NCBI GenBank assembly: GCA_900315065.1
Contig: OMXQ01000006.1
Location: forward strand, 7,100-71,099
Source: an uncultured Erysipelotrichaceae bacterium
GTDB lineage: Bacteria; Bacillota_I; Bacilli_A; Erysipelotrichales; Erysipelotrichaceae
Length of the DNA: 64,000 nt
Reading direction: 5' to 3'
Within the stretch, counting starts at the first letter, position 1; the number at the start of each line of letters is the position of its first letter. Both the position numbers and the translations under genes were made by a program. This document shows positions 1-64,000 of the stretch, one piece after another. A model generated the notes under the pieces. It made no database searches. It was not told the origin of the DNA and saw nothing but the letters and a program-made list of their open reading frames with translations.

Positions 1-2
1 CA

Positions 3-65
3 CAAATTGCCGGGGAAGGATTGCAGGGATATGTCCATGCCATGGATGTCATCCTCGGTAAGTGA
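3..65 (+). CDS. 3' end of a gene truncated by the window edge (QIAGEGLQGYVHAMDVILGK*), possibly type II 3-dehydroquinate dehydratase
   Basis: Open frame to TGA at 63-65; resemblance to the AroQ C-terminus is from memory and covers only 20 aa. Confidence 0.25.
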   Translation, partial: QIAGEGLQGYVHAMDVILGK

Positions 66-70
66 GGGAT

Positions 71-99
71 TTTTCATTCCTTGACGCGTGTGTTATAAT
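71..99 (+). promoter_or_regulatory. sigma70/sigA-type promoter with extended -10
   Basis: TTTTCA(71-76), 17 bp, TATAAT(94-99) preceded by TG at 91-92. Confidence 0.55.
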
Positions 100-108
100 G
101 AGCGCGCT

Positions 109-558
109 ATGAAGAAAAAAGAAATTATTATTACGATTGTAATTGCCATTGCCGGCGTCATATTAGCGGGTTTTACGTATTTTTCCAGAGTGAAGAAAAC
201 ACAGAATACAGCTGCTTCTTCTTCCGCATCTGAAACCCAGGAAGATCCGGATGCAGTCCCGTCTGAAACCCCGAAGGGATCCTGGATTGCCATCATTCAT
301 CGCAATCATGTTGCCCAGTGGTTTGATTCGGGAGTTGACGGGGAATATGATCTGACCGGTGACTATGGTGCTTTCCATGTATTGGTCAAGGATGGAAAAT
401 GGTGCGCCCATGATGTTGAGTGTCCGAACCACAATTGCGAACAGATGGGCTGGGACAGCGTTGAATCCCCGAATCTGATTCCGATTACCTGCATCCCGAA
501 TAACATAGTGATTGTCACTGCAGATATGGCAGAGAATTATCTGGAGACAGTACAATGA
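109..558 (+). CDS. NusG domain II (DUF1312)-containing membrane-anchored protein
   Basis: N-terminal TM helix; C-terminal CPNHNCEQMGW...ITCIPNNIVI motif; lies upstream of a Gx transporter as is typical. Confidence 0.75.
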   Translation: MKKKEIIITIVIAIAGVILAGFTYFSRVKKTQNTAASSSASETQEDPDAVPSETPKGSWIAIIHRNHVAQWFDSGVDGEYDLTGDYGAFHVLVKDGKWCAHDVECPNHNCEQMGWDSVESPNLIPITCIPNNIVIVTADMAENYLETVQ

Positions 559-1067
559 GAATCGATCAGACCAGGCATTTTACTTATCTGGCTTTGCTAA
601 GTGCCATGGCAATTACGCTGAATTTATTGGAAACAGCGATGATTCCGCCTTTATTTGGCGTGTTCAGAATTGGTCTGGCAAATATTATTGCCCTGGTTGC
701 GCTGAAAATCCTGGGCGTCAGGGATATGGTCATCGTCAATGTCATGCGTGTCGTGATCGGCAATCTTCTTTCCGGAAGATTCCTTGGATCCACGTTCTGG
801 ATCTCAGCCGGCGGCGTATTGATTTCGACGATTGTTCTGATCATCATGGACAAGCTGAAGAGTTCCCTGATGTTTACGTCTGTGCTTTCAGCGATCGGCC
901 ACAGCTGCGGTCAGGTCATGGTTGTCATGATGTTCTATATGCAGCCGATGATTGCGACGATCCTTCCGTATTTTCTGGTGTTGTCCATTCCGACGGGGCT
1001 GTTTACAGGCTTCATCGCAAAGATTGCCAGTGACAGAGTAAAGCCTTTGCGTAAAGGCGGAAATTGA
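555..1067 (+). CDS. Gx transporter / heptaprenyl diphosphate synthase component I family membrane protein
   Basis: 170-aa hydrophobic protein with FRIGLANII and SAIGHSCGQ motifs; ATGA overlap with upstream gene. Confidence 0.75.
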   Translation: MRIDQTRHFTYLALLSAMAITLNLLETAMIPPLFGVFRIGLANIIALVALKILGVRDMVIVNVMRVVIGNLLSGRFLGSTFWISAGGVLISTIVLIIMDKLKSSLMFTSVLSAIGHSCGQVMVVMMFYMQPMIATILPYFLVLSIPTGLFTGFIAKIASDRVKPLRKGGN

Positions 1068-1195
1068 AAAAAGAAAAACAGTAAGCGAAGCAGTAAATCT
1101 CTGGAGAAAGATCCGGAGATTTTTATTTCGGGCAGGAATCAATGATTCATTGAATATCCGTAATATACTTATTGAAGATATCAGGAGGCAGGGAA

Positions 1196-2536
1196 ATGAA
1201 GAAACGGAATCTGATCGAAGGAGACATAAAGAAACAGGTATTGTTGTTCACCTTGCCGCTTGCCTTCAGCGGTATCCTTCAGCAATTGTTCAATGCGGCA
1301 GATGTTGCTGTGGTAGGACAATTCGTCGGCAAGGAAGCCATGGCTGCTGTCGGTGCCAACAGCCCGGTTGTCAATATTCTGATTACTTTGTTTACCGGTG
1401 TTTCCTTAGGTGCCAATGTTGTTATCTCCCAGCTGACTGGTCAGCAGGATCATCAGAATAGTGAAAAGGCAGTTCATACAGCAGTGCTGGTAGCTCTGAT
1501 CAGCGGCCTGATTGTACTGGTGTTCGGCCAACTGGCTGCCCAGGGAATTCTGACCATGATGAAAGTGCCGGCAGATGTCATGGATCTGGCAGTATTGTAT
1601 CTGCGCGTATATCTGATCGGCATGCCGGTAATCATGTTGTATAACTTTGAAGCAGCGATTTACCAGTCACAGGGAGATACCAGAACTCCTCTGATTGCAT
1701 TGGTCGCAAGCGGTCTGGTCAATGTGGTATTGAACGTATTCTTTGTCGTTGTCATCGGCAGAAGCGTAGATGGTGTCGCAATCGCAACGGTTATTTCCAA
1801 TGTCATCAGTTCGCTGATTCTGCTGGTCAACCTGGTCAGAGGAAAGCTGCCTGTACGGGTATACAGGAGCGGATTGAAAATAGAACCTGTGCTTCTGAAG
1901 AGAATGCTCAGAATCGGTTTGCCGGCAGGCATTCAGGGCATGGTATTTTCCATTTCCAATATCATTATCCAGACAGCTGTGAATTCACTTGGTACTGATG
2001 TCGTTGCTGGTTCCAGTGCTGCCTTCAATATTGAAGTCATCGGTTTCTTCTTAGTTGACAGCTTTTCCCAGGCTTGTACAACTTTTGTCGGTCAGAACTA
2101 TGGAGCAGGAAAACAGAAGCGGTGTCATGATTCCATAAAGTGGTGCCTGATTGAAAGTTCCATCATCGCGGCAATTGCCTCAGTTGTATTGATCGCTTCC
2201 GGCAGATTTATACTTTCTTTCTTCAATAAAGATCCGGGTGTAATTGCATATGGCATGATGCGCCTGACTGGTATTCTCCCGTTTGAAGTATTGAACGGGG
2301 CGATTGATATCCTTTCCGGGGCAATGAGAGGATATGGTGAATCCATGAAACCTGCCATTGTAACTTTGGTCGGTGTCTGCGGCGTGAGAATTACATGGGT
2401 ATATACCTACTTCCAGGCACATCGTACTTTTGATGTTGTATTAATGGCGTATCCGATCAGCTGGGTGGTGACGTTCATTATTCTGGTCATACTTTATATC
2501 AGTATGCGGAAAAACGGATTGGGCGAGATGAAATAA
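1196..2536 (+). CDS. MATE family efflux transporter
   Basis: LQQLFNAADVAVVGQFVGKEAMAAVG, GDTRTPL, GVAIATVIS motifs; many TM segments; GGAGG SD upstream. Confidence 0.9.
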   Translation: MKKRNLIEGDIKKQVLLFTLPLAFSGILQQLFNAADVAVVGQFVGKEAMAAVGANSPVVNILITLFTGVSLGANVVISQLTGQQDHQNSEKAVHTAVLVALISGLIVLVFGQLAAQGILTMMKVPADVMDLAVLYLRVYLIGMPVIMLYNFEAAIYQSQGDTRTPLIALVASGLVNVVLNVFFVVVIGRSVDGVAIATVISNVISSLILLVNLVRGKLPVRVYRSGLKIEPVLLKRMLRIGLPAGIQGMVFSISNIIIQTAVNSLGTDVVAGSSAAFNIEVIGFFLVDSFSQACTTFVGQNYGAGKQKRCHDSIKWCLIESSIIAAIASVVLIASGRFILSFFNKDPGVIAYGMMRLTGILPFEVLNGAIDILSGAMRGYGESMKPAIVTLVGVCGVRITWVYTYFQAHRTFDVVLMAYPISWVVTFIILVILYISMRKNGLGEMK

Positions 2537-2561
2537 GCAGCTGCAGAATCAGATTATTACA

Positions 2562-2592
2562 GGGAGAATTGATCGTCAGTTCTCTCTTTTTC
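2562..2592 (+). terminator. Intrinsic terminator after MATE gene
   Basis: GAGAATTGA-TCG-TCAGTTCTC hairpin followed by a T-rich tract. Confidence 0.6.
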
Positions 2593-2601
2593 TTTGGCAA
2601 T

Positions 2602-2649
2602 TTGTCCTCTTTGTCTGAATTTATATAATTAATTAAATCATTTAATTAA
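2602..2649 (+). promoter_or_regulatory. Promoter of sugar cluster with palindromic operator TTAATTAA-N5-TTAATTAA (2629-2649)
   Basis: TTGTCC(2602-07), 16 bp, TATAAT(2624-29); perfect 10-bp inverted repeat TTAATTAAAT-C-ATTTAATTAA over the start region. Confidence 0.65.
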
Positions 2650-2697
2650 ATAGGACGTATAATGTAGCCAGAGTTACATAAGAGGAAAAAATAAAAT

Positions 2698-3651
2698 ATG
2701 TATGACGTATTAAGTGCCGGGATTGCGACCTGGGATACGATCTTTTCGGGTATCGATGCGGATATCATGGAAAAAGACGGGCAGACGGCAGAAGGATACT
2801 TTGCGGCAAGCGGCGGGGACGCGGTAAATGGTGCCGTTTCTTTAGCAAAGTTCGGGATGAAAACGGCTGTGTGTGCCTGCGTCGGTATGGATGAATCAGC
2901 AGGTCTGATTGAAGAAGATCTTCGCAAAGCCGGAGCAGATCCATATCTCTATCATGATCCGGATGTTCACACGGCTGCCCCGGTTCTATTGCTGGATGAA
3001 AAAGGAGAAAGACACATTATCCGGGTGCCGGATAACGGCAATCTCTTTTTCCGGGCGGATATGATTCCTGAAGAGCTGCTGAATCAGTGCAGACACCTGC
3101 ACATCGCCAGCGTAAACATGCTGGCAAAGCTGGACGGAAAGCCTCTGGCAGATTTATTTGCAAAGTGTCATGAAAAGGGCATTACGACTTCCCTTGATGC
3201 AAGCTATGACAAAAAGGGAAAATGGCTGGAAAACGTGGAAGGGGCATTGCATAACTGCGATATCTTCATTCCTTCTTTCCAGGAAGCCAGCATCTATGCA
3301 CAAAGTAAAAACATCGATGACATTATTGCTTTCTTCAGAAAATGGCCGCTGAAGATCTTCGGCATCAAGCTTGGTGCTGACGGCGTCGTGCTTACAGACT
3401 TCCGGAAAGTAATAAAATTACCGGCTTTGGCAGACGGAAAGGTTGTGGATACAACCGGAGCAGGAGATGCATTCATCTCTGCCTTTGTGGCAGCCTGGCT
3501 GAAAGGCTATGACCTGGCTTCTTCGGGTCTATTGGCAAGCGGCCAGTCAGCGATGGTACTTGGTTCCATTGGAGCCAACAAAGGTGCCGGTACTTTGGAA
3601 CAGGCAGCTGCGATCGTTGAGAAACACGGATATTCCTTAACAAAAAGATAA
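2698..3651 (+). CDS. PfkB/ribokinase-family sugar kinase (candidate sulfofructose kinase)
   Basis: SGGDAVNGAVSLAK N-terminal motif and VVDTTGAGDAF PfkB signature. Confidence 0.85.
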   Translation: MYDVLSAGIATWDTIFSGIDADIMEKDGQTAEGYFAASGGDAVNGAVSLAKFGMKTAVCACVGMDESAGLIEEDLRKAGADPYLYHDPDVHTAAPVLLLDEKGERHIIRVPDNGNLFFRADMIPEELLNQCRHLHIASVNMLAKLDGKPLADLFAKCHEKGITTSLDASYDKKGKWLENVEGALHNCDIFIPSFQEASIYAQSKNIDDIIAFFRKWPLKIFGIKLGADGVVLTDFRKVIKLPALADGKVVDTTGAGDAFISAFVAAWLKGYDLASSGLLASGQSAMVLGSIGANKGAGTLEQAAAIVEKHGYSLTKR

Positions 3652-3668
3652 ATTTTGTTACGCATATG

Positions 3669-3682
3669 TGTAAGCGCTTACG
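3669..3682 (+). promoter_or_regulatory. cre-like (CcpA/LacI-type) site
   Basis: TGTAAGCGCTTACG, palindromic core, in the pfkB-GH31 intergenic region. Confidence 0.6.
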
Positions 3683-3691
3683 AGGCTGACT

Positions 3692-5668
3692 ATGAAATTG
3701 ATCAAAGACAAATTGAAAAACATGCGGATAACGATCGGGATGGGGACGAACAATTTCACCATGAACCGGGGCAGCTTCCGCTATCGTCAGAAAATTGAAA
3801 AGAAAGTACCGCTTTATTGTATAAAGACGGAAGAAAACCCTGATGAAATCAGAATGATTTTTGCGGACAAAGAAAGAACAGAAATGGTAAATGCAATCTG
3901 CCGCAAAGCAGAAGCAGGATGGCAGATTCAGATCACCTGTCCGGATCAAAGTATCAACCGTTTCTGGCTGACAATGAAGCAGAACCATGAATCTTTCTAC
4001 GGGTGCGGGGAAACCTATAGTACCTTGAATCTCAAAGGTGAAAAGATCCGGATCTTTGTCGCCGAACATCAGAATACCATGCGGATCGGAAAGAAACTCA
4101 TCCGCACAAAGCTATTGGGAAAGCATCCTGAACATGTTGACCGCCTGACGGGATATGAATCCTATTATGCCCAGCCTGCTTTTGTATCAAGCGGGAAGTA
4201 TTTCGTGCATTGCGATGTCAGACAGTATTGTGAGTTTGATTTCCGCAAAGAAGATTCCTTCACCATGTATTTCCAGGAAGCGCCTTCTTTCCTGATGGCA
4301 GAAGCCGGCAGCTATGAAGCTTTGTCTTCTATATTGGCTGACAAGCTTGGTCATCAGCACGATTTGCCGGATTGGATTGATGACGGCATTATCCTGGCCA
4401 TCCAGCAGGGAACTGACGTTCTGAAGACGAAACTGGAAGAATGCAGAAAAGCAGGCATTCATGTCAACGGCATCTGGTCTCAGGACTGGTGCGGCTGCCG
4501 GAAAACGGGATTCGGCTATCAGGTCATGTGGAACTGGAAGTATGATGAAAGTCTCTACCATGATCTGCCGTCCTTCATACAGGAACTTCATCAGGAACAC
4601 ATTCACTTCCTCGGTTATATCAATCCTTTCCTGGCATTGGAAAAAGATATTTATCAGGAAGCAAAGGCAAAAGACTATTGCGTGAAGAACAAAGACGGCG
4701 AAGATTATCTGGTCAAAATCACGACTTTCCCGGCTGCCATGATCGATTTCACCAATCCGGAAGCGTATGCCTGGTACAAGAATCTGATCAAAGAAAATAT
4801 GATCGGCATCGGCATGGACGGCTGGATGGCTGACTTCGGTGAATACCTGCCGCTGGATGCAGTTCTGTACAGTAAGGAAGACCCGGCGGTACTTCATAAT
4901 CAATGGCCGGCAATCTGGGCAAAGCTTAATCGGGAAGCAATTGTTGAATCCGGTAAAGAAGGACAGGTTTTCTTCTTTACCAGAGCGGGCAATACCGGAA
5001 CAATTAAGTACAGCGATATGATGTGGACCGGCGACCAGCACGTTGACTGGTCCATGGATGACGGCCTGCCGAGTGTGATTCCTGCTTCTCTTTCGCTTGG
5101 AATGAGCGGGTTCGGGATCTCACATTCTGATGCGGGCGGCTATACAACCTTGTTTGATATGAACCGTTCCAAAGAACTTCTGCTGAGGTGGCTGGAGATG
5201 AATATCTTTTCGCCGCTGCTGCGGACACATGAGGGCAACCAGCCTGTCAGAAATGTTCAGTTTGATACCGATGAAGAAACCCTCCGTTATACAGCATTCG
5301 CATCTGCTTTGCATAAAGCATTGAAGCCTTATCTGAGGGAAGTCAGAAAAGAATGCATTGAAAAAGGAACGCCGATGATGCGGCCGCTCTTCTATCACTA
5401 TCCAGGCTTTGAAGATGAAAGAGAAGAATACCTGCTGGGCAGGGATATCCTGGTAGCTCCCATCATCAAAGAAGGTGCCTTAAAACGGGAAGTCCGTCTG
5501 CCGGACGATACCTGGATAGAAGCCGGTACCGGTAAATTGTATACAAAGGGAACCTATATAATTGATGCTCCTTTGTATCATCCGCCTGTCTTTATCAGGC
5601 AGTCATCACAATGGAAAGATTCACTGATCACAAGTATTCAGGGAAAGGAAAAATTCTATGAAAAATAA
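3692..5668 (+). CDS. yihQ: GH31 alpha-glucosidase, YihQ/sulfoquinovosidase-like
   Basis: GWMADFGEYLP nucleophile motif, MMWTGDQHVDWSMDDGL, SDAGGYTTLF, QDWCGCRKTGFGYQVMWNW segments match YihQ as recalled. Confidence 0.8.
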   Translation: MKLIKDKLKNMRITIGMGTNNFTMNRGSFRYRQKIEKKVPLYCIKTEENPDEIRMIFADKERTEMVNAICRKAEAGWQIQITCPDQSINRFWLTMKQNHESFYGCGETYSTLNLKGEKIRIFVAEHQNTMRIGKKLIRTKLLGKHPEHVDRLTGYESYYAQPAFVSSGKYFVHCDVRQYCEFDFRKEDSFTMYFQEAPSFLMAEAGSYEALSSILADKLGHQHDLPDWIDDGIILAIQQGTDVLKTKLEECRKAGIHVNGIWSQDWCGCRKTGFGYQVMWNWKYDESLYHDLPSFIQELHQEHIHFLGYINPFLALEKDIYQEAKAKDYCVKNKDGEDYLVKITTFPAAMIDFTNPEAYAWYKNLIKENMIGIGMDGWMADFGEYLPLDAVLYSKEDPAVLHNQWPAIWAKLNREAIVESGKEGQVFFFTRAGNTGTIKYSDMMWTGDQHVDWSMDDGLPSVIPASLSLGMSGFGISHSDAGGYTTLFDMNRSKELLLRWLEMNIFSPLLRTHEGNQPVRNVQFDTDEETLRYTAFASALHKALKPYLREVRKECIEKGTPMMRPLFYHYPGFEDEREEYLLGRDILVAPIIKEGALKREVRLPDDTWIEAGTGKLYTKGTYIIDAPLYHPPVFIRQSSQWKDSLITSIQGKEKFYEK

Positions 5669-7133
5669 AAACAAAGAAGATAGTCTTCTCGCCAAAGCCG
5701 GGTATGGATTTGCGGATGTTTACGGCGGCGGTGCCTTTGTCGTCATTTCTACTTTCTATACAGTCTTTCTGACCAAAGCACAATCCATGCCGGTTGCTTT
5801 AGCCGGGACAATTCCGTTAATCGGCAAGATCTGGGATGCGGTAACCGATCCGATTATGGGCAACATCGCGGATCGCACAAAATCAAAGTTCGGGGCCAAG
5901 CGTTTCTATATCCTGATCGGCAGTTTCGTGTCAGCTCTGACATTTGCTTTGATGTGGGTGCCTTTCAACGGCAATATGACAGCCCGCTACATCTTCTATG
6001 TAATGATGTATATGTTGTTCTCAACCGGATTTACCATCGTCATGGTTCCTTACAACGGCTTATTGCCGGACATGGTAGATGATTACAAGAAGCGTTCTTC
6101 CTTTACCAGCGTCAGAATGATCTTCTCAACTTTCGGCGCTATTCTTGCCGGTCTGATTCCGACTTTGTTAATCAGAGACAATACCAATGCGGCTCAGTAT
6201 ATGAGGGTCGGTCTGATCTTTGCAGTTTTATTCCTGATTGTGATTCTGCTGACCTTTGCTTTGACTTGGGAAAAGCAGAAAGAACCAGTCAGAATGAGTA
6301 TGGCTGAAAGTTTCCGCCAGTCTTTCTCCGTTTACAAAAGCAGATCCTTCCGTCTGTTTATCGGCATCTTCCTGACTGGCCAGGCAGCGGCAGATTTCTT
6401 TACCGGCTTAGCTGTGTATTACGTAGATGATGTTTTGAATGCTTACGGCGGCGGCAGGTTTACGATCCTGATGGGAGTATTGCTGATTGCCCAGTTTGTC
6501 GGTACCATTTTATTCTCATTGATCATTACGAAGAAATCCAAGCAGTTCCCGTTATTGATTACTTTCCCTTTCAGAATCATCGCAACCGCTGCACTTCTCT
6601 TCTTCTCGCATGAAGGGACTCCGTTTATTGCTATTCTGATTTTATCCTTCATGATCGGTGTTTCCATGGCAGGTACGACAACAACCATTTATGCCATTCT
6701 GAGTGATCTGGCTGATGTGGATGAATTGATTACCGGCGTATCAAGACCGGCTACAGTTTCTGCGATGGCAACTTTTATCCGCAAGGTTGCAACCGGAGCA
6801 GCATCTGCCGTGATCGGCGTATTGTTATCAATGGTCGGCTATGATGAAGTACTGGCAAGTTCCGGACAAAGACAGACAGCCTTTACCCAGCACGGCATTG
6901 CGCTCATCTTTGTCATTGCCCCGATCATCCTGAATGTCGCCGCGTATCTTTTTACGAAGACCTTCCCGATGAAGGAAAAGGAATTCGCGGTGATCAAGAA
7001 AGAAATCGCCAGAAGAAAAGGCGAAGATACAAGTATTGCGACAGAAGAAGAAAAGAAGATCTGTGCAGCTGTAACAGGCTATGCATATGAAGATCTCTGG
7101 CAGAAAGAAAATATAGAAAAGAGGACAAATTGA
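5658..7133 (+). CDS. MFS glycoside-pentoside-hexuronide (MelB/YihO-like) symporter
   Basis: WDAVTDPIMGNIADRTKSKFG motif, VPYNGLLPDM, 12-TM pattern. Confidence 0.85.
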   Translation: MKNKNKEDSLLAKAGYGFADVYGGGAFVVISTFYTVFLTKAQSMPVALAGTIPLIGKIWDAVTDPIMGNIADRTKSKFGAKRFYILIGSFVSALTFALMWVPFNGNMTARYIFYVMMYMLFSTGFTIVMVPYNGLLPDMVDDYKKRSSFTSVRMIFSTFGAILAGLIPTLLIRDNTNAAQYMRVGLIFAVLFLIVILLTFALTWEKQKEPVRMSMAESFRQSFSVYKSRSFRLFIGIFLTGQAAADFFTGLAVYYVDDVLNAYGGGRFTILMGVLLIAQFVGTILFSLIITKKSKQFPLLITFPFRIIATAALLFFSHEGTPFIAILILSFMIGVSMAGTTTTIYAILSDLADVDELITGVSRPATVSAMATFIRKVATGAASAVIGVLLSMVGYDEVLASSGQRQTAFTQHGIALIFVIAPIILNVAAYLFTKTFPMKEKEFAVIKKEIARRKGEDTSIATEEEKKICAAVTGYAYEDLWQKENIEKRTN

Positions 7134-7134
7134 A

Positions 7135-7998
7135 ATGACGAAAATTGGTTTTGTGGGACTTGGAATTATGGGAGAAGCCATGTGCGGCAACATCGTTCGT
7201 AAGAATGACGGGCCTGTTTATGTCTTCGATTTCGTAAAGGAGAAGGTGGATAAGCTGGCAGAAATCGGTGCCATTGCATGTTCTTCTTCAAAGGAAGTTG
7301 CTGAAAAGTGCGATGTCTTTGTTTCCATGGTACCGAAGAGTGAACACTCAAGAGCTGTGTATGATGAAATTATCCCGGTATTGAGAAAAGGACAGCTGTG
7401 CATTGACATGAGTACCATTGATCCTTCTGTTTCCGTAGAAATTTCAAAGAAAGTAAAGGAAACCGGTGCAGAATTCATCGACGCACCAGTCGTCAAATCC
7501 AGACCGGCAGCCGAAGCAGGCAAGCTTGGCATTTATGTGGGCGGCAGTGAAGAAGCATACAGACAGGCACTTCCGATCCTTTCTTTCATGGGAGAGAATG
7601 TTATCCGCATGGGTGATAACGGCAGGGGCCTGGTCATGAAAATCTGTCACAATGCCCTTGTTTCCCAGATCCAGAACGGCGTCAATGAAACCAGCACCCT
7701 GGCCGCAAGAAACGGCATTGATATTCAGACTTTCGCTAAGGCAATCAGCTATGGCGGCGGGCAGAACTTCTATCTGGATTCCAAGAAGGACGTCATTGAA
7801 AAAGAAGACTTTACAACTGCTTTTTCCATTGCCAACATGCACAAGGATGTTCATATCTGTCTGAAGCTGGCAGAACAGACCAATACAAAAATGCCTGGTG
7901 AAGAAAACGCTGCCCGTGTCTATGACAAGGCAATGGAAGAAAACCTGGGCGGGGAAGACTTCGCGGCCACAATCAAGGTTGTCAGAGGCTTGAAATGA
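7135..7998 (+). CDS. NAD(P)-dependent beta-hydroxyacid dehydrogenase (candidate sulfolactaldehyde reductase, YihU-like)
   Basis: IGFVGLGIMG Rossmann motif, IDMSTIDP, FIDAPV, catalytic K in VMKICHN. Confidence 0.8.
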   Translation: MTKIGFVGLGIMGEAMCGNIVRKNDGPVYVFDFVKEKVDKLAEIGAIACSSSKEVAEKCDVFVSMVPKSEHSRAVYDEIIPVLRKGQLCIDMSTIDPSVSVEISKKVKETGAEFIDAPVVKSRPAAEAGKLGIYVGGSEEAYRQALPILSFMGENVIRMGDNGRGLVMKICHNALVSQIQNGVNETSTLAARNGIDIQTFAKAISYGGGQNFYLDSKKDVIEKEDFTTAFSIANMHKDVHICLKLAEQTNTKMPGEENAARVYDKAMEENLGGEDFAATIKVVRGLK

Positions 7999-8669
7999 CC
8001 CTGCTGGAACACCTGCAGGCATGTAATACCATGCCGGTTTATGATGCTCATTCTGATGCCTTCCGTTCTTATGGAAGATTTGTCAAAGGAGACTATTTCA
8101 AAAAGGAGCTGGAAGTATTGGAAACCATGCCAATTCCTTCGGAAGGAAATCAGTACATTCCTTCAGTAAAAGAGCTGGAAATTCCTGAGATCAAAGCAAA
8201 GATTGAGAAAGAACTCTACGGCGGCATGGAAATCCAGATCGGTTATTGCAACGGCCGCAATTCAACGATCAATGGTTTTGAATACCACAAGGGCAGTGAA
8301 ATCAATGCGGCTGCCTGTGACTTTGTCCTGGCACTGGGCCATGTCTGGGAGATCGATGATCTTCATTATGACATCTCCAAAGCAAAGCTCTTCCTTTTCC
8401 GCAAAGGAGACGTCTTAGAAATGTATCAGACAACTCTTCATCTCAGTCCGATCAAAGTTTGCGACGAAGGCTTCCGGGACCTGGTGGTATTGCCGAAAGG
8501 AACCAACACGGATCTTGAAACAGAGAAAACAGCCCATCCGGAAGATCCGGAAACCAGACTGCTCATCAAAAAAAACAAGTGGGTGATTTCTCATCCGGAC
8601 AGAAAACCATTAATCGACCAGGGTGCTTATCCTGGTGTCATGGGTGAGAATTACGAACTCAAGTACTGA
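7995..8669 (+). CDS. DUF4867 family protein (SftX/SqvB-like, found in sulfoglycolysis clusters)
   Basis: QIGYCNGRNSTINGFEYHKGSEIN, YQTTLHLSP, VVLPKGTN, KNKWVISHP motifs. Confidence 0.7.
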   Translation: MTLLEHLQACNTMPVYDAHSDAFRSYGRFVKGDYFKKELEVLETMPIPSEGNQYIPSVKELEIPEIKAKIEKELYGGMEIQIGYCNGRNSTINGFEYHKGSEINAAACDFVLALGHVWEIDDLHYDISKAKLFLFRKGDVLEMYQTTLHLSPIKVCDEGFRDLVVLPKGTNTDLETEKTAHPEDPETRLLIKKNKWVISHPDRKPLIDQGAYPGVMGENYELKY

Positions 8670-8671
8670 TC

Positions 8672-9370
8672 ATGATTGTGTTTGCATTGATTGTGCTGAT
8701 TGCCAATATCATCCAGGGTATTACCGGTTTTGCCGGAACCATTCTGGCCATGCCTTTCTCTTTGTTAACCGAAGGACCAGGCATAGCAATCCCGGCTCTG
8801 AACTTTTTCGGCCTTCTGGCTGGCATTCTGGTGGTCGCAAAGCATTGGAAAGATCTTGACTGGAAGGAATTTTCAAAAATCATTCTGTGTGCGCTGCCAT
8901 CCATGCTAGCAGGCATTGTGATTCAGAAACAGATGGCTTCTCACGCAGAGGTCATGTATAAAATGCTCGGCATCCTGGTCATTGTCATTGCGGTATGCGG
9001 TATGAAAAATATCCAGTTCGGCAAACACCGTGAGTGGATGATTCTCGCTTCCGGCGTTGTACACGGCATGTATGTGTGCGGCGGACCCTTATTAACAGGG
9101 TATCTCACGACAAGGATTCATGAAAAGCAGAAGTTCAGAGTGACAATCTCAGCAGTATGGATCCTTCTCAACGGGATGCTGATGATCTCTGAAGCAAGAC
9201 AGGGAATGTGGAAGGCGGCAAGCATCAGAGCAACTGCATTGACGACTCCCTTCCTGGTTGCAGGCATGTTCATCGGCGGCAGACTTGCGGAAAAAATGAG
9301 CAGGGAAACTTTTATGAAGATTACCTATATTCTGCTGATCATTGCCGGCATCTCTCTGCTGGTCAAATAG
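8672..9370 (+). CDS. TauE/SafE family (sulfonate/sulfite) exporter
   Basis: QGITGFAGTILAMP and GGP motifs, ~8 TM segments, 232 aa. Confidence 0.8.
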   Translation: MIVFALIVLIANIIQGITGFAGTILAMPFSLLTEGPGIAIPALNFFGLLAGILVVAKHWKDLDWKEFSKIILCALPSMLAGIVIQKQMASHAEVMYKMLGILVIVIAVCGMKNIQFGKHREWMILASGVVHGMYVCGGPLLTGYLTTRIHEKQKFRVTISAVWILLNGMLMISEARQGMWKAASIRATALTTPFLVAGMFIGGRLAEKMSRETFMKITYILLIIAGISLLVK

Positions 9371-9409
9371 CATCAAGATAAAATACAAAGTAAGAAAAAG
9401 AGGAAAATT

Positions 9410-10750
9410 ATGAATTTTCAGGCAGCTTATATACCTGTGGGCGTCGGCACCTTCCATATGGAAAGCGCAGACAAGGCCATGCAGGAAAGCATTGATACAT
9501 TAAAGGCAATTGATCCTGAGGTTGCAGTACCTGAGGAAAAACTGCTGACACTGGATCTTCTGCGGAAATATCTGGCAGGTCTCTCACCGGATCTTCTGGT
9601 CTTTCAGAATCTGACCTTCGCCAACAGCGCATACATGAGTGAAGTCATGCATGCATTCCCGGATGTGCCGTTAGTCATCTGGACTTTGCGGGAGCCGGTC
9701 ATTGACGGCGGCAGACTGCGGCTGAATTCTCTGACAGGTGCCTACAGCGCAGCCAATCTGGTCCGTGCTTTTACGGATCGCAAATTTGTTTATATCTATG
9801 GAGCAGCCACAGAAGAAAAGGTAAAAACAACCCTTGCCCATGCCGTATCTGCTGCCAGACTCAGAAAAGAAATGCAGAGTCTGACCATCAGTGCAGTCGG
9901 TCATACCCCGGAAGGATTCGGCTTCGGCAGAGCCCTGGACCAGGATCTTCTGAAGACATTCGGTGTCCGTCTTTCTTCCATTGAAGCAAGAGAACTGATT
10001 CATACTGCTGAATCCTATTCAGAAGAAGAGATCAGACCATATCTTGAAAAGGCATGCAAGGCAACGGTTGCCCTGGATCAGATTCCGGAAAAGAACCAGC
10101 TTGGCTTTGCGAGATTATATAAAGCCTACAGCGACTATGTCACAAAGAATCACATCGGTGCCCTTGCCTCGAGATGCTGGCCGGATTTCTTTACTTCCTT
10201 CGGTACGCCTGTATGTATGGTACTGGCCATGCTGAATGATATGGGAGTTGCGGCAGCGTGCGAAGCTGATACTTATGGAGCTTTGTCCATGTGGTGCGGC
10301 ATGAAACTGTCACATCAGGCTGTCTTCTTCGGTGATCCGGTAAGTCTTGATGAAGAGAAGAATACCGTGACTTTCTGGCATTGCGGGACGGCTGCCTGCT
10401 CTTTGGCAAGAGAAGATACCGGGGCAAGAGTCGGCGTGCATTGCAACCGCAAGATCGGACCAACGCTTGAATTCGGCACAAAGCCAAGCAAAGATGCAGT
10501 GATCTTCCGCATCGGCAGAAAAGCTGACGGAACTTTCCGCTTCCTGATCGCAAAAGGATCCTGTCTTGATATGCCGCAGCAGTTCTACGGTACTTCCAGC
10601 GTAATTCAACTTCAGACAAGTGCAGAAGACTTTGTCAAAGAAACAGTTCAGGACGGCTGGGAACCTCATTATGTGGTAATCTATGAGGACACAGCTGAAG
10701 AGCTGAAAATGCTGGGGGATATGCTTGGCATTGAAGTAAAAGAATACTAA
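9410..10750 (+). CDS. L-fucose/L-arabinose isomerase family protein (candidate sulfoquinovose isomerase SqvD/SftI)
   Basis: LRLNSLTG, RCWPDFF, ACEADTYGA, FWHCG, WEPHY motifs; cluster context. Confidence 0.8.
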   Translation: MNFQAAYIPVGVGTFHMESADKAMQESIDTLKAIDPEVAVPEEKLLTLDLLRKYLAGLSPDLLVFQNLTFANSAYMSEVMHAFPDVPLVIWTLREPVIDGGRLRLNSLTGAYSAANLVRAFTDRKFVYIYGAATEEKVKTTLAHAVSAARLRKEMQSLTISAVGHTPEGFGFGRALDQDLLKTFGVRLSSIEARELIHTAESYSEEEIRPYLEKACKATVALDQIPEKNQLGFARLYKAYSDYVTKNHIGALASRCWPDFFTSFGTPVCMVLAMLNDMGVAAACEADTYGALSMWCGMKLSHQAVFFGDPVSLDEEKNTVTFWHCGTAACSLAREDTGARVGVHCNRKIGPTLEFGTKPSKDAVIFRIGRKADGTFRFLIAKGSCLDMPQQFYGTSSVIQLQTSAEDFVKETVQDGWEPHYVVIYEDTAEELKMLGDMLGIEVKEY

Positions 10751-10784
10751 ACACAACAACAAAGAAGAAAAGGAGGAGAAGCCT

Positions 10785-11840
10785 ATGCGCAGCGGTATGA
10801 ACATGAGTGCCATGAAGGAAACAAACAGACGTGCGATCCTGCAATGCATTTATGAAGAAGGACCTATGTCGAGAAAAGACCTGGCTGCTGCAACCGGTCT
10901 GACCCAGGCTTCTCTGACCCAGATCAGTTCTGCTTTGATCCAGGAAGGCATCCTGGAAGAAAGCGGGGCAGTTTCCAATCAGAAAGCCGGCAGAAAAAAA
11001 GTTCTGCTGGATATCAATTGTGATTACGGTGTGATTGCAGTTATGAATATCGATCGTGAAAAGACGGTGTTTTCTATATGCAATCTCAAAGGCAATGTCC
11101 TTGATGAAAAGCAGATCCGTACCTTGAAAGCAGAACCGGAAAAATTCCTGCAGAAAGCAGGAGAAGAAATGCTGGCAATGATACAAAATTGTCCTGCAGA
11201 TATTCTGGGCTTAAGCGTCGGTATTGCCGGCAGTGTCAGAGACGGCATCTCCCGGAAAGAAAACGGCATCTGGAGAAAGAATGTCAATGTTGCAGGGATC
11301 CTGACTGCTGCAACAAAACTGGATGTCATCGTTGAAAATAACGTCAGTGCATTTGTCATCGGTGAAAAGCTTTTCGGTACAAAGAAAGCAGAAAACCTCT
11401 TAGCTGTAAAATGGGGACCGGGACTCGGTTCTGCAATCATGATCAAAGACCACCTTTATGAAGGAAAGGAAAGACCGGAACTCGGCCGCTTCCTGGATCA
11501 GAAGGGACAGAGACTGGAAAATAAAGTATCTTTGGAAAGTCTCAGGAAGATTGACGATTTCTCACCGGATACTTTCTATCTTCATTGCACAGAAGAAAAA
11601 TACAGCCCTGTCTTTGATGCTTTGAGTACAGCGGTTGTCAATGCAGCATCTTTGTTAAGACCGGATGCAATCGTAATATACGGGGATCTTTGTCAGGAAG
11701 AAGCAGTCAGTGACTGCCTGATTCATGCCTGCCTGGCAAAGGATGCCGGCACTGGAAAGATCATGTATCATTCCTCTTTGCTTGAAAAAGAAAACTATAT
11801 CGGACCAGCGGCTGTCTATATTGAAAGGCGTCTGTTCTGA
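10785..11840 (+). CDS. ROK family transcriptional regulator
   Basis: N-terminal wHTH (SRKDLAAATGLTQASLTQI), VENNVSAF, GPGLGSAI ROK motifs. Confidence 0.85.
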   Translation: MRSGMNMSAMKETNRRAILQCIYEEGPMSRKDLAAATGLTQASLTQISSALIQEGILEESGAVSNQKAGRKKVLLDINCDYGVIAVMNIDREKTVFSICNLKGNVLDEKQIRTLKAEPEKFLQKAGEEMLAMIQNCPADILGLSVGIAGSVRDGISRKENGIWRKNVNVAGILTAATKLDVIVENNVSAFVIGEKLFGTKKAENLLAVKWGPGLGSAIMIKDHLYEGKERPELGRFLDQKGQRLENKVSLESLRKIDDFSPDTFYLHCTEEKYSPVFDALSTAVVNAASLLRPDAIVIYGDLCQEEAVSDCLIHACLAKDAGTGKIMYHSSLLEKENYIGPAAVYIERRLF

Positions 11841-11880
11841 TCCAGCAGTAAAGACAAAAGGCAAAAAGAAAAAAAGTGAA

Positions 11881-12042
11881 TCAGTCAGCTGTCCTTAAAG
11901 AGGCAGTCTGAACTTTGTTCACTTTTTCTTTTCTGCTTACTGCAATGTATTCTTCGCTCTTGTCATTCTTCATGACTGTTTCATCTGTATCAGTAATACC
12001 GAAACAGAAGGCAGCCAGAGCATTTCTAACAATGTCCTTCAT
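11881..12042 (-). CDS. Small hypothetical protein (53 aa, MKDIVRNALAAFCFGITD...), not in the ORF track
   Basis: Translated by hand; SD GAGGAAG; TTGCAC-16-TATGAT promoter at 12094-12067. Confidence 0.55.
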   Translation of the reverse strand: MKDIVRNALAAFCFGITDTDETVMKNDKSEEYIAVSRKEKVNKVQTASLRTAD

Positions 12043-12107
12043 CTTTTCTTCCTCTTTTCGTCCTTTATCATAGACGCAATTTTCATGTGTGCAAGAGGGA
12101 AAAAATA

Positions 12108-12121
12108 ATCAAGCGCTTACA
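12108..12121 (-). promoter_or_regulatory. Second cre-like site
   Basis: TGTAAGCGCTTGAT on - strand, same core as 3669-3682. Confidence 0.5.
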
Positions 12122-12130
12122 TTGCGACAA

Positions 12131-12151
12131 TTAATTAAAATTGTTAATTAA
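12131..12151. promoter_or_regulatory. Second TTAATTAA-N5-TTAATTAA operator box
   Basis: TTAATTAA-AATTG-TTAATTAA; same geometry as 2629-2649. Confidence 0.6.
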
Positions 12152-12181
12152 TATTGAATCAAGGTCAGTAAATTCATCTCA

Positions 12182-12266
12182 TTCTTAGTCTTTTTCTTAG
12201 TCATTTCGTTTCTTTCTTGGTCATTTTATAAAAAATGACTAAGAAAGGCTGAAGATGACAAAGAAA
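12182..12266. repeat. Dyad array of TTTCTTDGTCAT boxes
   Basis: Forward boxes 12193-12204 and 12213-12224, inverted boxes 12235-12246 and 12255-12266, partial box 12182-12190. Confidence 0.8.
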
Positions 12267-12372
12267 GAAAATTACACATTCCGCATCAGAATAAGTAAAA
12301 TGATGATGCGAAAGCGAACCGATTAAGGAATGTCATATTCCCCATTCGACGATAATTATTGGAGAAACAGAA

Positions 12373-12555
12373 ATGCATAAACTTACTGATAAACAATATG
12401 AAGAGTATCAACGTCTGTGCTATGCCCGGGACCACGGAAGATTATTGACACCGGATGGACTGCGGTTTATCTGCGAAGCCTGTGAGTATGATCCTGAAAA
12501 AATAGGAAAACATTTTCTGGAAGTGCTGCCAAAGATACTCTGTGAAGATAAATAA
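12373..12555 (+). CDS. Small conserved-looking hypothetical protein (60 aa)
   Basis: GGAG SD; MHKLTDKQYEEYQRLCYARDHGRLLTPDGLRFIC reads as a real protein. Confidence 0.6.
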   Translation: MHKLTDKQYEEYQRLCYARDHGRLLTPDGLRFICEACEYDPEKIGKHFLEVLPKILCEDK

Positions 12556-12621
12556 GAAGCAGATGACTTATACATTGGCGGATGAATGCCTGAGAGGATT
12601 GGAAAAATTCAGTCTTCTCTT

Positions 12622-13962
12622 TTATTTATTCTGCTGTTTTTCTTCAGCCCGTTTTCTGGCTTTCCATTCTTCAATCTGACGTTTTCTTTCAGCTACTCTT
12701 TTTTCAACACCCTGATCAGAAGGGTTGTAGTATTTCTTGCCTTCCAGTTTACCCGGCAGACATTGAAGGGTAGTCAGGTGTTCCTTGAAGTCATGGGCAT
12801 ATTGGTAGTTTTTTCCATAGCCGAGTTCTTCCATGAGCTTTGTCGGTGCATTTCTGATCTGCAGCGGTACCGGCTCGCTTAAAGTATTGCGGGCATCTTT
12901 GGCAGCTGCTTCATAAGCCATGTAGAGAGAATTGGATTTCGGTGCCAGGGAACAAAAGACAACTGCATGGGTCAGATGAACAGAACATTCCGGCATGCCG
13001 AGAAACTGGCAGGCCTGATAAGCTGCGATTGCGATCTGAAGAGCACGGCTGTCAGCCATGCCGATATCTTCAGAAGCAAAGCGGACAATGCGTCTGGCAA
13101 TATAGAGAGGGTCTTCGCCGCCTTCCAGCATTCTTGCCAGCCAGTATACTGCCGCATCTGCATCCGAGTTTCTCATAGATTTATGGAGGGCACTGATGAG
13201 GTTGTAGTGTTCTTCCCCGTTCTTGTCATACAGCAGCATCTTGCCGCTGATGCACTGCTTTACAATTTCTTTTGTTACTTTGGAAGCAATGCTGGAAGTC
13301 TGACCGGACAAGACAGCTAATTCCAGAGTATTCAATGCTGTTCTTGCGTCTCCGTTTGCATATTCAGCGATCAGATGCAGGGAGGCATCATCAATTGCCA
13401 CGTCCATGTTTGCAAAGCCTCTCTGGTCTTTCAAGGTTCTTTTAAGAAGGTCATAGAGGTCTTCTGTATCCAATGGTTCCAGGGTAAAGACCTTGCATCT
13501 GGAAAGCAGAGCGTTGTTGATCTCGAAAGAAGGGTTCTCCGTAGTAGCACCGATGAGCGTAATCGATCCTCTTTCTACATAAGGCAGAAAGGCATCCTGC
13601 TGGGCTTTGTTGAAACGGTGGATTTCATCAATGAAGACAATGGTCTTCTGACCCATTTCACGGGCAGATTCGGCCTTGTTCATGACTTCCTTGATTTCTT
13701 TGATACCGCTGGTAACGGCAGAGAAAGTGATGAATTCAGCTTTGGTATAACGGGCTATGAGACGGGCAAGAGTGGTCTTGCCGACCCCCGGCGGACCCCA
13801 GAAAATCATGGACTGGACTTCATCGCGTTCAATCATAGTACGGATGATTCTGCCTTCGCCAAGCAGGTGTTTCTGCCCGATATATTCATCCAGTGTCATC
13901 GGCCGCATGCGGTCTGCCAATGGTGTATCAGCTTCATTATGGAATAGAGATGTCTGCTTCAT
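12622..13962 (-). CDS. rarA: Replication-associated recombination protein A (RarA/MgsA)
   Basis: [59 protein letters not shown]. Confidence 0.95.
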
Positions 13963-14068
13963 AGTTGATTTCTCCTGCTTTCATTATAGTGGAATTTACC
14001 CTGTCGTTTTGAAAAAAAAGGTTGCACGGAACATACCCGCTATGATAATATATTCGAGCACCATTGAT

Positions 14069-14145
14069 GGCAAGTTGGTGAAGCGGCTTAACACACCGCC
14101 CTTTCACGGCGGCACTCACGGGTTCGAATCCCGTACTTGTCACCA
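14069..14145 (+). tRNA. tRNA-Glu (TTC)
   Basis: Cloverleaf; anticodon arm CCGCC-CT-TTC-AC-GGCGG; GGTTCGAATCC T-arm; encoded CCA. Confidence 0.95.
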
Positions 14146-14152
14146 TTTTATT

Positions 14153-14226
14153 AGGGGTATCGTACAATGGTAGTACATCGGTCTCCAAAACCGCTGATGG
14201 GAGTTCGATTCTCTCTACCCCTGCCA
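14153..14226 (+). tRNA. tRNA-Trp (CCA); prophage integration target
   Basis: AGGGGTA acceptor stem, TCGGT-CT-CCA-AA-ACCGC anticodon arm, encoded CCA. Confidence 0.93.
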
Positions 14227-14227
14227 T
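14219..14227 (+). repeat. att core CCCTGCCAT (left junction, tRNA-Trp 3' end)
   Basis: Identical 9-mer at 48447-48455; joining the two restores a longer integrase ORF followed by a terminator. Confidence 0.8.
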
Positions 14228-14326
14228 GTGAACCGAAAACGAACTCCATATATGGCGTTCCGGTATATATAGGTGCCGGCATAGTCTCGATCGTGAAATA
14301 TTTCGATCGCGCCAGAACCGCAAATT

Positions 14327-14347
14327 AAGCCCGTACGCGGGCTTTTT
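14327..14347 (+). terminator. Intrinsic terminator (integrase terminator in the circular phage; tRNA terminator in the lysogen)
   Basis: AAGCCCG-TACG-CGGGCTT-TTT. Confidence 0.8.
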
Positions 14348-14423
14348 AATTTATATGGGCAATTCTCCGTCCGGCGTGAATATCAAGCGCTGCCGCTGAA
14401 ATCTGCCGGCACTATGGCCGCAA

Positions 14424-14458
14424 AATAAAAAAAGCCGGCAAGCTGATTACCTGCCGGC
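14424..14458 (-). terminator. Terminator of the late/lysis operon
   Basis: GCCGGCA...TGCCGGC hairpin with an A tract on its left (U tract on the - strand). Confidence 0.65.
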
Positions 14459-14462
14459 GTTC

Positions 14463-14762
14463 TTATACTGCTGTTTTCTTTGCCATGATTTCATCGTGGA
14501 TCTTGTCACCGGTATGGTTGAACCCTAAACCGTGATAAGCCTGCCACAAGCTGTCCATTTCTTCCTGTGTCCGGACTGGTACTTCCTCAGCATCACGATA
14601 CTGATCATAAATTTGAAACATATCGTTGCGGAGAAGTGCACCGAGCGCGTCGTGCTCTGCTTTGTTTGCCGTTTTTACCTGTCTCAGCCTTGCAGCAAAG
14701 TAGCCGAGTAGTGCCGATACGACCGTGGACCATATCGGTGAGAGTAACTGCCAAAAGTTCAT
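14463..14762 (-). CDS. Lysis-cassette membrane protein (one N-terminal TM, LLRND...YHGLGFNH motif)
   Basis: 99 aa; directly downstream of the holin. Confidence 0.6.
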   Translation of the reverse strand: MNFWQLLSPIWSTVVSALLGYFAARLRQVKTANKAEHDALGALLRNDMFQIYDQYRDAEEVPVRTQEEMDSLWQAYHGLGFNHTGDKIHDEIMAKKTAV

Positions 14763-14998
14763 TATTCAGCACCACCGTTCCCGTCGTACTGTTCCTTTTT
14801 TGCTTCCTCGTAGGCTTTCACGCTCATGCCGATGCATGTTGCCACGAATCCGCCAAGGGCACCGCAGATCGTCGTCGCGACTGCAGTATGCTGCCAATTT
14901 ACTGCGATCCCAACGACACCGATAAAGGTTGTCAGGCCGGGAATAAAATAAATGGCCAGCCATTTAAGAAAATCATAAACTTTGTTCGATAACTTCAT
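14762..14998 (-). CDS. Holin, Dp-1 family
   Basis: MKLSNKVYDFLKWLA start, two TM helices, charged C-terminus. Confidence 0.85.
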   Translation of the reverse strand: MKLSNKVYDFLKWLAIYFIPGLTTFIGVVGIAVNWQHTAVATTICGALGGFVATCIGMSVKAYEEAKKEQYDGNGGAE

Positions 14999-15008
14999 AA
15001 GTATGTCC

Positions 15009-15956
15009 TCATGCTTTCTTGATATCTTTCAAATACATTTCAGCCCAGGTAATCCTTTTCCCTGAACGCTCCGCCTGCAGAACAGCTTTATCTCCATTGA
15101 TTTCGGAAATATAGTAAACATTATCGTACTGCGTCAGTCTCACGCCTGAAGTGTTTACCAGATTCACCGGCACCACCTGATCGCCAACTTTGAATGATTC
15201 TGCAGATGATCCGTTCGACGCGGTTGTAACGTAAACGTCATAGCCTGCAGCTTTCAGGATAGCGGCAGTATTGTTCGCATTGCTTTTGATCTTAAACGCG
15301 CCGGTCTGCACTTTCCAAAGCCCGCCGACATTTACCAGATAAGTGCTGTATCCGTCAGCCTTCAGTTTCTTTTCAAGTGCCTGGGCGTTTGCTTTTTCTT
15401 TGAAGGCTCCAACCTGAACGCGGTAAAGAACATCTGCAGCCGGCGTATCTGATCCAGCCAGTTTCTTATTTACCTGCTCAACAATGTACGGAAATTTTGC
15501 TCCGAGATAAGGGCCCGGGCACGCTGTTGACGCATACCACTTATGCATATGCAGGTTGGATCCGGCCTTTGTTCCGTCGAAATACAGCTTTTTGATTCCG
15601 TTTCTCTTGCAGATATCTGTCACCAGCTCAATGAGCCGGCGCATGACATAATCGGATACCGGCCAACTTCCGCCGTTTTCGCTGTTTGATACTTCGATCG
15701 TGATTGCGCGCTTGTCAATTTCCCAGCTTGATGTTGTCCACGGTCTCATGCTTTCATCGACATACTGGCCGATCCGGCCGTCCGATCCGATACCGTAAGT
15801 GCACGATCCTGTGCGTCTCAGCAATACATTTCCGAGTGTTTCCAGGCTCAGAACTCCGGCGCAGTGATGGATAACAATACGATCGATCTTGTTACCCTGG
15901 CGGCTGCTGCAGTTTCCGATCAGCCGCCTGTACTGTACTAATGAACTGTTACTCAT
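15009..15956 (-). CDS. Endolysin: Amidase_2 domain, two SPOR repeats, C-terminal SH3-like segment
   Basis: IDRIVIHHCAG, AITIEVSN, HKWYASTACPG; YRVQVGAF and WKVQTGAF SPOR repeats; start placed at MSNSSLV. Confidence 0.88.
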   Translation of the reverse strand: MSNSSLVQYRRLIGNCSSRQGNKIDRIVIHHCAGVLSLETLGNVLLRRTGSCTYGIGSDGRIGQYVDESMRPWTTSSWEIDKRAITIEVSNSENGGSWPVSDYVMRRLIELVTDICKRNGIKKLYFDGTKAGSNLHMHKWYASTACPGPYLGAKFPYIVEQVNKKLAGSDTPAADVLYRVQVGAFKEKANAQALEKKLKADGYSTYLVNVGGLWKVQTGAFKIKSNANNTAAILKAAGYDVYVTTASNGSSAESFKVGDQVVPVNLVNTSGVRLTQYDNVYYISEINGDKAVLQAERSGKRITWAEMYLKDIKKA

Positions 15957-16028
15957 GGTCTGGTTCGTCGTCTCCTCTCCCGTTTTCAAATTCTTCGTAA
16001 TCTTCAAAATCTTCTAATTCATCCGGCA

Positions 16029-16250
16029 TCATATGTTCTTCTCCTTTCTGCCTGCAGATAAAAAGCCGGGACTTTCGCTCCGGCTTTCAATCTCATTTAT
16101 TCTGTTTTCGTATTCATCGATGGCTCTGAATTGTGCCAGTTCCAGCATCATTTGCTGATTCAGCTGCAAAAGCTCTGCCGATAAGTCTGCATAAAACGCC
16201 GCAATCGTTATCCAATAGCTATTCGCCTGTTTCTTCGGATTCCGGATCAT
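16029..16250 (-). CDS. Small coiled-coil hypothetical phage protein (start uncertain)
   Basis: LLQLNQQMMLELAQFRAIDEYENRINEIE fills the gap between XkdX-like gene and endolysin. Confidence 0.4.
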   Translation of the reverse strand: MIRNPKKQANSYWITIAAFYADLSAELLQLNQQMMLELAQFRAIDEYENRINEIESRSESPGFLSAGRKEKNI

Positions 16251-16377
16251 TGTACGGCTTGCCTGTGATTTCTTCGTACTGTTCCGGTGTGATCCATGCG
16301 TTAGGTTCTACTGCGGCGCGTAATGATTCGTCATTCAGCCGGCCAGCGTTGTAAAGTCTTTTCAATCTTTCAAACAT
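16219..16377 (-). CDS. XkdX family protein (52 aa), not in the ORF track
   Basis: MFERLKRLYNAGRL...WITPEQYEEITGKPY translated by hand; TGATG coupling with upstream gene. Confidence 0.8.
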   Translation of the reverse strand: MFERLKRLYNAGRLNDESLRAAVEPNAWITPEQYEEITGKPYNDPESEETGE

Positions 16378-16646
16378 CAGAATAACCCTCCCATAAGAAT
16401 TGATACGGTCAAGTCGTCGATTGCTTCGTTCATTTCGGCCATTTCAGCTTTGTGCTGCAGCTGGTACTCCGTGATTGTGATTTCCCGGCTTTCGCATACC
16501 CATTCGGTATATGCTTCCGTGCCGGCGTCTTCATCAGCGTCGTGTACCACCGACCGGATATTCCGGCGCTGAATTAAAAAGCCGTCCGCGATCGCTTCGA
16601 CCTCAGCCGGCTGCTGTGAGCAGTGTTCCTCTTTCCATTCTGTCAT
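16377..16646 (-). CDS. Small tail-associated protein (XkdW-like position), 89 aa
   Basis: MTEWKEEHCSQ...AIDDLTVSILMGGLF; precedes XkdX; start overlaps the RT 3' end. Confidence 0.6.
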   Translation of the reverse strand: MTEWKEEHCSQQPAEVEAIADGFLIQRRNIRSVVHDADEDAGTEAYTEWVCESREITITEYQLQHKAEMAEMNEAIDDLTVSILMGGLF

Positions 16647-17757
16647 GCTGTTTATTTTCCTTTCTGTCCAGCCGTGAAACAAGCTGTTTCAAACGTTTCA
16701 CGTTTATGAATGGCTTTATATGCTGCAGATAACATGCGTACGAATCGGTGTATGTAAACCAGCCCATGTACGAAATCATAGCCTGCGCATGTCTCTTGAA
16801 TATCCGGCCGCCGGATTCTTTCCTGCGGCGGATCCGCTTTGCCATCCGTGTTGCTTTTAACATGATCCGCTTTCGGATCGTTACTGTAAAACGCCAGAAA
16901 ATGAAGCCCATAAAATCAAGGGGCTGTCCTTTTTCTTTATAAATGAATTTATTCACCTGGTAATTGTTTTTTAGCTTTAAGCGGAAGCGTCGCCCGATCA
17001 GCTTTTTGATTTCAACGATCAGGGCATGCAGCTTTCGCTTGTTTGGTCCGAATATCACAATGTCGTCCATATACCGCAGATAAATATCAAAACCGGATTC
17101 CGTTATAAACCGGTCCAGCGGTTCCAGCAGGTAATTGGCCAGCCATTGCGACAGGTAAAAGCCCAGAACTAAGCCGCGCCGGAAGCCTTCGTAGCATTTC
17201 CGGATGATATACAGAAACCAGTCGTCTTTTATCCGGGTCGCCAATTCCCTGATCATGATATCCATCCGGATACTATCAAAAAAGTGCCGGATATCCAGCT
17301 TGGCGAAATACTTAATGTTTTTACCTTTAGCAATCATCCGGCGCAGCTGGCGCATGCCATAGTGCGCGCCTTTCTTCGGCAGCGATCCGCAGGAAAACGG
17401 ATATGCTGTCCGTTCAATGATCGGCTGCAGAACAATAGCGATAATATGATGCAGCCATTGTTCGTGGATCTCCGGTTTGTACGTTGTGCGCCACTTTCCG
17501 TGTTCGTAGCGTCGTACCGCTTTATGTTTTGGCGGCGTGAATGCTTTTTCCGGTTCCGGCACTTCGCATGGCCTGGTATTGTAAATCATTTCCCGCATTG
17601 CCTGGCGTTCTTCTTCGTAATTCAGTTCTATATTGATAATCTCTGGCCTGTTGGTTTTATGCCGGCGCAGATTCTTAAAAGCCAGATCAATGACATCATT
17701 GTCCAGCATTCTGCGCCATAAATATTTGTATTGTTTGTTGCTTTGGTTCATTTTCAT
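16603..17757 (-). CDS. DGR reverse transcriptase
   Basis: YFAKLDIRHFFDSI, GLVLGFYLSQWLANY (DGR-type SQ motif), LRYMDDIVIF, LDFMGF; adjacent TR/VR pair. Confidence 0.95.
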   Translation of the reverse strand: MKMNQSNKQYKYLWRRMLDNDVIDLAFKNLRRHKTNRPEIINIELNYEEERQAMREMIYNTRPCEVPEPEKAFTPPKHKAVRRYEHGKWRTTYKPEIHEQWLHHIIAIVLQPIIERTAYPFSCGSLPKKGAHYGMRQLRRMIAKGKNIKYFAKLDIRHFFDSIRMDIMIRELATRIKDDWFLYIIRKCYEGFRRGLVLGFYLSQWLANYLLEPLDRFITESGFDIYLRYMDDIVIFGPNKRKLHALIVEIKKLIGRRFRLKLKNNYQVNKFIYKEKGQPLDFMGFIFWRFTVTIRKRIMLKATRMAKRIRRRKESGGRIFKRHAQAMISYMGWFTYTDSYACYLQHIKPFINVKRLKQLVSRLDRKENKQHDRMERGTLLTAAG

Positions 17758-17882
17758 ACAGTGATTTCTTTCTATCCTCTACCGGAGCGCAGGTGCGACC
17801 GCTTTACGTCCGGCCCTGTATCGAGTTTATTTCCACTCATCTTTCCAATAATGGCGAGTAAACGGCGTTTCAGCCGTCAGTG

Positions 17883-18087
17883 GTGTAGGATATCGAGCCG
17901 CATTTAATAGATTTCAAGATAGAAAATAGGGCGCCGCGCCATTGTTCCAGTTCGTATTGCCGGCCGTATTGTTCCAATTGCGAGCACGCGGCCCGCCATT
18001 TGCACCATTGTTGCAATTAGCAAAGCGAAGACAGACCGCCGACAGGCGGACAAGAACCCACTACGGCACGGCCCGATACCCCTACAC
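17883..18087 (-). ncRNA. Putative DGR template RNA core (TR enclosed by complementary flanks)
   Basis: GTGTAGGGGTATCGGGCCGT (18087-18068) pairs with GCGGCTCGATATCCTACAC (17901-17883) on the - strand. Confidence 0.6.
17929..18041 (-). repeat. DGR template repeat (TR), 113 bp
   Basis: Aligns without gaps to 18192-18304; 25 coding-strand adenines in 11 AAY, 2 ACG and 1 GCA codons. Confidence 0.97.
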
Positions 18088-18124
18088 AAATATTCAATTT
18101 TTAAAAATCCAACATTCCAGTGAC

Positions 18125-18172
18125 AAGGGGGAGAGCCCCCTTTGAACCCCCCGATGCGTCACGCTGTGACGC
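18125..18172. other. Two hairpins downstream of VR (candidate DGR homing cruciform elements)
   Basis: GCGTCAC-3nt-GTGACGC (18156-18172, overlaps target stop) and AAGGGGG-4nt-CCCCCTT (18125-18142). Confidence 0.7.
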
Positions 18173-19463
18173 CTACAGGTGGAAGAAGAACGGGCGCCGC
18201 GCCAAAGATCCAGGCCGCATTGCCGGCCGCAACGCTCCAATCGCGAGCACGCGGCCCGCCAGAAGCACCAAAGGCGCAATTAGCAAAGCGAAGACAGACC
18301 GCCGTGATGGTATTCTGATTTTCCGACGTATACGTACCGTCGCACGATGCCAGGGAAGTGCTTCCACGTCCGCCGTTAATTACCGGCACGCTTCCGTATC
18401 CTGGTATTGTTTTGAAAATGTGCGCATATTTCCACCCACTTGTCGGCGTTACTCCATCCGGAAAAACATCGATACCCGTATCAACATACGAAGCGCCGGT
18501 CGGATCATAGTTGTAATTCAGTCCTACCTTTACACGGCCGTTTACAATCACTTCGTACGGATCGCGCATATACTGATTCTGCGTGATCGGCACAATACTG
18601 TGGAAAACCTTATTCAGGGACTTATTGTCATTTGTTCCATAAAACATTCCCCCATTTACTACGGCATTAACCAGCATACCGTGCGTAGCCGTATCCGAAC
18701 TGTCGTACCCGTTCATATTACCATGACCGTATGCGCCCTGTAAGCCTGAAGTTTTTGCAAACATCATCAGAAGATCGATCAGTGTTTCCATAAGCCCGCC
18801 GCCAAGAAAATGTGCACGGCTTGAGAAGTTCTTAATATAAGTGTTCTGCGTTGCTGTGTTATGCGACATATCAGTCAGCAACCCGGAGATTGATTTCAGC
18901 TTGGAATCAACCAAGGCGCCGTAAAACATCGGAAGCCATACGCCTTCCAGCTCGTTGCCGTCCGGATCGATAAATCCGACTGCTGTAAATCCGGGCCTTT
19001 TTTCGAACGAAAACATAACATACCGGTCATTTCCCTGCATTACCTCGCGCTTATAAATTTTCGTGATCCAGGAAAAAGCGCCGCCGTCATATTCTGTATT
19101 CGCTACGTCGGAATTTCCACCGGCTGCCTTCTTTGAATAGTCGTTTTCATTCAGCTGATAATCTGGCACGCCATTACTGTGAACCATCCACGGCTTGCAG
19201 GCCGTGATCAGTGGGAAAGCCGCCCAGCTGTTAAGCTCGCACGTACCGGTCGAAAGATCCACGCTCAGCGGTGTATATGCGGCATTTACGCCGATATACT
19301 CAATGCGCTGCGCCGGTGCCAGAGTTTCGCAGTGCTCAATGAATCCATAAATGCCGTTAATTTCCGGAATGCCCAATCCGCTGCGAATGCCGCGCAGCTG
19401 TTCGATGAGTTCGTCCATCTGGTCATGATCCGGAAGCGGTAATTCTTTAATCAATTCTGCCAT
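18159..19463 (-). CDS. DGR target protein; putative receptor-binding/tail protein with C-terminal variable (CLec-like) region
   Basis: VR lies in its last ~50 codons; located after BppU in the tail module; CLec fold inferred from known DGR targets. Confidence 0.88.
   Translation of the reverse strand: MAELIKELPLPDHDQMDELIEQLRGIRSGLGIPEINGIYGFIEHCETLAPAQRIEYIGVNAAYTPLSVDLSTGTCELNSWAAFPLITACKPWMVHSNGVPDYQLNENDYSKKAAGGNSDVANTEYDGGAFSWITKIYKREVMQGNDRYVMFSFEKRPGFTAVGFIDPDGNELEGVWLPMFYGALVDSKLKSISGLLTDMSHNTATQNTYIKNFSSRAHFLGGGLMETLIDLLMMFAKTSGLQGAYGHGNMNGYDSSDTATHGMLVNAVVNGGMFYGTNDNKSLNKVFHSIVPITQNQYMRDPYEVIVNGRVKVGLNYNYDPTGASYVDTGIDVFPDGVTPTSGWKYAHIFKTIPGYGSVPVINGGRGSTSLASCDGTYTSENQNTITAVCLRFANCAFGASGGPRARDWSVAAGNAAWIFGAAPVLLPPVGVTA
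18192..18304 (-). repeat. DGR variable repeat (VR), 113 bp
   Basis: 18 mismatches to TR, all at TR adenines; 0 mismatches at 88 non-A positions. Confidence 0.97.
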
Positions 19464-19469
19464 ATGCTT

Positions 19470-20129
19470 TTATTCTCCTTCCTTATATCGCATGTACATG
19501 ATTCCGTCTGCCGCCTTTACATAAAAGCTGTAAGAAGCGGCGCCGGCATAGCCGGCCGCGTCGTCCCTGAACTGTTCAGCTTCATCGCGATATTCTTTAG
19601 CCTGATTTTTGTAGGCCAGAGCATCACTTGCGCTGCCAGCTGCCGCCGATGCACTGGACGAGGCTGCAGCTGCTTTTTCGGTTGCTGTCTGTGCTGCCGC
19701 AAGTGCCTGCGCAATATTTGCCACTGCTTCCATTACAGCCTGCATATCAGAATCAGAAATTACTGCATCATTTAGCGGCCCCGGTTCTACCATCATGATG
19801 AAATTCGCGGAACCGATGATTTCGGATCCGTTTTGCAGCATGACTTCCATAATAACAGGGCCTGGGCATGCGCTCATCTGTTCCTGCATGCCAATCGTTA
19901 CAGCTGCGGATTCTGTATCCACGGTCCCTTCATACGAGAAGCCTTTGCCGTCCGCCTTTTTGCCGTTCACCAGAGCCACGGTTCCGGACGGAATAGTAAA
20001 TTCCGATCCGCGGGCATGCAGCAGAAATTTCAGCTTTCGCCAGGTCTTATCAGTCTGCGAAACGTGGATCACCGGCACTACTGCGCCGGGTATGATATCC
20101 AGCTTCAATTCTATTGTCTGTGTTGCCAT
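19470..20129 (-). CDS. BppU-family upper baseplate protein
   Basis: VIHVSQTDK...GKKADGKG...EIIGSANFIMMVEPGP N-terminal domain plus Ala/Ser-rich coiled linker; start at MATQTI with AAGGGG SD. Confidence 0.8.
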   Translation of the reverse strand: MATQTIELKLDIIPGAVVPVIHVSQTDKTWRKLKFLLHARGSEFTIPSGTVALVNGKKADGKGFSYEGTVDTESAAVTIGMQEQMSACPGPVIMEVMLQNGSEIIGSANFIMMVEPGPLNDAVISDSDMQAVMEAVANIAQALAAAQTATEKAAAASSSASAAAGSASDALAYKNQAKEYRDEAEQFRDDAAGYAGAASYSFYVKAADGIMYMRYKEGE

Positions 20130-20146
20130 GATTTCCCCTTTCTGTT

Positions 20147-22897
20147 TTATTTGCCAAGTACGGCATGGCCGTTCCCGTCGTTGACGAAACCGAGCCCGTC
20201 GTAACCACTGCCGTTTATGTGAATACATAGCCCTTTGGCTGAATCGATTCCAATTGATGTATTTCCAAGCCTTAATTGTACCAAGCTATCCGATATCGTT
20301 AACTTTGCGTTACCCCTGGTTATGGTTATTTCGCCGGTGGCTGTTATGCTTATCGTTCCTTGAGAGATCATTGAAATTCCGCCGGCGGCTTGGAACATCA
20401 GCTTCGCCGTTTCTGTTAGGGCGACATAGCAGGATCCTCCGGTATCGTTGGCGATATATAACCCGGGGTTCGTGCTCGCTTGGTTATTATTTCTGTTATC
20501 GATGTGGCGTGAAGAATTGCCAAACTGAATATTTAAACGATGATCGTTCGCTGTACCGATTCGTGCCGGCAGATCTTGGCTGTAAAAATTGTAGGATCCG
20601 TTAACAAGCAAGGCAGTATTATAAGCGTCAGCGTCATTCTTTGCGTGTATAAATAACCCGTAAATCGTTTTGGTTTGCTGATCAACATAATCGTAAATAC
20701 TAAAATGCCCGCCGTTTGCGCGGACCGGAACCGTGGACAGATTGAAATCAAAAGTGAATCCTGACAATATTCCGGCGAGTATGTATTCCGCATTTATATA
20801 AAGCTGTCCGTTCTGCATAGTGATACCCTGCACGGTGCCGTTATCTGTCAGTCTATTAAACACTTCTTCACTGTCGAGGGAATTATCCAGCGCGGTAACG
20901 GCTGAATCATCGGTATATTTGTTCAGCTTTTGCCAATCAGCTGCAGCATACTGTGCGCCGGCGGCTTTTGCGGTCGTACACGTCAGGATGTCACCGCTTG
21001 ATCCCGTACACCAAAGATCACCTGTATCGTATGGCGGCACCGGCCTTGTTATGAATACGCGGCGTTTACCGTCTGCGGTGTCTTGAGCGTCGGAAGCGGC
21101 CGCCATTGCTGCGCTGATATCTTCGTCTGATATCCGGGTCCATACGTATGATCCGTTATCGAGCATGAACCGGTAAGCGTATCCCGTATCTTTGTCGTAA
21201 TAAAGATCACCTATATGGTTGTCTTTATCCGTCGTTGTCGCCCACTGTGATGCCGGAAGATTCGCCAGTGTTGGCGCTCCTGTGTAATACCAGGTCGTTA
21301 TATTCCCGTCGATCTGGTTCTGCAGGTCCGCAATATCCGGATTGTATGTAGCTGTAACGAAATCAGACAATGCCGCAGATGATGCTGCGGCCGCGATCTG
21401 TGCAGCCGTCTGGTTTCCGATCAATGTACCGGGTGCCAGCCGGAATTCGCCAGTGTCAAGGTTCCAGTAATTGTTTTCCTGCGCGTCCTGAATGATTCCG
21501 CCGATGATCTGTGCCGCATAAATGCGTAGCGTGTTCATCAGTTCCGTGGTAAATGATCCGTCCTGCATCCAGGCTGATACATACGGACCGTTTATACCGT
21601 TATGAGAATATGCGATGCCGTTCAGATTTTCCCGGCGGATATTGACCGCCGTTTCGATACTGTCGGTATCCAGCCAGTATTCTTCCTGAATGCGGCCGAG
21701 CGCGTCACGGACTATATATTTATGACCGCCGGATATACCTGTCATCATATCGGTGTTTTTCTTTATTGCCGTTTCCATAAACCCGAGCGCGCGTTCTGTT
21801 TCCTTCGTGATCTGTTCCTGCGTCTGCGCTATGGTCTTTGCCAATGTGCTGCGCACATTTCCCAGGTGAATGGAAATATACCGCTCTTTCAGAATGTCGT
21901 ACGTGTATTCCGTCACACGCGCCGACGCTTCAATATTCAGCGGTTCAAAGTTCACATGTACCGTGTCGAAAAGGTTCACCCGTTCCAGCGGCGCGATGTT
22001 TTTGTACTGTTCCGTCTGCCATAAAGCGACGAAAGAAACATCGATCGAAACTGTCGGCTTGTCCAGGTTGCTAGCTTCAATATATGCACGGCATCGTTCG
22101 TCGATCGCCGCCGGCGTGATCGTTGCGTCCTGGTCGAAATATTCCGAAAGATCCAGATTCAAAACACGCGGCTGATCGCTTGGCATGATCGTCTGCAGAT
22201 TGCCGAGAATCGTTGTAGTGCTCTCGCTGTTCTGCTGAATGACATACGGCATTACAGCTGTGTACATGTTTTCGATGCTTTCTTCCTGCTTTATGTCTGT
22301 CAGATTTTTGCCATACGAAATACGCACACCGTTATCCTGGCCACGGTGCACATGGTGCCGCACGGTCAGGTTATCCCACTCGTATTCCCCGCCGAATAAA
22401 TCCAAGATAGATCCGGATACGCCACCCAGGCAAGCCCGGAAGCTCTGCGGTATCTGCAGGTTAAACTGTGCCGTGTTATTCGTGCTGCCGCTTATCAGGT
22501 CGAACGGGTACAGCTCGGCATTTACCAGGTGCGACTTAATGCCGGCGCATGCCGCCTGTGCTCCGATCGCAGTAAACGGAAGCACCGATGTTTTGGCTAG
22601 GTCATACGTAATATGCTGGCACTGGATCTCTATTTTGCCATTCATCGGCTTGGAGATCTTTTTTATGCGGAATAACTGCAGGCTTGCTGTGTCGTTTGGC
22701 TTTGCCTTAATGATTCCGCCATAATGTAAATCATTGAAATGCCGACCACTCACCGGATACACAAGCGTAACCGTGTATGCGCCGTTTGCCACTTCATTGC
22801 ATTCTGCTTTTAAGCAGTCAAGCCGGCCGAGCCCGTTTGTCTGGTCCTGTGACAGCTCCGCCAGTGATTTACTATCGTCCATCAGTATTGGTTTCAT
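20147..22897 (-). CDS. Tail-associated lysin/tail spike (Tal, phage minor structural protein)
   Basis: NGLGRL, QLFRI, AQHITYDL-like, FGGEYEWDN, YGKNLTD, VNLFDTVHV motifs; follows Dit. Confidence 0.85.
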   Translation of the reverse strand: MKPILMDDSKSLAELSQDQTNGLGRLDCLKAECNEVANGAYTVTLVYPVSGRHFNDLHYGGIIKAKPNDTASLQLFRIKKISKPMNGKIEIQCQHITYDLAKTSVLPFTAIGAQAACAGIKSHLVNAELYPFDLISGSTNNTAQFNLQIPQSFRACLGGVSGSILDLFGGEYEWDNLTVRHHVHRGQDNGVRISYGKNLTDIKQEESIENMYTAVMPYVIQQNSESTTTILGNLQTIMPSDQPRVLNLDLSEYFDQDATITPAAIDERCRAYIEASNLDKPTVSIDVSFVALWQTEQYKNIAPLERVNLFDTVHVNFEPLNIEASARVTEYTYDILKERYISIHLGNVRSTLAKTIAQTQEQITKETERALGFMETAIKKNTDMMTGISGGHKYIVRDALGRIQEEYWLDTDSIETAVNIRRENLNGIAYSHNGINGPYVSAWMQDGSFTTELMNTLRIYAAQIIGGIIQDAQENNYWNLDTGEFRLAPGTLIGNQTAAQIAAAASSAALSDFVTATYNPDIADLQNQIDGNITTWYYTGAPTLANLPASQWATTTDKDNHIGDLYYDKDTGYAYRFMLDNGSYVWTRISDEDISAAMAAASDAQDTADGKRRVFITRPVPPYDTGDLWCTGSSGDILTCTTAKAAGAQYAAADWQKLNKYTDDSAVTALDNSLDSEEVFNRLTDNGTVQGITMQNGQLYINAEYILAGILSGFTFDFNLSTVPVRANGGHFSIYDYVDQQTKTIYGLFIHAKNDADAYNTALLVNGSYNFYSQDLPARIGTANDHRLNIQFGNSSRHIDNRNNNQASTNPGLYIANDTGGSCYVALTETAKLMFQAAGGISMISQGTISITATGEITITRGNAKLTISDSLVQLRLGNTSIGIDSAKGLCIHINGSGYDGLGFVNDGNGHAVLGK

Positions 22898-23610
22898 ATT
22901 GTCCACCACCTCGGTTTAATCTGTAAATTAACCGTATTTCCTGCAAAAATGTAGTTCTCGCCAGGTACCAGCTCCGGAAACTTGTATCCGGAAAAAGATA
23001 CCGCGCTGTTTTTGTTTGTCGTTCCATCGAAGCATTCCTGTATCTCGCTGTCGATTGTTATAGACCCGCTGTTTTCTGCGACCTGTGCCGTTACATCATT
23101 CACCTGGAAGGTTCCTGTTCCGGTTACGATTATTTCCGGCTTTGCGGTATATTCACACGGGTTCCAGATCTTCATTGCTTCCCCGGCGTTTACCCTGAAA
23201 GCAATTTCACCGGATTTAAGGAAACGCTGCGGCATACAGTCGAATTCAAGCGTGAACGATCCGGAAGACACGGCATGCACTTTCGGATCAAACGGGCCGG
23301 CGTACGCCGCCATCCTGAATTCATCCGGATGATATGTGTCTTCCAGTCTCTGATAACCGGCAGTCGATAGCAGAAAAGCGCGAAGCGCTGCAATACTGTG
23401 GTCAAAGTCTTCCGTGATATATGCTTCGTATGGAATTGTTATGTTTTTGAATTTTCCGTTATCGATTAAAAGGTCCCCGGATCGTCCGGGAACCTCTTGC
23501 TTTTCGATATCTCTTTGCGGCGCGGCGAATGTTCCGTTTCCGGATATCTTCGTATTGAATTCGAGCGAAGACCGGCCGTTATATGTGAAGTAGTGAAATG
23601 GTATACTCAT
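22894..23610 (-). CDS. Distal tail protein (Dit)
   Basis: FTYNGRSS, VPGRSGDL, GYQRLEDTYHPDEFRMA, FDCMPQRF, IKPRWWTI. Confidence 0.85.
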   Translation of the reverse strand: MSIPFHYFTYNGRSSLEFNTKISGNGTFAAPQRDIEKQEVPGRSGDLLIDNGKFKNITIPYEAYITEDFDHSIAALRAFLLSTAGYQRLEDTYHPDEFRMAAYAGPFDPKVHAVSSGSFTLEFDCMPQRFLKSGEIAFRVNAGEAMKIWNPCEYTAKPEIIVTGTGTFQVNDVTAQVAENSGSITIDSEIQECFDGTTNKNSAVSFSGYKFPELVPGENYIFAGNTVNLQIKPRWWTI

Positions 23611-26081
23611 GCGAATACCTCTCTTTCTTCGCGGATTCGTTCGTTCACTTTATCCGCCGCCAGTTCTGCGATTTCCTCAGCGTCCTGCCCTGGCTGCGTA
23701 TAAATGTATACGTTCGTATCGCCGTATGTGTTCGTGATTGTCGGTGCGATCGCCATTCCGGATATAACGCTGTGGAAACCTTCAAGGACTGCGGACTTAA
23801 TCATACGCGCCAGCGAAGAAACGCCGACAACGGCTTCCGGTCCAGCTTCCCCGCCGCCCAGCAGCGTATTTCCTGCGGCTCCGAATATGGTTGCGTTTTT
23901 CAGGATCGTGCCGCCTTCCATAGCTTTGCGGTACCAGCTGATTGAAAAATGCGGAACGCTTGGCGGTACCAGGGAAAAACTTCCGGATATTGAAACGTGC
24001 GGAAGTTTCAAATGTGGAAGGCTCCACGAAAAATTGAAAAAGCCTTTGATCCTGTCAATGGCTCCCTTCACAAAATCGCGCGCAGATCCGAGCTTTGAAC
24101 TGATCGTATTGTAAATGCCGCCGAAGATATTACCGACGGTCGTTTTTACCGCATTCAGTCCGTTGGCCCATAGCGATTTCACCCCGTTGATCGTGTTCGA
24201 TGTGAAGGTTTTTATGTTGTTCCCGGAAGTAGTGAAAAAGTTTACCACGCCGGTGATTGTGTTCTTTGTAAATGTGCCGATGTTTTCGACGCCGGTATGC
24301 AGCCAATCAAGTACAGCGTGCACGGCGTCACGGAACCATTCGCATTTGCTGTACAAAAGGACAAACGCTCCGATCACGGCCGCGGTAACTGCTATAACAG
24401 GATGCGCCATTATCAGCCCAAACAAACCGGAAAGCGCGCCTTTTGCCGCTCCGACGAATGTACCACCAACCGTCTGAATGGTTGTTATCATTCCCGGGAT
24501 TGCTTTTGCTGCCGTCATGATCGTGCCAATACTGGACACGACTTTGCCGCCGAATATAAGCAGCGGGCCAGCCGCCGCCAGGAATGCCCCGACGGTCACA
24601 ATCAGCTTTTTGGTACCGTCGTCCATACTGTTGAATTTATCGACAATGCCCTGCACCCATGTGATGCCGTCCTGCACGTACGGGATGAGCTGCTGGCCAA
24701 GTGATATGGCAAGCTCTGAAAGGCTTGATTTCAATATAGTCAGCTGGCCTTCCGTCGTGTTCATCAGTGTGTCGCTCATCTGCTGCGCTGCTCCGTCTGA
24801 TTCTGCGATATATCCGGCCAGTTCGTCCCATTCCGTGCCGCATTCGTCAATTAAGAACGATGCGCCTTTCAATGCTGCGGTATCAAATATCTGGCCCATT
24901 ACGCTGTTGTAATCTTCCTGCGACAATGTGCCAAGCTGTCCGTTCAAGTCCTGCAGGACTTCCTGCAGGGGTCTTGCCGATCCGTCGGCGTTGTATGCAG
25001 ATACTCCCAAACTTTCCAGCGCTTTGGCTCCGGTGCTTGTCGGCTGGTACAGATTTTTCAAAACACGCTGCAGCATGGTGCCGCCTTCGGATGCCGCAAT
25101 ATTGTGGTTTCCAAGAATTCCCAGTGCCACACTTACCGTATCCAGACTCTGTCCTGTGATTTTCGCCTGGCCGGCAACTGTAGACATGCCAGCACCGAAC
25201 GATTGCACGTCGCCCTTGGCTTTGCTGGCCAATGTTGCGAGCTTGTCGGCCACTTCTGTGCTTTGTTCAGTCTCAAGCCCGAAACCGGCCATTGATCCGG
25301 TGGCAATGTCCGCCGCTTCTGCGATGGAAATATTACCGGCTGCCGCAAGGTTTAAAACATTCGGCAGCGCGTCATAGATCTGCTGTGTATCCATTCCAGC
25401 CATGGCCAGAATGTTGATGGCGTCCGCCGCTTCCGTAGCGCTGAATTTTGTTTCAGATCCCATCTTTCTGGCCAGCGATCCGAGCGCGTCCATTGTATTG
25501 ACTGTCTGACCGTTCAGCTTGGATTCTGCATCGGCTGTCAGTCCCATTGTTGCCTGTACCTGCGCCATGCCGCTTTCAAAGTCCACCGACGCTTTAAGCG
25601 ATGCGGTGCCGGCTGCCATGATCGGCGCCGTCAAATACTTTGTGGCCATGCCGCCGACGTCCTGCATTTTTTGGCCTACGCCCTGCAATTTTTCGCCGGC
25701 TTCGGCCACGGCATTGCACCAGGTGTTCAGCGGTCCGGTGTCTTTGAACTGTCTCTGCAGGTTATTTAATTCTGTTTCAGCTTCCGCAAGCGCCTGTTTC
25801 ATTTTCAGCGTTTCCGTGGCGCTGGATCCTGCTTTGCTTTCATAGTCCTGCAGGCCCGCCCGCAACATATCGACACGCTTCTGCTGATTCTCTACGGCTT
25901 TGCCTAACAGCTCGTGCTGTTCTTTGTTTTTCTTTATGCTTGTTGCGTTTGTGTCATAGGCGGAAGATACTTTCTGCATTTCGGCGTTTAACAATTTCTG
26001 CTGCTGAATGATATTATTCAGTGCCGACCGGTATTCTTTCTCGCCGTCAAGCCCGATTTTCGGGCCAATGTTTACCGCCAT
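23607..26081 (-). CDS. Tail tape measure protein (TP901 family)
   Basis: ETKFSATEAADAINILAMAG core motif, coiled N-terminus, aromatic-spaced repeats; 824 aa. Confidence 0.92.
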   Translation of the reverse strand: MAVNIGPKIGLDGEKEYRSALNNIIQQQKLLNAEMQKVSSAYDTNATSIKKNKEQHELLGKAVENQQKRVDMLRAGLQDYESKAGSSATETLKMKQALAEAETELNNLQRQFKDTGPLNTWCNAVAEAGEKLQGVGQKMQDVGGMATKYLTAPIMAAGTASLKASVDFESGMAQVQATMGLTADAESKLNGQTVNTMDALGSLARKMGSETKFSATEAADAINILAMAGMDTQQIYDALPNVLNLAAAGNISIAEAADIATGSMAGFGLETEQSTEVADKLATLASKAKGDVQSFGAGMSTVAGQAKITGQSLDTVSVALGILGNHNIAASEGGTMLQRVLKNLYQPTSTGAKALESLGVSAYNADGSARPLQEVLQDLNGQLGTLSQEDYNSVMGQIFDTAALKGASFLIDECGTEWDELAGYIAESDGAAQQMSDTLMNTTEGQLTILKSSLSELAISLGQQLIPYVQDGITWVQGIVDKFNSMDDGTKKLIVTVGAFLAAAGPLLIFGGKVVSSIGTIMTAAKAIPGMITTIQTVGGTFVGAAKGALSGLFGLIMAHPVIAVTAAVIGAFVLLYSKCEWFRDAVHAVLDWLHTGVENIGTFTKNTITGVVNFFTTSGNNIKTFTSNTINGVKSLWANGLNAVKTTVGNIFGGIYNTISSKLGSARDFVKGAIDRIKGFFNFSWSLPHLKLPHVSISGSFSLVPPSVPHFSISWYRKAMEGGTILKNATIFGAAGNTLLGGGEAGPEAVVGVSSLARMIKSAVLEGFHSVISGMAIAPTITNTYGDTNVYIYTQPGQDAEEIAELAADKVNERIREEREVFA

Positions 26082-26105
26082 GTTTCCACCTCGTTTCTTA
26101 CGTTT

Positions 26106-26326
26106 TCATTTCAGGGCGATGGCTTCCTCATAGGTCCAGATTTTCTTTGGCGCCTTGTATTCCATACGCCCTTCATCAATTAAAAGGCAGGCGATCATAT
26201 CCCGCATTTCACCGATGCGGGTAACTAAGATCTCCTGCCTTTGCATGTTCAGCTTCCGCCCATAAAACAAAAACCAGGCAAGGTTTAACTTAATCGGCGG
26301 TTTCTTTTTTCGTTTTATTTTTTTTT
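26106..26326 (-). CDS. Tail assembly chaperone -1-frame extension (gpT-like), no own start
   Basis: -1 frame from A9 run reads IKRKKKPPIKLNLAWFLFYGRKLNM...EEAIALK* to TGA at 26108-26106. Confidence 0.7.
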
Positions 26327-26671
26327 ACCGGTCTGCTCAGGCTCTTTCGTTTCCACGGTTACGGCTGCATCTGCAGTCATTACCTTGGCAAATTCCGCTT
26401 CCAGCCTGGTAAGGTCCGGCACAAGGAAAAACTTAAAATCCGCTTCCGTCAGGTATTCCGGGTGGTAGTGCGGATCGAAATACGCCTTGCGGTCTTCAGC
26501 GGCCCGGTTCAGGATAAGCGCGATTTTTATATCGTTCTTCATTCCTTCCTGCCCTGTGCCGGCAAATAAAGAATCCAGGTTCTTTACGTCGCCGTCTTTG
26601 CAAAGTTTGCCGATTTCATCCGCGGCTTCCACTGTATAAGCGAATTCTCTTTCTTTTCCGTTGATAATCAT
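26315..26671 (-). CDS. Tail assembly chaperone (gpG-like)
   Basis: Between major tail protein and TMP; ends GGT AAA AAA AAA TAA slippery run. Confidence 0.8.
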   Translation of the reverse strand: MIINGKEREFAYTVEAADEIGKLCKDGDVKNLDSLFAGTGQEGMKNDIKIALILNRAAEDRKAYFDPHYHPEYLTEADFKFFLVPDLTRLEAEFAKVMTADAAVTVETKEPEQTGKKK

Positions 26672-26697
26672 AATTTCCTCCTGTGGCTTATTGCCTT

Positions 26698-27306
26698 TTA
26701 TGAATGTGATACGCCGAATTTTGTTTCCAGCTGTGCGATTGCTTCTTCTTCGGTTGTCCAGTCGTCGCCGATGAGTTTCCAGTTATGGTTCGCATCGTCA
26801 CCACGGAACAGCTGAGCGTTTAAGCTCTGGCTCTGCCAGTCGATTTCTTCTTCCTGTGTGGCTGCCGCTGTCTGAATCGGATCGTATTTTGTTTTGCACA
26901 AAATGTGCGGCGTGAAAATCTCCTGATCATTGCACATGTAGCGCACTACGTAACCGGTGCCGAGATATGGCGCCTTCTGGTCGTCGCCGTATGGTGTCCA
27001 GCCGTCTTCGGACGCTTCCGGCAGGCCCATCATCATGCGCTCCGCGTCAATGAATAAGCCTTTAACGGTAAACGCCGCCGTGCCGCCCGTGAACTTTCCG
27101 CCGGCGCTTTCAGACTGCTGGTTGTCTGTGAAATATTTATTGTCTTCGGATGCTTCCGGAGACAAATTAACATCAACGGCACCGGAAGCCACACGGCCAT
27201 TGCTGTATGTAACCACACCAGCATTCGCCGCATAATTCGCGACCATGAAATGAGAAAAGCCTGTAACGACTTTCCCGGTTTCGGGCATATTTGTTACTTT
27301 GCTCAT
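26698..27306 (-). CDS. Major tail (tube) protein, phi13-like
   Basis: TYSNG, NKYFTDNQQSES, PYLGTGYVVRY, TQEEEIDWQ motifs. Confidence 0.82.
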   Translation of the reverse strand: MSKVTNMPETGKVVTGFSHFMVANYAANAGVVTYSNGRVASGAVDVNLSPEASEDNKYFTDNQQSESAGGKFTGGTAAFTVKGLFIDAERMMMGLPEASEDGWTPYGDDQKAPYLGTGYVVRYMCNDQEIFTPHILCKTKYDPIQTAAATQEEEIDWQSQSLNAQLFRGDDANHNWKLIGDDWTTEEEAIAQLETKFGVSHS

Positions 27307-27312
27307 ATCGTC

Positions 27313-27807
27313 TTATCCTTTCATTATCTTTTTGATTTCTTCATCGAGTGTATCGGACATTTTCTGCTCAGCTTCGGCGCGTTTCGATGAAACGGCCGGC
27401 GATATGACCGGCTGCTTACTCCGCCAACTGGTGCCCGATTCCAGGGAACGAATGATCAGCGCGTTTGGCTGTCCATTCGGGTATTTCTTCGTCCGGGTTC
27501 GGTTGTACCCGTCCATGCCTACCTTTACATGCAGATAACCGTTTTCGCTGCGCGCTTTCGAAATGCCTAAACCTTCAAGAAGGCCGGCGCGCTGTACGCT
27601 TGTCAATCCGGTAACAGGGTCCTCAGATGTTCCGAGTTTGCTGTCTGAATGTACCGGCACGGCCGCAATGTTTTTGCGTATCTGATCGGTGATAACACCG
27701 GCGCCGGGATATATCGCTTTTCCCAAAATTTTAAGCGTGTCCGCTTCCAGCTTTACCAGCTGGTCGACATATTCCTGCGCGCCTTTTCCGACTGTGAACT
27801 TGGCCAT
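27313..27807 (-). CDS. HK97 gp10-like neck/tail-completion protein
   Basis: KAIYPGAGVITDQIR, GQPNALIIRSLESGTS; position. Confidence 0.7.
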   Translation of the reverse strand: MAKFTVGKGAQEYVDQLVKLEADTLKILGKAIYPGAGVITDQIRKNIAAVPVHSDSKLGTSEDPVTGLTSVQRAGLLEGLGISKARSENGYLHVKVGMDGYNRTRTKKYPNGQPNALIIRSLESGTSWRSKQPVISPAVSSKRAEAEQKMSDTLDEEIKKIMKG

Positions 27808-27811
27808 GCTG

Positions 27812-28147
27812 TTAATGGATCCAGAATTCCCACTCGTAATGGATCAGCTCCGTTTCGTCTTCGTACTGCGTGCTATTGAGCCGCCAGGCGATCCGATCGG
27901 CGTTATTGAGCGCCGTTTGCACATCGTCCGCCAGTGTATCGAATTCGATACGGGTAAACAGATCCACCGTGCCGTGAATTTCCTGTTCAGATTTCCGGTT
28001 ATTCATGTTTGCACTGCTGCTTTCTTCCGATTCCTGCCAAACGATATACCGGTTGCCGGCGTCGTTTCCTTTGGTGTAGTGATACACCTTTCCGGAAGTC
28101 TGCAGAAGTGCGTCGCGTACCATTTTCAGCTTATCGGATAACGTCAT
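27812..28147 (-). CDS. Putative tail terminator
   Basis: YIVWQE, TVDLFT, QYEDETELIHYEW; position. Confidence 0.65.
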   Translation of the reverse strand: MTLSDKLKMVRDALLQTSGKVYHYTKGNDAGNRYIVWQESEESSSANMNNRKSEQEIHGTVDLFTRIEFDTLADDVQTALNNADRIAWRLNSTQYEDETELIHYEWEFWIH

Positions 28148-28475
28148 AATGGTTCTCCAGTCTGGCCAAGGTCATATCGTAAACCGTCAGGCCGTCCTCG
28201 TCCGCCGTCAGTGTGACATTATCAACGCGGTACTGCGTTTCGTTGTCCACAATGACATAATGGCCGATGCGCGGCCGGATATCTTCCGCCCATATCCGCA
28301 CAAGCAGGTCCACCTGTTCGTTTACGGATTTCGCAGCATATTGCCGGTTATATCCGATCGTCCTTTCGCCATACCACTGCTGCGCCAGCGGGTTTAATTT
28401 TTGCAGCGGTTTATTGCCGGGTTCGGCAATGTTCACCAGCTCGCAGATTGTCAAAAGCCCTGAATCAAGAAGCAT
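28131..28475 (-). CDS. Head closure/head-tail adaptor
   Basis: MLLDSGLLTI...QYRVDNV; position; overlaps neighbours. Confidence 0.65.
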   Translation of the reverse strand: MLLDSGLLTICELVNIAEPGNKPLQKLNPLAQQWYGERTIGYNRQYAAKSVNEQVDLLVRIWAEDIRPRIGHYVIVDNETQYRVDNVTLTADEDGLTVYDMTLARLENHYDVIR

Positions 28476-28785
28476 CGGCCTTCGCCTGCGCTTTCTCACT
28501 CAGTACGCGATTGTTTAACCGATACCGCAGATATCGCGGCATCTTGCTGTCGTCGCCGTCTTTCGCGCGTTTCCTGTACAGATAGGCGGCATACATGGAA
28601 ACGGTCAGCAGATCGTCGGCGCTTTCGTCGTCAATTGTGACGCCTTCGCGTTTGATCTCCGTACGCGCGGAAGAAATAAGGCTCTGCAGGTATTTTTTCT
28701 GCAGAGCCGGCATATTCTCCGTTTTGCCGAGATCAACCATCAGCAGTTCGAGTATTTCGGCGTCTTTCTCGTTAGTCTCGGCCAT
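28465..28785 (-). CDS. Head-tail connector protein
   Basis: YAAYLYRKR...MPRYLRYRLNNR; directly after capsid. Confidence 0.7.
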   Translation of the reverse strand: MAETNEKDAEILELLMVDLGKTENMPALQKKYLQSLISSARTEIKREGVTIDDESADDLLTVSMYAAYLYRKRAKDGDDSKMPRYLRYRLNNRVLSEKAQAKADAS

Positions 28786-28798
28786 AATGCGTCACCTC

Positions 28799-30229
28799 TT
28801 AGTCGCCTTCGTTCGCTTCATCAGCCGGGAAGGTTACAGATGTTGTCGGGGTATTTCCGTTAATGTTCAGGATACCGAAAGCCTTCGCAATTACCGGTTT
28901 GCCATCATAGCGGGCAATGCCGCGGAATACGGTACGGTTTTTCAGGAAGCGAACATGTTCGGACTGGCCGACGCTGATTCCTTCACGCTCAGCCATGAGA
29001 TATGCGCCGAGATATCCGAAGGCCACGTCTCCGTCAGCCATGAACGGAAGCTCGACAATGCCACCGCCAAGAACCGGCATAGTGTCGTTTACAGCCGCGA
29101 CGATTGCAGCGTTTGCGTTCTTGTCCATGGATTCAGCCACAAGTTTGCGGTGCGTCTTTCTGTTGCAGATATATACCATTTCGTCGCTGAAATAATCATT
29201 ATCTGCGCAGCCGGTTTTTTCCACGATTTCCTTAAACAGTGCCAGGCCTGTTTTTCCGGTAATTGTGATGATGTTGGATGTATGAAGGTCTTCCCACGGC
29301 TCTGCAGCTGTCGGATATCCTGCAGGTTTTGCTGTCTGTGCCAGACGGGTAACAAAACCTGTCGGCATCTTTACGCCTGTGCCGTACACGCCGGCCTTGT
29401 CGTATGCCTTGCCGATTGCTTTTCCGAGTGCTTCAAGAACAATGCCGGCCAGGTCTTCGTCGCTGTCCTGCAGTGTCGCGTTGCATACCTCGAAGAAACC
29501 TGCGCATTCATAGGCATCCACCTCTGTTTCATTGAAACCAAGGGACAGCTCGTTAAGCTCGCCGCATACCTCTGTCCATACAGCTTCCGGAATGTCGCCC
29601 ATAACGACCTGGCGTGTAGTTCCGCGCACGTTCTGGTTGTTGAAATATGCGTAGAGCTTGGAAGTTACGGTGATTTCCTGGCGGAGCATTGGAAGTGCAA
29701 CATCCGGAATGTTCAGCCCTGCATTTTCCAGCGCTCTGCGTTCCCTGATGCAAGTGCGGATCTGTTCCAGCCAGCCCTTGACTTCGTCGCGCTTTACAAA
29801 AGCGGCGCGCTGTTCGAATGTCATGTTTCTGTATCTTTTTGCAGTCATAAAATTTCTAGTCCTTTCTTCACCTGTTGCGGTATCTGTGTTTGTTGCTTCC
29901 GGCTCTGCCTGCTGTGCTGCAGGCTGTGCCGGGCGCGGTTCGTTTGCGGCTTCGATTTCCTGCAGTTCCGCTTCCATTTCATTGATTGAATTCTGCAGAT
30001 TTTCGGAAGCCTTCGCGTTGTTGTTCACTTCGTTATCGAAGTTTTCGACCTCTGTTTCCAGTGTCTGGCGGTCTTCGTCTGTCAGATCGGTGCGCGTTTC
30101 AGCTTCGTGAATCGCTGTTTCCAGCTCTGCACGTCTGGCTTCGAAGGCCTGCGCTGCTGTTCTCAGCTGTTCCAGCTGCGCGTTTGCAGCCTGAATACGG
30201 CTGCGCAGTAAAATAGCTCTAAGGCTCAT
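28799..30229 (-). CDS. Major capsid protein, HK97 family, with N-terminal coiled scaffolding domain
   Basis: AVWTEVCGEL, GTGVKMPTG, VFRGIARYDGKP; start at MSLRAILL. Confidence 0.92.
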   Translation of the reverse strand: MSLRAILLRSRIQAANAQLEQLRTAAQAFEARRAELETAIHEAETRTDLTDEDRQTLETEVENFDNEVNNNAKASENLQNSINEMEAELQEIEAANEPRPAQPAAQQAEPEATNTDTATGEERTRNFMTAKRYRNMTFEQRAAFVKRDEVKGWLEQIRTCIRERRALENAGLNIPDVALPMLRQEITVTSKLYAYFNNQNVRGTTRQVVMGDIPEAVWTEVCGELNELSLGFNETEVDAYECAGFFEVCNATLQDSDEDLAGIVLEALGKAIGKAYDKAGVYGTGVKMPTGFVTRLAQTAKPAGYPTAAEPWEDLHTSNIITITGKTGLALFKEIVEKTGCADNDYFSDEMVYICNRKTHRKLVAESMDKNANAAIVAAVNDTMPVLGGGIVELPFMADGDVAFGYLGAYLMAEREGISVGQSEHVRFLKNRTVFRGIARYDGKPVIAKAFGILNINGNTPTTSVTFPADEANEGD

Positions 30230-30840
30230 TCTTCTGTTTCTCCTTTCAATTTGTTGAGAAGTCTTGCCGCCCATGTCTTGCGCTGCTTGTTCCGGATTTC
30301 TTCAAGATCGCGCTTTCTGGCGGATACGGCTGTACTTTCGTACGCCGGGAATGTACATATCGAAACTTCGTAGAGCTTCACTTCTTTGATCGTCCAGTGT
30401 GCGGATCCATCCTCGCGGAATTCGGCTTCCTCGTCGAGAATGTCAAAGCCGAAAGAGCACTGGTTAACGTCGCCGCGCTCAACGCGGGCCAATGCGTTCA
30501 TGGCGTCGCTATCGTTCGGATTGATGATGACGCTACCCCATAAGCCGTGCGAATCCACCCGGAGTTCACCGGTATGCGCTGCGGTTCTGCCTAAAACCAG
30601 CCTCGTTTCGTGGTCGATCAAGAAGCGCACGTCGTCCGCGATCGCGTTGTCAAACGCGTGCGGGTCGATGCTTTCTGTCAGCCCTGGCCACATTTCGTAT
30701 GTATCGCCGAATACAGCGAAGTAGCCCTCTATGCGGCGCTCTCCGTTTTCTCCGGCGTTATCCCTGATCTGAAACTGTGACGAAACCGTGCGCATCTGCC
30801 TTCCGGTTCTCGCCGTAATCTTTTCCTGTTCTCTTGGCAT
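30226..30840 (-). CDS. HK97-type prohead maturation protease
   Basis: IEGYFAVF, FLIDHE, RGDVNQCSFGF, LYEVSICTFPAY. Confidence 0.92.
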   Translation of the reverse strand: MPREQEKITARTGRQMRTVSSQFQIRDNAGENGERRIEGYFAVFGDTYEMWPGLTESIDPHAFDNAIADDVRFLIDHETRLVLGRTAAHTGELRVDSHGLWGSVIINPNDSDAMNALARVERGDVNQCSFGFDILDEEAEFREDGSAHWTIKEVKLYEVSICTFPAYESTAVSARKRDLEEIRNKQRKTWAARLLNKLKGETEE

Positions 30841-30844
30841 TTGT

Positions 30845-32062
30845 TTATTCTCCTTCGCTGTCCTGAATCAGCTTTTTCTGTTTCCCGCTCATTGCTACCG
30901 GGATATAGTTTTCCAGCACCTTGCGTTCGTCCAATCCGTCAACTGGTGACATACCCAGACGGTCGCGTACTTCATTTCCGGAAACGTCGCCGCGGTCCTG
31001 CAGCATGCAGAACACTTTCGCGATTGTTTCCATATCGTAATCAAGCAAAGACAGCACGTTGAAACGCAGGTACCAGTTCGGCGAAAGTATCAGCTTCCTG
31101 GTCATTTCCTGCTCGATCGTCTTTGCCAGCGTCCGCAATTCTGTGTTTACAAAATTGTTCCATTCTGCACGGTTAAACTGCCCGATTCCCAAAACAAAAG
31201 GCGGCACGCCAAGAATGGCCGCCACCGTTCTTTTGTCAAGCTCCACGGTGTCTTTTATTGCCAGGTCCGCCAGGCTCAGCGGTCTGATCTGTTCGACGCT
31301 GAACTGATCTGCAGGAATAAGCCACGGCTCGCCGGCTTCTGCCGTATCGATGTAGCTTTCCAGCAGCTTTTTGCGGCCTTCCGGGCTTGCGAATTCTTCC
31401 GTTAAGCCGTCCACCTTCACGATAACGGAAGGCTTCCACTTGCTTTCCATGAATCCTTTTTCTGTAGCCGCTGCCTGTCGCAGATTTCCGGCCACGTCTT
31501 TAAGTACCACCTGCATGCCACGGCCGCGCCATGGCTGGTATGGATCCGGATTGTAAACGAAATGCAGAATGTCGTCCGGATCACGTGCCACGCCGTCAAT
31601 GTTTACAGTATAGGCATATCCGGAAGCGTCCGGCACAAGCGTGACACGGTTCGGCGGAATTGGATCCATGCTGTCGAGTAGTCCTTTTTTTGTGTTCACC
31701 CTTACGATGCTGTTACCTTTTCCGTATAGCAGCATGTTCATAATTACGATCGTCATAAAATTAACCCGGGTCATATACTTGTTCGGGTTTATGTCGATCA
31801 TCCGGGAAAGCTCGTTCTGTATCCGGATGTCGCCGTTGTCCGTGTTGCTCATCAAGTGAATAGTCATAGATGCCAGCAGGGATGCCTTTTTATAACAACC
31901 TGTTACGATTTCCGGTATCTGGTCCAGCCGCGTGTATCCGGATACGCAGAGCGTTTCGTATGCTTCCTTTGAAACAAGGAAACCGACCGAGTTTTTGGCG
32001 GCTGGTGTCGTCACTGTTTCCGTGTCTTCTCGTTTGTTGTATTTTCTTCTTCTTTTGCTCAT
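30845..32062 (-). CDS. Portal protein, HK97 family
   Basis: NMLLYGKGN, DDILHF, AAILGVPPFVLG, NEVRDRLGM. Confidence 0.92.
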   Translation of the reverse strand: MSKRRRKYNKREDTETVTTPAAKNSVGFLVSKEAYETLCVSGYTRLDQIPEIVTGCYKKASLLASMTIHLMSNTDNGDIRIQNELSRMIDINPNKYMTRVNFMTIVIMNMLLYGKGNSIVRVNTKKGLLDSMDPIPPNRVTLVPDASGYAYTVNIDGVARDPDDILHFVYNPDPYQPWRGRGMQVVLKDVAGNLRQAAATEKGFMESKWKPSVIVKVDGLTEEFASPEGRKKLLESYIDTAEAGEPWLIPADQFSVEQIRPLSLADLAIKDTVELDKRTVAAILGVPPFVLGIGQFNRAEWNNFVNTELRTLAKTIEQEMTRKLILSPNWYLRFNVLSLLDYDMETIAKVFCMLQDRGDVSGNEVRDRLGMSPVDGLDERKVLENYIPVAMSGKQKKLIQDSEGE

Positions 32063-33801
32063 TCTTCACCCCACCAGTTTTTCGCGCGACTGCTGCGCGC
32101 CATATTGTCCAGGTATCTGCAGCACCCGAATACCGATGCGTCGAAAAGATCGATGCGGTCATGCTCTCCGATTTTCTGGTATTGCACCATATCGTCGGTT
32201 TTTTCGATCGCGTGCACGTTCGAAATACAGTATTCGAATGCTTCGGAATGTAAATAGTAAAAGCGCCCGTCTTTTACGCGCTTCTCAATATGCCGGAAGC
32301 CTTCCGATTTCACGTAATAATATTGCGGCTGGTCTACCGTTTTGAACCCTGCGGCTTCCATGGCCATATAGAATTCCCGTGCGAATTTCCGGTCATGGCC
32401 AAGCTGCACAATTTTAAAGCCCAGCTTCCGCATGAATATAAACCAGTTCACAATATCAGAAATGTTCACCGTGGCGCCGCCGCAGATGGTCAGCCATCCA
32501 TCATCCTGCCAGCCGAAAAGCGGGATATTATCCTCGTCAGCTTTCCGCGCCGCTTGTGTAACCGGGAAGAATCCGTGCGTTATCACTATGTCGACGTCTT
32601 CCTTTTCGTAATGTCCATAAATCGCGCCGGCTGTCAGATCATAAAGTCGGGAAAGATCGGCGCCGCCGTACCACTTGATCGGCAGTTTCGCCAGCTGTTC
32701 AATGGTCCAGCTGTATTTCTGATCACTGGCTTTGAATTCTTCGAGGTCAAACCATGCCCGCATCGCGCTTGTATAAATGTCCAGGCTTCGTGATAAGAAG
32801 TCCTTCCGCTGCTGCGGGTCATTCTGCGCCTGCAGCGATTCCTGCAGCATGTCTGCCGGCCTGATCGTCACGCCATAAGACGGGTTCGCCTTTTCATGCT
32901 GTGCCGGGTCCGTATAGTCCACATTTCCCTTGTCGTCCTGATCTGCTTTTGACACAAAACAGAAAAGCGAATCATCCTGCACCGTTCCGTCCAGAATCTT
33001 TTCAGCATACTGCAGACGGCCATAACAGAAACTGTTCACATTGTCGCCGGCCGTAGTAATTCCGATCATCAGCTTGTTGGTATATGCCTTCATGGCTTCC
33101 TTGAATCGGTTGTATTGTGCCGGTTTCTTCATCGCCTGGATTTCGTCAGCGATTGCGATATTACAGTTAAAGGAATCCTGCGTATCCGGGTTGGCTGCCA
33201 GTGCTTCGATTTTTATTGAACCGTCCGGTCGCCCTTCGCTGTCATAAAACTGATACGTTATTGAATGCTCCGCGTTGTTATTCAGCACCCGGAATTCGTC
33301 AATAATACCCTGATATGTCAGCGTGTACAGGATCGCGTCGAATGATTCAAGGGACTGCTTTAAAGCGGCCGCAACAATGTAGATCGTGGCTCCGGATTTT
33401 CTTTCCAGCATTGCCAGACCAAAAGCCAGGCCGGCCACGAATGTGGTTTTCCCGTTCTTTCGCGGGATAAAGATAAAGGCTTCTTTATATCGGCGTTCCT
33501 TCGTGCCTTTGTAATAAAAGCCCACAAGGTTGTAAACGATAAAGCGTTGCCAGGGCTGCAGCATCAGCGGCTTGTTTACCAGCGGCGTGCCGTCCAGTGC
33601 TTCGCCTTTCTTGTGAACCATGAATTTCTGAATAATGTTTATCACAAGGTCCGGAGAACTCGGCCGCAGTTCTATGTCGTCGCGCTTCAAGTCTTCCAGG
33701 AAGCGCCGGCACTCTCGCACATTTCCGCCGGCTTTGATCTTTCCGGATACTACGTCCTCAGCGTACTGTAGGACTTCCTTTTTGAAAGATTTAGCAGTCA
33801 T
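32059..33801 (-). CDS. terL: Terminase large subunit
   Basis: IPRKNGKT Walker A, IADEIQ Walker B, GITTAG, YGGADLS, RIDLFDA nuclease motifs. Confidence 0.95.
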   Translation of the reverse strand: MTAKSFKKEVLQYAEDVVSGKIKAGGNVRECRRFLEDLKRDDIELRPSSPDLVINIIQKFMVHKKGEALDGTPLVNKPLMLQPWQRFIVYNLVGFYYKGTKERRYKEAFIFIPRKNGKTTFVAGLAFGLAMLERKSGATIYIVAAALKQSLESFDAILYTLTYQGIIDEFRVLNNNAEHSITYQFYDSEGRPDGSIKIEALAANPDTQDSFNCNIAIADEIQAMKKPAQYNRFKEAMKAYTNKLMIGITTAGDNVNSFCYGRLQYAEKILDGTVQDDSLFCFVSKADQDDKGNVDYTDPAQHEKANPSYGVTIRPADMLQESLQAQNDPQQRKDFLSRSLDIYTSAMRAWFDLEEFKASDQKYSWTIEQLAKLPIKWYGGADLSRLYDLTAGAIYGHYEKEDVDIVITHGFFPVTQAARKADEDNIPLFGWQDDGWLTICGGATVNISDIVNWFIFMRKLGFKIVQLGHDRKFAREFYMAMEAAGFKTVDQPQYYYVKSEGFRHIEKRVKDGRFYYLHSEAFEYCISNVHAIEKTDDMVQYQKIGEHDRIDLFDASVFGCCRYLDNMARSSRAKNWWGEE

Positions 33802-34537
33802 ACGGCTGCACCTCATCGAAAGAACGATCAAACGATATAATGCCGTCGAAAATTTCTTTATACCAGTGTGCCAGTTCTGTATCTGTCGTGATTACTGTCT
33901 GCTCTGTTCTCGGGTTTGTATTTACGTTCGCGCTGGATTCTATAACGGCGTCAAAACGATCTCCAAGCAAAACCATGATCTTGGAATGATTCCGGAAGAT
34001 GCACAAGCGGCCGCCGTATTTCTTTTCCAGCGCCACAACGGCTTCATATTCTGCCGTGTATGATCCGCGGAAGATTTCGCCGCAGTAAAAATCCACGCGG
34101 TCGATATATCCGTATTTCAGCCAGTGTTCTATTTCCGTTACGTCTTCCATGGCCATACACCACGTGGATATAAACGCGTACCGGATGTGCTGCTGTTTTA
34201 CGACGGCCCTAAAATATGTCAGGCTGTCAACGTCTCCCCAGCTCATGCAGTGATATGAAACGCCAGGCTCAAAATGCCAGGGCAGTTCTTTTTCCAGATT
34301 GGCTTCGGATAGTATGCGGCGCATTTTATGGCCGGATATTGTTTTCTTAACCTTTACGCTGCTGTTTAACTCCTGTTTTTGTAACGGCGTCAGCTCGTCG
34401 CCGTCGTCTTTCTTTTCCGGCTCGATCTCGTATGAGGTTCCGCCGGCGCCATCGTTGAATATGTAATTATCCAAGGAAGGCGCAGTATTCAGAAAATCAT
34501 CCAGCGACGGGATGATAGCTTCTTTCTTTCTGCTCAT
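33791..34537 (-). CDS. Phospholipase D-superfamily (HxK...SxN) protein between terS and terL
   Basis: RNHSKIMVLL-x7-ESSANVNTNPRTE; translationally coupled on both sides. Confidence 0.6.
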   Translation of the reverse strand: MSRKKEAIIPSLDDFLNTAPSLDNYIFNDGAGGTSYEIEPEKKDDGDELTPLQKQELNSSVKVKKTISGHKMRRILSEANLEKELPWHFEPGVSYHCMSWGDVDSLTYFRAVVKQQHIRYAFISTWCMAMEDVTEIEHWLKYGYIDRVDFYCGEIFRGSYTAEYEAVVALEKKYGGRLCIFRNHSKIMVLLGDRFDAVIESSANVNTNPRTEQTVITTDTELAHWYKEIFDGIISFDRSFDEVQPYDC

Positions 34538-34893
34538 TCGCTCAGGTCTTTAAGGATATCGCCAAAACCGCGTTTCTGTTTCTTCATGCTGTTTTCGTCG
34601 ATCCGTTTCAATCCGGCAGGAGTTAAGCCGAGGTCGCGCCAGTAGGCCAGCGCTGTTTTCTCGCATGCGTCGATAATCAAAAGTGCCGGATTTCTTTCCA
34701 GGTTCTTGGCACCGGCTTTGTTTGTATGAACAACCACCGGTTTTCCGCCTGTCTGCTTGTATTGTTCCAGCGCGTCGTCGCGTCTGGCTAGAATGTCCGC
34801 CAGCTGCGCGATCGGTATATCAAAGTACGGCCTGTAGGTTCCGGCTTCCTCGCATGCGGCTTTTATTTTCTTTTTCCATCCGTTTTTCTTCAT
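34534..34893 (-). CDS. terS: Terminase small subunit, P27 family
   Basis: GTYRPYFD, HTNKAGAKN, NPAL, LGLTPAGLKRI. Confidence 0.88.
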   Translation of the reverse strand: MKKNGWKKKIKAACEEAGTYRPYFDIPIAQLADILARRDDALEQYKQTGGKPVVVHTNKAGAKNLERNPALLIIDACEKTALAYWRDLGLTPAGLKRIDENSMKKQKRGFGDILKDLSE

Positions 34894-34912
34894 GCCGTCC
34901 CCTTTCTGTTGT

Positions 34913-36166
34913 TTAATTTGAGTTAGATAACCGCCGGACGATCTCTTTTTCCCGCTCGGATAGATCCCACTTGTATGCCGTAGCCTTTTCAGCGGCGGCC
35001 TTTTCAGCGGCGGCCTTTTCGGCGGCGGCCTTTTCGGCGGCGGCCTTTTCGGCGGCTTTCTGTTCAGATATCAGATAACCGTTTCCGAATATGGCCTTGC
35101 CGTATTCTTTCTGCATGTCCAGCGCGCTGATCCGCTCCGTTTCTGATAAGCTGGCGGAAAACTGCACGCCGTGTTTGCTCAGGTATTGAAGGCCGGCAGC
35201 TGTCACTACATAATCCGGATATGAATATTTCGGCAGCTCCGTTCTGTTCTGCTTTCGGTTTTCTTCGTCCGCAGCCTTTACAGCTTCGTAAAGGTCCGGC
35301 GCCGATCGGAAGCGTTTCCCGTCTTCCAGGTTTGTAATAAATGATGTTGCGACGACGGCTCCGTTTTCATATGTAACCGGCGCACCGACGACAACGGCAC
35401 AGGAAGAAGAAGAAGAAGAAAAGATGGTCAGCGACGGTGCGAAAAGAAAAAAGCGGATATTCCGCTCCGTGTAAAATCGCACGATTTCCGCCAGAATCGA
35501 AAACGGCGGATTGTCCATCACGATGCAACCAGGCGGGTATTTTTCGTTTGTATAGTCCCCCCCCGGATAGAACGGCCGTATGAACGTCGCCGGGTTCACA
35601 TTGTACTCATTCTGCACCCATCCGGATATTGCATTGTACACGATCGCCGGCGTATAACAGTCGTCCGTTGTTTTCTTTTGTTCGAATTTATCCACGAAAT
35701 TGTTATATTCTTCGTTTCCGTCTTCGTGGCTTTTTCCTTCCTGTTCTCTGTCTTTGAACCATTCGTTATCGGCCTGCAGTTTATCCGGATCGAAAGCGAA
35801 AAGGCTCATATCGATATCTGTTATTTCCGCCAGTTCTTCGCCAAGCAGCTGCAGATCCCAGCAGGCAAGCTCTGCCGTTTTGTTATCGGCAAGCCTGAAC
35901 GCCTTTATCTGTTCATCGCTCAGATCGTCAGCTATGACGCAAGGCACGGTTTTAAGTCCCAGCCGGCTAGCGGCTTTTAGCCTGGTATGTCCGGCAACGA
36001 TTACATTGTTCCGGTCAATGACGATCGGTACCTTAAATCCGAATTCTTTTATACTGGCGGCCGTCGCATCCACTGCCGCGTCGTTCTTTCGCGGGTTTTT
36101 CGCGTACGGTATAAGCTCCGTAATATTTACGTCGTATATCTGCATTTCTGGTCCTTTCTCAGCCAA
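34913..36166 (-). CDS. ParB-like N-terminal domain fused to a putative N6-adenine DNA methyltransferase
   Basis: PYAKNPRKN...FGFKVPIV...IVAGHTR ParB motifs; DDCYTP and DNPPFS motifs. Confidence 0.75.
   Translation of the reverse strand: MAEKGPEMQIYDVNITELIPYAKNPRKNDAAVDATAASIKEFGFKVPIVIDRNNVIVAGHTRLKAASRLGLKTVPCVIADDLSDEQIKAFRLADNKTAELACWDLQLLGEELAEITDIDMSLFAFDPDKLQADNEWFKDREQEGKSHEDGNEEYNNFVDKFEQKKTTDDCYTPAIVYNAISGWVQNEYNVNPATFIRPFYPGGDYTNEKYPPGCIVMDNPPFSILAEIVRFYTERNIRFFLFAPSLTIFSSSSSSCAVVVGAPVTYENGAVVATSFITNLEDGKRFRSAPDLYEAVKAADEENRKQNRTELPKYSYPDYVVTAAGLQYLSKHGVQFSASLSETERISALDMQKEYGKAIFGNGYLISEQKAAEKAAAEKAAAEKAAAEKAAAEKATAYKWDLSEREKEIVRRLSNSN
34983..35057 (-). repeat. Five tandem 15-bp repeats encoding (AAEKA)n
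   Basis: GCCTTTTCRGCGGCG x5, in frame. Confidence 0.95.
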
Positions 36167-36262
36167 TACCCCCTCGGCTTCAAAATCCGGCGCACTTGGA
36201 AATTTTGACCCGCGCCATTAAGCAAGCCGTTTTAACTCCGCCGCGGGGCGGGGGGGATACTG
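36167..36262. other. Probable cos/packaging region
   Basis: Non-coding gap between HNH and the packaging operon with CCCCCCGCCCC and GGGGG runs; HNH plus P27 terS layout typical of cos phages. Confidence 0.5.
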
Positions 36263-36541
36263 TTAGAAGCGGCGCAAGTGTCCGCGCTCGTTCGCGGCTC
36301 TGATCTTCTCCGGATGTTGCTTGTTATGGCATGAATGGCACAGCGATATCAGATTGCTGTCGTCCAGCGCAAGCTCCGGCCATTCATCAAAGTGTTTTAT
36401 ATGGTGCACTTCCCACGCATCAACATGCCGGCCGTATCGTTTGCACAGCTGGCATTCGTAACCGTCACGGCGCAGGATAGCACGGCGTTTCGCTTTCCAT
36501 TTTGCTGAATTATAAAATTCTTCAGCTGCTAAACTTTTCAT
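36263..36541 (-). CDS. HNH endonuclease (terminase-associated)
   Basis: CQLC...EVHHIK...NLISLCHSCHNKQH. Confidence 0.9.
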   Translation of the reverse strand: MKSLAAEEFYNSAKWKAKRRAILRRDGYECQLCKRYGRHVDAWEVHHIKHFDEWPELALDDSNLISLCHSCHNKQHPEKIRAANERGHLRRF

Positions 36542-36718
36542 GTTTTCACCTATCGAATTAAAAACACAGCCGGGCGTGATCGCTGTTATACGAAAGGAGG
36601 CGGCTTGCAGAAAACTAATAAAAGACAAGCTCTTTATTTATTCACTCCCGGCTATGCCCGGCCAAAAATAAAGCCGCACGTTATCCCCTTCGTGCGGTTC
36701 TATTTCCAGTTACGCGCA

Positions 36719-37192
36719 TTATATCACAGGTTTGTCTATTGCCGCGGCAACTTTTGCGTATCTCAGCAGGATATCGTTCTTCTTTTTCCGGATCGCTTCC
36801 TTCGAATAGTTCACGCGTTCTCCTATCAGCCAAAGCGGCAAGCGTTCATCATAATATGCGCACACGATCTCTATTTCTTCCGGCGTGCACTCACTCTGCA
36901 GAAAGCTGGCAAGCTCGTACAATACAGCTTCCGACGCTCTGTATTTAGTGGCCGTCTCTGTTTCTTCGCTTATCAGCTCCGCAATATTACAGTGATATAT
37001 CACGGTGCCGCGCTGGTATTTTGCTTCTTCCGGATCGCGAATTGCAGGACTTCGCACCGTTCCTTTCAGCTGTTCCGCGATCTCGTCCAGCCTGTCGCCA
37101 TATTTCAGCAGCATGCTGAAGTGATAGCTTACAGACCTGAATACACCGTCAGCGTACCGGATCATTTCCTGATCTTCATCCGTGTAAATCAT
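36719..37192 (-). CDS. Putative late transcriptional activator (ArpU/RinA-like position, C-terminal HTH)
   Basis: LWLIGERVNYSKEAIRKKK HTH-like segment; last gene before the packaging region, followed by a terminator-like hairpin. Confidence 0.55.
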   Translation of the reverse strand: MIYTDEDQEMIRYADGVFRSVSYHFSMLLKYGDRLDEIAEQLKGTVRSPAIRDPEEAKYQRGTVIYHCNIAELISEETETATKYRASEAVLYELASFLQSECTPEEIEIVCAYYDERLPLWLIGERVNYSKEAIRKKKNDILLRYAKVAAAIDKPVI

Positions 37193-37593
37193 TCGTTATT
37201 CCATCCTTTGAAATAGATCTCCACGTTGTCGATATCTTTACGGTTTACTGTTATCACCGTGCCGGAATCATCCGGAACAATAATGCCTGTGCCAGATTTC
37301 AGCTTGTCATACTGCGATAATTCTTTTTTCAGCTGCCGGATTTCTTCGCGATATCCTTCGTTCTGGCGGCTCAGCCTTCCGATCAGATGTTCCTGTTCTT
37401 CTGCATTCTGCACTTTTTCTTCCAGAATCCGGATATGTTCGGCGCGTGCTTTAATTTCCGTTTCCATGCTTTTAATTCTCTCGCGGTACTGGTTTATTTC
37501 CGCTTCCTGGTAAGCGATCGCCTGATCTGGCGTGATTATTCCGCGGCCGTGGCCGATTCTTCGCATGATCTCTGCGACGTCCATTTCATCCAT
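37189..37593 (-). CDS. Coiled-coil hypothetical protein
   Basis: In operon, ATGA-coupled. Confidence 0.6.
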   Translation of the reverse strand: MDEMDVAEIMRRIGHGRGIITPDQAIAYQEAEINQYRERIKSMETEIKARAEHIRILEEKVQNAEEQEHLIGRLSRQNEGYREEIRQLKKELSQYDKLKSGTGIIVPDDSGTVITVNRKDIDNVEIYFKGWNNE

Positions 37594-37726
37594 TTTTCCG
37601 TTCTCCTTTACTTATGTCTTCAATCAGCACAATGGCAATAACGAATATCAGCCCGATGGCCATAATCAGGCCAAGCACCGCGCCCAAAACAAGCAGATAA
37701 TATTCGATGTGTGATATTACCATCAT
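37586..37726 (-). CDS. Small single-TM protein (46 aa)
   Basis: MMVISHIEYYLLVLGAVLGLIMAIGLIFVIAIVLIEDISKGERKNG, translated by hand; fills the gap. Confidence 0.55.
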   Translation of the reverse strand: MMVISHIEYYLLVLGAVLGLIMAIGLIFVIAIVLIEDISKGERKNG

Positions 37727-38280
37727 GCTGATTTCCCTTCTATTGCGATTTTCGCCGGTTCCGCAACAAGCGCCACGTTTTCCGGCTTATTCATCGGCAG
37801 ACCTTTCAGCTGTTCCCGGCGTGCCTTTTTAAGTCCTTCGTAAGCCTTTACGAATTGCGTTTTCTGGAATCCGTTAACCTCTGCACTGGTTAAATCGTAC
37901 GCGAATGTTTTCATTTCAGCCGGCGACGTCACGGCGCGGATTTTTTCGGGCAGCTGTTCCCAGGCTTCACGCGCGCTTTCGTAAGATCCAAGTTGGCAGA
38001 ATGCTTTCCGGTAGATTTCCCAGGCACGCTCCGGCGTGTCTTCCTGGTCTTCCAGCGCTATGGCCATCTGTTCGCGGATATCTGCAGGCAGCGGCGCAAA
38101 GTGCATCGTCTGCATACAAATTTTCACCGCCGGCATTACCATTTCGAACGGCTCCGGGAATAACTGCTGCCAGATTCTCGCTTCCGTGTCCACGTCTTCA
38201 GCCGTCAGCCCATTGCTTGCGGTAATGTGATACGTCGAACGGATCATAGCCAGAATCGTTTTCGTTTCCTTCAGGTTCAT
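37723..38280 (-). CDS. Replicative helicase loader/inhibitor (G39P-like)
   Basis: MNLKETKTILAMIRSTY...FAPLPADIRE; directly after replication initiator. Confidence 0.7.
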   Translation of the reverse strand: MNLKETKTILAMIRSTYHITASNGLTAEDVDTEARIWQQLFPEPFEMVMPAVKICMQTMHFAPLPADIREQMAIALEDQEDTPERAWEIYRKAFCQLGSYESAREAWEQLPEKIRAVTSPAEMKTFAYDLTSAEVNGFQKTQFVKAYEGLKKARREQLKGLPMNKPENVALVAEPAKIAIEGKSA

Positions 38281-39143
38281 TTTTTTCTCCATTCATTTCG
38301 TTAATAAGTGCCTGAATATACGGGTTTCGCGTCTTTTGCGACGTTTCTTCGTCTTCCCAGCGCTTCCCGTTTATCCAGGTCGCAGGATACGGGATATACC
38401 GCGGATCGATGTTCTGCCAGTCCCGGCTTATGGCATTATTCAGCCCGGCCATGATCCGCCGGAATTCGTCGGCACTGGTGCATACCTTCCGGAACGCTTT
38501 TTCCGCCGCTGCTTTAGCCTTGTGCTTCGGGTAGACTGTCCAGAATTCTGAAAACCATTTTTCTGCATCAGTCAGCAATTCAGCGTCAACACTCTCACCC
38601 GTATATGTGTTTCTATTCTTAATACACTCTATTTCTTCATTGTTTCTATTAAATAAAGATGGGGTGCTTTCCGACTGCGGGATTTCGCCCGCATTAGCGC
38701 GGGATTTCGCCCGCGGTAAATCTTCCGACTGCGGGATTTCGCCCGCATTAGCGCGGGATTTCGCCCGCATTAGCGCGGGATTTCGCCCGCGGTAAATCTT
38801 CCGACTGCGGGATTTCGCCCGCATTAGCGCGGGATTTCGCCCGCGGTAAAATGCCCTGATATTGTTCATAGTTAAGTATGATAATTTTCGACATTCTCCC
38901 TGCCGGTAAAATCTGTATTTGCTGCAGCTGTTCAAGTTCTGTCAGATACTTGCTTATCGTTTTATGGTCCAGGCTGGTTTCTCTTTCGATTTCACGGCGC
39001 GACGTAACGAAAACTCCTCGTTCCGGTCCTTTCCATTCAGCGGAAAGAAGTAAATGCAGCCAAAAGCCAAGTCGTGACATATCGTGCCGGTATTCCCAGC
39101 CGTCTATTTTTCTGTCGATCTTTATATAACCTTTTTCGCTCAT
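38198..39143 (-). pseudogene. Phage replication initiator, frameshifted by an extra 22-bp iteron unit
   Basis: N-terminal half (38748-39143, GYIKIDRKI wHTH) and C-terminal half (FSEFWTVYPK...YIPYPATWINGKRWED) are in different frames; 946-22=924 nt gives one 307-aa ORF. Confidence 0.85.
38677..38844. repeat. Origin iteron array: 7 copies of GCGGGATTTCGCCCGC
   Basis: Copies at 38677, 38699, 38731, 38753, 38775, 38807, 38829 with 6- or 16-bp spacers; AT-rich stretch adjacent (38600-38660). Confidence 0.9.
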
Positions 39144-39198
39144 GTTGCTTTCTCGTAAGCTCCGGTGCCGCCTATAATAAACGGCACCGCGCTTTCCT

Positions 39199-39366
39199 TT
39201 ACTTTCCTGCTTTCAGGTCTCTTTCAAGCTGGCGCTTTCTCCGGTTCAGCTTTTCCAGTGCCCTGCGCAGGTCCTGCCGGCGCTTGTGGCTGCGTGTCAT
39301 TGCCAAGCCTTCCTGCGTTTCTTCGATCCGCTGCTTTATCATGTTCAGTTGTTCATTCGTAGTCAT
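39199..39366 (-). CDS. Basic coiled-coil hypothetical protein
   Basis: MTTNEQLNMIKQRIEE...; in operon. Confidence 0.55.
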   Translation of the reverse strand: MTTNEQLNMIKQRIEETQEGLAMTRSHKRRQDLRRALEKLNRRKRQLERDLKAGK

Positions 39367-39481
39367 GATCAACCCCTGCCCGCAATATTGCAGGCACGAC
39401 AATCATCATGAAGATGTTGCCGGCCACGAATCCGGCGGTGGCTCCGATCAATAAGCCTGCCGAAAATTTAATAATCTGCAT
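39353..39481 (-). CDS. Small single-TM protein (42 aa)
   Basis: MQIIKFSAGLLIGATAGFVAGNIFMMIVVPAILRAGVDHDYE, translated by hand. Confidence 0.5.
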   Translation of the reverse strand: MQIIKFSAGLLIGATAGFVAGNIFMMIVVPAILRAGVDHDYE

Positions 39482-39500
39482 TTCTAAGGATCCTCACTTC

Positions 39501-39974
39501 CTAAAATGGCAAGTCGTCCGGATTTACCACTTCGCCGGTTTCTTCATATGCCCAGCGTGCTATTTCATCCGGCGTTGCCGCCTGTACTTCCTGCCGCTTT
39601 TTGCTAGCAGACGGTGTTCTGCTTCGGTTCGCTGTATTTCCACTGCTGGCGGCTGTTTTTGTGGCTGTTTGCAGGACTTCCACGCGTTCTGCCACGATCT
39701 CCGTTATGGTTTTCTCCGTGCCATCTCTGCCGGTATACGATCTAACCTGTATACGGCCTTCAACACCGATCAGGTCGCCTTTTTCGGCATGATCGCAGAT
39801 ATAATCTGCAGACTGCCGCCAGGCTTGTACGTTAATCCAGTCGGTATCCTGTTCGCCTTCCTTCGCGTACGGCCGTTTGACGGCCAGAGAAAAGGAACAT
39901 GCGCTCAGGCCGCTTGTGGTCTTCCTAAGCTCCGGATCGCGGCCAAGCCTGCCGGATATGCTAGCGTGGTTCAT
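39501..39974 (-). CDS. ssb: Single-stranded DNA-binding protein
   Basis: SGRLGRDPELRKT, VEGRIQVRSY, C-terminal DDLPF. Confidence 0.93.
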   Translation of the reverse strand: MNHASISGRLGRDPELRKTTSGLSACSFSLAVKRPYAKEGEQDTDWINVQAWRQSADYICDHAEKGDLIGVEGRIQVRSYTGRDGTEKTITEIVAERVEVLQTATKTAASSGNTANRSRTPSASKKRQEVQAATPDEIARWAYEETGEVVNPDDLPF

Positions 39975-40137
39975 CTTTCAGCAGATCCTTTTCGTGCACG
40001 TATGACGTTTTCCCGTCCGGGAAAATTACGGCATACTTAGCTCCGGAGTTCAGCCCGGTAATGGTTCCGATTACTTCGGCGCGTACATACACGGTATCGC
40101 CGCGGTCGAATGTTTTCTTTGCTGCTTTTTCTTCCAT
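39961..40137 (-). CDS. Hypothetical protein
   Basis: MEEKAAKKTFDRGDTVYV...; AAGGA SD. Confidence 0.5.
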   Translation of the reverse strand: MEEKAAKKTFDRGDTVYVRAEVIGTITGLNSGAKYAVIFPDGKTSYVHEKDLLKDEPR

Positions 40138-40141
40138 GATC

Positions 40142-40276
40142 TTATTTTTCCTTTCTTCGTATGAATTTAGGCGCGTCCATAAGCCGGCGTGCGTCTGCAA
40201 GCGCCTTTCTGTATGCAAATGCATGCCTGCGTAATTCTTCGCTTTTACAATGCTTCGGTTTCTTCTTTTTGCTCAT
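40142..40276 (-). CDS. Small basic hypothetical protein (44 aa)
   Basis: MSKKKKPKHCKSEELRRHAFAYRKALADARRLMDAPKFIRRKEK, translated by hand; fills the gap. Confidence 0.4.
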   Translation of the reverse strand: MSKKKKPKHCKSEELRRHAFAYRKALADARRLMDAPKFIRRKEK

Positions 40277-40538
40277 TCTCTTTTCTCCAATCTTCAATCA
40301 GAAATTCAGCCATATAACCGATTTCGTAATAGTTGGCTTCACGTCTGAACCACTCCCGTATAAATTCGAACGGGATCACGTCCGACGGCTTGATCTGCCG
40401 GACAACTTCCTGCGCATATACAATGGCATCGGCCTGCCGGATCGCTTCTTTGCTACAGTTGCACCCGCGGCGCTTTTTTTCGATTTTCTGCAGGATTTCC
40501 AGCGCTCTGGTGCGGTCTACATATTCGGCTTTACTCAT
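40245..40538 (-). CDS. Hypothetical phage protein
   Basis: MSKAEYVDRTRAL start typical of phage early proteins. Confidence 0.6.
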   Translation of the reverse strand: MSKAEYVDRTRALEILQKIEKKRRGCNCSKEAIRQADAIVYAQEVVRQIKPSDVIPFEFIREWFRREANYYEIGYMAEFLIEDWRKENEQKEETEAL

Positions 40539-40659
40539 TCTTATGGTTTCCTTTCCAGCGCAGGAATGCTTCTGTGGCTTGAATTATGAATTCAGCAGCC
40601 AGCATGCACGGCGGGATCATGATAACGGCGGTAATAGCCATCATTTCAAGCATGAACAT
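40531..40659 (-). CDS. Small hydrophobic protein (42 aa)
   Basis: MFMLEMMAITAVIMIPPCMLAAEFIIQATEAFLRWKGNHKNE, translated by hand. Confidence 0.45.
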   Translation of the reverse strand: MFMLEMMAITAVIMIPPCMLAAEFIIQATEAFLRWKGNHKNE

Positions 40660-41098
40660 GTTCTGGTTTCTCCATTTCTTCCGGGCCGTCGTATCTTATC
40701 AAGGTGTCAACATGCGGAAACGTTCCATACAGCTTCCGTACGTTCAGCTCGATAACGTGCGAATCGTCAGTGAAAGCTATATTGTTAAGCGAATCCAGGA
40801 TGGATTTTGCTATATTGTCCGCGTCCGGCTTCACAACCGGATACACGCCGCCTTCTTTCCATTGCTGCCGCTTTTTCTTCGTCCAGCTTTTTGGAATCGG
40901 GAAATATGCCGATATCTCCGCCCGGATCGGCCCGGTAATAGGCACGTGGCGCGGGTATGTCTGCGTAAAGTACAGCCGCACAAGATTTTCGTATTCTGCA
41001 GTATCCTTCGGCGTAAAGGCGTGGCCGGTCTTTGTTACTCTTGGCCGGCCTTTGCCTTTCGGTGCGCCTGGTACGGTGAAAAACAGGCACTTTTCCAT
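40646..41098 (-). CDS. rusA: RusA-family Holliday junction resolvase
   Basis: PKGKGRPR, KPDADNIAKSILDSLN, FTDDSHV. Confidence 0.9.
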   Translation of the reverse strand: MEKCLFFTVPGAPKGKGRPRVTKTGHAFTPKDTAEYENLVRLYFTQTYPRHVPITGPIRAEISAYFPIPKSWTKKKRQQWKEGGVYPVVKPDADNIAKSILDSLNNIAFTDDSHVIELNVRKLYGTFPHVDTLIRYDGPEEMEKPEHVHA

Positions 41099-41099
41099 A

Positions 41100-41426
41100 T
41101 CAGAATAATTTCCCCTGCCCCTTCGGCACGTTCGGATCTCTGATCATCCTTTCGCCGGTATCCTGATCGGTGTAAATCATTAACGGCGTATGCTGTTTCT
41201 TGGCGTTCTGCGTTTTTATCTCAGTGGATATCTGCGTTTTATAACTGCAAGCAGAATCGTCGAATACTACTGGCACATGAATAATCAGCTCAGCTTTCGC
41301 GGCATCGAAGCCAGGCCGTGCTGTATAGCTTTTTATCATCGTCAAACATTCGTCTGCGTTCTTTACGATTTCCGGATCTGCTTCCAGCAGTTCCATAAAT
41401 GTGGCTTTTACATCAAAACTAATCAT
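41100..41426 (-). CDS. Hypothetical protein
   Basis: In operon with SD; ends GQGKLF. Confidence 0.55.
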   Translation of the reverse strand: MISFDVKATFMELLEADPEIVKNADECLTMIKSYTARPGFDAAKAELIIHVPVVFDDSACSYKTQISTEIKTQNAKKQHTPLMIYTDQDTGERMIRDPNVPKGQGKLF

Positions 41427-41443
41427 TTTTCGATTTCCCTTTC

Positions 41444-42286
41444 TTACAACAGGCTGTCGTCGCCTTCGATTGCTTCTTCTGCGGCCTGCTTTGTTACTGT
41501 TTCAGCGTCCTGGATCACTTCGCCGGTATCAGCGTCAATTTCGATAACGTCTGCCGGCACGGTCGTCATATCGTCCGCTACTTCGTGTTTAATCGTTTCG
41601 TCTGCAGAAACGGCGGCGGCTACGTCTGCAGTTTTCGGTGCATATTTCAGCAGCTGTTTTAATACGGTCTTCTTGGCCATGCTGTCGAACGCCGTATTCC
41701 ATGGCGTCCGTGCGCTGGAAGCCTTTACGTACTGCTTGCGGAAGCTCTCCATTTCGTCTTTGCTCATGACAACAAACGACTGCCCGCCATTCACCAATGT
41801 ATATGTGGCATAATATGCGATCGGCTCGCCGCGGTTCACCATAGCCGGCTTGTGTGTCAGCTTCGGATCAAGGCCAAGTTCATACTCGAAAACATCATTT
41901 TCGTATACCGTTTCAGCAGTAATCCGCTTGTATTCCTTCGTGCGGTAGCATAAATCGATAAGTCCCTGATATCCGGTCTGAAACTGGCATTCCATCCGGC
42001 CGTGGTTGTTGTACGGGATCAAATAAGCCTGCCCCAGCGGCGTATTAGGCTCAAGGCCCAGCTGTGCCGCCTGCATCATAGCCGCCAGAAAGCTGGTCGG
42101 CGTGCATGCCTGCAGATCTGCATTGTTTGAAATTGCCGAAAGCGTCATGCGTGTGAAGCGCTCCGGAGTGATTACTTTCGGCAATGCCTTTGCGATCGCG
42201 CCGCCTTTCATCATGTCGTTTACATATTTCTGCAGGGTCTTTTCCGGCGCTGTTTTATTCACCAGCGTATTAGTTACTTTTGCCAT
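41444..42286 (-). CDS. recT: RecT-family single-strand annealing recombinase
   Basis: AAQLGLEPNTPLGQAYLIPY, QFQTGYQGLIDL, FDSMAKKTVLKQLLKYAP. Confidence 0.93.
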   Translation of the reverse strand: MAKVTNTLVNKTAPEKTLQKYVNDMMKGGAIAKALPKVITPERFTRMTLSAISNNADLQACTPTSFLAAMMQAAQLGLEPNTPLGQAYLIPYNNHGRMECQFQTGYQGLIDLCYRTKEYKRITAETVYENDVFEYELGLDPKLTHKPAMVNRGEPIAYYATYTLVNGGQSFVVMSKDEMESFRKQYVKASSARTPWNTAFDSMAKKTVLKQLLKYAPKTADVAAAVSADETIKHEVADDMTTVPADVIEIDADTGEVIQDAETVTKQAAEEAIEGDDSLL

Positions 42287-42644
42287 GTTCTGTTTTCTCC
42301 TTTTCCATGTCTCTGAATGCGTCAATAATCGCCGCATATACTGCTTTGTAAATGTCTGCCTGCGTCAATCCGGTTTTTACAAGATCAAGCTGCAGCTGTT
42401 CCGGATCACCGATTTTCTGCATGTCCTTTTCCGGCTCCGCCGGCTTTTTCATCTGTTCGCAATCAATGCCATATTTCTGCATGATCTGCTTTGCGATCGC
42501 TACGGCCATGCTGTTTCTGCTTATTGCATTGCTGATATAGCTGCTACCGCACCCAAGCTCGCGGGACAGGTCCGCGAAATTATTGACGCCAGCGGCGGCC
42601 AGCGCTTCTTTAAGCGCCGGTCCGTAAAATGTTACCTGTCTCAT
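42270..42644 (-). CDS. Putative HTH DNA-binding protein
   Basis: NFADLSRELGCGSSYISNAISR. Confidence 0.55.
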   Translation of the reverse strand: MRQVTFYGPALKEALAAAGVNNFADLSRELGCGSSYISNAISRNSMAVAIAKQIMQKYGIDCEQMKKPAEPEKDMQKIGDPEQLQLDLVKTGLTQADIYKAVYAAIIDAFRDMEKEKTEHGKSN

Positions 42645-43618
42645 CCTTGCGGGACCTCAATCTTCCAGAATTTAATGCCGTTTGCTTTCATGAAGTCCGC
42701 CAGCGCGACGATCTGTTCACGGGTTCCCTGTACTTTCATGGCACGGGTGAAGATCTGCGGTTCCTGTGGCTGCTCGATCGGTGCTGCCGGCTCTTGCGGT
42801 TTTGCCGGTTTGGCGGCACGGGCTGCAGCTCGCTGTTCTTCATAAGCTCTGCGCTGTGCTTCGCGCTCCTGACGTTCTTTTTCCATTCTTTCTTTAAGCT
42901 CAGCGGCCTGCCGATCGGCTTCTTTCTTTTCTTCCCAGGCGGAAAGCGTCTGGCCAAGGTCTAAGCATTTCAGATATTCAGGCACGCAGAAATTAAGCTG
43001 GTCAATATCCGGAAAGTGTGAAATTGTATCCAGGTCACGGTCGATCTGCGCCGCCTTTTCCTGAAGCGCTTTCTGCCAGGCTGAATCTTTGCAACCTTTC
43101 AGCAGAAATTTTTCGTCAAAAACGGAATCAATCGGGATTTTATACAGCTTCGCGCCGTTTTCATCCCACCACGTTGTTATTCTTGCCTTCTTGTCGTCTT
43201 TCTCTTTCTGCTCGTAGGATTTCACCTGCTGATCTATGCCGTAGACGGCTTCATCAATTTTTGCCGTCAGCTGCTTAACCTGCGCCGCGAAATCGTCGTA
43301 TGGCTCGCAGAATTCTTTCTTCAATTCGATCTTCCGGTCATTGATCGCTTTTTTGAAATTATTAAGGTTTGCACGGTCTTTCTTCGCCAGGTCGATCTGA
43401 TCATCCGTATACTGCAGGTTTTTGTATTTCTGCAGGCGGGCATCCAGCCCTCTATTCAATTCTTCGAAATTCCAGGAAAGTAAGCCGATCCGTTTTTCGT
43501 AGATCTCCACTCCTAAAGGTTTGTTCGTCTCTGTCATTGTTTTCTGCCTTTCTTTTTCTTCTTCATAGGCGTATTCGAATAAATTGCGTTCGCCTACTTT
43601 TATTTCGTTTTTTCTCAT
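42641..43618 (-). CDS. DUF1351 family protein (start uncertain: 43618 or 43537)
   Basis: SWNFEEL...YTDDQIDLAKKDRANLNNFKKAINDRKIELKKEFCEPY. Confidence 0.7.
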   Translation of the reverse strand: MRKNEIKVGERNLFEYAYEEEKERQKTMTETNKPLGVEIYEKRIGLLSWNFEELNRGLDARLQKYKNLQYTDDQIDLAKKDRANLNNFKKAINDRKIELKKEFCEPYDDFAAQVKQLTAKIDEAVYGIDQQVKSYEQKEKDDKKARITTWWDENGAKLYKIPIDSVFDEKFLLKGCKDSAWQKALQEKAAQIDRDLDTISHFPDIDQLNFCVPEYLKCLDLGQTLSAWEEKKEADRQAAELKERMEKERQEREAQRRAYEEQRAAARAAKPAKPQEPAAPIEQPQEPQIFTRAMKVQGTREQIVALADFMKANGIKFWKIEVPQG

Positions 43619-43620
43619 GG

Positions 43621-44310
43621 CTAAATCACCGGAAGATACAGCGGCGGCTCTGTGTCTGTTTGCACATATTTGTTCCAAAAGTCCAGCACGCCATTCTTTA
43701 CGTATTCCAGTTCACCGATAACGTCGGACCGTTCAATGTGATATATGCGCAGCTGGCTGTAATCGTCGTCGTATGTCAGCTCCGCGATCAAGTCCACGAA
43801 ATCGAACCCGGTAACATTCATCCCGTGCAATACCTGAATGAAATAATTCTCGGGGATCTGATCTTTCCATTTTTCACGCTGCAGCGACATGATCGGTGTT
43901 GCTGTCTTTACTTCCAGAATTCCGCAGCGGCCTGTATCAGTTTCCTGCAGCAGCCCGTCAGGACTGTACAGCAGGATCGGATCCGCTTTGTTCTGCAGGA
44001 CAACATCCGGCATGTAATGCACGTCAACCCGGCCTTTTCTTTTGAGCTGGTACAGCCGGCGGATGTGATCTTCTGCTTCCTGCCCGTAAATAACGCGCTC
44101 ATTGTTCGAGATATCCGGCGCTTTAATCCGGTGTGTCTTCAGCTGCCACAACTCCAGGTTGCTGCGCCACGGATTCCGGTTTATGGCGGCGCTCGCGTCC
44201 GATCCGCCGATGCCATGCACGCGGCCTTTGAGCCATTCCGCACGATTTTTGTATTTATGGACGTCATAAACGGAATTATCGGCGTACAGTGATTTCTTGT
44301 ATCTCAGCAT
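43621..44310 (-). CDS. YqaJ-like viral recombinase/exonuclease
   Basis: EWLKGRVHGIGGSDAS, YSPDGLL, ILEVKT, YFIQVLHGM. Confidence 0.9.
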   Translation of the reverse strand: MLRYKKSLYADNSVYDVHKYKNRAEWLKGRVHGIGGSDASAAINRNPWRSNLELWQLKTHRIKAPDISNNERVIYGQEAEDHIRRLYQLKRKGRVDVHYMPDVVLQNKADPILLYSPDGLLQETDTGRCGILEVKTATPIMSLQREKWKDQIPENYFIQVLHGMNVTGFDFVDLIAELTYDDDYSQLRIYHIERSDVIGELEYVKNGVLDFWNKYVQTDTEPPLYLPVI

Positions 44311-44579
44311 TCTGGATCTTCCTTTTCCGGGTACGTATAACCGATGGCATGCTCTGCGTATCTGATCCGGTTTTTCAGCTCTGTAATTTCAATGGCCAGC
44401 GAAATGAAATGCGTGTCGTCCATGCCGGCTTTCGCGTTCAGCTGTTTCTTGTTCTGCTTTGCCAGCACTTCCACGCGCTGCATGCGTTTGTTCATTTCAC
44501 GCATATACATGACAAGCACATACCATCCGCAAAAAACGATCGATATCAGCAGAAAATAAAGAATATATTTCAGGATCAT
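44304..44579 (-). CDS. Membrane-anchored coiled-coil hypothetical protein
   Basis: N-terminal TM; in operon. Confidence 0.55.
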   Translation of the reverse strand: MILKYILYFLLISIVFCGWYVLVMYMREMNKRMQRVEVLAKQNKKQLNAKAGMDDTHFISLAIEITELKNRIRYAEHAIGYTYPEKEDPEC

Positions 44580-44812
44580 GCCATTCCGCCTTTCTCGAAC
44601 GGCCTATGCAGCACAGATATATGTCCGCCGTCTCCGCCGTTTTGTTCCACAAATTTAAACGCATCAGCCAGCACGCCCAGCACATCCGGCTTTTCTATGC
44701 AGATTGTTGCCAGCGATGCAAATTCGACGAACAATTGTTCGCGGTCGTTTTCCGGCAGTCTTCCATATACCTGCCATGTTCCTTCTCCTGTTTTCTTTGC
44801 TTCAAAAATCAT
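44576..44812 (-). CDS. Hypothetical protein
   Basis: In operon, coupled to neighbours. Confidence 0.5.
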   Translation of the reverse strand: MIFEAKKTGEGTWQVYGRLPENDREQLFVEFASLATICIEKPDVLGVLADAFKFVEQNGGDGGHISVLHRPFEKGGMA

Positions 44813-45158
44813 CCGGGATCTCCATTTCTCCGGCCAGGATTGCCAGCGTTACCGGATCCACGTTCAATGCTTCCGGCCAGTCGTTGCGCAATTTAAGCAG
44901 ATACATGCGGGCTTTGAACGGTCCCATGCCGAACGGCAGCGGTTTATATTCCGGATCGCCCAGGTCTGTGATTATGTTCTGCAGGAATTCCTGGCTTATC
45001 TTATAGGCTGGTACAAAAATGTAACCAGGCAGCGGCGTGACGCCGTATTCTTCAAGGTTGAGCGTGCAGACTCCGTACGGGATATCGTCGTCCGTGTATG
45101 CACTTATTGCCATTGTTTTGTTTGAGGTGTAAACCTCGACCCTATATGTGTATTTCAT
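44802..45158 (-). CDS. Hypothetical protein (start at MKYTYRV)
   Basis: ATGA-coupled to upstream 48-aa ORF. Confidence 0.55.
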   Translation of the reverse strand: MKYTYRVEVYTSNKTMAISAYTDDDIPYGVCTLNLEEYGVTPLPGYIFVPAYKISQEFLQNIITDLGDPEYKPLPFGMGPFKARMYLLKLRNDWPEALNVDPVTLAILAGEMEIPDDF

Positions 45159-45301
45159 AAATCGATCCCCACAATAAACAGGAATACGCGCACATAGCAG
45201 TACAGGCCCATGAGAATGGCTGCCAGCATTTCGATACGGTCCAAGGCGTAGCGGATTTCCGGCCGTAAATGCCGGCACTTTGTTTTTCTAATTGTTGTCA
45301 T
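45155..45301 (-). CDS. Small membrane protein (48 aa)
   Basis: MTTIRKTKCRHLRPEIRYALDRIEMLAAILMGLYCYVRVFLFIVGIDL; AAGGAAGG SD. Confidence 0.55.
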   Translation of the reverse strand: MTTIRKTKCRHLRPEIRYALDRIEMLAAILMGLYCYVRVFLFIVGIDL

Positions 45302-45354
45302 TTTCCTTCCTTTCATTTCCTGCTAAAATGCAGGTGGCTTTTAATAAAAGCCGG

Positions 45355-45576
45355 TCAGTTCGGTGCTTCGGTCTTTTCCAGGGAATGAAGCGCCGTTCTT
45401 TTTCGTTCCGCTTTCCAGCGGGCAAATTCTTCCTGGATTTCCGGCCGGCGGAATTGTTCGCGGGTGATTTCGATCACCGCGCCGCATAATGCCTGCAGCT
45501 GTTCCGGCGGGATTTCCTCAAAACGGACAGGATCGCGAATATTTGCGTTCCTTTCTGCGTAATTTTCACGCGTCAC
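45355..45576 (-). CDS. Small hypothetical protein downstream of cro (start uncertain)
   Basis: ...IPPEQLQALCGAVIEITREQFRRPEIQEEFARWKAERKR. Confidence 0.55.
   Translation of the reverse strand: MTRENYAERNANIRDPVRFEEIPPEQLQALCGAVIEITREQFRRPEIQEEFARWKAERKRTALHSLEKTEAPN
45557..45571. promoter_or_regulatory. Operator copy GCGTAATTTTCACGC immediately downstream of cro
   Basis: 14/15 identical to the palindrome at 45817-45831. Confidence 0.65.
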
Positions 45577-45800
45577 AGTGTAAAAAAATAAACGCCGATT
45601 TCATCCTGCGGAATCTCAAGTGCGCTCGCCATCAGATGAATGTCCGATCGGCTCATTTCAACGGTGCCGGTAAGTCGCTGGTTTACCCACATGCGAGCTT
45701 TCCCGATTGCGTCCGCGAACGATTCCTGCGTATCGTACAATTCAGTGATCCGGCCGCGCAGTTTGTTGTTCTTGAATTCCGGTTTAAGCTGTTCGCTCAT
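45573..45800 (-). CDS. Cro-like HTH repressor (DUF739-like)
   Basis: NNKLRGRITELYDTQESFADAIG...IGVYFF; divergent from cI; AAAGGAG SD. Confidence 0.8.
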   Translation of the reverse strand: MSEQLKPEFKNNKLRGRITELYDTQESFADAIGKARMWVNQRLTGTVEMSRSDIHLMASALEIPQDEIGVYFFTL

Positions 45801-45816
45801 TGCGTTTCTCCTTTCT

Positions 45817-45866
45817 GCGTGATTTTCACGCATTCAAAATATACCTCTACGGATTAGCTATGTCAA
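45817..45866 (-). promoter_or_regulatory. Lytic promoter (TTGACA-17-TATATT) with operator GCGTGA-N3-TCACGC at 45817-45831
   Basis: -35 at 45866-45861, -10 at 45843-45838; perfect palindrome between start site and SD. Confidence 0.8.
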
Positions 45867-45970
45867 CACAAAAAGAAAAGAAAACCACGCAGAAAGTAAG
45901 CAAAAGCGTGAAAAAACGCGCTTTTCAGACAACATAATGCTATTATATTGGTGTAAAGGCGGTTGCGATA

Positions 45971-46336
45971 ATGTCAATATATAGCGAAAAATTCGGGAAA
46001 AAGCTCCGGCAGATAATGGAAGAAAAGAACATCCGGCAAGCTGATCTGGTACAGCGTACCGGCATACATCATGGAACAATAACGAATTACTACAAAGGAT
46101 TGTATATGCCACGCGGCGAAAAACTCACAAAAATAGCAAATGCCCTCAATGTCAGCGAAGCGTATTTATGCGGTTATTCGGATGAAGCTGCGCTGGATAA
46201 TTACTTGGACAATCTTTCCGAAGGCACAGCCGGTATTCTTGTGAGCGATCCGGAAGAAACCGCGGTTATTCAAGAGTATAGAAAAGCAGATGAGAAAACC
46301 CGCAAGGCATTGCGCGTTCTGCTTGGCTTGGAATAG
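45971..46336 (+). CDS. CI-like XRE family repressor
   Basis: LRQIMEEKNIRQADLVQRTGIHHGTITNY...IANALNVSEAYL. Confidence 0.88.
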   Translation: MSIYSEKFGKKLRQIMEEKNIRQADLVQRTGIHHGTITNYYKGLYMPRGEKLTKIANALNVSEAYLCGYSDEAALDNYLDNLSEGTAGILVSDPEETAVIQEYRKADEKTRKALRVLLGLE

Positions 46337-46344
46337 GAGAGAAT

Positions 46345-46938
46345 ATGACGCTCATCATTTTGGCGGCTATTGCCGTTGTACTGTTTATTGCTATCGATGC
46401 CATAATTCATCCGGAAAAGCAGGAAAAAGCACGTGCTGATATTCAGCGGCGAAAAGAAGAAAAGAAAAAGAAGAGAACGCCGGCTCCGGTCGTTTATCGT
46501 AAAACATTCGATGTCATTTCGGAAGACAAGAAATATGGCGTAATTGAATCCAGATTCGAAAAGAAGGAATTCTGGCAGAATGGTTTGTACCTCAGCAGTA
46601 TGCGCGAATTGAATGATGCCGGGTATGACGTTGGCGACATTATTTACAAATGGAACATTCAGCCATTAAGCTGCCGCGCCGATCCGAAAGAAAACGGCGC
46701 CGACATTTACGCGTCGGCTGATGGATCAGTATACGAATACATCGGAGTGATTCCGGATTTAGACGAAAGAAACAAGGATCTGTTTGTAGACAGTAAATTA
46801 ACTATAAAAGCCGAAGGTGGCACCGGTTACGAGATTCTTTACAATAGCAGCGCCCAGCGCCGGAAAAAAGGACCGGAGAAGTATTACCCCTGGCGGTTTT
46901 CCGTAAGCATAGAAAAGACGGTGGTTCCGGATGAGTAA
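46345..46938 (+). CDS. Membrane-anchored lysogeny-module protein (superinfection-exclusion position)
   Basis: N-terminal TM, basic linker, globular C-terminal domain; between cI and integrase. Confidence 0.6.
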   Translation: MTLIILAAIAVVLFIAIDAIIHPEKQEKARADIQRRKEEKKKKRTPAPVVYRKTFDVISEDKKYGVIESRFEKKEFWQNGLYLSSMRELNDAGYDVGDIIYKWNIQPLSCRADPKENGADIYASADGSVYEYIGVIPDLDERNKDLFVDSKLTIKAEGGTGYEILYNSSAQRRKKGPEKYYPWRFSVSIEKTVVPDE

Positions 46939-48490
46939 GAAGAAACCTGCAGAAAATACCGCTGTTAAGATTCCGGCCGTCATATATGCCAGGTATTCCA
47001 GCTCTGGCCAGCGCGAAGAATCCATCGAAGGCCAGATCCGAGAATGTACCGAATACGCGGAGCGACACGGCTTCGTAATCGTGGAACATTATACTGATAA
47101 GGCATTAACCGGCCGTACAGACAAACGCCCAGGATTTCAAAAAATGATCGCCGACAGCGAAAAATGCACATTTCAGGCTGTTATTTGCTGGAAAACCGAT
47201 CGGTTTGCCCGAAACAGGTACGATGCTGCCACGTACAAATACAAGCTGAAAAAGAACGGCGTCCGTTTGTATTATGCCCGGGAAGCTGTTCCGGAAGGCC
47301 CGGAAGGCATCATCCTGGAATCGGTTATGGAAGGCTTCGCGGAATATTACAGCGCCAATCTTTCTGAGAATGTAAAACGCGGATATTATGACAGTGCCCT
47401 GCAGTATAAAACCCTTGGCCATAAGGTGCTTGGATACCGGCGCAGCGCGTCCGATCAATACGAGATTGACCCGGAAACGGCGCCGATCGTTAAGCGGATC
47501 TTTGATGAATACGCCAGCGGCCGCAGCATGCAGGATATCATCGCCGATCTGAACGCCGAAGGATACAAAACCACCGCCGGCGGCCTGTTTAATAAATCCA
47601 GCCTGCGCAGAATTCTGCAGAACAAGAAGTATATCGGCGTATATGAATACCGCGACATATACGCCGAAGACGGCGTGCCGGCAATCATCGACCGCGATTT
47701 ATTCGACCGAGTGGCGGAGCGTCTTAAACTGAAAGCCCATGCGCCCAGAGCACGCGAAGGCGTCCGCTTCCTGCTTACCTCAAAATTATTCTGTGGATAC
47801 TGCGGCGAGCCCATGACGGGAGAAAGCGCACGCGGCGAACACGGCCAGACATATTACTATTACACATGTAATAACCGGAAGCGCGGCACATGCCGGAAAA
47901 AGCGAGTAAACAAGGAAGATTTCGAGAACTTTGTAATTTCCAGCCTGGTGGAAATTCTGCAGGATGATTATTATATTGAAACGCTGGCGGATCTCTGTTT
48001 GAAACAGATCGAAGAAACGCGGGACGACAGCACGCTGCAGATCATTGAGCGAAAGCAGAAGGAAAACCAGAAAGCAATCGACAATATGATAACGGCAATA
48101 AAAGCCGGGATCATAACCAGCAGCACGAAAGAAGCTCTGCAGGAATTGGAAACCGAACGGGAGCGCCTGCAGGTAGCATATGCCAAGGAAATAATGAAAA
48201 CACCGGATATCGACCGGGACCAGATTATTTTCATTTTGGACAAAATCCGAAAAGGCGATCCAGCCGACACACGATACCAGGTCCGGATCGTTGAAACGTT
48301 CCTGAATTCTATATATCTGTATGACGACGGCAAAACCGTCATACATTTGAATTTCAAGGGAGATAACGCTACCGTAACACTGGCGTATACAGAAAAGGCG
48401 GCGGCCAAAGCCGAACCAGTCAAAAGTTCGACTAATGAGCCGCCAGCCCTGCCATTATATTTTTACGGCTTTGAAAAAAATACCTTGTAA
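46931..48490 (+). CDS. Large serine recombinase (integrase)
   Basis: VIYARYSS catalytic Ser, DRFARNR, recombinase domain, CGYCG...YYYTC zinc ribbon, coiled coil. Confidence 0.95.
   Translation: MSKKKPAENTAVKIPAVIYARYSSSGQREESIEGQIRECTEYAERHGFVIVEHYTDKALTGRTDKRPGFQKMIADSEKCTFQAVICWKTDRFARNRYDAATYKYKLKKNGVRLYYAREAVPEGPEGIILESVMEGFAEYYSANLSENVKRGYYDSALQYKTLGHKVLGYRRSASDQYEIDPETAPIVKRIFDEYASGRSMQDIIADLNAEGYKTTAGGLFNKSSLRRILQNKKYIGVYEYRDIYAEDGVPAIIDRDLFDRVAERLKLKAHAPRAREGVRFLLTSKLFCGYCGEPMTGESARGEHGQTYYYYTCNNRKRGTCRKKRVNKEDFENFVISSLVEILQDDYYIETLADLCLKQIEETRDDSTLQIIERKQKENQKAIDNMITAIKAGIITSSTKEALQELETERERLQVAYAKEIMKTPDIDRDQIIFILDKIRKGDPADTRYQVRIVETFLNSIYLYDDGKTVIHLNFKGDNATVTLAYTEKAAAKAEPVKSSTNEPPALPLYFYGFEKNTL
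48447..48455 (+). repeat. att core CCCTGCCAT (right junction, inside integrase ORF)
   Basis: Identical to 14219-14227. Confidence 0.8.
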
Positions 48491-48526
48491 TTCTGTTGCA
48501 GTATGGTAATATATCAAAGCACTGCT

Positions 48527-48603
48527 GGCAAGTTGGTGAAGCGGCTTAACACACCGCCCTTTCACGGCGGCACTCACGGGTTCGAATCCCGTACTTGTCA
48601 CCA
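48527..48603 (+). tRNA. tRNA-Glu (TTC), identical to 14069-14145
   Basis: 77/77 identity; own TTGTAA...TGnTAATAT promoter. Confidence 0.95.
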
Positions 48604-48606
48604 TGT

Positions 48607-48637
48607 ATGATAAGATTCCGGTCTTATCATTTTTTTT
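48607..48637 (+). terminator. Terminator after tRNA-Glu
   Basis: ATGATAAGA-TTCCGG-TCTTATCAT-TTTTTTT. Confidence 0.8.
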
Positions 48638-48718
48638 GCTTATCAGGAACATAAAAGGGGAGACCTCAGTCTGACTGATGTCTCCCTGTTTTGTTTGTAT
48701 TGGTTTATTGGTTTGTTG

Positions 48719-50479
48719 TTATTCATCCCATTGGGCATTGAACAAAGAAGCGTAGAAGCCTTTCTTCGCAAGAAGCTGTTCATGAGTTCCATGTTCAATG
48801 ACAGTGCCATGCTGAAGAACGAGAATTTCATCCGCGGATTTGATCGTAGATAAGCGGTGGGCAATAATGAAGGTCGTTTTGCCTTTGCAAAGTTCCATCA
48901 TAGCTTTCTGAATCTTCTGTTCGGTATTGGAATCTACGTTGGAAGTGGCTTCGTCGAGAATTAACATTCTGGCTTCTGATAACATGGCTCTGGCAATTGT
49001 CATCAGCTGTTTCTGGCCTTTGGAAATATTGACGCCGTCATCGGAAAGGACGGTATCGTAGCCGTCTTTGAGAGAAGTGATGAAGTCATGGATATCAACT
49101 TTCTTACAAACTTCCTCAACTTCTTCCCTGGTGACGTTGTCTCGTCCATATGCGATGTTCTGATAAATAGAGCCGGTGAACATCCAGGTGTCCTGGAGAA
49201 CCATTGAGAACTGGGCCCGCAGGCTGTCACGCGTGCAGTGAACGATGTCATGACCGTCAATCCGGATGGTACCGGCATCCGGGTCATAGAAACGCATGAG
49301 CAGGTTGATGATCGTTGTCTTGCCCGCTCCGGTCGGACCGACTATGGCAATCATTTTCCCGGCATCTGCCTTCAGATTCAGATCATGAATGATTTCTCTG
49401 CCAGGAATATAGGAGAATCTGACATGTTCAAAGGTAACATCGCCTTTAGCGTGATCCAGTACATAAGCATCCTTGTCGTCTGCTTTTTCACCCGGTTCAT
49501 CGAGTAATGCAAAGACACGTCTTGCTGCAGAAATCGCAGATTGCAGATCCGCAATGATTTCGGCAATGCCTGAGATCGGGCCGCTGAAGCGCTTGGAATA
49601 CAGGATGAAGGAAGAAATGGAACCGATCGTAATTGCCTGATGGAGATAGAGCAGACCGCCGATACCGGAGATCAGAGCTAATGACAGGTTGTTTACGAAA
49701 GCAACCGTCGGACCGATCAGGGTTCCCTGATAATCTGCTTCGTAGTAAGTAGTGACGGCATCTTCATTTTTCTGATCAAATTTTCCAGTGATGGTTTCTT
49801 CTCTGCCATAAGCCTTGATCGTCTTATGACCGGATAACATCTCTTCGACAAAGCCATTGAGTTCGCCCAGTTTACGTGAACGCAGATGAAACAAAGGACG
49901 CACGACGGCTGCTCTGTGTCTGGTCAGGAAGATGATGAACGGCGTCGTTACGGCAAAGATCACACAGAGCGTCGGTGAAATCCGGATCATCATGACAAGG
50001 GAACCGACGACGGTAATCATGCTGGTTGCGACTTCAATCAAATCGGAAGAAAGCGAAGTGTTGATCGTATCGATGTCATAGCTGATGCGGGAAATAATAT
50101 CACCCGCGGCAGTCTTGTCAAAGAAACTGACTGGCAATGTCATCAGGTGGTCAAAGACTTCCTTGCGCATTTCTGCAGTTACTTTTGAGCCGATGCGGAT
50201 AATCAGCACCTGGGTCAGCCAGGCGCAAAGAGAAGAAGCGCCGACGCAAAGAGCCATATTGATACAAAGTGCAATGACCTTCTCAAAGTTGACATTGTGT
50301 GCTGTACCGATTGCATCAATTGCTCTGCCCGCAAAGGAAGGAATAAACAAGGCCAGGATATTGGAAAACAGGGTCATGGCTGCTGCTGTAAACAACAGTA
50401 CCTTATGTCTCATCAGATAGGTCAATGTCCGCTTCAGTGTCTTCGCTGCTGAAGCTTTTTTTGTCTTGTGTTCAGTCAA
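48719..50479 (-). CDS. ABC exporter, fused TMD-NBD (degenerate signature subunit)
   Basis: GPTGAGKT, ISKGQKQL, LILDEATS; TTG start after GGAGG. Confidence 0.9.
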   Translation of the reverse strand: MTEHKTKKASAAKTLKRTLTYLMRHKVLLFTAAAMTLFSNILALFIPSFAGRAIDAIGTAHNVNFEKVIALCINMALCVGASSLCAWLTQVLIIRIGSKVTAEMRKEVFDHLMTLPVSFFDKTAAGDIISRISYDIDTINTSLSSDLIEVATSMITVVGSLVMMIRISPTLCVIFAVTTPFIIFLTRHRAAVVRPLFHLRSRKLGELNGFVEEMLSGHKTIKAYGREETITGKFDQKNEDAVTTYYEADYQGTLIGPTVAFVNNLSLALISGIGGLLYLHQAITIGSISSFILYSKRFSGPISGIAEIIADLQSAISAARRVFALLDEPGEKADDKDAYVLDHAKGDVTFEHVRFSYIPGREIIHDLNLKADAGKMIAIVGPTGAGKTTIINLLMRFYDPDAGTIRIDGHDIVHCTRDSLRAQFSMVLQDTWMFTGSIYQNIAYGRDNVTREEVEEVCKKVDIHDFITSLKDGYDTVLSDDGVNISKGQKQLMTIARAMLSEARMLILDEATSNVDSNTEQKIQKAMMELCKGKTTFIIAHRLSTIKSADEILVLQHGTVIEHGTHEQLLAKKGFYASLFNAQWDE

Positions 50480-52196
50480 AAAGAGCACCTCCCATCTGTG
50501 AATCTGCAATGGATGCGTAGAGCTTGTTGGAAGCTAATAGCTGTTCATGCGTGCCGATGCCGCTGATTTTGCCGTGATCAAGAACCAGGATCTGATTACA
50601 GTTCTTCAAAGAAGAAACCCGCTGGGCAATGATGATCATCGTAGTATCCGGATATTTTTCATTCAGTGCTTTTCTCAATAAGGCATCTGTCTGATAATCC
50701 AGGGCAGAAGAAGAATCATCCAGCAGCAGGAACGGCGGCTTGTTGGCAAAAGCACGGCTGAGCAGAATTCTCTGTCTCTGACCGCCGGAAAGATTGGTTC
50801 CTTTGGAGGTCAGATGATATTGGGTGGTATCTTCCAGCTGGCTGATGAATTCGGCTGCCTGGGCATTGGTAACGGCTTCGTCGATGTCTTCTTCCGGAAC
50901 GCTTCTTCCAAAGCGGATATTTTCCGCAACAGTATCCGCAAACAGGAAATCATTCTGCATGACGATCCCGAACTGGCTTCTTAACTTCGCCGGTTCAATC
51001 GAACGGATGTCTTTGCCGTTAAGATAAATGGCGCCTTCATCCAGGTGATAGAAATGAAGCAGAAGGGAAAGAATGGTTGTCTTGCCGGAACCGGTAGCAC
51101 CGATGATGCCGAGGGTTTCTCCTTTCTTTAAATGAAAGGAAATGTGTTCCACGTTGTCTTTTACCTTAAGGTAAGAGAAAGTAACATCTTTGAATTCCAG
51201 TGCATAGTCCGGATTGCCGTCCGGATAGTTTTCAATCTTCCAGTTTTTTTCAGTAGGGGTATTGAGAACTTCCATGATTCGTCTGCTGGAAGCCATGCCT
51301 CGTGAATACATGATAAACATTCTGGAAATTGCCATCAGGGAACGGGAGATCATCTGGAAGTAGTTCATGAAGGCAAGAATTTTACCCGTTTCACTCAGAC
51401 CTGCATTGACTCTCCAGGCACCGATCAGAATAACGCCGATCATCCCGCCGTAAAGGAAGAAATTCATCAATGGATTGATAATAGCCATAACAGTATTGGC
51501 ATGAATTTCCTTTTTCTTCATGTCCTCGTTTGTTTCAGAGAAACGGTTTTTTTCATATTCCGTTCTGCTCAGGGCTTTGATCACCCGGATGCCCTGGGCA
51601 TTTTCTCTGGTGACCTGGACCATATCGTCACTGGCCTGCTGGACCTTGGAAAATAAAGGGACGCCTTTGGCCGCCCGGAAATAGACAATCAGGCACATAA
51701 ACGGAATGACCGCAAGGAATACAAGCGCCAGAACCGGTTCCATGAAGAAACAAAGAACCAGACCGCCGGCTGTAATAATCGGGGCTCTGACACCCATTCT
51801 CTGCATCATGCCGATCATCCTGTGAACGTTGTATGTGTCACTGGTCAGTCTTGATTCAAGCGAAGGAATCGTAATTTCATCCGTCTTTTCACAGCTGAGA
51901 TACAGGGTATGTTCAAACAGATCATGCCGGATTTTACGGGTAACATCTCTGGCTACCCGGGATGCATTCCGGTTGGCAAGAATGTTGAACTGCCAGGCAC
52001 CGATTGCACACAGGATCATAATGCCCGCCCAGATCAGAATTCCTCTTTCATCACCTGCCGGGACAATGTCATCAATGATATGAGAAAGAATATCCGGTAA
52101 CAGCAGTTCCAGGAATGCACCGCCTGCTTTGAATACAAAGCCGATGACCATGACGGCAATGAAAGGTCTGATATAATCACGCAATCTCTTGTTCAT
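50472..52196 (-). CDS. ABC exporter, fused TMD-NBD (heterodimer partner)
   Basis: GATGSGKT, LSGGQRQR, LLLDDSSSALD. Confidence 0.9.
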   Translation of the reverse strand: MNKRLRDYIRPFIAVMVIGFVFKAGGAFLELLLPDILSHIIDDIVPAGDERGILIWAGIMILCAIGAWQFNILANRNASRVARDVTRKIRHDLFEHTLYLSCEKTDEITIPSLESRLTSDTYNVHRMIGMMQRMGVRAPIITAGGLVLCFFMEPVLALVFLAVIPFMCLIVYFRAAKGVPLFSKVQQASDDMVQVTRENAQGIRVIKALSRTEYEKNRFSETNEDMKKKEIHANTVMAIINPLMNFFLYGGMIGVILIGAWRVNAGLSETGKILAFMNYFQMISRSLMAISRMFIMYSRGMASSRRIMEVLNTPTEKNWKIENYPDGNPDYALEFKDVTFSYLKVKDNVEHISFHLKKGETLGIIGATGSGKTTILSLLLHFYHLDEGAIYLNGKDIRSIEPAKLRSQFGIVMQNDFLFADTVAENIRFGRSVPEEDIDEAVTNAQAAEFISQLEDTTQYHLTSKGTNLSGGQRQRILLSRAFANKPPFLLLDDSSSALDYQTDALLRKALNEKYPDTTMIIIAQRVSSLKNCNQILVLDHGKISGIGTHEQLLASNKLYASIADSQMGGALFD

Positions 52197-52298
52197 AGGT
52201 AGAATTATACAATTATATGAAGAAAAACCTACGTCTTTTCAAAAAAGGAAACACATATAAAAAACCGGTCTGTAACAAACCGGTCATCTTTTTCATGA

Positions 52299-52372
52299 TG
52301 GAGCAGGCGACGGGAATCGGACCCGCGTGTTCAGCTTGGGAAGCTGACATTCTACCATTGAACTACGCCTGC
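52299..52372 (-). tRNA. tRNA-Gly (CCC)
   Basis: GCAGGCG acceptor stem, TCAGC-TT-CCC-AA-GCTGA anticodon arm, CCA end. Confidence 0.92.
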
Positions 52373-52431
52373 GTGCTGTTAATGATTATACTACAACTGC
52401 CAGCTTTCGCAAAGACAGGTATAATAGGATC

Positions 52432-53502
52432 ATGCAATTTGAAAGAGAAACAGCTGAGCATCTGGTCAGCTGGTACGACAAAAACAAAAGGAAGCTGCCA
52501 TGGCGGGATACCGGCAATCCATATGATGTCTGGATTTCGGAAATCATGCTGCAGCAGACCAGAATCGAAGCAGTCAGAGACAAGTATGCCTTATTCAGGA
52601 AAGAACTTCCGACGATTCAGGATCTTGCAGCATGTGAAGATGACAAGCTCATGCGGATCTGGGAAGGGCTGGGCTATTATTCCAGAGCCCGCAACCTGAA
52701 AAAATGTGCGCAGATTCTGGTAGAGAAATATGAAGGAAAACTGCCGGCGGACGTTGAAAAACTGAAATCTCTGCCCGGCATCGGCCCCTATACAGCCGGA
52801 GCAATCGGTTCGATCTGTTTTGGTTTGCCGGTCTATGCAGTGGACGGCAATGTCTTACGGGTTCTGGCAAGATATTTTGAAATCCGGGATGATGTCCGTG
52901 ATCTGAAAACTGTGTCAGAAATCAGAGATACGCTGCGCAGTATTTATGAAAACAAAGAACCTTCTCCTTTCTTTTCAGCCCTGAACCAGGGATTGATGGA
53001 ACTGGGAGAAACTTTATGTGTACCGAATGGTCTGCCCAGGTGCGGGGATTGTCCTTTGAAGAATCGGTGCAGAACCCATGCAAAGGGATGCTATGAAGAA
53101 ATTCCTTACAGGTCTCCTCTGAAGCCGAGAAAGATTATCAACAGAACACTGCTGGTCATCCGGGACGGGGATTCTTTCCTGCTTCATAAAAGATCTGCTT
53201 CCGGCCTGCTTGCCGGTCTGTATGAATTTCCAGGCGTCGATCAGACCTTGACGAAAGAAGAAGTGGAAAAGGAAACGGAAAAGATGAACTTTGAACCATT
53301 GTGCATCAAAGCACTTCCTGATTCCAAACACATCTTCACTCATCTTGAATGGCACATGAAAGCATATGAAATCACGGTGTCGGAGATCCATTCCAAGGGC
53401 AGCTCTTATGTGCTTGCCAACAAAAAAGAATTGTCACAACTGGCAATTCCTTCTGCGTTTAAAACGTATATTGACTGGTACTCGCTCAGAGATCAGAAGT
53501 GA
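52432..53502 (+). CDS. mutY: A/G-specific adenine glycosylase
   Basis: VWISEIMLQQT, WEGLGYYSRARNL, LPGIGPYTAGAI, VDGNVLRV, CX6CX2CX5C Fe-S motif, NUDIX-like C-terminus. Confidence 0.95.
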   Translation: MQFERETAEHLVSWYDKNKRKLPWRDTGNPYDVWISEIMLQQTRIEAVRDKYALFRKELPTIQDLAACEDDKLMRIWEGLGYYSRARNLKKCAQILVEKYEGKLPADVEKLKSLPGIGPYTAGAIGSICFGLPVYAVDGNVLRVLARYFEIRDDVRDLKTVSEIRDTLRSIYENKEPSPFFSALNQGLMELGETLCVPNGLPRCGDCPLKNRCRTHAKGCYEEIPYRSPLKPRKIINRTLLVIRDGDSFLLHKRSASGLLAGLYEFPGVDQTLTKEEVEKETEKMNFEPLCIKALPDSKHIFTHLEWHMKAYEITVSEIHSKGSSYVLANKKELSQLAIPSAFKTYIDWYSLRDQK

Positions 53503-55979
53503 TGCTTAGGTCCCTGTCCCATACCGGCAAAGCGGACAAATGGTGCCTGAACTTCCTGGGCGGCTTTGACAGCGGCAGTTCCCTGCGGCTTGATGCCTCT
53601 CGGGTTGCGCGGATCCCTGCGCTTGGATTTATTGGAATTTGAAGCAGATGCAGATTTCTTTTCTGCATTCTGCTTTTTATTGTGCTTCGGATTGTTCTGC
53701 TTTGCGTGAGTTTCTTTCTTTGCAGCTGCAGAAGCAGACTGATTCTTCTGCTTCTTCTGATTGTTATTGTTCTTCGGGACAGCAGTTTTTCTGCTGTCTT
53801 TTTCGTTTCTGTTCTGCTTTTGAGAAGCAGCTTTCTCAGGTGTCTTTTTCGGAGTCTGTCTGTTTTCTTTGCCTGCGTGTTCATGCTTTGGAGTGCTCTT
53901 TGCAGGCCTTGCGTCTTTCTTTTCTGCTTTGGCTTTTCTGTTTTCAGCAGTTTCTTTCTTTGCCTTCGGTTTTCTGTTTCTGCCTTCGGCATGCCATGCG
54001 GCTTCATTATCACCGCCCCTGTGCAGTAAGAAACGGGCTGCTTCATTGGCATTGGCGAAAGTATAGGACTGGGTGAACTGGATTCTGCCGTCCTTGTTTT
54101 CAGAGAGAACGCCCTGGTCTATCAGAGCAGCGAAGAGAGTTCTCATCTTTTTCATTTCATTAGGACCGTAAGCTTTCATCATGGTGCCTGCCTGTACTTC
54201 GGTTTTCCCGTTATTATGGATCAGGGCATGGGCGGAAACGGTCGGAGCATTGAGAGTAACGATTGTATCTGTGATTGGATTCATGCGTTTTGTTTTCTTC
54301 TGTATTCCTTTCTCATGGGTGGAAATCCGGTAAGGCCAGATGGTCAGAATCTGATCTGCCATTTTGTCTGTACGCATCAGAATTTCCTTTTTATTCCATT
54401 GTTTCTTCTGCAGGATTTCCGTATTGAGACGGATGTGAAGAGTTTCCTGCAGAATCTTTTTCTTATATTGGAAGTCTTCATTGCCGATCTTTGTGTTGTC
54501 ACTGACTGCACAAAGCGTCAGGTTGCCGATCAGGTTGACCAGCTGGCTGTATTCTTCCTCATCTGCTGCCCCGCTGTTTTTCTTCCAGTAAGCATTGGGG
54601 TTCTGCGGCATGATGTGTTCAATATTCAGGGCCCTGAGATCAACCCTGGCGGATGCACCGTTGTATTCCAGTCTTTCCAGTACCTGTCTGATTAATAATG
54701 AAGAATAGGCATTGATGGTTCTCAGCTGGCTGCGTACCTGATCATCTGCCGGCATTGCCGCAAACCTGCCGCGGTTGGCATCGATGAGATTTGCGCGTAA
54801 AGCTGTTACAACATCACTTTCATTCATGGATAAAAGTACATTCTTCAATAAAGCCGGAAAGTAGCGGTTCAGAGAAGAAATATCCATGCCGCATAAAGAA
54901 CGGCGGACAAGATAGGAATCCAATAGTCTGACGATGGAAATCAGTTCCTGATCCGTAATTTCCTTTTCTTCATACAGATGCACCATTTCCATTAAGAAAG
55001 GAGCCGGCAATAAAGAAGAAGTCATCCGGAAATCCGCAAAAGCTTCTTCAACTTCAGGATCAGAAAAGTGTCCTTTATAGATCATAGAATAATATTGGCA
55101 ATACTGGTTGATTTCCTGCATGGCTTTTTCATGATTCTGGATTTGTTTCCAGTATGCCTTGAAGCCTGCATAGATATTGCGTCTGTTTAACAGCCCGAAT
55201 GTCTTTACGGCAAGATAGAAACGGAAGAATTCTTCCAGAAGGCGGGAAGACGCAAATTCTCTTTCCAGCGGCTTCCAGTACATTTTATAGAGGCGTTCCT
55301 GTTCTTCATCCTGATGATCCATCAGAATGTAATTGCGGATCAGATCCGCACTGGTTAAAGGAGCACCAGTACTGTTGATAGATTCGAATATCTGCTGGGT
55401 GTCGTCTCCTTCCTGCAAAGGAAAGGCAAGGATGTCCATTTGGGCGAAGGCTTTGAGAATTTCTTCCACCGAAGAAGATTTCAATTGTGTTCTGATCCAT
55501 TCTGATATTTTCTGATAAGAAAGGAAAAGGTTGGTTTCCCTCTCATTGCTGCTCAGATCTTTTTCAGATCCATAGACAAGACGGGCAAATACGTCTTCTC
55601 CATCCTGGGCAGTTTTCAGACGCAGGGCATTGGCACCTGTATAGAGATAGTCTTTATCAATTTTCTTCCTGAAAGAAGGATCACTTTGATCACGCAGGGC
55701 AGTCAGGAAGAGAAAAGCAGTTGTCATCCGCTGCTGGCCGTCGACCAGCTGCAGCTGCTTATGAAAATAAGAAGTTCCTGCCTGCATATAAATGACAATA
55801 CCGAGAAAATGCTCAGATTTCTGCTTTGTCAGAATTTCTTCGATATTATTGAGGAACGCTGCAGTTTCGATCTCCGGGCGCCAGGTATAGCGGCGCTGAT
55901 AAACCGGAATAATAAACTGGGAACCTGCCTGGTTTTTTATGAACCTGGACATGGACAGCCGCATCGGCTGATTGAACAT
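53493..55979 (-). CDS. GmrSD-like (DUF262 + DUF1524) restriction protein with DUF4357-like domain and basic low-complexity tail
   Basis: IPVYQRRYTW, VDGQQR, FESINSTG, NIEHIMPQ, IGNLTL; Lys/Gln/Asn-rich last ~160 aa. Confidence 0.8.
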   Translation of the reverse strand: MFNQPMRLSMSRFIKNQAGSQFIIPVYQRRYTWRPEIETAAFLNNIEEILTKQKSEHFLGIVIYMQAGTSYFHKQLQLVDGQQRMTTAFLFLTALRDQSDPSFRKKIDKDYLYTGANALRLKTAQDGEDVFARLVYGSEKDLSSNERETNLFLSYQKISEWIRTQLKSSSVEEILKAFAQMDILAFPLQEGDDTQQIFESINSTGAPLTSADLIRNYILMDHQDEEQERLYKMYWKPLEREFASSRLLEEFFRFYLAVKTFGLLNRRNIYAGFKAYWKQIQNHEKAMQEINQYCQYYSMIYKGHFSDPEVEEAFADFRMTSSLLPAPFLMEMVHLYEEKEITDQELISIVRLLDSYLVRRSLCGMDISSLNRYFPALLKNVLLSMNESDVVTALRANLIDANRGRFAAMPADDQVRSQLRTINAYSSLLIRQVLERLEYNGASARVDLRALNIEHIMPQNPNAYWKKNSGAADEEEYSQLVNLIGNLTLCAVSDNTKIGNEDFQYKKKILQETLHIRLNTEILQKKQWNKKEILMRTDKMADQILTIWPYRISTHEKGIQKKTKRMNPITDTIVTLNAPTVSAHALIHNNGKTEVQAGTMMKAYGPNEMKKMRTLFAALIDQGVLSENKDGRIQFTQSYTFANANEAARFLLHRGGDNEAAWHAEGRNRKPKAKKETAENRKAKAEKKDARPAKSTPKHEHAGKENRQTPKKTPEKAASQKQNRNEKDSRKTAVPKNNNNQKKQKNQSASAAAKKETHAKQNNPKHNKKQNAEKKSASASNSNKSKRRDPRNPRGIKPQGTAAVKAAQEVQAPFVRFAGMGQGPKHHF

Positions 55980-56245
55980 TGCATCACCCGCTTTCTGATT
56001 AATTCATGTGTGTAGTTTGAAGAAGATCTCTTCATTTTGGAAATTTACAGGGGAGCAGCAGGAATTATTGTGCTTTGTCTGTCTCAGAAGAAATTTCCCT
56101 TCGTGCGTCTTTCTTTTTCTGCACGGCAACGCAGGTATTATAACGACATTGTCACGACTTTGCAAAAATATCCGTGGAAATATTGTTTGTTAAGCGCTTT
56201 CCTGAATTGCCTTATGGTAAACTTATAGTAAGGCAGGTGACTGTA

Positions 56246-56800
56246 ATGGCTAAAATGAAAATTACAAATGATATGGAATACTGGCAGCTCAAGGAAGACT
56301 ATGCTAGAAGTCTTCTTGCCGTAAGAAATGAAGCAGATAAGAAAAAGAAGAAGCAGCTGGAAAAAGAATCCAATGAAATGAACAAGGTTCTTTCCAGCTA
56401 TGAAAAGAAAAAGATCAAGGGTGCCCGTGATCAGCAGAAGGAAGAAGAAAAGCGTCTGAAGATCAGAGAAAAAGAAACTGCAGACAAGAAGATTTTCTTC
56501 GAAATATCTGCAATTGAAGCCAAGTACATTGACTATGCTTCTTTGACAAAGATCCAGCGCAACAAGCTTTCCGTCAAGAAGGAATCCATGATTGAAGCCA
56601 TGAAGAAGGGCATGTATATCAGGCTCAAAGGAGATTCGGGCCTGTATCAGATCAAGCAGAGCGAAAAGCGGATGAACGGCATGCGGTATGTTTCCACTGT
56701 TGTTTATGGAGATGTACCGATTCAGGATGTAGCTTTGATTATCATTGCGTATTATTACGAAAAGGAAATTGAAACAGCCGGTCATCTTGTCAGTGACTGA
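56246..56800 (+). CDS. Hypothetical Lys/Glu-rich protein
   Basis: AGGCAGG SD-like upstream; coiled N-terminal half. Confidence 0.6.
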   Translation: MAKMKITNDMEYWQLKEDYARSLLAVRNEADKKKKKQLEKESNEMNKVLSSYEKKKIKGARDQQKEEEKRLKIREKETADKKIFFEISAIEAKYIDYASLTKIQRNKLSVKKESMIEAMKKGMYIRLKGDSGLYQIKQSEKRMNGMRYVSTVVYGDVPIQDVALIIIAYYYEKEIETAGHLVSD

Positions 56801-56953
56801 TGTTTCCGATGCGGACGATATGTCCGCTTTTTTTGTGCGTTGGAAGGAATCAGATAGAAAAAATATAAAAAAGCAAAATAATCAGAAAAGCCAGAAATAT
56901 TTCAGCATTTTCATAAATAAATTCCGCTAATTAGAATAAAAACAGAAATTATA

Positions 56954-56982
56954 TTGACGAAATACGTTTTAAAAACTAAATT
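56954..56982 (+). promoter_or_regulatory. Promoter of four-gene operon
   Basis: TTGACG-17-TAAATT. Confidence 0.55.
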
Positions 56983-57006
56983 TTATGGATAAAGGAGAAA
57001 TTCATT

Positions 57007-57960
57007 ATGAAAGTGCTGATTTCAGATTTTCCAGCTGCTCTTGCCCCGGACAGTGAAATTCAGAAAAAGAATCTGCACAGTCAGTTTCCCGATTGGCAGA
57101 TTGAAATCTGGCCGTATAACGGAAACCAGAATGAATTGACAGATCACGTCAGGGACGCAGATGCAGTATTGACGGCATTTATGCCGATGAATGCAGAGGT
57201 CATCTCGGCAATGAAGCCGGGTGCCTGTATCTCTGTGGCAGCTACCGGCTATGATTCCATTGATGATGCCGCAGCTGAAGAACACAAAGTTGCCCTTATG
57301 GCGATCCGGGAATATTGTACGGAAGAAGTTGCAGAACACACGATTGCCTTATTGCTCGGCTTATGCCGGCATCTGAAGGATACGGATGCTGATCCGGCTG
57401 CTTATCAGACCCTGAAAGGAAAGAAGATCGGTATCTTCGGCTATGGCAGAATCGGTCAGAGAGTCGGCCAGCTGGCAGAAGCATTCCGCATGGAAGTGTA
57501 TGTATCAGCCTTTGGCAGAGTGTCTTCTTATATTAACAGGGTTGTTGCGGATGCAGATACGGTTCTGAAAGAATGCGATGTCATTACCTGCCACATGCCG
57601 GAAACACCGGAAAATCATCATTATTTCAATTTCTCAAGATTTCAGGAAATGAAGAAAAAGCCGATCTTCCTCAATTGCGGAAGAGGCGGTCTGGTAGATA
57701 CAGATGCGCTTGTAAAAGCACTTGAAGAAGGCTGGATCAGCGGGGCCGGCATTGACGTCATCGAGGATGAACACGAAGGAAGTGCTTCTTCCCAAAAGCT
57801 CAGCAGCTTTACGAATGTCCTGGTGACACCCCACAAGGCTTATGCATCTGAAGCTTCCTGCAAAGCTCTGCAGGATATTCCGGTGGATAACATCGTCGCT
57901 TATCTCACACATAAATATGGAAAGATCAACGCTTTCGTGAAAGGACCATACCATGATTGA
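57007..57960 (+). CDS. D-isomer-specific 2-hydroxyacid dehydrogenase
   Basis: GIFGYGRIG, LNCGRG, GAGIDV, VTPHKA. Confidence 0.88.
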   Translation: MKVLISDFPAALAPDSEIQKKNLHSQFPDWQIEIWPYNGNQNELTDHVRDADAVLTAFMPMNAEVISAMKPGACISVAATGYDSIDDAAAEEHKVALMAIREYCTEEVAEHTIALLLGLCRHLKDTDADPAAYQTLKGKKIGIFGYGRIGQRVGQLAEAFRMEVYVSAFGRVSSYINRVVADADTVLKECDVITCHMPETPENHHYFNFSRFQEMKKKPIFLNCGRGGLVDTDALVKALEEGWISGAGIDVIEDEHEGSASSQKLSSFTNVLVTPHKAYASEASCKALQDIPVDNIVAYLTHKYGKINAFVKGPYHD

Positions 57961-59533
57961 TACTGAAGCATTGCGATATGCAAAACAACTGGTTTCCATC
58001 AACTCAGTCAATAACACGGAAGGAGAAAGCAGAATTGCTGATTGGATCGAAGATACCCTGAGATCTTTTGCCTATTTTCAGAAGCATCCTGAGTATGTTA
58101 TTGCTCAGCCTTTGAAAAATGACAGATACGGCAGAAAAAATATCCTTGCTTTTGTGAAAGGTGAAAAAGGAAACAAGCCGGATACATTGATCTTCCATGG
58201 TCATATTGATACGGTCGGCATTGAAGACTTCGGGCCTTTGAAAGAATGGGCCTGTGATCCGGATGCTTTGCAGGAAAAGATGCTGGAAAGCAACATTCCG
58301 GACGCTTTGCGCAAGGATCTTGAAACCGGTGATTATATGGTCGGCAGAGGCAGCTGTGATATGAAGAGCGGGGATGCTGTCAATTTGTCGCTGCTGCATG
58401 AATTGTCTGAAAATCCGGAAAGCCTCAGCGGCAATGTTCTGGTCATGTTCAATCCGGTCGAAGAAAATCTGCATACAGGCATGGTGGAAAGTCTTGATGT
58501 CCTGCTTGATCTGAAAGAAAAATACGGCTTTGATTACAAGCTTGCGATCAATAATGACTTTACCTGTCCGGGGGATGAATCAGATAAGAAAGTAACTCTC
58601 TATGCAGGCATGGCAGGCAAGCTGCTTCCTTGTTTCTATATTCAGGGAGCAGAAACTCATGTCGGCCAGCCTTTTGAAGGCTTGGACGCAGCCGAAACAG
58701 CAGCGCGTCTGGTTTCGCTGATCAGCCGCAATCCTGCATATGCGGATACCTGGCTGGAGGAAACATCCTGTCCTCCGACTGTTCTGAAGATGAAGGATCT
58801 CAAAGAACATTATGATGTACAGACATCGAAAGATGCCTTTGTTTATTTCAATTATTTTGTCCATAATGCTTCGCCTTCTGCTGTCATTGCCCAGTTGAAA
58901 AAAGCTGCCGGCAAGGTCCTGCAGGAACGGGAAGAAGATATGAAATCCTATGCATTTATCTGGTCAGGAAAAGATGCGCGTACCTTTGAACCATGTGTTT
59001 ATTCTTTTGAAGAACTGGCAGCGAAGGAACCTGACGTGGATGTCAATGCAGAAATCCGGGCAGAGATAGAAAAAGGAACAGACGCAAGAGAAGCAGCCAT
59101 TCCTGTCATCCGCAGATTGCTTGGCAAGGCCGGCATACATCAGCCGTGCGTGGTGCTGTATTTTGCCCCGCCGTATTGTCCGCATAATGTCATTGAAGAC
59201 CCTTCCGTTATGGAAAAAATCATGGATGAAACGGAAAAGGAAACCGGTATTTCCTACCGGCTGTCTCATTTCTATCCAAGTCTTTCAGATTCCAGCTACA
59301 TTGCCATGGATGATGATGAAAAAGAACTTGAAGTTCTGAAGAACTCTTTCCCGGGCATGGATGTCATATATCCGCTGCCTTTTGAAAAAATACATGCTTT
59401 ATCCATTCCGGCAGTGAATTTCGGCTGCTATGGAAAGGACGCCCACAAGTGGACGGAAAGAGTAAACGTACCATATACATTCGGCATTCTGCCAATATTG
59501 ATGCGCAATGCTGTTAAAGCGTTGCTTGAATAA
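57953..59533 (+). CDS. rocB: M20 metallohydrolase, RocB-like
   Basis: HGHIDTVGIEDFG, GRGSCDMKSG, PVEEN, HVGQPFEG, GKDAHKWTER. Confidence 0.75.
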   Translation: MIDTEALRYAKQLVSINSVNNTEGESRIADWIEDTLRSFAYFQKHPEYVIAQPLKNDRYGRKNILAFVKGEKGNKPDTLIFHGHIDTVGIEDFGPLKEWACDPDALQEKMLESNIPDALRKDLETGDYMVGRGSCDMKSGDAVNLSLLHELSENPESLSGNVLVMFNPVEENLHTGMVESLDVLLDLKEKYGFDYKLAINNDFTCPGDESDKKVTLYAGMAGKLLPCFYIQGAETHVGQPFEGLDAAETAARLVSLISRNPAYADTWLEETSCPPTVLKMKDLKEHYDVQTSKDAFVYFNYFVHNASPSAVIAQLKKAAGKVLQEREEDMKSYAFIWSGKDARTFEPCVYSFEELAAKEPDVDVNAEIRAEIEKGTDAREAAIPVIRRLLGKAGIHQPCVVLYFAPPYCPHNVIEDPSVMEKIMDETEKETGISYRLSHFYPSLSDSSYIAMDDDEKELEVLKNSFPGMDVIYPLPFEKIHALSIPAVNFGCYGKDAHKWTERVNVPYTFGILPILMRNAVKALLE

Positions 59534-59553
59534 CAACAGAGGAGGAAACCCAT

Positions 59554-60777
59554 ATGGATAAGTGCATTGAAGTCAGACCGGAAGTAAAAAAAGTTCATGC
59601 TTCCATCATTCGGGAATTTGCAGCGGCTATATCGCTTCTTGATGACGGCGTAGATCTGACGCTCGGCCAGCCTGATTTTCCGACCCCGGAAAGAGTCAAG
59701 CAGGCGGCGGAAAGAGCAATGCTGGAAAACAAGACCGGCTATACGGAAGATGAAGGTCTGAAAGCATTGCGGGAAGAAGAAAGCAGGTATCTTGAACGCA
59801 ACTTCCATCTTTCCTATCATCCGGAAAATGAAATACTGGTAACCGTCGGCGCCACTCAGGCAATTGACTGTACTTTGCGCACTATTCTCAAAGCTGGTGA
59901 TAAAGTTCTGATTCCTTCTCCGATTTATTGCGGGTATGATCCGATCCTGCATTTTATCGATGCAGAGCCTGTGTATGTGGATACATCTTCCGCTGGCTGC
60001 AAGATCACCCCGGATCTTTTGGAAAAGGCATGGAGCCCGGAAGTAAAAGCAGTCATTCTGACTTATCCGAACAACCCGACAGGGGCATGTCTGAATGAAG
60101 AAGAAACGGATGCATTGGCTGACTGGTTTATGAAGCATGATGATGTATGCATTATTCTTGATGAAATCTATGCAGCCCTTCGTTTTGACGGGGATTATTG
60201 TTCCCTGGCTCAGTATCCGGAATTCAGAGACAGACTGATTCTGATTACCGGCGTCTCCAAAGCTTATTCGATGACGGGCTGGAGAATCGGCTTCTTATGT
60301 GCACCGGAAGATCTCATTCATGAAATCTTCAAAGTCCATCAGAATGAAATCAGCTGCGCCTGCAGCATTTCCCAATATGCTGCTTTGGAAGCTGTAAAAA
60401 AAGACGATGAAACACTCATGATGCGGGATGAATACAGGAAGCGAAGCACTTATATGTATGAGTCTTTCCGCAAGCTGGGCGTACCGGCTGTAAAACCGGA
60501 AGGGGCTTTTTACCTGTTTGCAGATATCAGTCAGTTCGGTATGTCTTCCTATGATTTTGCAAGATTGCTGCTGGAGAAATACCATCTTGGCTGTGTGCCG
60601 GGCAGTGCTTTTGAAAACAGCGGCGAAGGCTATATCAGATTATCTACGGCAGCTTCCATGGAAAAGCTTCGTGAATTTGTTTCGAGATTTGAAAGATGCG
60701 TCAATGACTTAAGGGGGAACAATTATGGCAACATTGCAGATGTATATGGATCAGAGCCGGATCAGAAATACCTTTGA
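59554..60777 (+). CDS. PLP-dependent aminotransferase class I/II
   Basis: LGQPDFPTP, YPNNPTG, DEIY, SKAYSMTGWRIG. Confidence 0.92.
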   Translation: MDKCIEVRPEVKKVHASIIREFAAAISLLDDGVDLTLGQPDFPTPERVKQAAERAMLENKTGYTEDEGLKALREEESRYLERNFHLSYHPENEILVTVGATQAIDCTLRTILKAGDKVLIPSPIYCGYDPILHFIDAEPVYVDTSSAGCKITPDLLEKAWSPEVKAVILTYPNNPTGACLNEEETDALADWFMKHDDVCIILDEIYAALRFDGDYCSLAQYPEFRDRLILITGVSKAYSMTGWRIGFLCAPEDLIHEIFKVHQNEISCACSISQYAALEAVKKDDETLMMRDEYRKRSTYMYESFRKLGVPAVKPEGAFYLFADISQFGMSSYDFARLLLEKYHLGCVPGSAFENSGEGYIRLSTAASMEKLREFVSRFERCVNDLRGNNYGNIADVYGSEPDQKYL

Positions 60778-61714
60778 TTCGCCGGTTTACAGAGAAGTCT
60801 GGGGAAAAGGCTTCGGCGTTGACAATGCCGTTGGTGAAATTCAGAAAATTCTGGTACACCGGCCAGGCAAAGAACTGGAAGACTGGAAAGACGGTGTCTA
60901 CGTGGAAGAAGCAGGCAGCCAGATTCTCTTTGATGAAAAGGGAAGAATCCGTTCTTATCTCAAAGGAAAGGAACCGATCAATCTGCCTTTGATGCAGAAG
61001 CAGCACGATGCTCTGACAGAAATCCTGCGCAGAGAAGGCATTGAAGTATTGAATCTGGATGATCCGACTTACCAGTGGACCAATCTGACTTTTGCAAGAG
61101 ACGTTGCTCTGATGACCCCGAATGGAGCCATCCTGACCCGTTTTGCCATGTATTTCCATCAGGGAGATGCTGTCGCTGCCCAGAATTTCTTTACCAGGCA
61201 GGGCATTCCGATTCTTGGTGCCATTCAGGGAAGAGGCACAGTAGAAGGCGGTGCTTTCTGTCTGCTGGATCCGCATGTTGCAATCGTGACAAGAAGCGTC
61301 AGAGTCAATGATGAAGGCATTGAACAATTGCGAAATCTGCTTTCTTATCAGGACATTGATCTATGGGTACTGGACATGCCGGCTGCGTATATTCATCTTG
61401 ATGAAGCATTTGTACCGGTTGACAAGGATAAGATCCTGGTATCCACCTTTATTCTGCCGGAGTGGTTCTTAAAGAAACTGCAGAACAGAGGCTATAAACT
61501 CATAGAAACAGATCCGCTGGATCCGCCTTTAACCAATAACTGCCTGGCGATCAGACCTGGTACGGTTGTCTTCAATGCCCATGGCACCCGTACAATTGAA
61601 AATCTGAAGAAAGCAGGCGTCAAAGTCATTCCGGTTGATATTTCCGAGATTAACAGAATCGGCGGCGGCATCCATTGCGCAACCCTTCCTCTGCTCAGAA
61701 AGTCCGTTTATTGA
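60725..61714 (+). CDS. Amidinotransferase/DDAH/arginine deiminase superfamily enzyme
   Basis: FARD, VEGG, HLD, GGGIHCATLPL (catalytic Cys). Confidence 0.85.
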   Translation: MATLQMYMDQSRIRNTFDSPVYREVWGKGFGVDNAVGEIQKILVHRPGKELEDWKDGVYVEEAGSQILFDEKGRIRSYLKGKEPINLPLMQKQHDALTEILRREGIEVLNLDDPTYQWTNLTFARDVALMTPNGAILTRFAMYFHQGDAVAAQNFFTRQGIPILGAIQGRGTVEGGAFCLLDPHVAIVTRSVRVNDEGIEQLRNLLSYQDIDLWVLDMPAAYIHLDEAFVPVDKDKILVSTFILPEWFLKKLQNRGYKLIETDPLDPPLTNNCLAIRPGTVVFNAHGTRTIENLKKAGVKVIPVDISEINRIGGGIHCATLPLLRKSVY

Positions 61715-61796
61715 TCAACAGAAAAAGAAAGACTGCAGAATCATCACTTATTTCATTAAAGTGATGATGCCGCAGTCTTTTTTCTATCTGCTGTTT

Positions 61797-61985
61797 TCAG
61801 AAGTGTTCGTAAAAAGGTGTCTTGTTGTATGCGTATAAACGGGAAACAAGTTCACCATCGGAAAGCTTGCTGATCGGGCCGATCAAACGATCCAGGTGAA
61901 CCATAAATTCACCAAAGCTGCAGTCATTGAATGCTTTGTAATGGATTTCCTCAAGTAGTTCGTAGATATTCTGTCTGTCGCTCAT
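61797..61985 (-). CDS. Small hypothetical protein (62 aa)
   Basis: GCAGGA SD; acidic sequence. Confidence 0.45.
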   Translation of the reverse strand: MSDRQNIYELLEEIHYKAFNDCSFGEFMVHLDRLIGPISKLSDGELVSRLYAYNKTPFYEHF

Positions 61986-62229
61986 ATTCCTGCTCCTTTG
62001 TTTTTTCTATATTTCTGACGCTTTCGATTATAACACACTTTGTTCTGCTTACAGGAAAGCTGCACATTTCGTATAGTAAACCGGATGACAAAAAATCAGC
62101 AGAATCAAAATATAAGTAACAAAAATACAAATATAGGAAAAGAAATAAATAAAATTAACCGGTTTACCTTGAAAGAAATGAACACATTCCCTATAATTGA
62201 ATAAGAAAGAACACACTAAAGGAGGAAAT

Positions 62230-63099
62230 ATGGAAAATATTCTCGACAAATTCAAACTTGACGGGAAAGTTGCCTGGGTAACAGGTGCTTCCTACGGACT
62301 TGGTCTGGCATATGCCACGGCATTTGCTCAGGCTGGCGCAAAGATTGTCTTCAATGACATCAATCAGGAACTGGTTGACAAGGGACTGGCTGCATACAAG
62401 GAAAGAGGCATTGAAGTATATGGCGCTGTATGCGATGTGACAGATGAAGATGCAGTCGCAAAGTTCGTGGCTGACGTAACTGAAAAATTCGGCGGCATCG
62501 ACATTCTGGTAAACAATGCCGGCATCATCAAGAGAATCCCGATGATCGAAATGACAAAGAAACAGTGGGATCAGGTTATCTCTGTTGACCTGACGGGTCC
62601 GTTTGTCTGCTCCAAGGCTGTATTGCCTGGCATGATCAAAAAGGGCTCCGGCAAGATTATCAATGCCTGCTCTATGATGTCTGAACTCGGACGTGAAACC
62701 GTATCGGCTTACGCTGCTGCCAAGGGCGGCCTGAAGATGCTGACAAGAAATATCTGCTCTGAATACGGCCAGTACAATATCCAGTGCAACGCAATCGGTC
62801 CCGGCTACATTGCTACACCGCAGACGGCTCCTTTGAGAAAGAGACAGGCTGATGGTTCCATGGCACCATTCGATCGTTTCATCCGTTCCAAGACCCCGGC
62901 ACAAAGATGGGGGACTACCGAAGACTTAATGGGTCTTGCTGTATTCCTTGCTTCCCCGGCTTCTGATTTCATCAACGGCCAGGTGGTTTATATTGACGGC
63001 GGCATTACTGCTTACATCGGCCAGGATCCAAGCCAGCTTGATGAATCCAAATTTGCACAAGTCAGAGAAGACGATACTGTTACTGTAGGCGACAAGTAA
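62230..63099 (+). CDS. Gluconate 5-dehydrogenase / DhuD-KduD-like SDR
   Basis: TGASYGLG, NNAG, SELGRETVSAYAAAKGG, GPGYIAT. Confidence 0.88.
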   Translation: MENILDKFKLDGKVAWVTGASYGLGLAYATAFAQAGAKIVFNDINQELVDKGLAAYKERGIEVYGAVCDVTDEDAVAKFVADVTEKFGGIDILVNNAGIIKRIPMIEMTKKQWDQVISVDLTGPFVCSKAVLPGMIKKGSGKIINACSMMSELGRETVSAYAAAKGGLKMLTRNICSEYGQYNIQCNAIGPGYIATPQTAPLRKRQADGSMAPFDRFIRSKTPAQRWGTTEDLMGLAVFLASPASDFINGQVVYIDGGITAYIGQDPSQLDESKFAQVREDDTVTVGDK

Positions 63100-63121
63100 T
63101 CCGGCCGAAAAGGAAAACAAA

Positions 63122-63760
63122 ATGAGAATTGCATTAATCAATGAAAACTCCCAGGCAGGCAGAAATTCTGTTATCTGTAATGCTTTGAAGGAAGTTGCTG
63201 AGCCGATGGGTCACCAGGTTGTCAACTACGGCATGTACAGTGCGGATGATGCTGCCCAGCTGACGTATGTTCAGAATGGTATTCTGGCGGCCGTATTGCT
63301 GAACAGCGGTGCTGCTGATTTCGTTGTGACAGGCTGCGGTACCGGGGAAGGGGCAATGCTGGCGCTGAATAGTTTCCCTGGCGTTATCTGCGGCCACATC
63401 GAAGATCCGCTGGATGCTTATACATTCTCCCAGATCAACGCCGGCAATGCCGTTTCTATCCCGTATGCTCTGAAGTTCGGCTGGGGCGGTGATCTGAACC
63501 TGAAGTACATCTTTGAAAAGCTGTTCTGTGAAGAAGCAGGCGGAGGATATCCGAAGGAAAGAGCAGTACCGGAAAAGAGAAACAAGAAGATTCTCGACGA
63601 CGTAAGAGCTGCTGCTTTCAAGGATCTTCCGACGATTCTGAAGGCTTTGGATAAGGATCTTGTAAAGGGAGCACTTGCTGGTGAGCACTTTGATGAGTAC
63701 TTCAAGCGTGATTGCAAGGATCCGGCTTACTTGAAGCTGGTTGAAGAGCTGAAAAAGTAA
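63122..63760 (+). CDS. RpiB/LacAB-family isomerase, DhuI-like
   Basis: MRIALINENSQ, TGCGTGEGAMLALNSFPGV, GWGGDLNL, GGYPKER. Confidence 0.82.
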   Translation: MRIALINENSQAGRNSVICNALKEVAEPMGHQVVNYGMYSADDAAQLTYVQNGILAAVLLNSGAADFVVTGCGTGEGAMLALNSFPGVICGHIEDPLDAYTFSQINAGNAVSIPYALKFGWGGDLNLKYIFEKLFCEEAGGGYPKERAVPEKRNKKILDDVRAAAFKDLPTILKALDKDLVKGALAGEHFDEYFKRDCKDPAYLKLVEELKK

Positions 63761-63863
63761 TACATAAAGAAGCGGTTATGGCAAATATAATCGCTTTTTT
63801 TTGCGGTTATGAGAAAAATGTGCGACAATATACAGGAGTATTGAAAAGAGGAGATCACACACT

Positions 63864-64000
63864 ATGAAGAAGCCAGAATTTAATGATGAATTTGCAAAAA
63901 CAAAACTGAGAGAACATAAGACTTTCGGCGGAAAGACCGTAGAAATTATGTACGGTGCCAAGGACGAAAACGGAAATCCGGTAAGCCCGAGGGATGGTGT
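63864..64000 (+). CDS. 5' end of a hypothetical gene cut by the window edge
   Basis: GAGGAG SD, open frame MKKPEFNDEF... to the end of the window. Confidence 0.45.
   Translation, partial: MKKPEFNDEFAKTKLREHKTFGGKTVEIMYGAKDENGNPVSPRDG

Follow-up and report, generated by a model that had tools for sequence, protein, structure and literature searches.

An Erysipelotrichaceae MAG of gut or rumen origin (144 contigs, 2.52 Mb, 96% complete) carries an eight-gene operon that is collinear with, and orthologous to, sulfo-TAL-type sulfoglycolysis clusters at 40–80% identity, with sftT absent and a kinase gene gained; this comparison is what is new here. We estimate a probability of roughly 50% that the encoded proteins, as predicted from their sequences, convert the plant sulfosugar sulfoquinovose (SQ) to 6-deoxy-6-sulfofructose (SF) and SF-1-phosphate (SFP), that SFP is cleaved to DHAP and sulfolactaldehyde (SLA) by a class II aldolase encoded apart from the operon, and that SLA is reduced to DHPS. 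In this scheme we infer all substrates and reactions, the choice of aldolase included. That the operon would serve inducible catabolism of SQ or an SQ glycoside is a prediction held at even odds.

The operon is compact, with intergenic distances of −11 to +40 bp, and occupies positions 2698–11840 of the window, the 64-kb stretch of DNA that was analysed. All eight ORFs are intact and on the + strand. The initial annotation had described eight co-oriented genes running from a PfkB kinase to a ROK regulator, an SqvD-type isomerase in the same cluster as that kinase, and no aldolase, transaldolase or transketolase. All of this is borne out, the kinase by PF00294 and the isomerase by NF048012, and homologues of the three types of cleavage enzyme are absent from the whole 64-kb window as well as from the cluster. 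The features of the locus are as follows.

2561..2587, + strand, terminator-like hairpin and T-run at the 3′ end of the upstream MatE gene
2602..2629, + strand, promoter-like site TTGTCC-16-TATAAT, 10/12 matches, directly 5′ of the kinase gene
2629..2649, no strand assigned, palindromic box TTAATTAAATCATTTAATTAA, putative ROK operator
2698..3651, + strand, PfkB-family sugar kinase of a YdjH-like clade, first gene of the operon (PF00294, 131 bits)
3692..5668, + strand, YihQ-family GH31, predicted sulfoquinovosidase (PRK10426, the NCBIfam YihQ model, 744 bits, cut-off 553)
5658..7133, + strand, GPH/MFS_2 cation symporter, predicted importer of SQ or SQ-glycerol
7135..7998, + strand, HIBADH-type beta-hydroxyacid dehydrogenase, predicted SLA reductase (SftR-type)
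7995..8669, + strand, DUF4867 cupin (SftX/SqvB), 229 bits
8672..9370, + strand, TauE/SafE-family exporter, predicted DHPS exporter (SftE-type)
9410..10750, + strand, predicted SQ isomerase of the fucose-isomerase family (SftI/SqvD-type; NF048012, 393 bits)
10785..11840, + strand, transcriptional regulator of the ROK family, winged helix (wHTH domain) at its N terminus
12131..12151, no strand assigned, second copy of the box (TTAATTAAAATTGTTAATTAA)

The hairpin splits MatE from the operon and, together with the promoter-like site, indicates that the transcription unit begins right before the kinase gene, upstream of which an additional TATAAT occurs at about 2659. The palindromic box is unique to the locus; both of its matches in the 2.52-Mb genome are found here, the second about 290 bp beyond the ROK stop codon, where it might take part in operator looping or control a small ORF nearby. 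At a related locus, L030, the box is kept and is again followed by TATAAT in the same layout 5′ of the kinase gene, despite different upstream neighbours. The ROK protein would repress the operon by way of this TTAATTAA-N5-TTAATTAA box.

In the proposed pathway the GPH symporter would bring in SQ-glycerol or SQ and the GH31 enzyme would liberate SQ. The SftI-type isomerase, perhaps with help from the DUF4867 protein, would form SF, which the kinase would phosphorylate at C1 to give SFP. Since the cluster has no gene for the splitting step, an aldolase encoded elsewhere would have to carry it out, probably the ordinary glycolytic one. A class II aldolase from outside the operon would thus produce DHAP and SLA, the housekeeping FBA being the most likely candidate and a PTS-linked aldolase, which does not have the 6-phosphate-binding Arg, the second. 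The reductase would then convert SLA to DHPS for export by TauE.

Three loci, from Butyrivibrio FCS014, an abundant gut contig and a Treponemataceae MAG, display the gene order GH31-[GPH]-SftT-reductase-[DUF4867]-TauE-isomerase-ROK. The window cluster matches this order minus SftT and plus a kinase at the 5′ end. Identities to the Butyrivibrio proteins are 57% for GH31, 67% for GPH, 80% for the reductase, 44% for TauE, 64% for the isomerase and 40% for ROK. With the NF048012 model the operon isomerase scores 393 bits and those of sftT-adjacent and sulfo-TK-type clusters 400–418 bits. In the trees the kinase-type clusters group as a single clade next to those of the TAL type, with support of 91/96 for GH31 and 97/96 for the isomerase. 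Descent of the operon from a sulfo-TAL-type cluster, by loss of sftT and placement of a YdjH-like kinase gene at the head, is a reading on which our judgement is evenly balanced.

The sulfo-TAL pathway (sulfo-SFT; SftA/G/T/R/X/E/I; Bacillus aryabhattai, E. rectale and C. symbiosum; PMC7491151) has the same predicted end product, DHPS, and its SftI/SqvD isomerase, SLA reductase, TauE, GH31 SftG, DUF4867 SftX, GPH and ROK components all have counterparts in the window. The differences are the defining SftT/SqvA (PF00923, about 228 aa), which is absent from both cluster and genome, and the added PfkB kinase. Sulfo-EMP2 (SqvB/SqvD/SqiK/SqiA; Bacillus urumqiensis and Megamonas rupellensis; PMC9594981) shares the SqvD-type isomerase and DUF4867 (SqvB), and its chemistry, SF to SFP to DHAP and SLA with a class II aldolase cleaving, is that predicted for the window. 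However, its kinase SqiK is of the PfkA family, whereas the window kinase is a YdjH-like member of the PfkB family (PF00294), and it has a cluster-encoded SqiA, with Ala for the 6-phosphate-binding Arg, where the window cluster has no PF01116 gene. Sulfo-EMP1 (E. coli YihQ/R/S/V/T/U) has in common the YihQ-family glycosidase, a PfkB-superfamily kinase and an SLA reductase of the beta-hydroxyacid dehydrogenase type, but the window cluster lacks YihS, YihR and YihT, and its isomerase belongs to the fucose-isomerase family. Neither the SqwGH transketolase nor SqwI, which mark sulfo-TK clusters, is encoded in the window cluster. Hybrids of sulfo-EMP1 and sulfo-EMP2 that mix non-orthologous isozymes are already documented; they were found by aldolase seeding, each has an aldolase, and they are reported from Proteobacteria and Actinobacteria only (PMC10665668). 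The initial annotation saw such a hybrid here. The mix of genes it noted stands; more precisely, the cluster is of the sulfo-TAL type, a YdjH-like kinase having taken the place of sftT.

The operon kinase is predicted to be an SF 1-kinase. Among characterised proteins it is closest to E. coli YdjH (PDB 3in1, E 2.7e-33), with 28% identity, and a comparison of families with hhalign gives a full-length match to YdjH at E 2e-40 over 311 gap-free columns, as opposed to 2e-16 against YihV; on these values assignment as YihV-like was rejected. The catalytic DTTGAGD motif is present and D251–D257 are invariant across the clade. The YihV sulfonate triad Lys27, Asn109 and Arg138 is not conserved, the corresponding residues being Gly, Arg and Ala, and this counts against the SF kinase assignment. 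The Arg at position 109 is invariant in the clade, the only triad position of which this is true. Five residues, His106, Arg109, His133, His135 and Asn140, are invariant in the clade but not shared with YdjH. In RefSeq annotation YdjH is a kinase acting at C1 of a ketose with an anionic terminus and the class II aldolase YdjI cleaves the product. This logic is that proposed for the operon, a 1-kinase on an anionic-tailed ketose feeding a class II aldolase, although the genomic context of YdjH/YdjI (L-glycero-L-galacto-octuluronate pathway) is wholly unlike. Kinases nested within the operon-kinase clade, in Feifania hominis and at one further locus, adjoin an FBA-like class II aldolase, and the Feifania aldolase is 50% identical to the FBA of the window genome.

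The kinase occurs in exactly the four cluster-bearing genomes of a 151-genome family sample, and in a 401-genome sample of the order 12 of the 14 kinase genes lie immediately beside the cluster. Solo copies at five loci devoid of SQ genes look like remnants after cluster loss, or could point to an alternative role for the kinase. The aldolase-less kinase layout is found at 17 loci in addition to the window, drawn in all from 14 species genomes and further metagenome contigs. It recurs among Erysipelotrichaceae with differing flanks, and no aldolase, transaldolase or transketolase gene is present at these loci within flanks of up to 10 kb on each side, less on short contigs. The eight intact ORFs of the window, together with a layout conserved in at least 14 species genomes at about 40–60% sequence divergence, require purifying selection. 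One locus, L032, is a decayed version and the cluster is often missing from genomes of the same genus.

The genome was searched for homologues of SqiA, YihT, SftT and SqwGH. It has no sftT orthologue, the lone PF00923 (TAL_FSA) protein being 31% identical to SftT; no YihT-like class I aldolase, the sole PF01791 protein being DeoC-like and of 223 aa; and no clear or cluster-linked SqiA orthologue. There are two PF01116 genes, both unlinked, one for the housekeeping FBA and one for the PTS-linked enzyme, each a class II aldolase, and three PF00365 (PfkA-family) genes, all on contigs other than that of the cluster. A transketolase is also encoded, split in two, with 47% and 35% identity to the subunits of the enzyme (putative SqwGH) in a related sulfo-TK-type cluster. 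The conserved layout, the cluster-linked kinase, the lack of sftT, yihT and a cluster-linked sqiA, and the orthology of reductase and TauE to those of sulfo-TAL all point towards a variant that borrows its cleavage enzyme and makes DHPS, a suggestion of the initial annotation that is in this way partly supported.

Which enzyme might be borrowed is informed by stereochemistry. The configuration of SFP is D-threo, as in fructose, which suits FBA-type class II aldolases and not the FucA-like aldolase that the genome also encodes. The FBA, on a 2.4-kb contig, keeps the 6-phosphate-binding Arg (‘DPRK’). Dedicated SFP aldolases lack this residue and have Ala257 in its place (PMC10665668), and the E. 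coli sulfoglycolytic enzymes are specific for sulfosugars (PMC8006165), so that efficient cleavage of SFP by FBA is only proposed. A third EMP-type solution in Erysipelotrichaceae, in which a YdjH-like kinase non-orthologous to YihV and SqiK makes SFP and the glycolytic FBA cleaves it, is put forward tentatively, at somewhat less than an even chance.

The same route might instead depend on the PTS-linked aldolase (contig C54, 20235–21119), a ketose-1-phosphate aldolase that would also take SFP. Here Leu (‘NYLG’) replaces the Arg, at the position of Ala257 in the dedicated enzymes, and the kinase-free operon, EIIA-EIIB-EIIC-aldolase, suggests cleavage of a monophosphorylated ketose. Orthologues occur in three of the four cluster-bearing genomes, against about 17 of 151 in the family sample overall. 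Nevertheless the gene is common in cluster-free genomes, belongs to its own PTS operon without a ROK box, and is missing from the cluster-bearing genome G031, itself only 85% complete; the kinase-linked aldolase of Feifania resembles it less (31% identity) than it does FBA. We consider this choice of aldolase unlikely.

A little less probable again is that SF is not phosphorylated at all, and that an unlinked enzyme of the FSA/transaldolase family splits it, with GAP as acceptor of the C3 unit or with release of free dihydroxyacetone, and that the kinase acts on a product such as dihydroxyacetone, the smallest 2-ketose. FSA-type enzymes accept a broad range of aldehyde partners, a short FSA/TalC-like protein is present in all four cluster genomes examined, and a sulfo-TAL ancestry favours a split of this kind. 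Against this, SftT orthologues of three distant taxa share about 70% mutual identity (alignment inspected by eye), far from the 31% noted above. The gene for the FSA homologue has no ROK box, and both in G031 and in the window genome it forms a pair with that of a glycyl-radical enzyme, as in another pathway. No dihydroxyacetone kinase of the PfkB family is known, and the loss of sftT would be left unexplained.

The GH31 matches the E. coli YihQ structure (5aed) with E 1e-175 and keeps the catalytic Asp pair, the WMADFGE and WTGDQ motifs aligning with the nucleophile and acid-base Asp405 and Asp472. Equivalents of Trp304, Tyr508, Gln262 and Gln288 are also retained, but the sulfonate triad Arg301-Trp304-Tyr508 is incomplete, as Gln (‘FGYQVMW’) occupies the Arg301 position in this protein and in all of its best 120 homologues, whereas four solved sulfoquinovosidases have Arg. 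The substrate might then be a related 6-modified glucoside, broken down by isomerase, 1-kinase, aldolase and reductase steps like those proposed for SQ, as the initial annotation had allowed in proposing a related sugar. The YihU sulfonate-pocket residues Asn174 and Ser178 are likewise not conserved in the reductase. The DUF4867 protein keeps the metal ligands E-x-H-x3-E...H, and the pairing of DUF4867 with a fucose-isomerase-family protein is known from non-sulfosugar contexts too (PMC11968277). This proposal is weakened, to the point of being doubtful, by clusters with SftT, TauE and SftI whose GH31 is of this ‘YQ’ kind too, by a related ‘TQ’ form that closes a complete sulfo-TK-type operon, by the retained Trp304, Tyr508, Gln262 and Gln288 equivalents and by the TauE of the window cluster. 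Lastly, the cluster could be a non-functional or partial remnant from which cleavage went with sftT, the kinase being an unrelated neighbour; the decayed locus, the solo kinases and the cluster-free congeners fit, but with eight intact ORFs, a layout kept in at least 14 species genomes, and a kinase that is under the cluster's promoter and operator and moves with it into different flanks, this is very improbable.

Several consequences follow for the recognition of SQ degraders. Current surveys rely on known cleavage enzymes (YihT, SqiA, SftT and SqwGH) or canonical gene sets, and would overlook, or score as incomplete, a cluster that has neither a cleavage gene nor a kinase of a recognised type, leaving gut and rumen Erysipelotrichaceae uncounted; in the literature searched, no paper substantively ties this family to SQ degradation. 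The large clade of cluster-linked YihQ homologues without the ‘defining’ Arg bears on the sequence rules by which metagenomic sulfoquinovosidases are called. If the route through SFP and FBA is correct, the kinase would represent a third SF kinase family, recruited independently, and exchange of a single gene would have switched a pathway from the TAL to the EMP type. A glycolytic aldolase would then be shared with sulfoglycolysis in these bacteria, unlike the strict segregation of enzymes reported for E. coli.

The operon at 2698-11840 comprises eight co-oriented open reading frames, with intergenic gaps of -11 to +40 bp in the ORF map of the window. A MatE efflux gene (1172-2536) precedes it and a RarA gene (12622-13962), on the opposite strand, follows. 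Gene identities were assigned with Pfam and NCBIfam profiles, and the features are:

2561-2587, terminator-like hairpin closing the MatE gene
2602-2629, promoter-like site before the kinase gene
2698-3651, + strand, PfkB-family kinase (PF00294)
3692-5668, + strand, GH31 glycosidase (744 bits with the NCBIfam YihQ model, above its cut-off of 553)
5658-7133, + strand, GPH symporter (Pfam/NCBIfam)
7135-7998, + strand, HIBADH-type reductase (Pfam/NCBIfam)
7995-8669, + strand, DUF4867 protein (Pfam/NCBIfam)
8672-9370, + strand, TauE (Pfam/NCBIfam)
9410-10750, + strand, SftI-like isomerase (NF048012, 393 bits)
10785-11840, + strand, ROK regulator with winged helix (Pfam/NCBIfam)

Homologues of aldolases, transaldolases and transketolases were found neither in the cluster nor in the rest of the 64-kb window. 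With eight genes identified by map and profiles and no cleavage homologue present, the initial annotation of a gene set that lacks a cleavage enzyme is borne out. The isomerase does not reach the strict NCBIfam cut-off of 700, which is of no concern since, with the same model, the isomerases of sftT-adjacent sulfo-TAL-type clusters and of one sulfo-TK-type cluster reach just 400-418 bits. A sequence search of solved structures with the isomerase gave no match. The window represents contig C78 of a fragmented metagenome-assembled genome (2.52 Mb, 144 contigs, 96.5% complete). Among the NCBI labels of homologues are Solobacterium sp., Lactimicrobium sp. and Erysipelotrichaceae bacterium; the sources are metagenomes of gut and rumen.

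Several phyla are represented among the 120 closest GH31 homologues. Three loci, from Butyrivibrio sp. FCS014 (L036), a gut contig (L037, the protein seen in 113 collection blocks) and a Treponemataceae MAG (L038), display the order GH31-[GPH]-TAL_FSA (228 aa)-reductase-[DUF4867]-TauE-isomerase-ROK. This is the sulfo-TAL set of Frommeyer et al. (PMC7491151) and, except for the transaldolase, the gene order is as in the window. Identities between the window and Butyrivibrio proteins are 57% for GH31, 67% for GPH, 80% for the reductase, 44% for TauE, 64% for the isomerase and 40% for ROK, values as high as those between the window and other clusters that carry the kinase and lack sftT (kinase-type clusters). 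Maximum-likelihood trees place the kinase-type clusters in a single clade, beside those with sftT (TAL-type) and far from sulfo-TK-type clusters, with support of 91/96 for GH31 and 97/96 for the isomerase. Judged by this shared order, identity and phylogeny, the window operon is a cluster of the sulfo-TAL type with a kinase in place of sftT, in function if not in position. The explanation we favour, with a probability of about 0.5, is that this YdjH-like kinase would convert 6-deoxy-6-sulfofructose (SF) to its 1-phosphate (SFP), and that an unlinked class II aldolase would split SFP into DHAP and sulfolactaldehyde.

A gene order of kinase-GH31-[GPH]-reductase-[DUF4867]-isomerase-[ROK] is seen again, among varied neighbours, in two Solobacterium-labelled contigs (L012, L013), a contig from the bovine gut (L030), a MAG labelled Lactimicrobium (L031), where the kinase is divergently oriented, and the genomes G031, G116 and G044. 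The initial annotation had proposed looking for the arrangement in other genomes, and it is indeed found repeatedly, with differing flanks. Among 151 sampled genomes of the family, the four that have the GH31 cluster are also the only ones with the kinase, which the other 147 lack; in a sample of the order it is present in 14 of 401 genomes, adjoining the cluster in 12. Five solo kinases (L010, L033, L126, L140 and L141) are scattered among the cluster-linked ones in the kinase tree, one of them grouping with a decayed cluster, L032, and are best explained as remnants of clusters that were lost. L032 (5490-9994) retains an intact kinase, fragments of GH31 (298 aa) and reductase (195 aa), DUF4867 and a truncated, 399-aa isomerase. 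The syntenic L033 retains the kinase alone, so that the pair provides a snapshot of such loss. A scan of metagenome contigs with the kinase alignment, based on generic motifs, returned relatives of no more than about 35% identity, most below 31%; a scan of genome contigs yielded a single short contig. A role as housekeeping fructose 6-phosphate kinase was ruled out, since three PfkA-family genes are encoded in the genome and 147 of 151 family genomes do without the kinase.

The nearest solved or characterised relative of the kinase is E. coli YdjH (PDB code 3in1, E 2.7e-33). Comparisons with hhalign give an E-value of 2e-40, free of gaps, for YdjH as opposed to 2e-16 for YihV. RefSeq annotates YdjH as an L-glycero-L-galacto-octuluronate kinase and the adjacent YdjI as a class II aldolase for the 1-phosphate product. 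By this annotation YdjH is a ketose 1-kinase whose substrate has an anionic tail, a logic shared with the predicted conversion of SF to SFP. Across the kinase clade there is no variation in the catalytic DTTGAGD motif, nor in the basic residues Arg105, His106, Arg109, His133 and His135, most of which are absent from YdjH. The sulfonate triads of YihV and YihU are not conserved in the window kinase and reductase, the lineages being too distant for this to be decisive. If the enzyme is an SF kinase then, being nearest to YdjH, far from YihV and without the YihV triad, it would represent a third type besides YihV and SqiK, and an orthologue of neither. Nested in the same kinase clade, at 50-52% identity, is the kinase of a conserved cluster in Feifania hominis (L009 8560-14353) and L127 (1746-8561), consisting of a LysR regulator, transporter, PfkB kinase, FBA-like class II aldolase, split transketolase and Asp/Glu-racemase-family protein. 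The cluster may encode a route for a different anionic ketose.

The GH31 enzyme keeps the catalytic Asp pair and the equivalents of Trp304, Tyr508, Gln262 and Gln288 of YihQ. The equivalent of Arg301 is a Gln after Tyr ('FGYQ', window 4475-4500, GH31 residues about 262-270), and the aglycone may differ, or the sugar may be one related to sulfoquinovose (SQ) instead. Arg occupies this position in E. coli YihQ, A. tumefaciens SQase, E. rectale SftG and 8r56. The 'YQ' pair is common to all 120 best GH31 homologues (P0111-P0230), including the members of the sftT- and TauE-bearing clusters L036-L038. Hosts of this clade are Erysipelotrichaceae, Butyrivibrio and Treponemataceae; solved sulfoquinovosidases have Lys/Ala-Arg there. 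A related 'TQ' enzyme closes a complete sulfo-TK-type operon in G093, a genome that also has an Arg-type GH31. Since Gln-type enzymes occur in sftT/TauE-bearing and sulfo-TK-type clusters, cluster association favours an SQ-related substrate for the window GH31, and we regard the use of a related sugar in place of SQ as improbable. The 'YQ' proteins sit in sftT/TauE/SftI clusters, yet would fall outside the sulfoquinovosidases under the published 'RWY' rule. The G093 operon (contig C11; L019 8559-20000, L020 1-11074), from another Erysipelotrichaceae genus and of the sulfoacetate-forming kind, has the order DUF4867, Arg-type GH31, ABC transporter, SqvD, split transketolase, RpiB-like isomerase, exporter, aldehyde dehydrogenase, CoA ligase, GPH, Gln-type GH31 and ROK, and therefore holds two different GH31 enzymes.

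Where might the cleavage enzyme reside? Whole-genome family searches (PF00923, PF01116, PF01791, PF00596, transketolase, phosphoketolase and PfkA), covering the SftT, SqiA, YihT and SqwGH homologues that the initial annotation had suggested seeking, recovered family members, none of which reads as a dedicated SQ enzyme. The sole PF00923 protein, on contig C80 (37781-38521), is 31% identical to SftT orthologues, which from three distant taxa are about 70% identical to one another. This short FSA/TalC-like aldolase adjoins a PFL2-type glycyl-radical enzyme (C80:37781-40900; L005 9782-12902), a pairing also seen in G031 (L119) that resembles the E. coli fsa/pflD-ybiW arrangement. Class I aldolases are represented by one DeoC-like protein alone in the PF01791 search. 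The single FucA/RhaD-type aldolase (PF00596), on C107, was rejected for its DHAP-shunt context and the wrong C3/C4 stereochemistry for SFP. Its surroundings (C107:3328-5956, L035) combine a DeoD-type nucleoside phosphorylase, MtnA isomerase and FucA-like class II aldolase in a DHAP-shunt-like module for 5'-deoxy-nucleoside salvage, with a TnpB gene nearby (555-2039). The split transketolase (C61) and XFP phosphoketolase (C124) both look housekeeping, and the conserved SftR-type reductase argues for a C3 sulfonate product, not C2 or C4. DUF4867 as a hidden aldolase was dismissed: it is missing from the kinase-type loci L015 and L134, and present in TAL, TK and EMP2 clusters with their own cleavage enzymes (PMC11968277).

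A perfect 10-1-10 palindrome, TTAATTAAATCATTTAATTAA, overlaps the promoter-like site upstream of the kinase. The putative ROK box, TTAATTAA-N5-TTAATTAA, searched with at most one error per half-site, has only two sites genome-wide, at window 2629 and 12131, flanking the cluster. Relaxing the search to three substitutions gave no site on the aldolase contigs (C54, C64) or the FSA contig (C80). As sites are confined to the cluster ends, the regulon of this putative operator does not appear to include any unlinked gene. The arrangement of box and TATAAT before the kinase is kept in L030 despite different upstream genes; a second copy was sought in that cluster and not found. The second window copy (12131-12151) follows the ROK gene at a distance of about 290 bp, with inverted repeats nearby (12193-12270). 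It stands upstream of two ORFs, a small one on the minus strand (about 11900-12042), some 90 bp away, and one of 60 aa on the plus strand (12374-12556). The candidate survey and the confinement of the box together indicate that the genome as assembled (144 contigs, 96.5% complete) encodes no cleavage enzyme dedicated to SQ.

The genome encodes two PF01116 class II aldolases. One, encoded at C64:1057-1953 on a contig of 2.4 kb, is an FBA of the Bacillus type (TIGR01859, 368 bits against a cut-off of 343; PDB code 3q94, 289 bits), with orthologues in relatives at 76-79% identity; the other is encoded at C54:20235-21119. SFP shares the D-threo configuration with fructose, and by the established stereochemistry of DHAP aldolases this configuration is handled by FBA-type class II enzymes. 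In dedicated class II SFP aldolases (SqiA) the Arg that binds the 6-phosphate is replaced by Ala257 (PMC10665668). An alignment including YaSqiA reveals that the housekeeping FBA keeps this Arg ('DPRK') and that the C54-type enzyme has Leu. The C54 type occurs in three of the four cluster genomes, against approximately 17 of 151 overall in the family sample; the cluster-bearing G031 lacks it, and it is often present in genomes that have no cluster. In L009 and L127 a class II aldolase directly adjoins the kinases nested in the cluster-linked clade. The Arg is retained in this aldolase, whose identity is 50% to the FBA of the window genome, as opposed to 31% to the C54 type. On balance the FBA, as the common denominator, is the better candidate for the borrowed aldolase, with the C54 type as runner-up.

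The C54-type gene lies in an operon of two small ORFs, a fructose-like PTS EIIC and the aldolase, with no kinase (C54:17850-21119, L006 5851-9120; also L128 7910-10994 and L129 3-2549), which is conserved in G116 and G044. EIIC and aldolase were identified by profile search, EIIA and EIIB putatively from size and position only. The lack of a kinase in the operon and of the 6-phosphate-binding Arg in the enzyme suggests that the C54-type aldolase cleaves a PTS-delivered ketose 1-phosphate directly.

Known routes for SQ are sulfo-EMP, EMP2, ED, TAL, TK, ASMO and ASDO (PMC12890257, reviews up to 2026). Documented hybrid EMP1/2 clusters come from an aldolase-seeded search and belong to Proteobacteria and Actinobacteria, not Firmicutes (PMC10665668), and a survey of DUF4867 neighbourhoods describes TAL, TK and EMP2 contexts only (PMC11968277). 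In the literature searched, sulfoquinovose and Erysipelotrichaceae appear together in just two papers, in both cases in passing. The window cluster differs from every named pathway at the defining step, lacking SftT of sulfo-TAL, SqiK and SqiA of sulfo-EMP2, YihS/V/T of sulfo-EMP1 and SqwGH of sulfo-TK. From sequence and context, it would work most like an EMP-type route on a TAL-type chassis.

Follow-up and report, generated by a model that had tools for sequence, protein, structure and literature searches.

The 64,000-nt window, which is the whole stretch of DNA that was analysed, contains a diversity-generating retroelement (DGR) that is very probably functional, that carries no accessory gene and that recodes a putative receptor-binding tail protein of a prophage. 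The cassette comprises a target gene with its VR, a hairpin, a TR, an RT-4 spacer RNA and a reverse transcriptase (RT) gene, in this order. All genes of the DGR region are on the minus strand, along which the features are as follows:

18159-19463, minus strand: DGR target gene, encoding a 434-aa Mtd/TaqVP-like tail protein, putative receptor-binding protein
18192-18304, minus strand: VR, codons 388-424 of the target, with 13 diversified codons
18192-18203, minus strand: GC-only run of 12 nt (GGCGCGGCGCCC) at the 3′ end of VR; the identical run ends TR (17929-17940)
18125-18142, minus strand: hairpin AAGGGGG-CUCU-CCCCCUU, just past the target stop codon
18068-18082, minus strand: 5′ arm of the TR-enclosing stem, pairing with 17887-17901
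17929-18041, minus strand: TR, non-coding, with 25 adenines; the sole TR in the genome
17918-17924, minus strand: UUCUAUC motif, 4 nt after the GC run of TR, complementary to the 3′ tail of RT-4 (GAUAGAA, 17770-17776)
17887-17901, minus strand: 3′ arm of the TR-enclosing stem, abutting the first base of RT-4
17770-17887, minus strand: RT-4 RNA (Rfam RF03025), the structured TR-RT spacer, matched over its full length (1-118) with 126.3 bits, where the gathering score is 73.5 bits
16603-17757, minus strand: DGR RT, 384 aa from the first ATG (RVT_1, phrog_1423)

TR and VR align without gaps over 113 nt at an offset of 263 nt, and the pair was also recovered independently by a repeat search (family D1). 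All 18 mismatches are at TR adenines (18 of the 25 adenines and none of the 88 other bases), comprising eight A-to-T, seven A-to-G and three A-to-C substitutions. The probability that 18 mismatched sites would all fall within the 25 adenine sites is 1.4e-15 (hypergeometric), which rules out a chance duplication as the origin of the repeats. The TR adenines belong to 11 AAY codons, two ACG codons and one GCA codon; the AAY and ACG codons permit 15^11 x 4^2 = 1.38e14 variants, free of stop codons. The translation of TR ends in ANCNNGANGGPRARNWNNTAGNTNWNNGAAP and that of VR in ANCAFGASGGPRARDWSVAAGNAAWIFGAAP. An earlier note, made from the letters of the window, had described a complete DGR at 16603-19463 with about 1e14 protein variants. 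Its repeat coordinates, gapless alignment, adenine counts and translations were all reproduced, and the limits of its span coincide with the stop of the RT and the start of the target. Beyond the shared GC-only run the sequences of TR and VR diverge, and this run at the 3′ edge of their homology is IMH-like and may, by analogy, function as an IMH. When the 2.5-Mb genome was searched with a TR pattern in which each adenine could be any base, allowing up to three mismatches, only TR and the one VR matched, and no further VR or remote target was found.

The VR occupies the 3′ end of a gene for a protein with a predicted ligand-binding fold of the C-type-lectin kind. The target matches the profile of a tail protein family (phrog_5302, E 7e-74). 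The earlier note had proposed a structure prediction for its C-terminus; the AF2 model of the protein (pLDDT 84.7) is best matched by a known DGR variable protein, TaqVP (5vf4; Foldseek E 1e-9, probability 1.00), and its matches among viral structures (TM up to 0.83) carry the name "tail collar fiber protein". The DGR closes the tail module of a temperate, siphovirus-type prophage of about 34 kb in a gut or rumen bacterium. The phage is mobile: a contig from another sample (L002, 34,278 bp) joins window positions 14219-14227 to 48447-48455, the junction of the excised phage form. A search of a phage collection for near-identical DNA returned no match. Upstream of the target, the tail-tip module consists of:

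22894-23610, minus strand: Dit, distal tail protein, at the start of the module (phrog_33, E 4e-30; weak match to Pfam Sipho_tail)
20147-22909, minus strand: Tal-like tail-associated protein, 920 aa, with a Prophage_tail domain (PF06605, E 5.5e-18)
19470-20228, minus strand: putative small tail/baseplate adaptor directly upstream of the target (phrog_19280/16573; sub-threshold match to BppU_N)

The assignments of Dit and Tal, made from profile matches, are solid, and several PHROG tail families also match the Tal-like protein. The adaptor, which gene callers start at about 20128 for a product of 219 aa, corresponds in its position to the "tail-collar fibre protein" of Faecalibacterium phage FP_Epona. 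The earlier note had spoken of a BppU-type baseplate; this reading is weak, because the BppU_N match of the adaptor (E 0.0025, 18 bits) falls below the cut-off of 23.1 bits.

Gene position, fold similarity and the annotation of the FP_Epona homologue suggest that the target is the host-receptor-binding protein (RBP). It is rather improbable that an active DGR diversifies something else here, such as an accessory adhesin directed at mucus, glycans or further surfaces, or a tail-tip protein of different function. Position and fold are the sole grounds for assigning receptor binding, the large Tal-like protein has a C-terminal beta-helical match and could itself carry this function, and the DGRs of other gut phages diversify Hoc-like decoration proteins and not RBPs (PMC5883640). 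However, the target directly follows Dit, Tal and the adaptor, which is where the RBPs of siphoviruses lie; the structures that match the whole protein are models of tail-collar and tail-fibre proteins together with TaqVP, which shares the Mtd-type architecture; and phages that lack the DGR keep a homologue in the same position, as expected of an essential part of the tail tip.

The RT is a basic protein (pI 10.2) for which gene callers prefer the methionine at residue 17 as the start, giving 368 aa. Its profile matches are to RVT_1 of Pfam (E 1.3e-18) and to phrog_1423 (E 8e-79). The SQ and YMDD motifs noticed earlier were located at residues 198 (LGFYLSQ) and 229, respectively, and thus the protein has both the [ILV]GxxxSQ of motif 4 and the YxDD of DGR-type RTs. 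Its best relative of solved structure is a 328-aa RT (entries 8ub7-8ube, E 7e-14), which we take to be the Bordetella DGR bRT; the two motifs align with IGSLTSQ and YMDD of 8ub7. Elsewhere in the genome, contig C107 gave another RT hit (25% identity, E 1e-5), which has no relation to the DGR cassette.

The DGR has recently been active in nature. Three independent metagenome contigs from other samples, L001 (9.1 kb aligned to the window), L002 (9.1 kb) and L003 (4.1 kb), show 20, 19 and 19 mismatches within VR, respectively, none in TR, and only zero to two differences elsewhere (the two being stray differences in L003). The four VR alleles of these contigs and the window contain 61 substitutions, all 61 at TR adenines; each of the 25 adenines is substituted in at least one allele, and no other base is. 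Transfer is one-way, from TR to VR, with VR varying in populations while TR stays constant. In a 90% protein cluster with 14 full-length members, variation is found at exactly the 13 codons that contain TR adenines, with three to ten residues per site, and the remaining VR positions are invariant. The earlier note's claim of a complete DGR with mutagenic retrohoming on a tail protein is thereby borne out, since VR has been rewritten from TR on an otherwise matching phage backbone. Its further inference from the substitution of 72% of the adenines, near saturation and hence many rounds of homing, does not follow. The alleles are substituted at 8, 13, 18 and 22 of the 25 adenines, a range that fits single events; substitutions do not accumulate because every homing event replaces the whole VR with fresh cDNA, and a single cDNA of BPP-1 has substitutions at about 50% of the TR adenines (PMC6182149).

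The VR allele of the window is identical in at least five samples from at least three projects, and by this recurrence the allele is stable in lysogens and switching is episodic. The same recurrence would also be compatible with a relic, that is, a DGR once active and now silent in this lineage, whose VR alleles are old polymorphisms maintained by selection or reshuffled by recombination. Such a history is highly improbable. Old alleles would be expected on diverged flanks, yet backbones that are near-identical over 4-9 kb differ at 19-20 sites of VR; the confinement of every substitution to TR adenines would require the same underlying process even if old alleles were being recombined; and all parts are intact, the RT orf being complete with its catalytic YMDD, RT-4 being of full length and TR having kept every AAY codon.

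The layout of the cassette is the same in 39 of the 45 genome loci that have a target homologue, with mismatches overwhelmingly at TR adenines and zero to two elsewhere. RT-4, the 3′ end of which is 13 nt before the RT start codon, occupies the same place in each of the 29 genome loci with an RT that were tested, as it does in FP_Epona (30 of 30). From the RT-less homologous loci the hairpin, TR and RT-4 are missing together (RT-4 in 0 of 5, the hairpin absent in 5 of 5). Weinberg 2017 linked the RT motifs to DGRs in general terms; a literature search for RT-4 together with DGRs, or for RF03025, found no paper.

The TR is enclosed by a stem of 13-15 bp. Among 31 sequences, compensatory changes occur at nine of 13 pairs and the proportion of paired cells is 94%, compared with 48-70% for slid controls, and the covariation score of the whole structure was reached by none of 500 shuffles. 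The stem is also present in the MFE fold, with the first RT-4 hairpin directly downstream. The support for the RNA structure is covariation and not energy, because the MFE stability of the whole RNA is unexceptional (z -1.1). Structurally the stem has the form of the cPRT-stop-like duplex of Handa et al. (bioRxiv 2023.10.23.563531) and resembles the one known from Bordetella, and by analogy a role in stopping or priming would be a candidate function. Another candidate element is the UUCUAUC motif, which in 22 of 31 relatives pairs at 7 of 7 positions and at a fixed offset with GAUAGAA and may form a template:primer duplex with it; because the two sides hardly vary, the pairing is beyond covariation testing. 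The G5/C5 arms of the hairpin past the target gene are invariant in all 31 DGR-bearing loci whereas its loop varies in size; it is a candidate for either a target-site hairpin/cruciform or the terminator of the target gene. A scan for sigma-70 promoters around TR gave one 9/12 match (18126-18097), not above the shuffled expectation.

A basic four-helix-bundle Avd, as found in the BPP-1-type Architecture B (avd-TR-RT), is absent from the cassette. The 401 nt from the target stop to the RT start are filled by TR and RT-4, leaving no room for an Avd gene. The Avd profile PF05635, which did match in the positive-control genome, found nothing in the genome itself, in a cultured host genome or in FP_Epona; Acetatifactor muris yielded just two matches, both below threshold and located on other contigs. 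Since the conservation of Avd genes is poor, a very divergent helper could evade a Pfam profile search. Dependence on such a helper, either a very divergent Avd-like protein or some other small protein of phage or host, is an unlikely though serious alternative: the RT of BPP-1 is inactive alone and requires Avd (PMC6182149), and Cornuault et al. proposed that another small protein might serve (PMC5883640). The obvious candidate is an 89-aa orf (ORF89, 16377-16646) that overlaps the 3′ end of the RT gene and is conserved in FP_Epona with 44% identity. It was rejected as a substitute for Avd. Its product is acidic (pI 4.25, compared with about 9.5 for the basic Avd) and matches nothing in Pfam or NCBIfam even at E 10, and the orf belongs to the tail/lysis module, since it directly follows the tail gene in DGR-less relatives. 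The occupied gap and the negative PF05635 searches likewise count against a helper.

A bolder possibility, with less than even chances, is that the RT-4-bearing lineage, which includes this phage, FP_Epona and dozens of prophages of Lachnospiraceae/Clostridia, carries out mutagenic retrohoming with no protein partner. The 118-nt RT-4 and the longer, very basic RT would together replace the Avd scaffold, the TR-enclosing stem would be the cPRT stop, and GAUAGAA/UUCUAUC would be the template:primer duplex.

In the mechanism proposed for the DGR in general, which is part of the main reading, the transcript would hold TR in a loop closed by the flanking stem and followed by the RT-4 structure. The RT would bind this TR/RT-4 transcript and copy TR to cDNA, misincorporating solely at adenines, with synthesis probably primed in cis. 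The cDNA would then replace the 113 nt of VR in the 3′-terminal part of the gene for the tail protein, recoding the 11 AAY and two ACG codons into up to 1.4e14 variants on the surface of a C-type-lectin-like tip, and the receptor-binding specificity of the phage would change as a result.

As a DGR the element is ordinary, since phages of the gut and rumen often have DGRs and a cassette with 53% identity, that of FP_Epona, is already published. It provides an unusually clean natural demonstration of activity, in which 9-kb backbones match and the differences are at TR-adenine positions of VR. It also connects RT-4, an orphan motif of Rfam, with the spacer between TR and RT in a DGR lineage that lacks Avd and in which a TR-enclosing duplex, previously surveyed only in Avd-bearing DGRs, is conserved by covariation. 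If the system has no protein partner, it would be a minimal two-component DGR of one protein and one RNA, would explain what the orphan motif RT-4 does, and would offer a simpler chassis for the DGR-based targeted-mutagenesis tools under development.

The closest described relative is that of FP_Epona (MG711462; Cornuault et al. 2018, PMC5883640), which has the same order of Mtd-like target, gap with TR and RT-4, RT, small orf, XkdX and lysis genes, and in which likewise no Avd was found. Its target, annotated as a "BPP-1-like major tropism determinant," and its 384-aa RT are 53% and 51% identical, respectively, to those described here, and its target-RT gap of about 445 nt contains TR and RT-4 (124 bits). 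The published description makes no mention of RT-4 RNA, a TR-enclosing stem or a hairpin. FP_Epona differs in the family of its host and in its baseplate, which is that of a P2-type myovirus with J-like and I-like proteins, in contrast to the siphovirus-type tail-tip genes Dit and Tal here.

The prototype, BPP-1 (mtd-avd-TR-brt), is alike in the C-terminal location of VR in a tail protein, the position of TR upstream of RT, the adenine-only substitutions, the GC-rich 3′ end common to VR and TR, and a structured RNA between TR and RT. The earlier note had described mutagenic retrohoming as in BPP-1; this is common to both, but the avd gene of BPP-1 is absent here and the spacer RNA is RT-4 and not the RT-10 of BPP-1 (PMC5737381). 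In addition, the RT exceeds bRT in length by about 55 aa, the TR-enclosing duplex has its upstream strand in non-coding sequence whereas in BPP-1 this strand is inside avd, and the G5/C5 stem of the hairpin, about 50 nt after VR, differs from that of BPP-1. The fold similarity of Mtd to the target is weak (Foldseek E 0.02-0.07, probability at most 0.08). TaqVP of Thermus aquaticus, the variable protein of a DGR, has its lectin-like variable domain at the C-terminus and aligns with the predicted target over about 380-400 columns, at 12% identity, TM 0.43-0.52 and an rmsd of about 9 Å; it is a bacterial protein, unlike the phage tail protein described here.

By its gene content the cassette belongs to a known, less-studied kind of Avd-less DGR, Architecture A of Wu et al. 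(2018, PMC5758913), with the same target-TR-RT core and no avd, HRDC, MSL or CH1. Architecture A accounts for 29% of the 372 DGRs in that study, in which Avd-independent homing was inferred, and an Avd-free system in this phage would help to show how this accessory-gene-less 29% functions.

The diversity-generating retroelement (DGR) that an earlier note proposed for the window from sequence alone is genuine. The region was read on both strands, and all cassette genes lie on the minus strand, which is the coding strand here. The template region (TR, 17929-18041) and the variable region (VR, 18192-18304) form an ungapped alignment of 113 nt, and an independent repeat search recovers the pair as family D1. 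Read on the coding strand, the pair has 18 mismatches, every one at a TR adenine (18 of 25 adenines versus none of the 88 other bases), a pattern with a chance probability of 1.4e-15 (hypergeometric). Translation reproduces the TR and VR peptides of the earlier note, and its codon tally (eleven AAY and two ACG, to which one silent GCA is added) and its figure for possible protein variants (15^11 x 4^2 = 1.4e14) are likewise correct. The closest solved structure to the reverse transcriptase (RT) is a 328-aa reverse transcriptase (entries 8ub7-8ube, E 7e-14), which we take to be the Bordetella DGR RT and with which both RT motifs align. The window's own genome assembly (2.5 Mb, 144 contigs) contains one TR, one VR and one DGR RT; a distant second RT-like frame on another contig (C107:10740-11117), which may come from a group II intron, a retron or a defence RT, has 25% identity to residues 64-191 of the DGR RT (E 1e-5).

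Features of the cassette and the surrounding prophage
14219-14227, left core copy, within the 3′ end of tRNA-Trp (14153-14226)
16377-16646, minus strand, 89-aa ORF, matching phrog_20201 with no Pfam match, overlapping the RT 3′ end by 44 nt
16603-17757, minus strand, RT ORF, 384 aa, with LGFYLSQ and YMDD motifs, matching RVT_1 and phrog_1423
18159-19463, minus strand, target tail protein gene, 434 aa
19470-20228, minus strand, small adaptor ORF between Tal and the target, BppU_N match sub-threshold
20147-22909, minus strand, Tal
22894-23610, minus strand, Dit
48447-48455, right core copy, inside the 3′ end of the serine-integrase gene (46931-48490)

The cassette is located at the end of a prophage tail module. 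In the sense of transcription (descending coordinates), the gene order begins with terminase, portal, capsid and tape measure; Dit, Tal and the adaptor ORF come next, followed by the target, TR, RT, the 89-aa ORF, XkdX, endolysin and a Dp-1 holin. Host genes (RarA/MgsA ATPase, tRNAs) lie on either side of the prophage. The core CCCTGCCAT, common to both prophage ends, adjoins the serine-integrase gene, and on the metagenome contig L002 (34,278 bp) it joins 14219-14227 of the window to 48447-48455 (junction region L002 9200-9305). L002 is the excised form of the phage, which is therefore about 34.2 kb long and mobile; since the right core copy lies inside the integrase gene, excision alters the integrase C-terminus (541 aa excised versus 519 aa integrated). 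Just beyond the prophage ends are two tRNA-Glu(UUC) genes (14041-14146 and 48502-48604) with 92% identity over 106 nt, including about 25 nt of common upstream sequence. The project and sample names of the assembly (PRJEB21624, STEW19-1) suggest cattle rumen as its source.

The target protein, whose gene carries the VR at its 3′ end, has no family match in Pfam or NCBIfam, and matches phrog_5302 ("tail protein") in PHROGs. Among PDB entries, its AF2 model (mean pLDDT 84.7 with 47 homologues as input) comes closest to TaqVP, a DGR variable protein (5vf4), which it matches along almost its entire length (E 1e-9, probability 1.00), with Mtd variants as weak matches (E 0.02-0.07); in a viral structure library the top matches are tail-collar or tail-fibre models (TM up to 0.83). 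Among cultured phages, only the Faecalibacterium phage FP_Epona (MG711462) has a homologue above 50% identity, annotated as "BPP-1-like major tropism determinant protein". A perfect 7-bp hairpin (GCGUCAC-AGC-GUGACGC, 18156-18172, minus strand) spans the last codons and stop of the target gene; none of the relatives in the spacer-region alignment showed this exact sequence.

Evidence of activity comes from both protein and DNA comparisons. The 90%-identity cluster of the target protein comprises 33 sequences; among the 14 full-length members compared, the VR peptide varies solely at the 13 positions encoded by adenine-containing TR codons, with 3-10 different residues at each, and five members are identical outside the VR. 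Three contigs from other metagenome samples, compared over 9.1 kb (L001, L002) or 4.1 kb (L003), differ from the window at 20, 19 and 19 VR positions respectively and at none in the TR; apart from two stray differences in L003, they match the window throughout the compared spans. The four VR alleles have 18, 8, 13 and 22 substitutions relative to the TR, all 61 at TR adenines, and each of the 25 adenines is changed at least once. This is the signature of repeated mutagenic homing from TR to VR, on a shared phage backbone too young for other mutations to have accumulated. The 72% substitution of the window's allele had been read as saturation after many rounds of homing, a reading that fails: each homing event replaces the VR in full, a single BPP-1 cDNA already has about 50% of its adenines changed (PMC6182149), and the four alleles here range from 32% to 88%. 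At least five samples from at least three projects contain the window's VR allele without change, so an allele is maintained within a lysogen lineage and switching occurs in episodes. Besides the samples of L001-L003, the metagenomes behind contigs L054-L057 also carry the phage.

A scan of relatives, one genome per species, yielded 45 loci with a target homologue, mostly in Lachnospiraceae and other Clostridia, cultured strains among them. The cultivable carriers of this cassette include the F. prausnitzii lysogen of FP_Epona, Acetatifactor muris DSM 23669 and Clostridium sp. OF03-18AA. The layout is the same in 39 of the loci, with the TR about 100-200 nt and the RT about 400-470 nt past the target stop, and TR adenines account for the overwhelming majority of their TR/VR mismatches, 0-2 falling elsewhere. 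In L026 the target-like frame that was picked stops at 3291 without a TR beside it, and the RT (5588-6730) and the associated RNA RT-4 (5437-5553) come later in the locus; a tandem pair of target paralogues, or a non-adjacent target, may account for this. Five loci (L029, L037, L038, L047, L050) encode the tail protein without an RT, four of them well inside contigs and L047 with only about 115 nt of downstream sequence. Within the sequence available, all five lack the TR, a G5/C5 hairpin that otherwise follows the target stop, and the Rfam RNA RT-4 (RF03025), so the hairpin, TR, RT-4 and RT behave together as a single cassette placed between two tail/lysis genes. At the C-termini of the RT-less homologues the scaffold is retained (e.g. 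...W..G.A.LL.PPVGV..) and the "variable" positions carry fixed residues; these proteins are useful natural controls for what a DGR adds.

The helper protein Avd is missing. The 401 nt from target stop to RT start are occupied by the hairpin, TR and RT-4, and six-frame searches for Avd (PF05635) gave no match in the window's own genome, though the positive control genome did match; nor was there a match in FP_Epona, in which Cornuault et al. (PMC5883640) likewise found none, or in one cultured carrier genome. The 89-aa ORF was considered as an accessory gene and ruled out: it is acidic (pI 4.25, versus an average of about 9.5 for Avd; Wu et al., PMC5758913), and its homologue directly follows the tail gene in RT-less loci (at least L029 and L038). 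This ORF, 44% identical to its FP_Epona counterpart, is probably part of the tail/lysis module, in an XkdW-like position before XkdX. The cassette fits Architecture A of Wu et al., which lacks Avd, accounts for 29% of 372 DGRs and led those authors to infer Avd-independent homing.

RT-4 matches the TR-RT spacer at full length (126 bits, threshold 73.5); all 29 RT-bearing genome loci tested have it, as does FP_Epona. Weinberg et al. (PMC5737381) described it as one of 19 RT-associated motifs; they placed RT-10 at the corresponding site of BPP-1 and speculated that further DGRs make use of other RT motifs. In an alignment of 31 spacer regions, 18068-18082 upstream of the TR pairs with 17887-17901 downstream, abutting RT-4; compensatory changes occur at 9 of 13 pairs, 94% of cells are paired (slid controls 48-70%), and none of 500 shuffles reached the covariation score. 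This stem corresponds to the upstream:downstream "cPRT stop" duplex of the Bordetella RNP, predicted for 207 Avd-bearing DGRs (Handa et al., bioRxiv 2023.10.23.563531); on the evidence of sequence covariation, the predicted duplex is shown here to extend to an Avd-less lineage. Four nt past the GC run of the TR, UUCUAUC (17918-17924, minus strand) is the complement of GAUAGAA (17770-17776, minus strand), the unpaired and invariant 3′ tail of RT-4. In 22 of 31 relatives all 7 bases match at a constant spacing, with both sides so nearly invariant that covariation is uninformative; the match may be a long-range pairing or a priming duplex, and is a candidate template:primer duplex. The G5/C5 hairpin, invariant and DGR-specific, may be a target-site hairpin, a terminator, or both.

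Two by-products of the analysis are the most useful: RT-4 gains a functional place, and covariation backs the TR-enclosing duplex in an Avd-less lineage. The DGR itself is recently active and of a kind already known, Avd-less and FP_Epona-like. The likeness to BPP-1 drawn in the earlier note holds for mutagenic homing from TR to VR, but not for Avd, which is missing, or for the spacer RNA, which belongs to a different family. The BppU-type baseplate proposed there has weak support: the BppU_N match of the adaptor ORF is below threshold, and in FP_Epona this module is found with a baseplate of P2 type. In FP_Epona (35250-46431) the module order is the same (tail-collar protein, Mtd-like target, RT-4, RT, small ORF, XkdX), but the baseplate there is that of a P2-type myovirus, whereas in the window phage the module follows siphovirus Dit and Tal genes; the module of DGR and receptor-binding protein appears to move between tail types.

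Follow-up and report, generated by a model that had tools for sequence, protein, structure and literature searches.

Avd-less DGR cassette of a known accessory-less architecture, probably functional, in a prophage of an uncultured Erysipelotrichaceae bacterium

Can a DGR that carries neither avd nor any other recognised helper gene beside its reverse transcriptase (RT) be a working element, and is the cassette described here such a DGR? The question is raised by a locus in a 64,000-nucleotide stretch of DNA from an uncultured Erysipelotrichaceae bacterium (hereafter the window; positions are those of the window unless another locus is named). The cassette lies on the minus strand of a prophage of about 34 kb, which is complete between its att copies, two copies of tRNA-Glu(UUC) at 14069-14145 and 48527-48603, and which has a large serine recombinase gene (46931-48490) at its right end. 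In other samples the same phage was found with its lysis end joined to the recombinase gene (L128-L133), an arrangement that fits a circular or a differently integrated form.

Read along the minus strand, the locus begins with a tail-fibre-like protein (19470..20228) that matched several tail-fibre PHROGs and, weakly and below the cut-off, BppU_N (PF10651, E=0.0025). The DGR target gene follows (18159..19463); it encodes a 434-aa tail protein (phrog_5302, E=7e-74) that gave no match to Pfam or to PDB sequences and bears the VR at its C-terminus. Its stop codon is the TGA at 18159-18161; an in-frame GTAG further upstream was considered as the stop and rejected. The VR (18192..18304) and the TR (17929..18041, with 25 adenines), both of 113 nt, were placed by their ungapped alignment, and the spacer between TR and RT is occupied by a structured RNA (17770..17887) described below. 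The RT gene itself (16603..17757) encodes 384 aa with a pI of 10.2 and matched RVT_1 and phrog_1423. Its 3' end is overlapped by 44 nt by an ORF for an acidic protein of 89 aa (16380..16646, pI 4.5, phrog_20201), which we call X. Beyond X lie a gene for an XkdX-family protein of 52 aa (16220..16378), assigned through a PF09693 match of the identical gene in L128-L135, and two lysis genes identified by family scans, for an endolysin (15009-16007) and a holin (14762-14998). A further ORF of 73 aa (16029-16250, minus strand) overlaps the 3' end of the XkdX gene. Every sister assembly has a gene call for it, and it had no family match.

The short gaps reported in a first-pass annotation of this DNA proved exact: 117 nt separate the target stop from the TR, and 171 nt separate the TR from the RT ATG. 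The sole ORFs inside 17758-18158 are frames of 43-67 aa that overlap the TR on either strand. Leaving the accessory status of X aside, the locus has the layout of Architecture A1, with a TR-RT core, an adjacent upstream target and no gene-sized ORF in either gap. The description of the flanking genes as BppU-like upstream and a tail-associated/XkdX pair downstream, with no Avd-like ORF among them, was also borne out, but the "tail-associated" ORF is X, which is not an arbitrary neighbour; it is kept after the RT throughout the lineage.

Such a layout has precedents. A survey of 372 DGRs found avd in 74% of them (Wu, Gingery et al. 2018, NAR 46:11; PMC5758913), and 75 of the 372 had Architecture A, in which target, TR and RT occur with no accessory genes. 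The RTs of "Lineage 3" in that survey are avd-less, avd could not be found by profile in other parts of their genomes, and Avd-independent homing was already proposed there (PMC5758913). The helper-less layout is therefore an already described DGR class and not a new kind of system.

To place the RT of the window, 68 loci encoding relatives of it were compared. The VR and TR precede the RT in 34 of the 35 related loci scanned, at spacings of 66-570 nt from VR to TR (below 310 nt in all but L018) and 110-340 nt from TR to the RT match; spacings this short leave no room for avd. Avd was found beside only the most distant RTs among the 68 loci. In a maximum-likelihood tree the RT of the window fell in a 24-member clade with 100/100 support, in which the relatives are all Avd-less, and a second clade of 33 RTs (clade II) is Avd-less as well. 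The Avd-type RTs, namely that of BPP-1 (bRT), L062, L063, L065 and two second DGRs, clustered together (98/88) apart from the clade of the window.

Several features of the related loci deserve mention in their own right. Three genomes that have an Avd-less DGR of the window's lineage also have an Avd-type DGR with the order avd-TR-RT (L137, G001:C38; L139, G013:C2; L140, G024:C17), so that Avd-less and Avd-type elements coexist in one host. In some Gastranaerophilales DGRs the RT is preceded by two TR-like copies in tandem, each of which matches the one VR (L012:~7627-7883, L018:7631-7883). At L028:8214-9104, from an Alphaproteobacteria MAG, the RT frame is split under table 11, the TR/VR pair shows 25 adenine-only mismatches, and a different acidic ORF, of 95 aa, follows the RT. 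The split frame could reflect a pseudogene, assembly errors or another genetic code.

The translated RT contains the motifs LGFYLSQ and RYMDDIV (with YMDD) and is of DGR type, and its best PDB match with phmmer was bRT. An AF2 model of the protein (pLDDT 87) had the active state of bRT, 8ub7_A, as its best Foldseek match, with a TM score of 0.77 on the query and 0.89 on the target and an rmsd of 2.7 A. The RT exceeds bRT by 56 aa, and relative to bRT it has an insertion of about 12 residues in the N-terminal extension and a C-terminal helix (residues 353-383). The possibility that an Avd-like domain is fused to the RT was considered on this comparison and rejected, since the short insertion and the C-terminal helix are the only additions and the RTs of clade II hardly exceed bRT in length. 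A weak second RT-like ORF of 226 aa was seen on host contig C107, near 10551 on the plus strand (E=3.8e-6 against the DGR RT).

The claim of the first-pass annotation that the cassette has no avd is upheld by the genome-wide searches given below; the companion claim, that it has no other accessory gene, is not established, because the acidic X follows the RT in 57 of the 68 related loci, as found by HMM. Of the alternatives to a helper-less DGR, the one that survives best is that the cassette is not minimal and that X is the non-Avd accessory factor of this lineage, perhaps a partner of the very basic RT. A possible parallel would be CH1, an acidic protein that was restricted to avd-less DGRs in the survey of Wu et al. 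2018 (PMC5758913). The association of X with the RT is close. In 35 of 36 loci examined in detail, X follows the RT on the same strand, at -79 to +76 nt from the end of the RT match. RT loci that carry X come from Bacillota, Melainabacteria, Elusimicrobiota, Margulisiibacteriota and one archaeal MAG; among the 68 RT-related loci X was never seen with Avd-type RTs, and conserved synteny stops right after X. Pairwise identities of X and RT are correlated (r=0.93; 103 loci, none of whose pairs is discordant), and when loci were sampled by X instead, the RT was directly upstream in 49 of 57. The family itself (phrog_20201) comprises at least 2,492 clusters at 90% identity. An XkdW-like or otherwise known fold was rejected for X, which had no Pfam, PDB-sequence or Foldseek match.

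Other observations weigh against such a role. In the remaining 8 of the 57 X-anchored loci, from about four lineages, X is intact without an RT and directly follows a target-like tail protein of about 590-600 aa whose C-terminus resembles the VR-bearing ends of DGR targets; no RVT_1 match was found anywhere in one of these records (36 kb, about 80% complete). The indel that distinguishes L088 from L087 consists of exactly TR and RT and leaves X outside; in L100 and L105 the genes further upstream differ, and the shared sequence starts 33 nt ahead of X. Fibre chaperones and tail accessory proteins are typically encoded where X is, between a tail-fibre gene and the XkdX and lysis genes. Members of the family are about 87 aa long (176-187 aa in Gastranaerophilales) and acidic, with a pI of 4.1-5.0, and the AF2 model of X is a four-stranded beta-sheet with a C-terminal helix and not a helix bundle, unlike the nucleic-acid-binding Avd. 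Avd was accordingly rejected as an identity for X, on its acidity and predicted fold. We consider it most likely that X is a partner of the tail protein, either a chaperone or a small tail component, and that TR and RT are inserted between the two genes. An accessory role for X in the DGR appears unlikely, though it is the alternative to be taken most seriously, and the cassette can be called "minimal" only if X proves irrelevant. The broader proposal, that X is a new DGR accessory family that replaces Avd in two deep phage-borne RT clades together with the RT-4, RT-17 and RT-18 spacer RNAs, is just as doubtful; if it were true, the "minimal" cassette would be a different, three-part machine of RT, RNA and acidic partner.

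Related phages with and without the TR+RT segment of about 1.45 kb between the target-like tail gene and X were found in several groups (L087 and L089 against L088; L103-L105 and L108 against L100-L102; L091; L118). Its presence or absence in such close relatives points to recent gain or loss of the DGR core, which leaves a target-like tail gene without an adjacent RT. The X homologues in viral contigs were collected with single-sequence queries, the X alignment having no sufficiently conserved stretch; a query with the long form of X found close relatives only, and a search of 399 genomes across the class found X only in the window's own genome. At L057:2263-2748 an acidic ORF of 161 aa (pI 4.6) overlaps the RT end and includes the stretch "NIKEV", which is X-like; in size and charge this ORF fits the description of CH1. 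No link between X and CH1 could be drawn from the Bacteroides loci L066 and L067, which carry only RT fragments.

Avd itself was sought in the whole assembly, which comprises 2.52 Mb in 144 contigs and is 96% complete. Six-frame searches with PF05635, NF033474 (DGR Avd) and TIGR02436 gave no match at E<=10, although the control genomes gave matches, and neither a custom HMM, built from BPP-1 Avd and four Avd-like proteins, nor phmmer found any at the same threshold among 14,590 six-frame ORFs of the genome. As positive controls, PF05635 detected Avd-like ORFs in the genomes of three relatives, each adjoining a second, different RT in the order avd-TR-RT, and jackhmmer recovered Avd beside the four most distant RT relatives. 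HRDC (PF00570) had no match in the genome at E<=1. The search of phage and host with Avd and HRDC profiles that the first-pass annotation had proposed is thus negative throughout the 2.52-Mb genome, and the five profile or sequence searches for Avd revealed no homologue away from the cassette. General Pfam and PHROG scans of the ten minus-strand ORFs between 12622 and 20228 gave no match to a MutS-like (MSL) protein. Most of the small minus-strand ORFs of the prophage that were scanned could be assigned (connector proteins, small terminase subunit, HNH endonuclease, SSB, RusA and others). None was a basic ORF of about 100-135 aa without a family, and the family-less ones for which charge was computed were acidic.

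An Avd equivalent might nevertheless have been missed, through extreme divergence or because it is encoded by the host on the roughly 4% of the genome that is unassembled. The completeness of the MAG (96%, in 144 contigs) and the several small prophage ORFs without a family match leave some space for it. However, the five independent searches were empty even at E<=10, the prophage is whole from one tRNA-Glu att copy to the other, and no scanned small ORF without a family was both basic and Avd-sized. The genomes of relatives tell the same story: 22 of 26 also lack a credible match, and where Avd is present it lies beside a different, second RT. Wu et al. likewise obtained negative results for avd-less DGRs. 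A missed Avd is therefore very improbable.

Evidence on activity comes from the TR/VR pair. The whole genome contains one TR, one VR and one DGR RT. In the 113-nt ungapped TR/VR alignment each of the 18 mismatches coincides with a TR adenine, and 31 nt separate the end of the VR from the target stop. RTs that are 99% identical over 96% of the length occur on contigs of at least nine other samples, five of which carry the VR-TR region. These five contigs and the window, six independent assemblies of one phage, were aligned over about 1 kb from the 3' end of the target through the start of the RT; the population data on the VR are thus assembled contigs and not reads. Variable VR columns lay at TR adenines in 24 of 26 cases, as against an adenine share in the TR of only 22%, and many of these columns had more than two states. 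At one of the two other columns, a substitution in the TR at 18034 is mirrored at VR position 18297 in the same genomes, which indicates transfer of information from TR to VR. The TR, spacer and RT 5' end are otherwise invariant among the six assemblies. These patterns are strong evidence that the cassette diversifies its VR adenine-specifically in nature, that is, that it would carry out mutagenic homing without Avd. The idea that it is a decaying relic, in which Avd was lost and diversification ended, has only the missing avd in its favour and can be dismissed, given an intact and conserved RT ORF, a VR that differs from the TR at adenines only and varies at TR-adenine positions across six samples, and a TR substitution that was copied to the VR. 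Since natural populations demonstrate that the cassette is active, it is best read as independent of Avd. The first-pass description of the locus as an Avd-independent minimal DGR is upheld in this respect but not as a new minimal form, Architecture A and an avd-less lineage having been known since 2018.

[quoted passage not shown] A GC-rich element, GGCGCGGCGCCC, ends both TR and VR, and the flanks diverge thereafter. Just 3' of the VR, a hairpin GCGUCAC-AGC-GUGACGC (18156..18172) can be read from the sequence; it covers the last codons and the stop of the target gene, and relatives have analogous hairpins at the same place. This hairpin sits at the position of the target-recognition hairpin of BPP-1, and its putative function is inferred from that phage (PMC3240598). 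A second GC hairpin, GGGGG-CUCU-CCCCC (18127..18140), is preceded by a G-run, and its motif is kept in relatives: GGGGG...CCCCC elements occur after the VR in subclade A, in L008, in L011 and in Gastranaerophilales loci.

By its match to a known RNA family, the TR-RT spacer is not empty but is a conserved structured RNA. It matched Rfam RT-4 (RF03025) over model positions 1-118 of 118 with 126.3 bits, against a gathering score of 73.5. RT-4 also adjoins the RT in L001-L007 (119-128 bits), and as a control the spacer of BPP-1 matched RF03022 (Phage_DGR). In sister Avd-less DGR clades, other families occupy the same position, directly upstream of the RT and downstream of the TR: RT-17 (RF03020) at L030:7900-8000, L038:7907-7996 and L041:7881-7967, and RT-18 (RF03021) at L010:7920-7994. 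Weinberg et al. 2017 (PMC5737381) published RT-4 among their orphan "RT" motifs; they tied only RT-10 to a DGR, that of BPP-1, and speculated on a DGR connection of the others. Three orphan Rfam families, RT-4, RT-17 and RT-18, thereby gain a likely role as DGR spacer RNAs. A scan for consensus promoters and terminators around the TR gave no more than chance. In four Avd-less DGRs of clade II (L024, L026, L029 and L030), a strong covarying stem-loop of about 9 bp was seen just 3' of the TR, at the site where Handa et al. put the "Avd-binding" stem-loop of Avd-containing DGRs; Avd is absent in clade II.

Two long-range pairings connect the RT-4 region with the surroundings of the TR. In the first, a 5' arm GGGGUAUCGGGCCGUG (18067..18082) pairs with a 3' arm UGCGGCUCGAUAUCCU (17887..17902), which abuts the 5' end of RT-4, to form a 16-bp helix that encloses the TR and is present in the MFE fold. 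Covariation in this helix was examined in 33 distinct RT-4 DGR RNAs from IMG/VR, with the arms set by sequence anchors only. Paired cells made up 81.6% of the total, against 65.3% after shuffling and 40-52% when the partner was slid, and 12 of the 16 pairs had changes on both sides. The covariation score was 0.474 as compared with 0.185 for shuffled alignments, and 0 of 500 shuffles scored as high. The enclosing helix was also found in Gastranaerophilales and clade II loci.

The second pairing is shorter. The element UUUUCUAUC (17918..17926) lies at the boundary of TR/VR homology, and its UUCUAUC is complementary to the GAUAGAA(A) in which RT-4 ends (17770-17776); we propose it as the template strand of a priming duplex. 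UUCUAUC:GAUAGAA is invariant within the RT-4 subclade, and support for the pairing comes from comparison between subclades only, where the boundary and spacer strands change together: UUCUUAUC:GAUAAGAA, ACUUAUU:AAUAAGU, CUUACUAA:UUAGUAAG, and further AUGCACAAA:UUUGUGCAU and AUGCAUUAAA:UUUAAUGCAU. A priming-type pair followed by an A-rich run was found in most loci, with four covarying sequence solutions between subclades. Unconstrained RNAduplex runs of the TR tail against the spacer were noisy and returned mostly alternative GC-rich pairings; a contiguous-helix search and manual comparison were used in their place. The contiguous-helix score was 8.1 as against 6.3 for shuffled sequences, with 6% of shuffles as high, a modest difference. 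These data give qualitative support to the view that UUCUAUC:GAUAGAA may be a priming-type duplex of the kind found in BPP-1.

We put at about three in four the probability that this is a functional DGR of the known accessory-less architecture, with target, TR and RT on one strand, belonging to a large phage-borne RT lineage that is without Avd throughout. Such an element could work as follows. A transcript would run from just upstream of the TR into the RT gene, and the 16-bp long-range helix would enclose the TR in it. The 3' GAUAGAA of the RT-4 spacer would be presented to UUCUAUC at the 3' boundary of the TR, so that template and primer form a duplex with adenosines after it, as they do in the RNA of BPP-1. 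The RT, predicted to have a bRT-like fold over its whole length, would be cis-primed and would copy the TR with misincorporation at adenines, and the cDNA would take the place of the VR in the tail-protein gene, with the GC-rich VR end and the hairpins downstream of it as guides. The scaffolding role that Avd has in BPP-1 would be dispensable here, or be taken by the RNA or the RT itself or by a non-Avd partner. Three points temper this explanation: the conserved X could be a required partner, a host factor could sit on a contig missing from the 96% complete assembly, and the population evidence comes from assembled contigs and not from reads.

How DGRs manage to work in the absence of Avd is a question that dates from 2018. 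Our literature search found no reconstituted Avd-less DGR, and the bench-studied DGRs that it did find all carry Avd (BPP-1 and Bacteroides, and Legionella according to Wu et al.). The present element is a good and evidently active test case. It is compact and well delimited, at about 1.5 kb counted between 18082 in the 5' arm and the stop codon of the RT, X being optional, and its RNA elements are defined well enough to be mutated. If RT and RNA suffice, DGR-based targeted mutagenesis would gain a chassis smaller than that of BPP-1.

It remains to compare the cassette with known systems. [quoted passage not shown] The DGRs with CH1 (Architecture E, Lineage 3a, Bacteroides; Wu et al. 2018) share with ours a small acidic protein without motifs (pI 4.7 for CH1, 4.1-5.0 for X) that adjoins the DGR only where avd, HRDC and MSL are absent. 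In a comparison by description only, however, CH1 is longer, at 160-169 aa against about 87 aa for X, and is confined to Bacteroides relatives. With Architecture A1 and Lineage 3 of the same survey the cassette agrees in gene order, in strand, in the lack of avd, HRDC or any recognised accessory gene in cassette or genome, in the clade-wide nature of this absence in the RT tree, and in a context of phages and gut Firmicutes. Set against Lineage 3, again as described, the lineage of the window differs in now having evidence of natural activity, a spacer RNA family and a conserved downstream ORF.

The DGR of Bordetella phage BPP-1 (mtd-avd-TR-brt) resembles that of the window in its tail-fibre target at the junction of tail and lysis genes, in the predicted RT fold (TM 0.89 to bRT, 8ub7), in adenine-specific mutagenesis and in a structured TR-RT spacer of a sister Rfam family, RT-4 in the window and Phage_DGR/RT-10 in BPP-1. 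One difference is Avd, which the DGR of the window does not have; in BPP-1 it is essential and binds the N-terminal extension of bRT and a stem-loop of the spacer. The insertion in the RT of the window falls in that same N-terminal extension, the Avd-binding part of bRT. RNA elements of the same types are seen in the bRT-Avd-RNA RNP of BPP-1 (PDB 8ub7; Handa et al. 2024 preprint, bioRxiv 10.1101/2023.10.23.563531). The enclosing helix is the counterpart, by type, of the "cPRT Stop" duplex in that RNP, and the proposed pairing of the 3' end of the TR with the spacer, ahead of adenosines, is like the TR:Sp priming duplex of the BPP-1 DGR RNA.

Follow-up and report, generated by a model that had tools for sequence, protein, structure and literature searches.

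The long-range stem that loops out the entire TR of a DGR in the window (the 64,000-nucleotide stretch of DNA analysed here) is most probably, at roughly 80%, the clamp duplex of the DGR template RNA, that is, the functional counterpart of the avd:Sp duplex that forms the core of the cPRT Stop in phage BPP-1. Comparison of related loci confirms the stem, by sequence evidence, as a functional RNA element kept by compensatory mutations. Taken alone, it is a further, lineage-specific example of a published DGR element and not a new kind of element; what is new is that the clamp persists without Avd, that the Rfam RT-4 RNA is part of a larger DGR RNA, and that this RNA contains a second, covarying pairing, X:X', which forms a pseudoknot.

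The cassette lies on the minus strand within a prophage tail module (Table 1), with TR positioned 263 nt downstream of VR. All 18 differences between TR and VR inside the 113-bp repeat fall at TR adenines, and the best solved relative of the RT is the bRT of BPP-1 (8ub7, E 6.8e-14), group II intron RTs ranking behind; with a bRT-like RT, repeat differences at adenines only, and a VR that ends the target gene, the locus is a DGR. The G5...C5 core of the hairpin that follows VR is conserved at the same place in relatives, and the hairpin corresponds to the GC-rich inverted repeat after the IMH of BPP-1 (PMC12875486, PMC5758913). The RT gene is overlapped at its 3' end by an acidic 89-aa ORF, downstream of which lie an XkdX gene, a holin, and an amidase.

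Table 1. Genes, repeats, and RNA elements of the DGR cassette, listed in the direction of the minus strand; coordinates are those of the window.
Feature	Coordinates	Strand	Basis and remarks
DGR target gene, 434-aa phage tail protein	18159..19463	-	ORF; phrog_5302 tail protein, E 7e-74
VR, 3' end of DGR target gene	~18304-18192	-	VR/TR repeat
Post-VR hairpin AAGGGGG CUCU CCCCCUU	18125..18142	-	7-bp stem, 4-nt loop; after target-gene stop codon
Candidate sigma-70-type promoter	18098..18126	-	TTGTCA (18126-18121), 17 nt, TAAAAA (18103-18098); unproven
5' arm of stem	18068..18087	-	conserved, covarying core 18082-18068 (AGGGG plus variable stretch)
TR	17929..18041	-	113 bp; VR/TR repeat comparison
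X, TR 3' flank UUUUCUAUC	17918..17926	-	beyond VR homology; complementary to X'
AAA(U) directly 5' of 3' arm	17902..17905	-	conserved, consensus AAA[U]GC; alignments
3' arm of stem	17883..17901	-	conserved core 17901-17887
Rfam RT-4 RNA (RF03025)	17770..17887	-	126.3 bits against gathering score 73.5; model positions 1-118 of 118
X', spacer 3' tail GAUAGAAAG	17768..17776	-	ends 10 nt before RT start codon
DGR reverse transcriptase, 384 aa	16603..17757	-	RVT_1 E 1.3e-18; phrog_1423
89-aa ORF, phrog_20201	16377-16646	-	no Pfam match; overlaps RT 3' end by ~40 nt
XkdX-family gene	16219-16377	-	directly after 89-aa ORF

The TR-enclosing stem and its conservation

The first-pass annotation had described a long-range stem looping out the whole TR, and this stem was recovered exactly where it had been placed, with 19 pairs formed on the minus strand between 18087-18068 and 17901-17883, three of them G-U, and one bulged G. 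From the base inward, GUGUAGG (18087-18081) pairs with CCUACAC (17889-17883), one G of the GG at 18080-18079 forms a G-U pair with U17890 and the other is bulged, UAUCG (18078-18074) pairs with CGAUA (17895-17891), and GGCCGU (18073-18068) pairs with GCGGCU (17901-17896), two of these last pairs being G-U. The stem is present in the MFE fold of 17870-18100 and in that of the whole 338-nt RNA, in which its outer pairs reach probabilities of 0.85-0.99. Judged from the window alone, the flank-to-flank duplex is better than 991 of 1000 shuffles, and the fold of the whole region has a z-score of only -1.94, which makes the single sequence moderately unusual.

Relatives were gathered through the RT protein (79 viral and 68 genomic loci), with a further 76 added by a motif scan. 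Among 30 distinct close relatives, with RT identities of 51-60%, pairing across the 14 core pairs stands at 92%, and 10 of these pairs carry double compensatory changes; the covariation score of 0.668 compares with 0.225 for shuffled data, none of 500 shuffles being as good, and slid-partner controls reach at most 0.16. The larger set of 41 sequences adds classes with RTs that are 29-36% identical, together with the cultured phage FP_Epona, in all of which the same helix is formed by different sequences. Here the share of paired cells is 91.5%, 11 of the 14 pairs carry compensatory changes, and the covariation score is 0.714 as against 0.214 after shuffling (again 0 of 500 as good), counts in which related sequences do not represent independent events. 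RNAalifold predicts the TR-enclosing helix unaided. Covariation across related DGRs, which had been named beforehand as a check on the stem, is thus strong.

The conserved helix is shorter than the one drawn from the window, and in some classes it contains internal mismatches. The outer four pairs, formed by GUGU (18087-18084) and ACAC, occur in 1, 4, 1, and 10 of 30 sequences, and this extension is private to the window; GUGUAGG:CCUACAC as a conserved helix was accordingly rejected for its outer four pairs, leaving AGG:CCU as the conserved part, which is invariant. The ACAC in question (17886-17883) is the 5' strand of helix P1 of RT-4. Because the stem base (G15-G17) is invariant, its pairing is unproven by this approach. 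Further inward, G18079-U17890 is a G-U pair in 33 of the 41 sequences, and since such a near-invariant pair would read as an A-C mismatch in the opposite strand, the structure acts as RNA of the TR sense strand.

Relation to the BPP-1 cPRT Stop, RT-4, and the absence of Avd

By cryo-EM of BPP-1 (Handa, Biswas, Chakraborty, Ghosh, Paul, and Ghosh; PDB 8ub7 series), avd369-379, the last avd codons, were found to pair with spacer nucleotides Sp59-70 in a duplex that marks the end of cDNA synthesis, hence the name "cPRT Stop" (bioRxiv 10.1101/2023.10.23.563531). A survey limited to Avd-bearing DGRs predicted similar duplexes, averaging 13 bp, in 207 of 278, and its authors predicted a wide spread of the element (bioRxiv 10.1101/2023.10.23.563531). 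The stem described here shares both position and geometry with the BPP-1 element, being a duplex of the 11-15 bp class formed by a strand upstream of TR and the spacer downstream of it, looping out the whole TR and adjoining a structured spacer, which in BPP-1 binds the RT; it is this agreement that argues for its identification as the cPRT Stop counterpart.

The two RNAs are not alike in every respect. The 5' strand is the end of avd in BPP-1, whereas here it is intergenic, because the lineage lacks avd. The earlier suggestion that the fold might replace the avd-derived 5' element is borne out in that an intergenic strand takes the place of that element; however, the result is the same known element and not a new fold. 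The 2-bp UNCG stem-loop of BPP-1, followed by A-minor adenosines beside the duplex, is not recognisable here, where the 3' arm is followed by CCUACACC and then by P1 and the P2 hairpin of RT-4. In BPP-1 the primer strand pairs with the TR 3' end and is followed after 2 nt by the stop strand, in nested arrangement, whereas in the present RNA it is the 3' end of the spacer that pairs with the TR 3' flank, as a pseudoknot. The conserved AAA(U) before the 3' arm stands at the position of the BPP-1 primer A56-G57-C58, but in alignments of relatives no consistent complement of AAA(U)GC was found in the TR 3' end. A nested primer strand of the BPP-1 type between TR and the 3' arm was rejected, as the local hairpins there (UUAUUC/GAAUAA and CUGGUU/AACCAG, with AUUUU/GAAAU in the window) shift register between relatives and yield no consistent pairing. 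A likeness may also be drawn to the msr-msd RNA of retrons, in which the a1/a2 inverted repeats enclose the template and place the priming nucleotide beside it for cis-primed reverse transcription, a conserved G that adjoins the a1/a2 stem serving there for priming; retrons, however, belong to another RT clade and have no VR, homing, or adenine mutagenesis.

In the model proposed here, the clamp joins the intergenic 5' strand at 18082-18068, which consists of AGGGG and ~10 variable nt, to the opening nucleotides of the spacer between TR and RT (17901-17887); it would thereby loop out the 113-nt TR and set it against the structured RT-4 spacer, presumably the dock of the RT. By analogy with BPP-1, the clamp would be needed for cis-primed reverse transcription and could serve as a physical stop that ends the cDNA just upstream of TR, such that only TR would be copied. 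The stop and priming roles, like the identity of the priming nucleotide, are extrapolated from one phage whose RT needs Avd, and the absence of Avd here counts against them. Moreover, compensatory mutations in the BPP-1 duplex failed to restore activity (bioRxiv 10.1101/2023.10.23.563531), so pairing alone may not define its function.

A six-frame search of the 2.52-Mb genome for Avd (PF05635) yielded no match at E<=1, nor was any found in the complete 48-kb genomes of three related phages that carry the same cassette; the ORFs neighbouring the DGR likewise gave no Avd match, and no avd lies between VR and TR. As far as these searches reach, the lineage would seem to work without Avd, although a very divergent Avd may yet exist. 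Avd is present in ~74% of DGRs and is not obligatory, DGRs devoid of accessory genes being known (Architecture A, with a core of TR and RT, and Lineage 3; Wu et al., 2018, PMC5758913). The same survey inferred that an Avd-independent mechanism must exist, without saying how it would operate (PMC5758913). The present cassette resembles these DGRs in its layout of target gene with VR, TR, and RT, in having no avd, HRDC, MSL, or CH1 gene, and in its setting within a prophage tail module of Firmicutes type. Unlike the present analysis, the 2018 survey covered genes and repeats and not RNA structure (Wu et al., 2018, PMC5758913), and although Avd-less DGRs were known (PMC5758913), their RNA was hitherto undescribed. 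Only ~16 nt separate X from the 3' arm, where BPP-1 carries a 31-nt Avd-binding stem-loop; no room is left for such a structure, which is consistent with the lack of Avd.

The 89-aa ORF was considered as an Avd substitute and rejected, as its product is strongly acidic (~24 D/E versus 6 K/R), whereas Avd is basic, and as it precedes XkdX in the manner of small tail-module proteins; a DGR accessory role for this protein is unlikely. The ORF and the XkdX gene are conserved directly 3' of the RT gene in 47 and 38 related loci, respectively, and in FP_Epona, and they are probably tail-module genes that the DGR has split from the tail fibre.

The spacer itself is filled by the RT-4 match, which directly abuts the 3' arm and ends 12 nt upstream of the RT start. 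The RT-4 motif was found upstream of RT genes and was assigned no role, only RT-10 being tied to a DGR, with speculation on the other motifs (Weinberg et al., 2017, PMC5737381). The segment 17887-17770 is a full-length member of the family, likewise upstream of an RT gene, and the RT-4 helices covary in the alignment of relatives. In its layout, a junction is followed by two hairpins, a single-stranded stretch rich in A, and a long hairpin that contains internal loops, an order that may resemble that of the stop stem-loop, the thumb ring, and the bRT-binding stem-loop in BPP-1. The Rfam model begins with UACAC and ends with GAUAGAA, both unpaired, whereas in the window its first nucleotides run on into the TR-enclosing helix and its last ones are paired with the flank 3' of TR. 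RT-4 is therefore no more than the central portion of a ~320-nt DGR RNA that extends from ~18087 to 17768. The proposal of a template RNA self-contained within the stem was thus not upheld, as the conserved RNA runs ~120 nt further 3', through RT-4, to the tail that pairs with the TR 3' flank.

A second pairing between the TR flank and the spacer tail

X:X' comprises 9 bp, including one G-U, with a possible further pair G17777-U17917, and since it crosses the clamp it creates a pseudoknot. The nucleotide just 5' of X, A17927, is unpaired, and an A occupies that place in most of the 41 relatives. RT-4 ends in an invariant GAUAGAA, to which a likewise invariant UUCUAUC just past the TR/VR homology is exactly complementary. 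Within close relatives both X and X' are nearly unvarying, and in other classes the two sides change together: UCUUAUC(A) occurs with (U)GAUAAGA, UUCUUAUC with GAUAAGAA, UCUUGUC with GAUAAGA, GACUUAU with AUAAGUC, UUCUCU with AGAGAA, and CUAUCC with GGAUAG. At least six contiguous pairs can be formed in 40 of the 41 sequences. In RT-18 elements the rule also holds, though by strands unrelated in sequence to these, with UUACUAA(A/U) opposite (U/A)UUAGUAA beside the RT AUG. Column-based counting was dropped for this pairing, as MAFFT misaligns the region (by 4 columns for the window and by 1 for the UUCUUAUC class), and X:X' was assessed by register-free tests of cognate against non-cognate partners; permuted partners were as good as cognate ones in 0 of 20000 trials by energy and in 0 of 5000 by helix length. 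For distant DGRs only local helices were used, as RNAduplex overfits on their long flanks and its z-scores there are meaningless. The X side is weakened in L021 (UUAUAUC) and in L023 and L028 (CUCUACUC), in all of which the GAUAGAA tail is unchanged.

Some variation in the pairing of this region was also observed. The spacer tail at 17763-17783 on the minus strand reads UAGAGGAUAGAAAG, and its repeated UAGA/AUAGA would allow pairing with the TR flank in two registers, either UUUUCUAUC with GAUAGAAAG or CUAUUUUCUA with UAGAGGAUAG (10 bp, two of them G-U). Some relatives carry a local copy of GAUAGA, which pairs with the UCUAUC of the TR flank, and an adjacent A-run pairs with a U-run. Local hairpins compete with X:X' and the clamp in L014 and L080; the hairpin of L080, ~14 bp long, competes with X:X' and with the start of the clamp 3' arm, and hairpins of this type may represent an alternative (off-state) conformation.

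X follows directly upon the GC-rich end of TR (GGCGCGGCGCCC, 17940-17929), where cDNA starts in BPP-1, which makes X:X' the best candidate for the template:primer duplex, although by this analogy the assignment falls somewhat short of even odds and the BPP-1 primer strand sits elsewhere than X'. The X' strand would, on this proposal, supply the priming adenosine, and the cDNA would start at the unpaired A17927 after the GC-rich TR end. It is possible, if on balance doubtful, that the Avd-less DGRs of the RT-4, RT-4-like, and RT-18 types have a differently wired template RNA, in which X' primes and cDNA is made from A17927, and that this architecture explains their function without Avd. If so, a pseudoknotted RNA, and not a missing protein, would explain how ~1/4 of DGRs work without Avd, and the placement of X' beside the RT start codon could couple translation of the RT to RNP assembly in cis.

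That placement also allows another reading, whereby the clamp, and especially X:X', would mainly regulate translation or transcription of the RT, outside reverse transcription. X' ends 10 nt before the RT AUG, in the GAUAAGAA, AAUAAGUC, and RT-18 classes it borders on the start region or overlaps it, and brt of BPP-1 is likewise without a clear ribosome-binding site (PMC12875486). However, most close relatives have a separate AGGAG ribosome-binding site, with X' located ~30 nt upstream of it, the clamp is at least 130 nt from the RT start, and X is located exactly at the TR/VR homology boundary, the expected site of cDNA initiation, so that expression control as the main role appears improbable; for X:X' by itself a part in RT translation is a serious alternative to priming, and roles in translation control and in reverse transcription are not mutually exclusive. 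A further alternative, also judged improbable, is that the duplex is an RNase III-type processing site, which like the stems of 16S and 23S rRNA would excise or stabilise the TR RNA from a late tail-operon transcript. It does bracket a functional RNA, the lack of a terminator-like site from the target gene to TR makes a long precursor plausible, and 19 bp are reached in the window. Yet the conserved helix is just 14-15 bp, short for RNase III and mismatched in some classes, cleavage would part TR from the RT-4 spacer and the X' tail, and the equivalent duplex of BPP-1 acts uncut inside the RNP (bioRxiv 10.1101/2023.10.23.563531).

A chance inverted repeat, or an element acting as DNA (a cruciform or a recombination site) without an RNA role, would accord with the modest fold z-score of the single sequence and with the restriction of the outer 4 bp to the window. 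This explanation is nevertheless extremely improbable, given compensatory changes that no shuffle equals and conserved G-U pairs that become A-C mismatches on the other strand, where no stable DNA cruciform would form; it would seem to be contradicted already by the covariation, unless the alignments were artefactual.

How selective, cis-primed reverse transcription proceeds without Avd has been a question since the 2018 survey (PMC5758913), and the sole structural model, that of BPP-1, is Avd-dependent. The present data place a TR-enclosing duplex in an Avd-less lineage common in gut Firmicutes phages, and they offer in the covarying X:X' pairing a concrete, testable candidate for the priming site, with a different placement of the primer strand. 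A minimal system of RT plus RNA would in addition be attractive for targeted-mutagenesis tools. An experimental system with the same RNA is available in FP_Epona (NC_047910), a cultured phage of Faecalibacterium prausnitzii, in which the order is the same: tail protein, TR with an RT-4-like RNA, RT, overlapping small ORF, XkdX, and lysis genes. Its clamp is formed by GGAGUGCGGCGGC with GCCGCCGCACUCU, and an X:X' pair is also present; it differs in that 32 additional nt, carrying two hairpins, are inserted between the 3' arm and CCUACACC. As the phage is cultured and a DGR has already been reconstituted in E. coli, tests by compensatory mutation are feasible.

Transcript origin and neighbouring observations

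A promoter that would start transcription just before the 5' arm had also been proposed in the first-pass annotation. The hexamers and their spacing are as stated there, an alternative spacing of 18 nt being available with AAAAAT, and the predicted start lies near 18091-18089. However, the match to consensus is weak, at 9-10 of 12 positions (TTGTCA 5/6; TAAAAA 4/6, without the conserved final T), and it has no conserved counterpart: relatives have no conserved -35/-10 at a fixed distance within their AT-rich gap of 8-60 nt, and in L029 the VR hairpin and the 5' arm are only 8 nt apart, which leaves no room for a promoter. Matches of equal quality occur in the window at 0.58 per kb per strand, which corresponds to a chance expectation of ~4% for the 70-nt gap at the window-wide rate, and a higher one in DNA of 32% GC. 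The -10-like hexamers of close relatives were considered as a conserved promoter and rejected, as they would imply transcription starts within the 5' arm. The target gene and TR are not separated by any terminator-like site, so that transcription could equally well read through from the tail operon, and a promoter for the template RNA at 18126-18098 remains a tentative assignment, with the odds leaning against it.

A convincing conserved extended -10, TGATAGAAT, was found in the distant GAUAAGA class only, ~40 nt upstream of AGGGG, and suggests a dedicated promoter for the TR RNA in that class. In this class, the conserved extended -10-like sequences (TGTGATAGAAT or TGATAAAAT) stand ~40 nt before the AGGGG 5' arm in L152, L153, L160, L162, L181, and L187. 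The TR cassette of the GAUAAGA class does not follow directly upon the VR hairpin.

Within the window, a hairpin CCGCC UGUC GGCGG (18036-18049, minus strand), the 3' half of which consists of the first TR bases, occurs in a 26-nt insert between the 5' arm and TR, where relatives have ~10 nt. It was scored as terminator-like by the scan, and its tail, UCUGUCUUCG, is not a clean U-run. Finally, L085, from a Lachnospiraceae MAG, has two tblastn matches to the target protein (9-626 and 1414-2529) upstream of one RT, which suggests either two target genes or a duplicated C-terminal domain.
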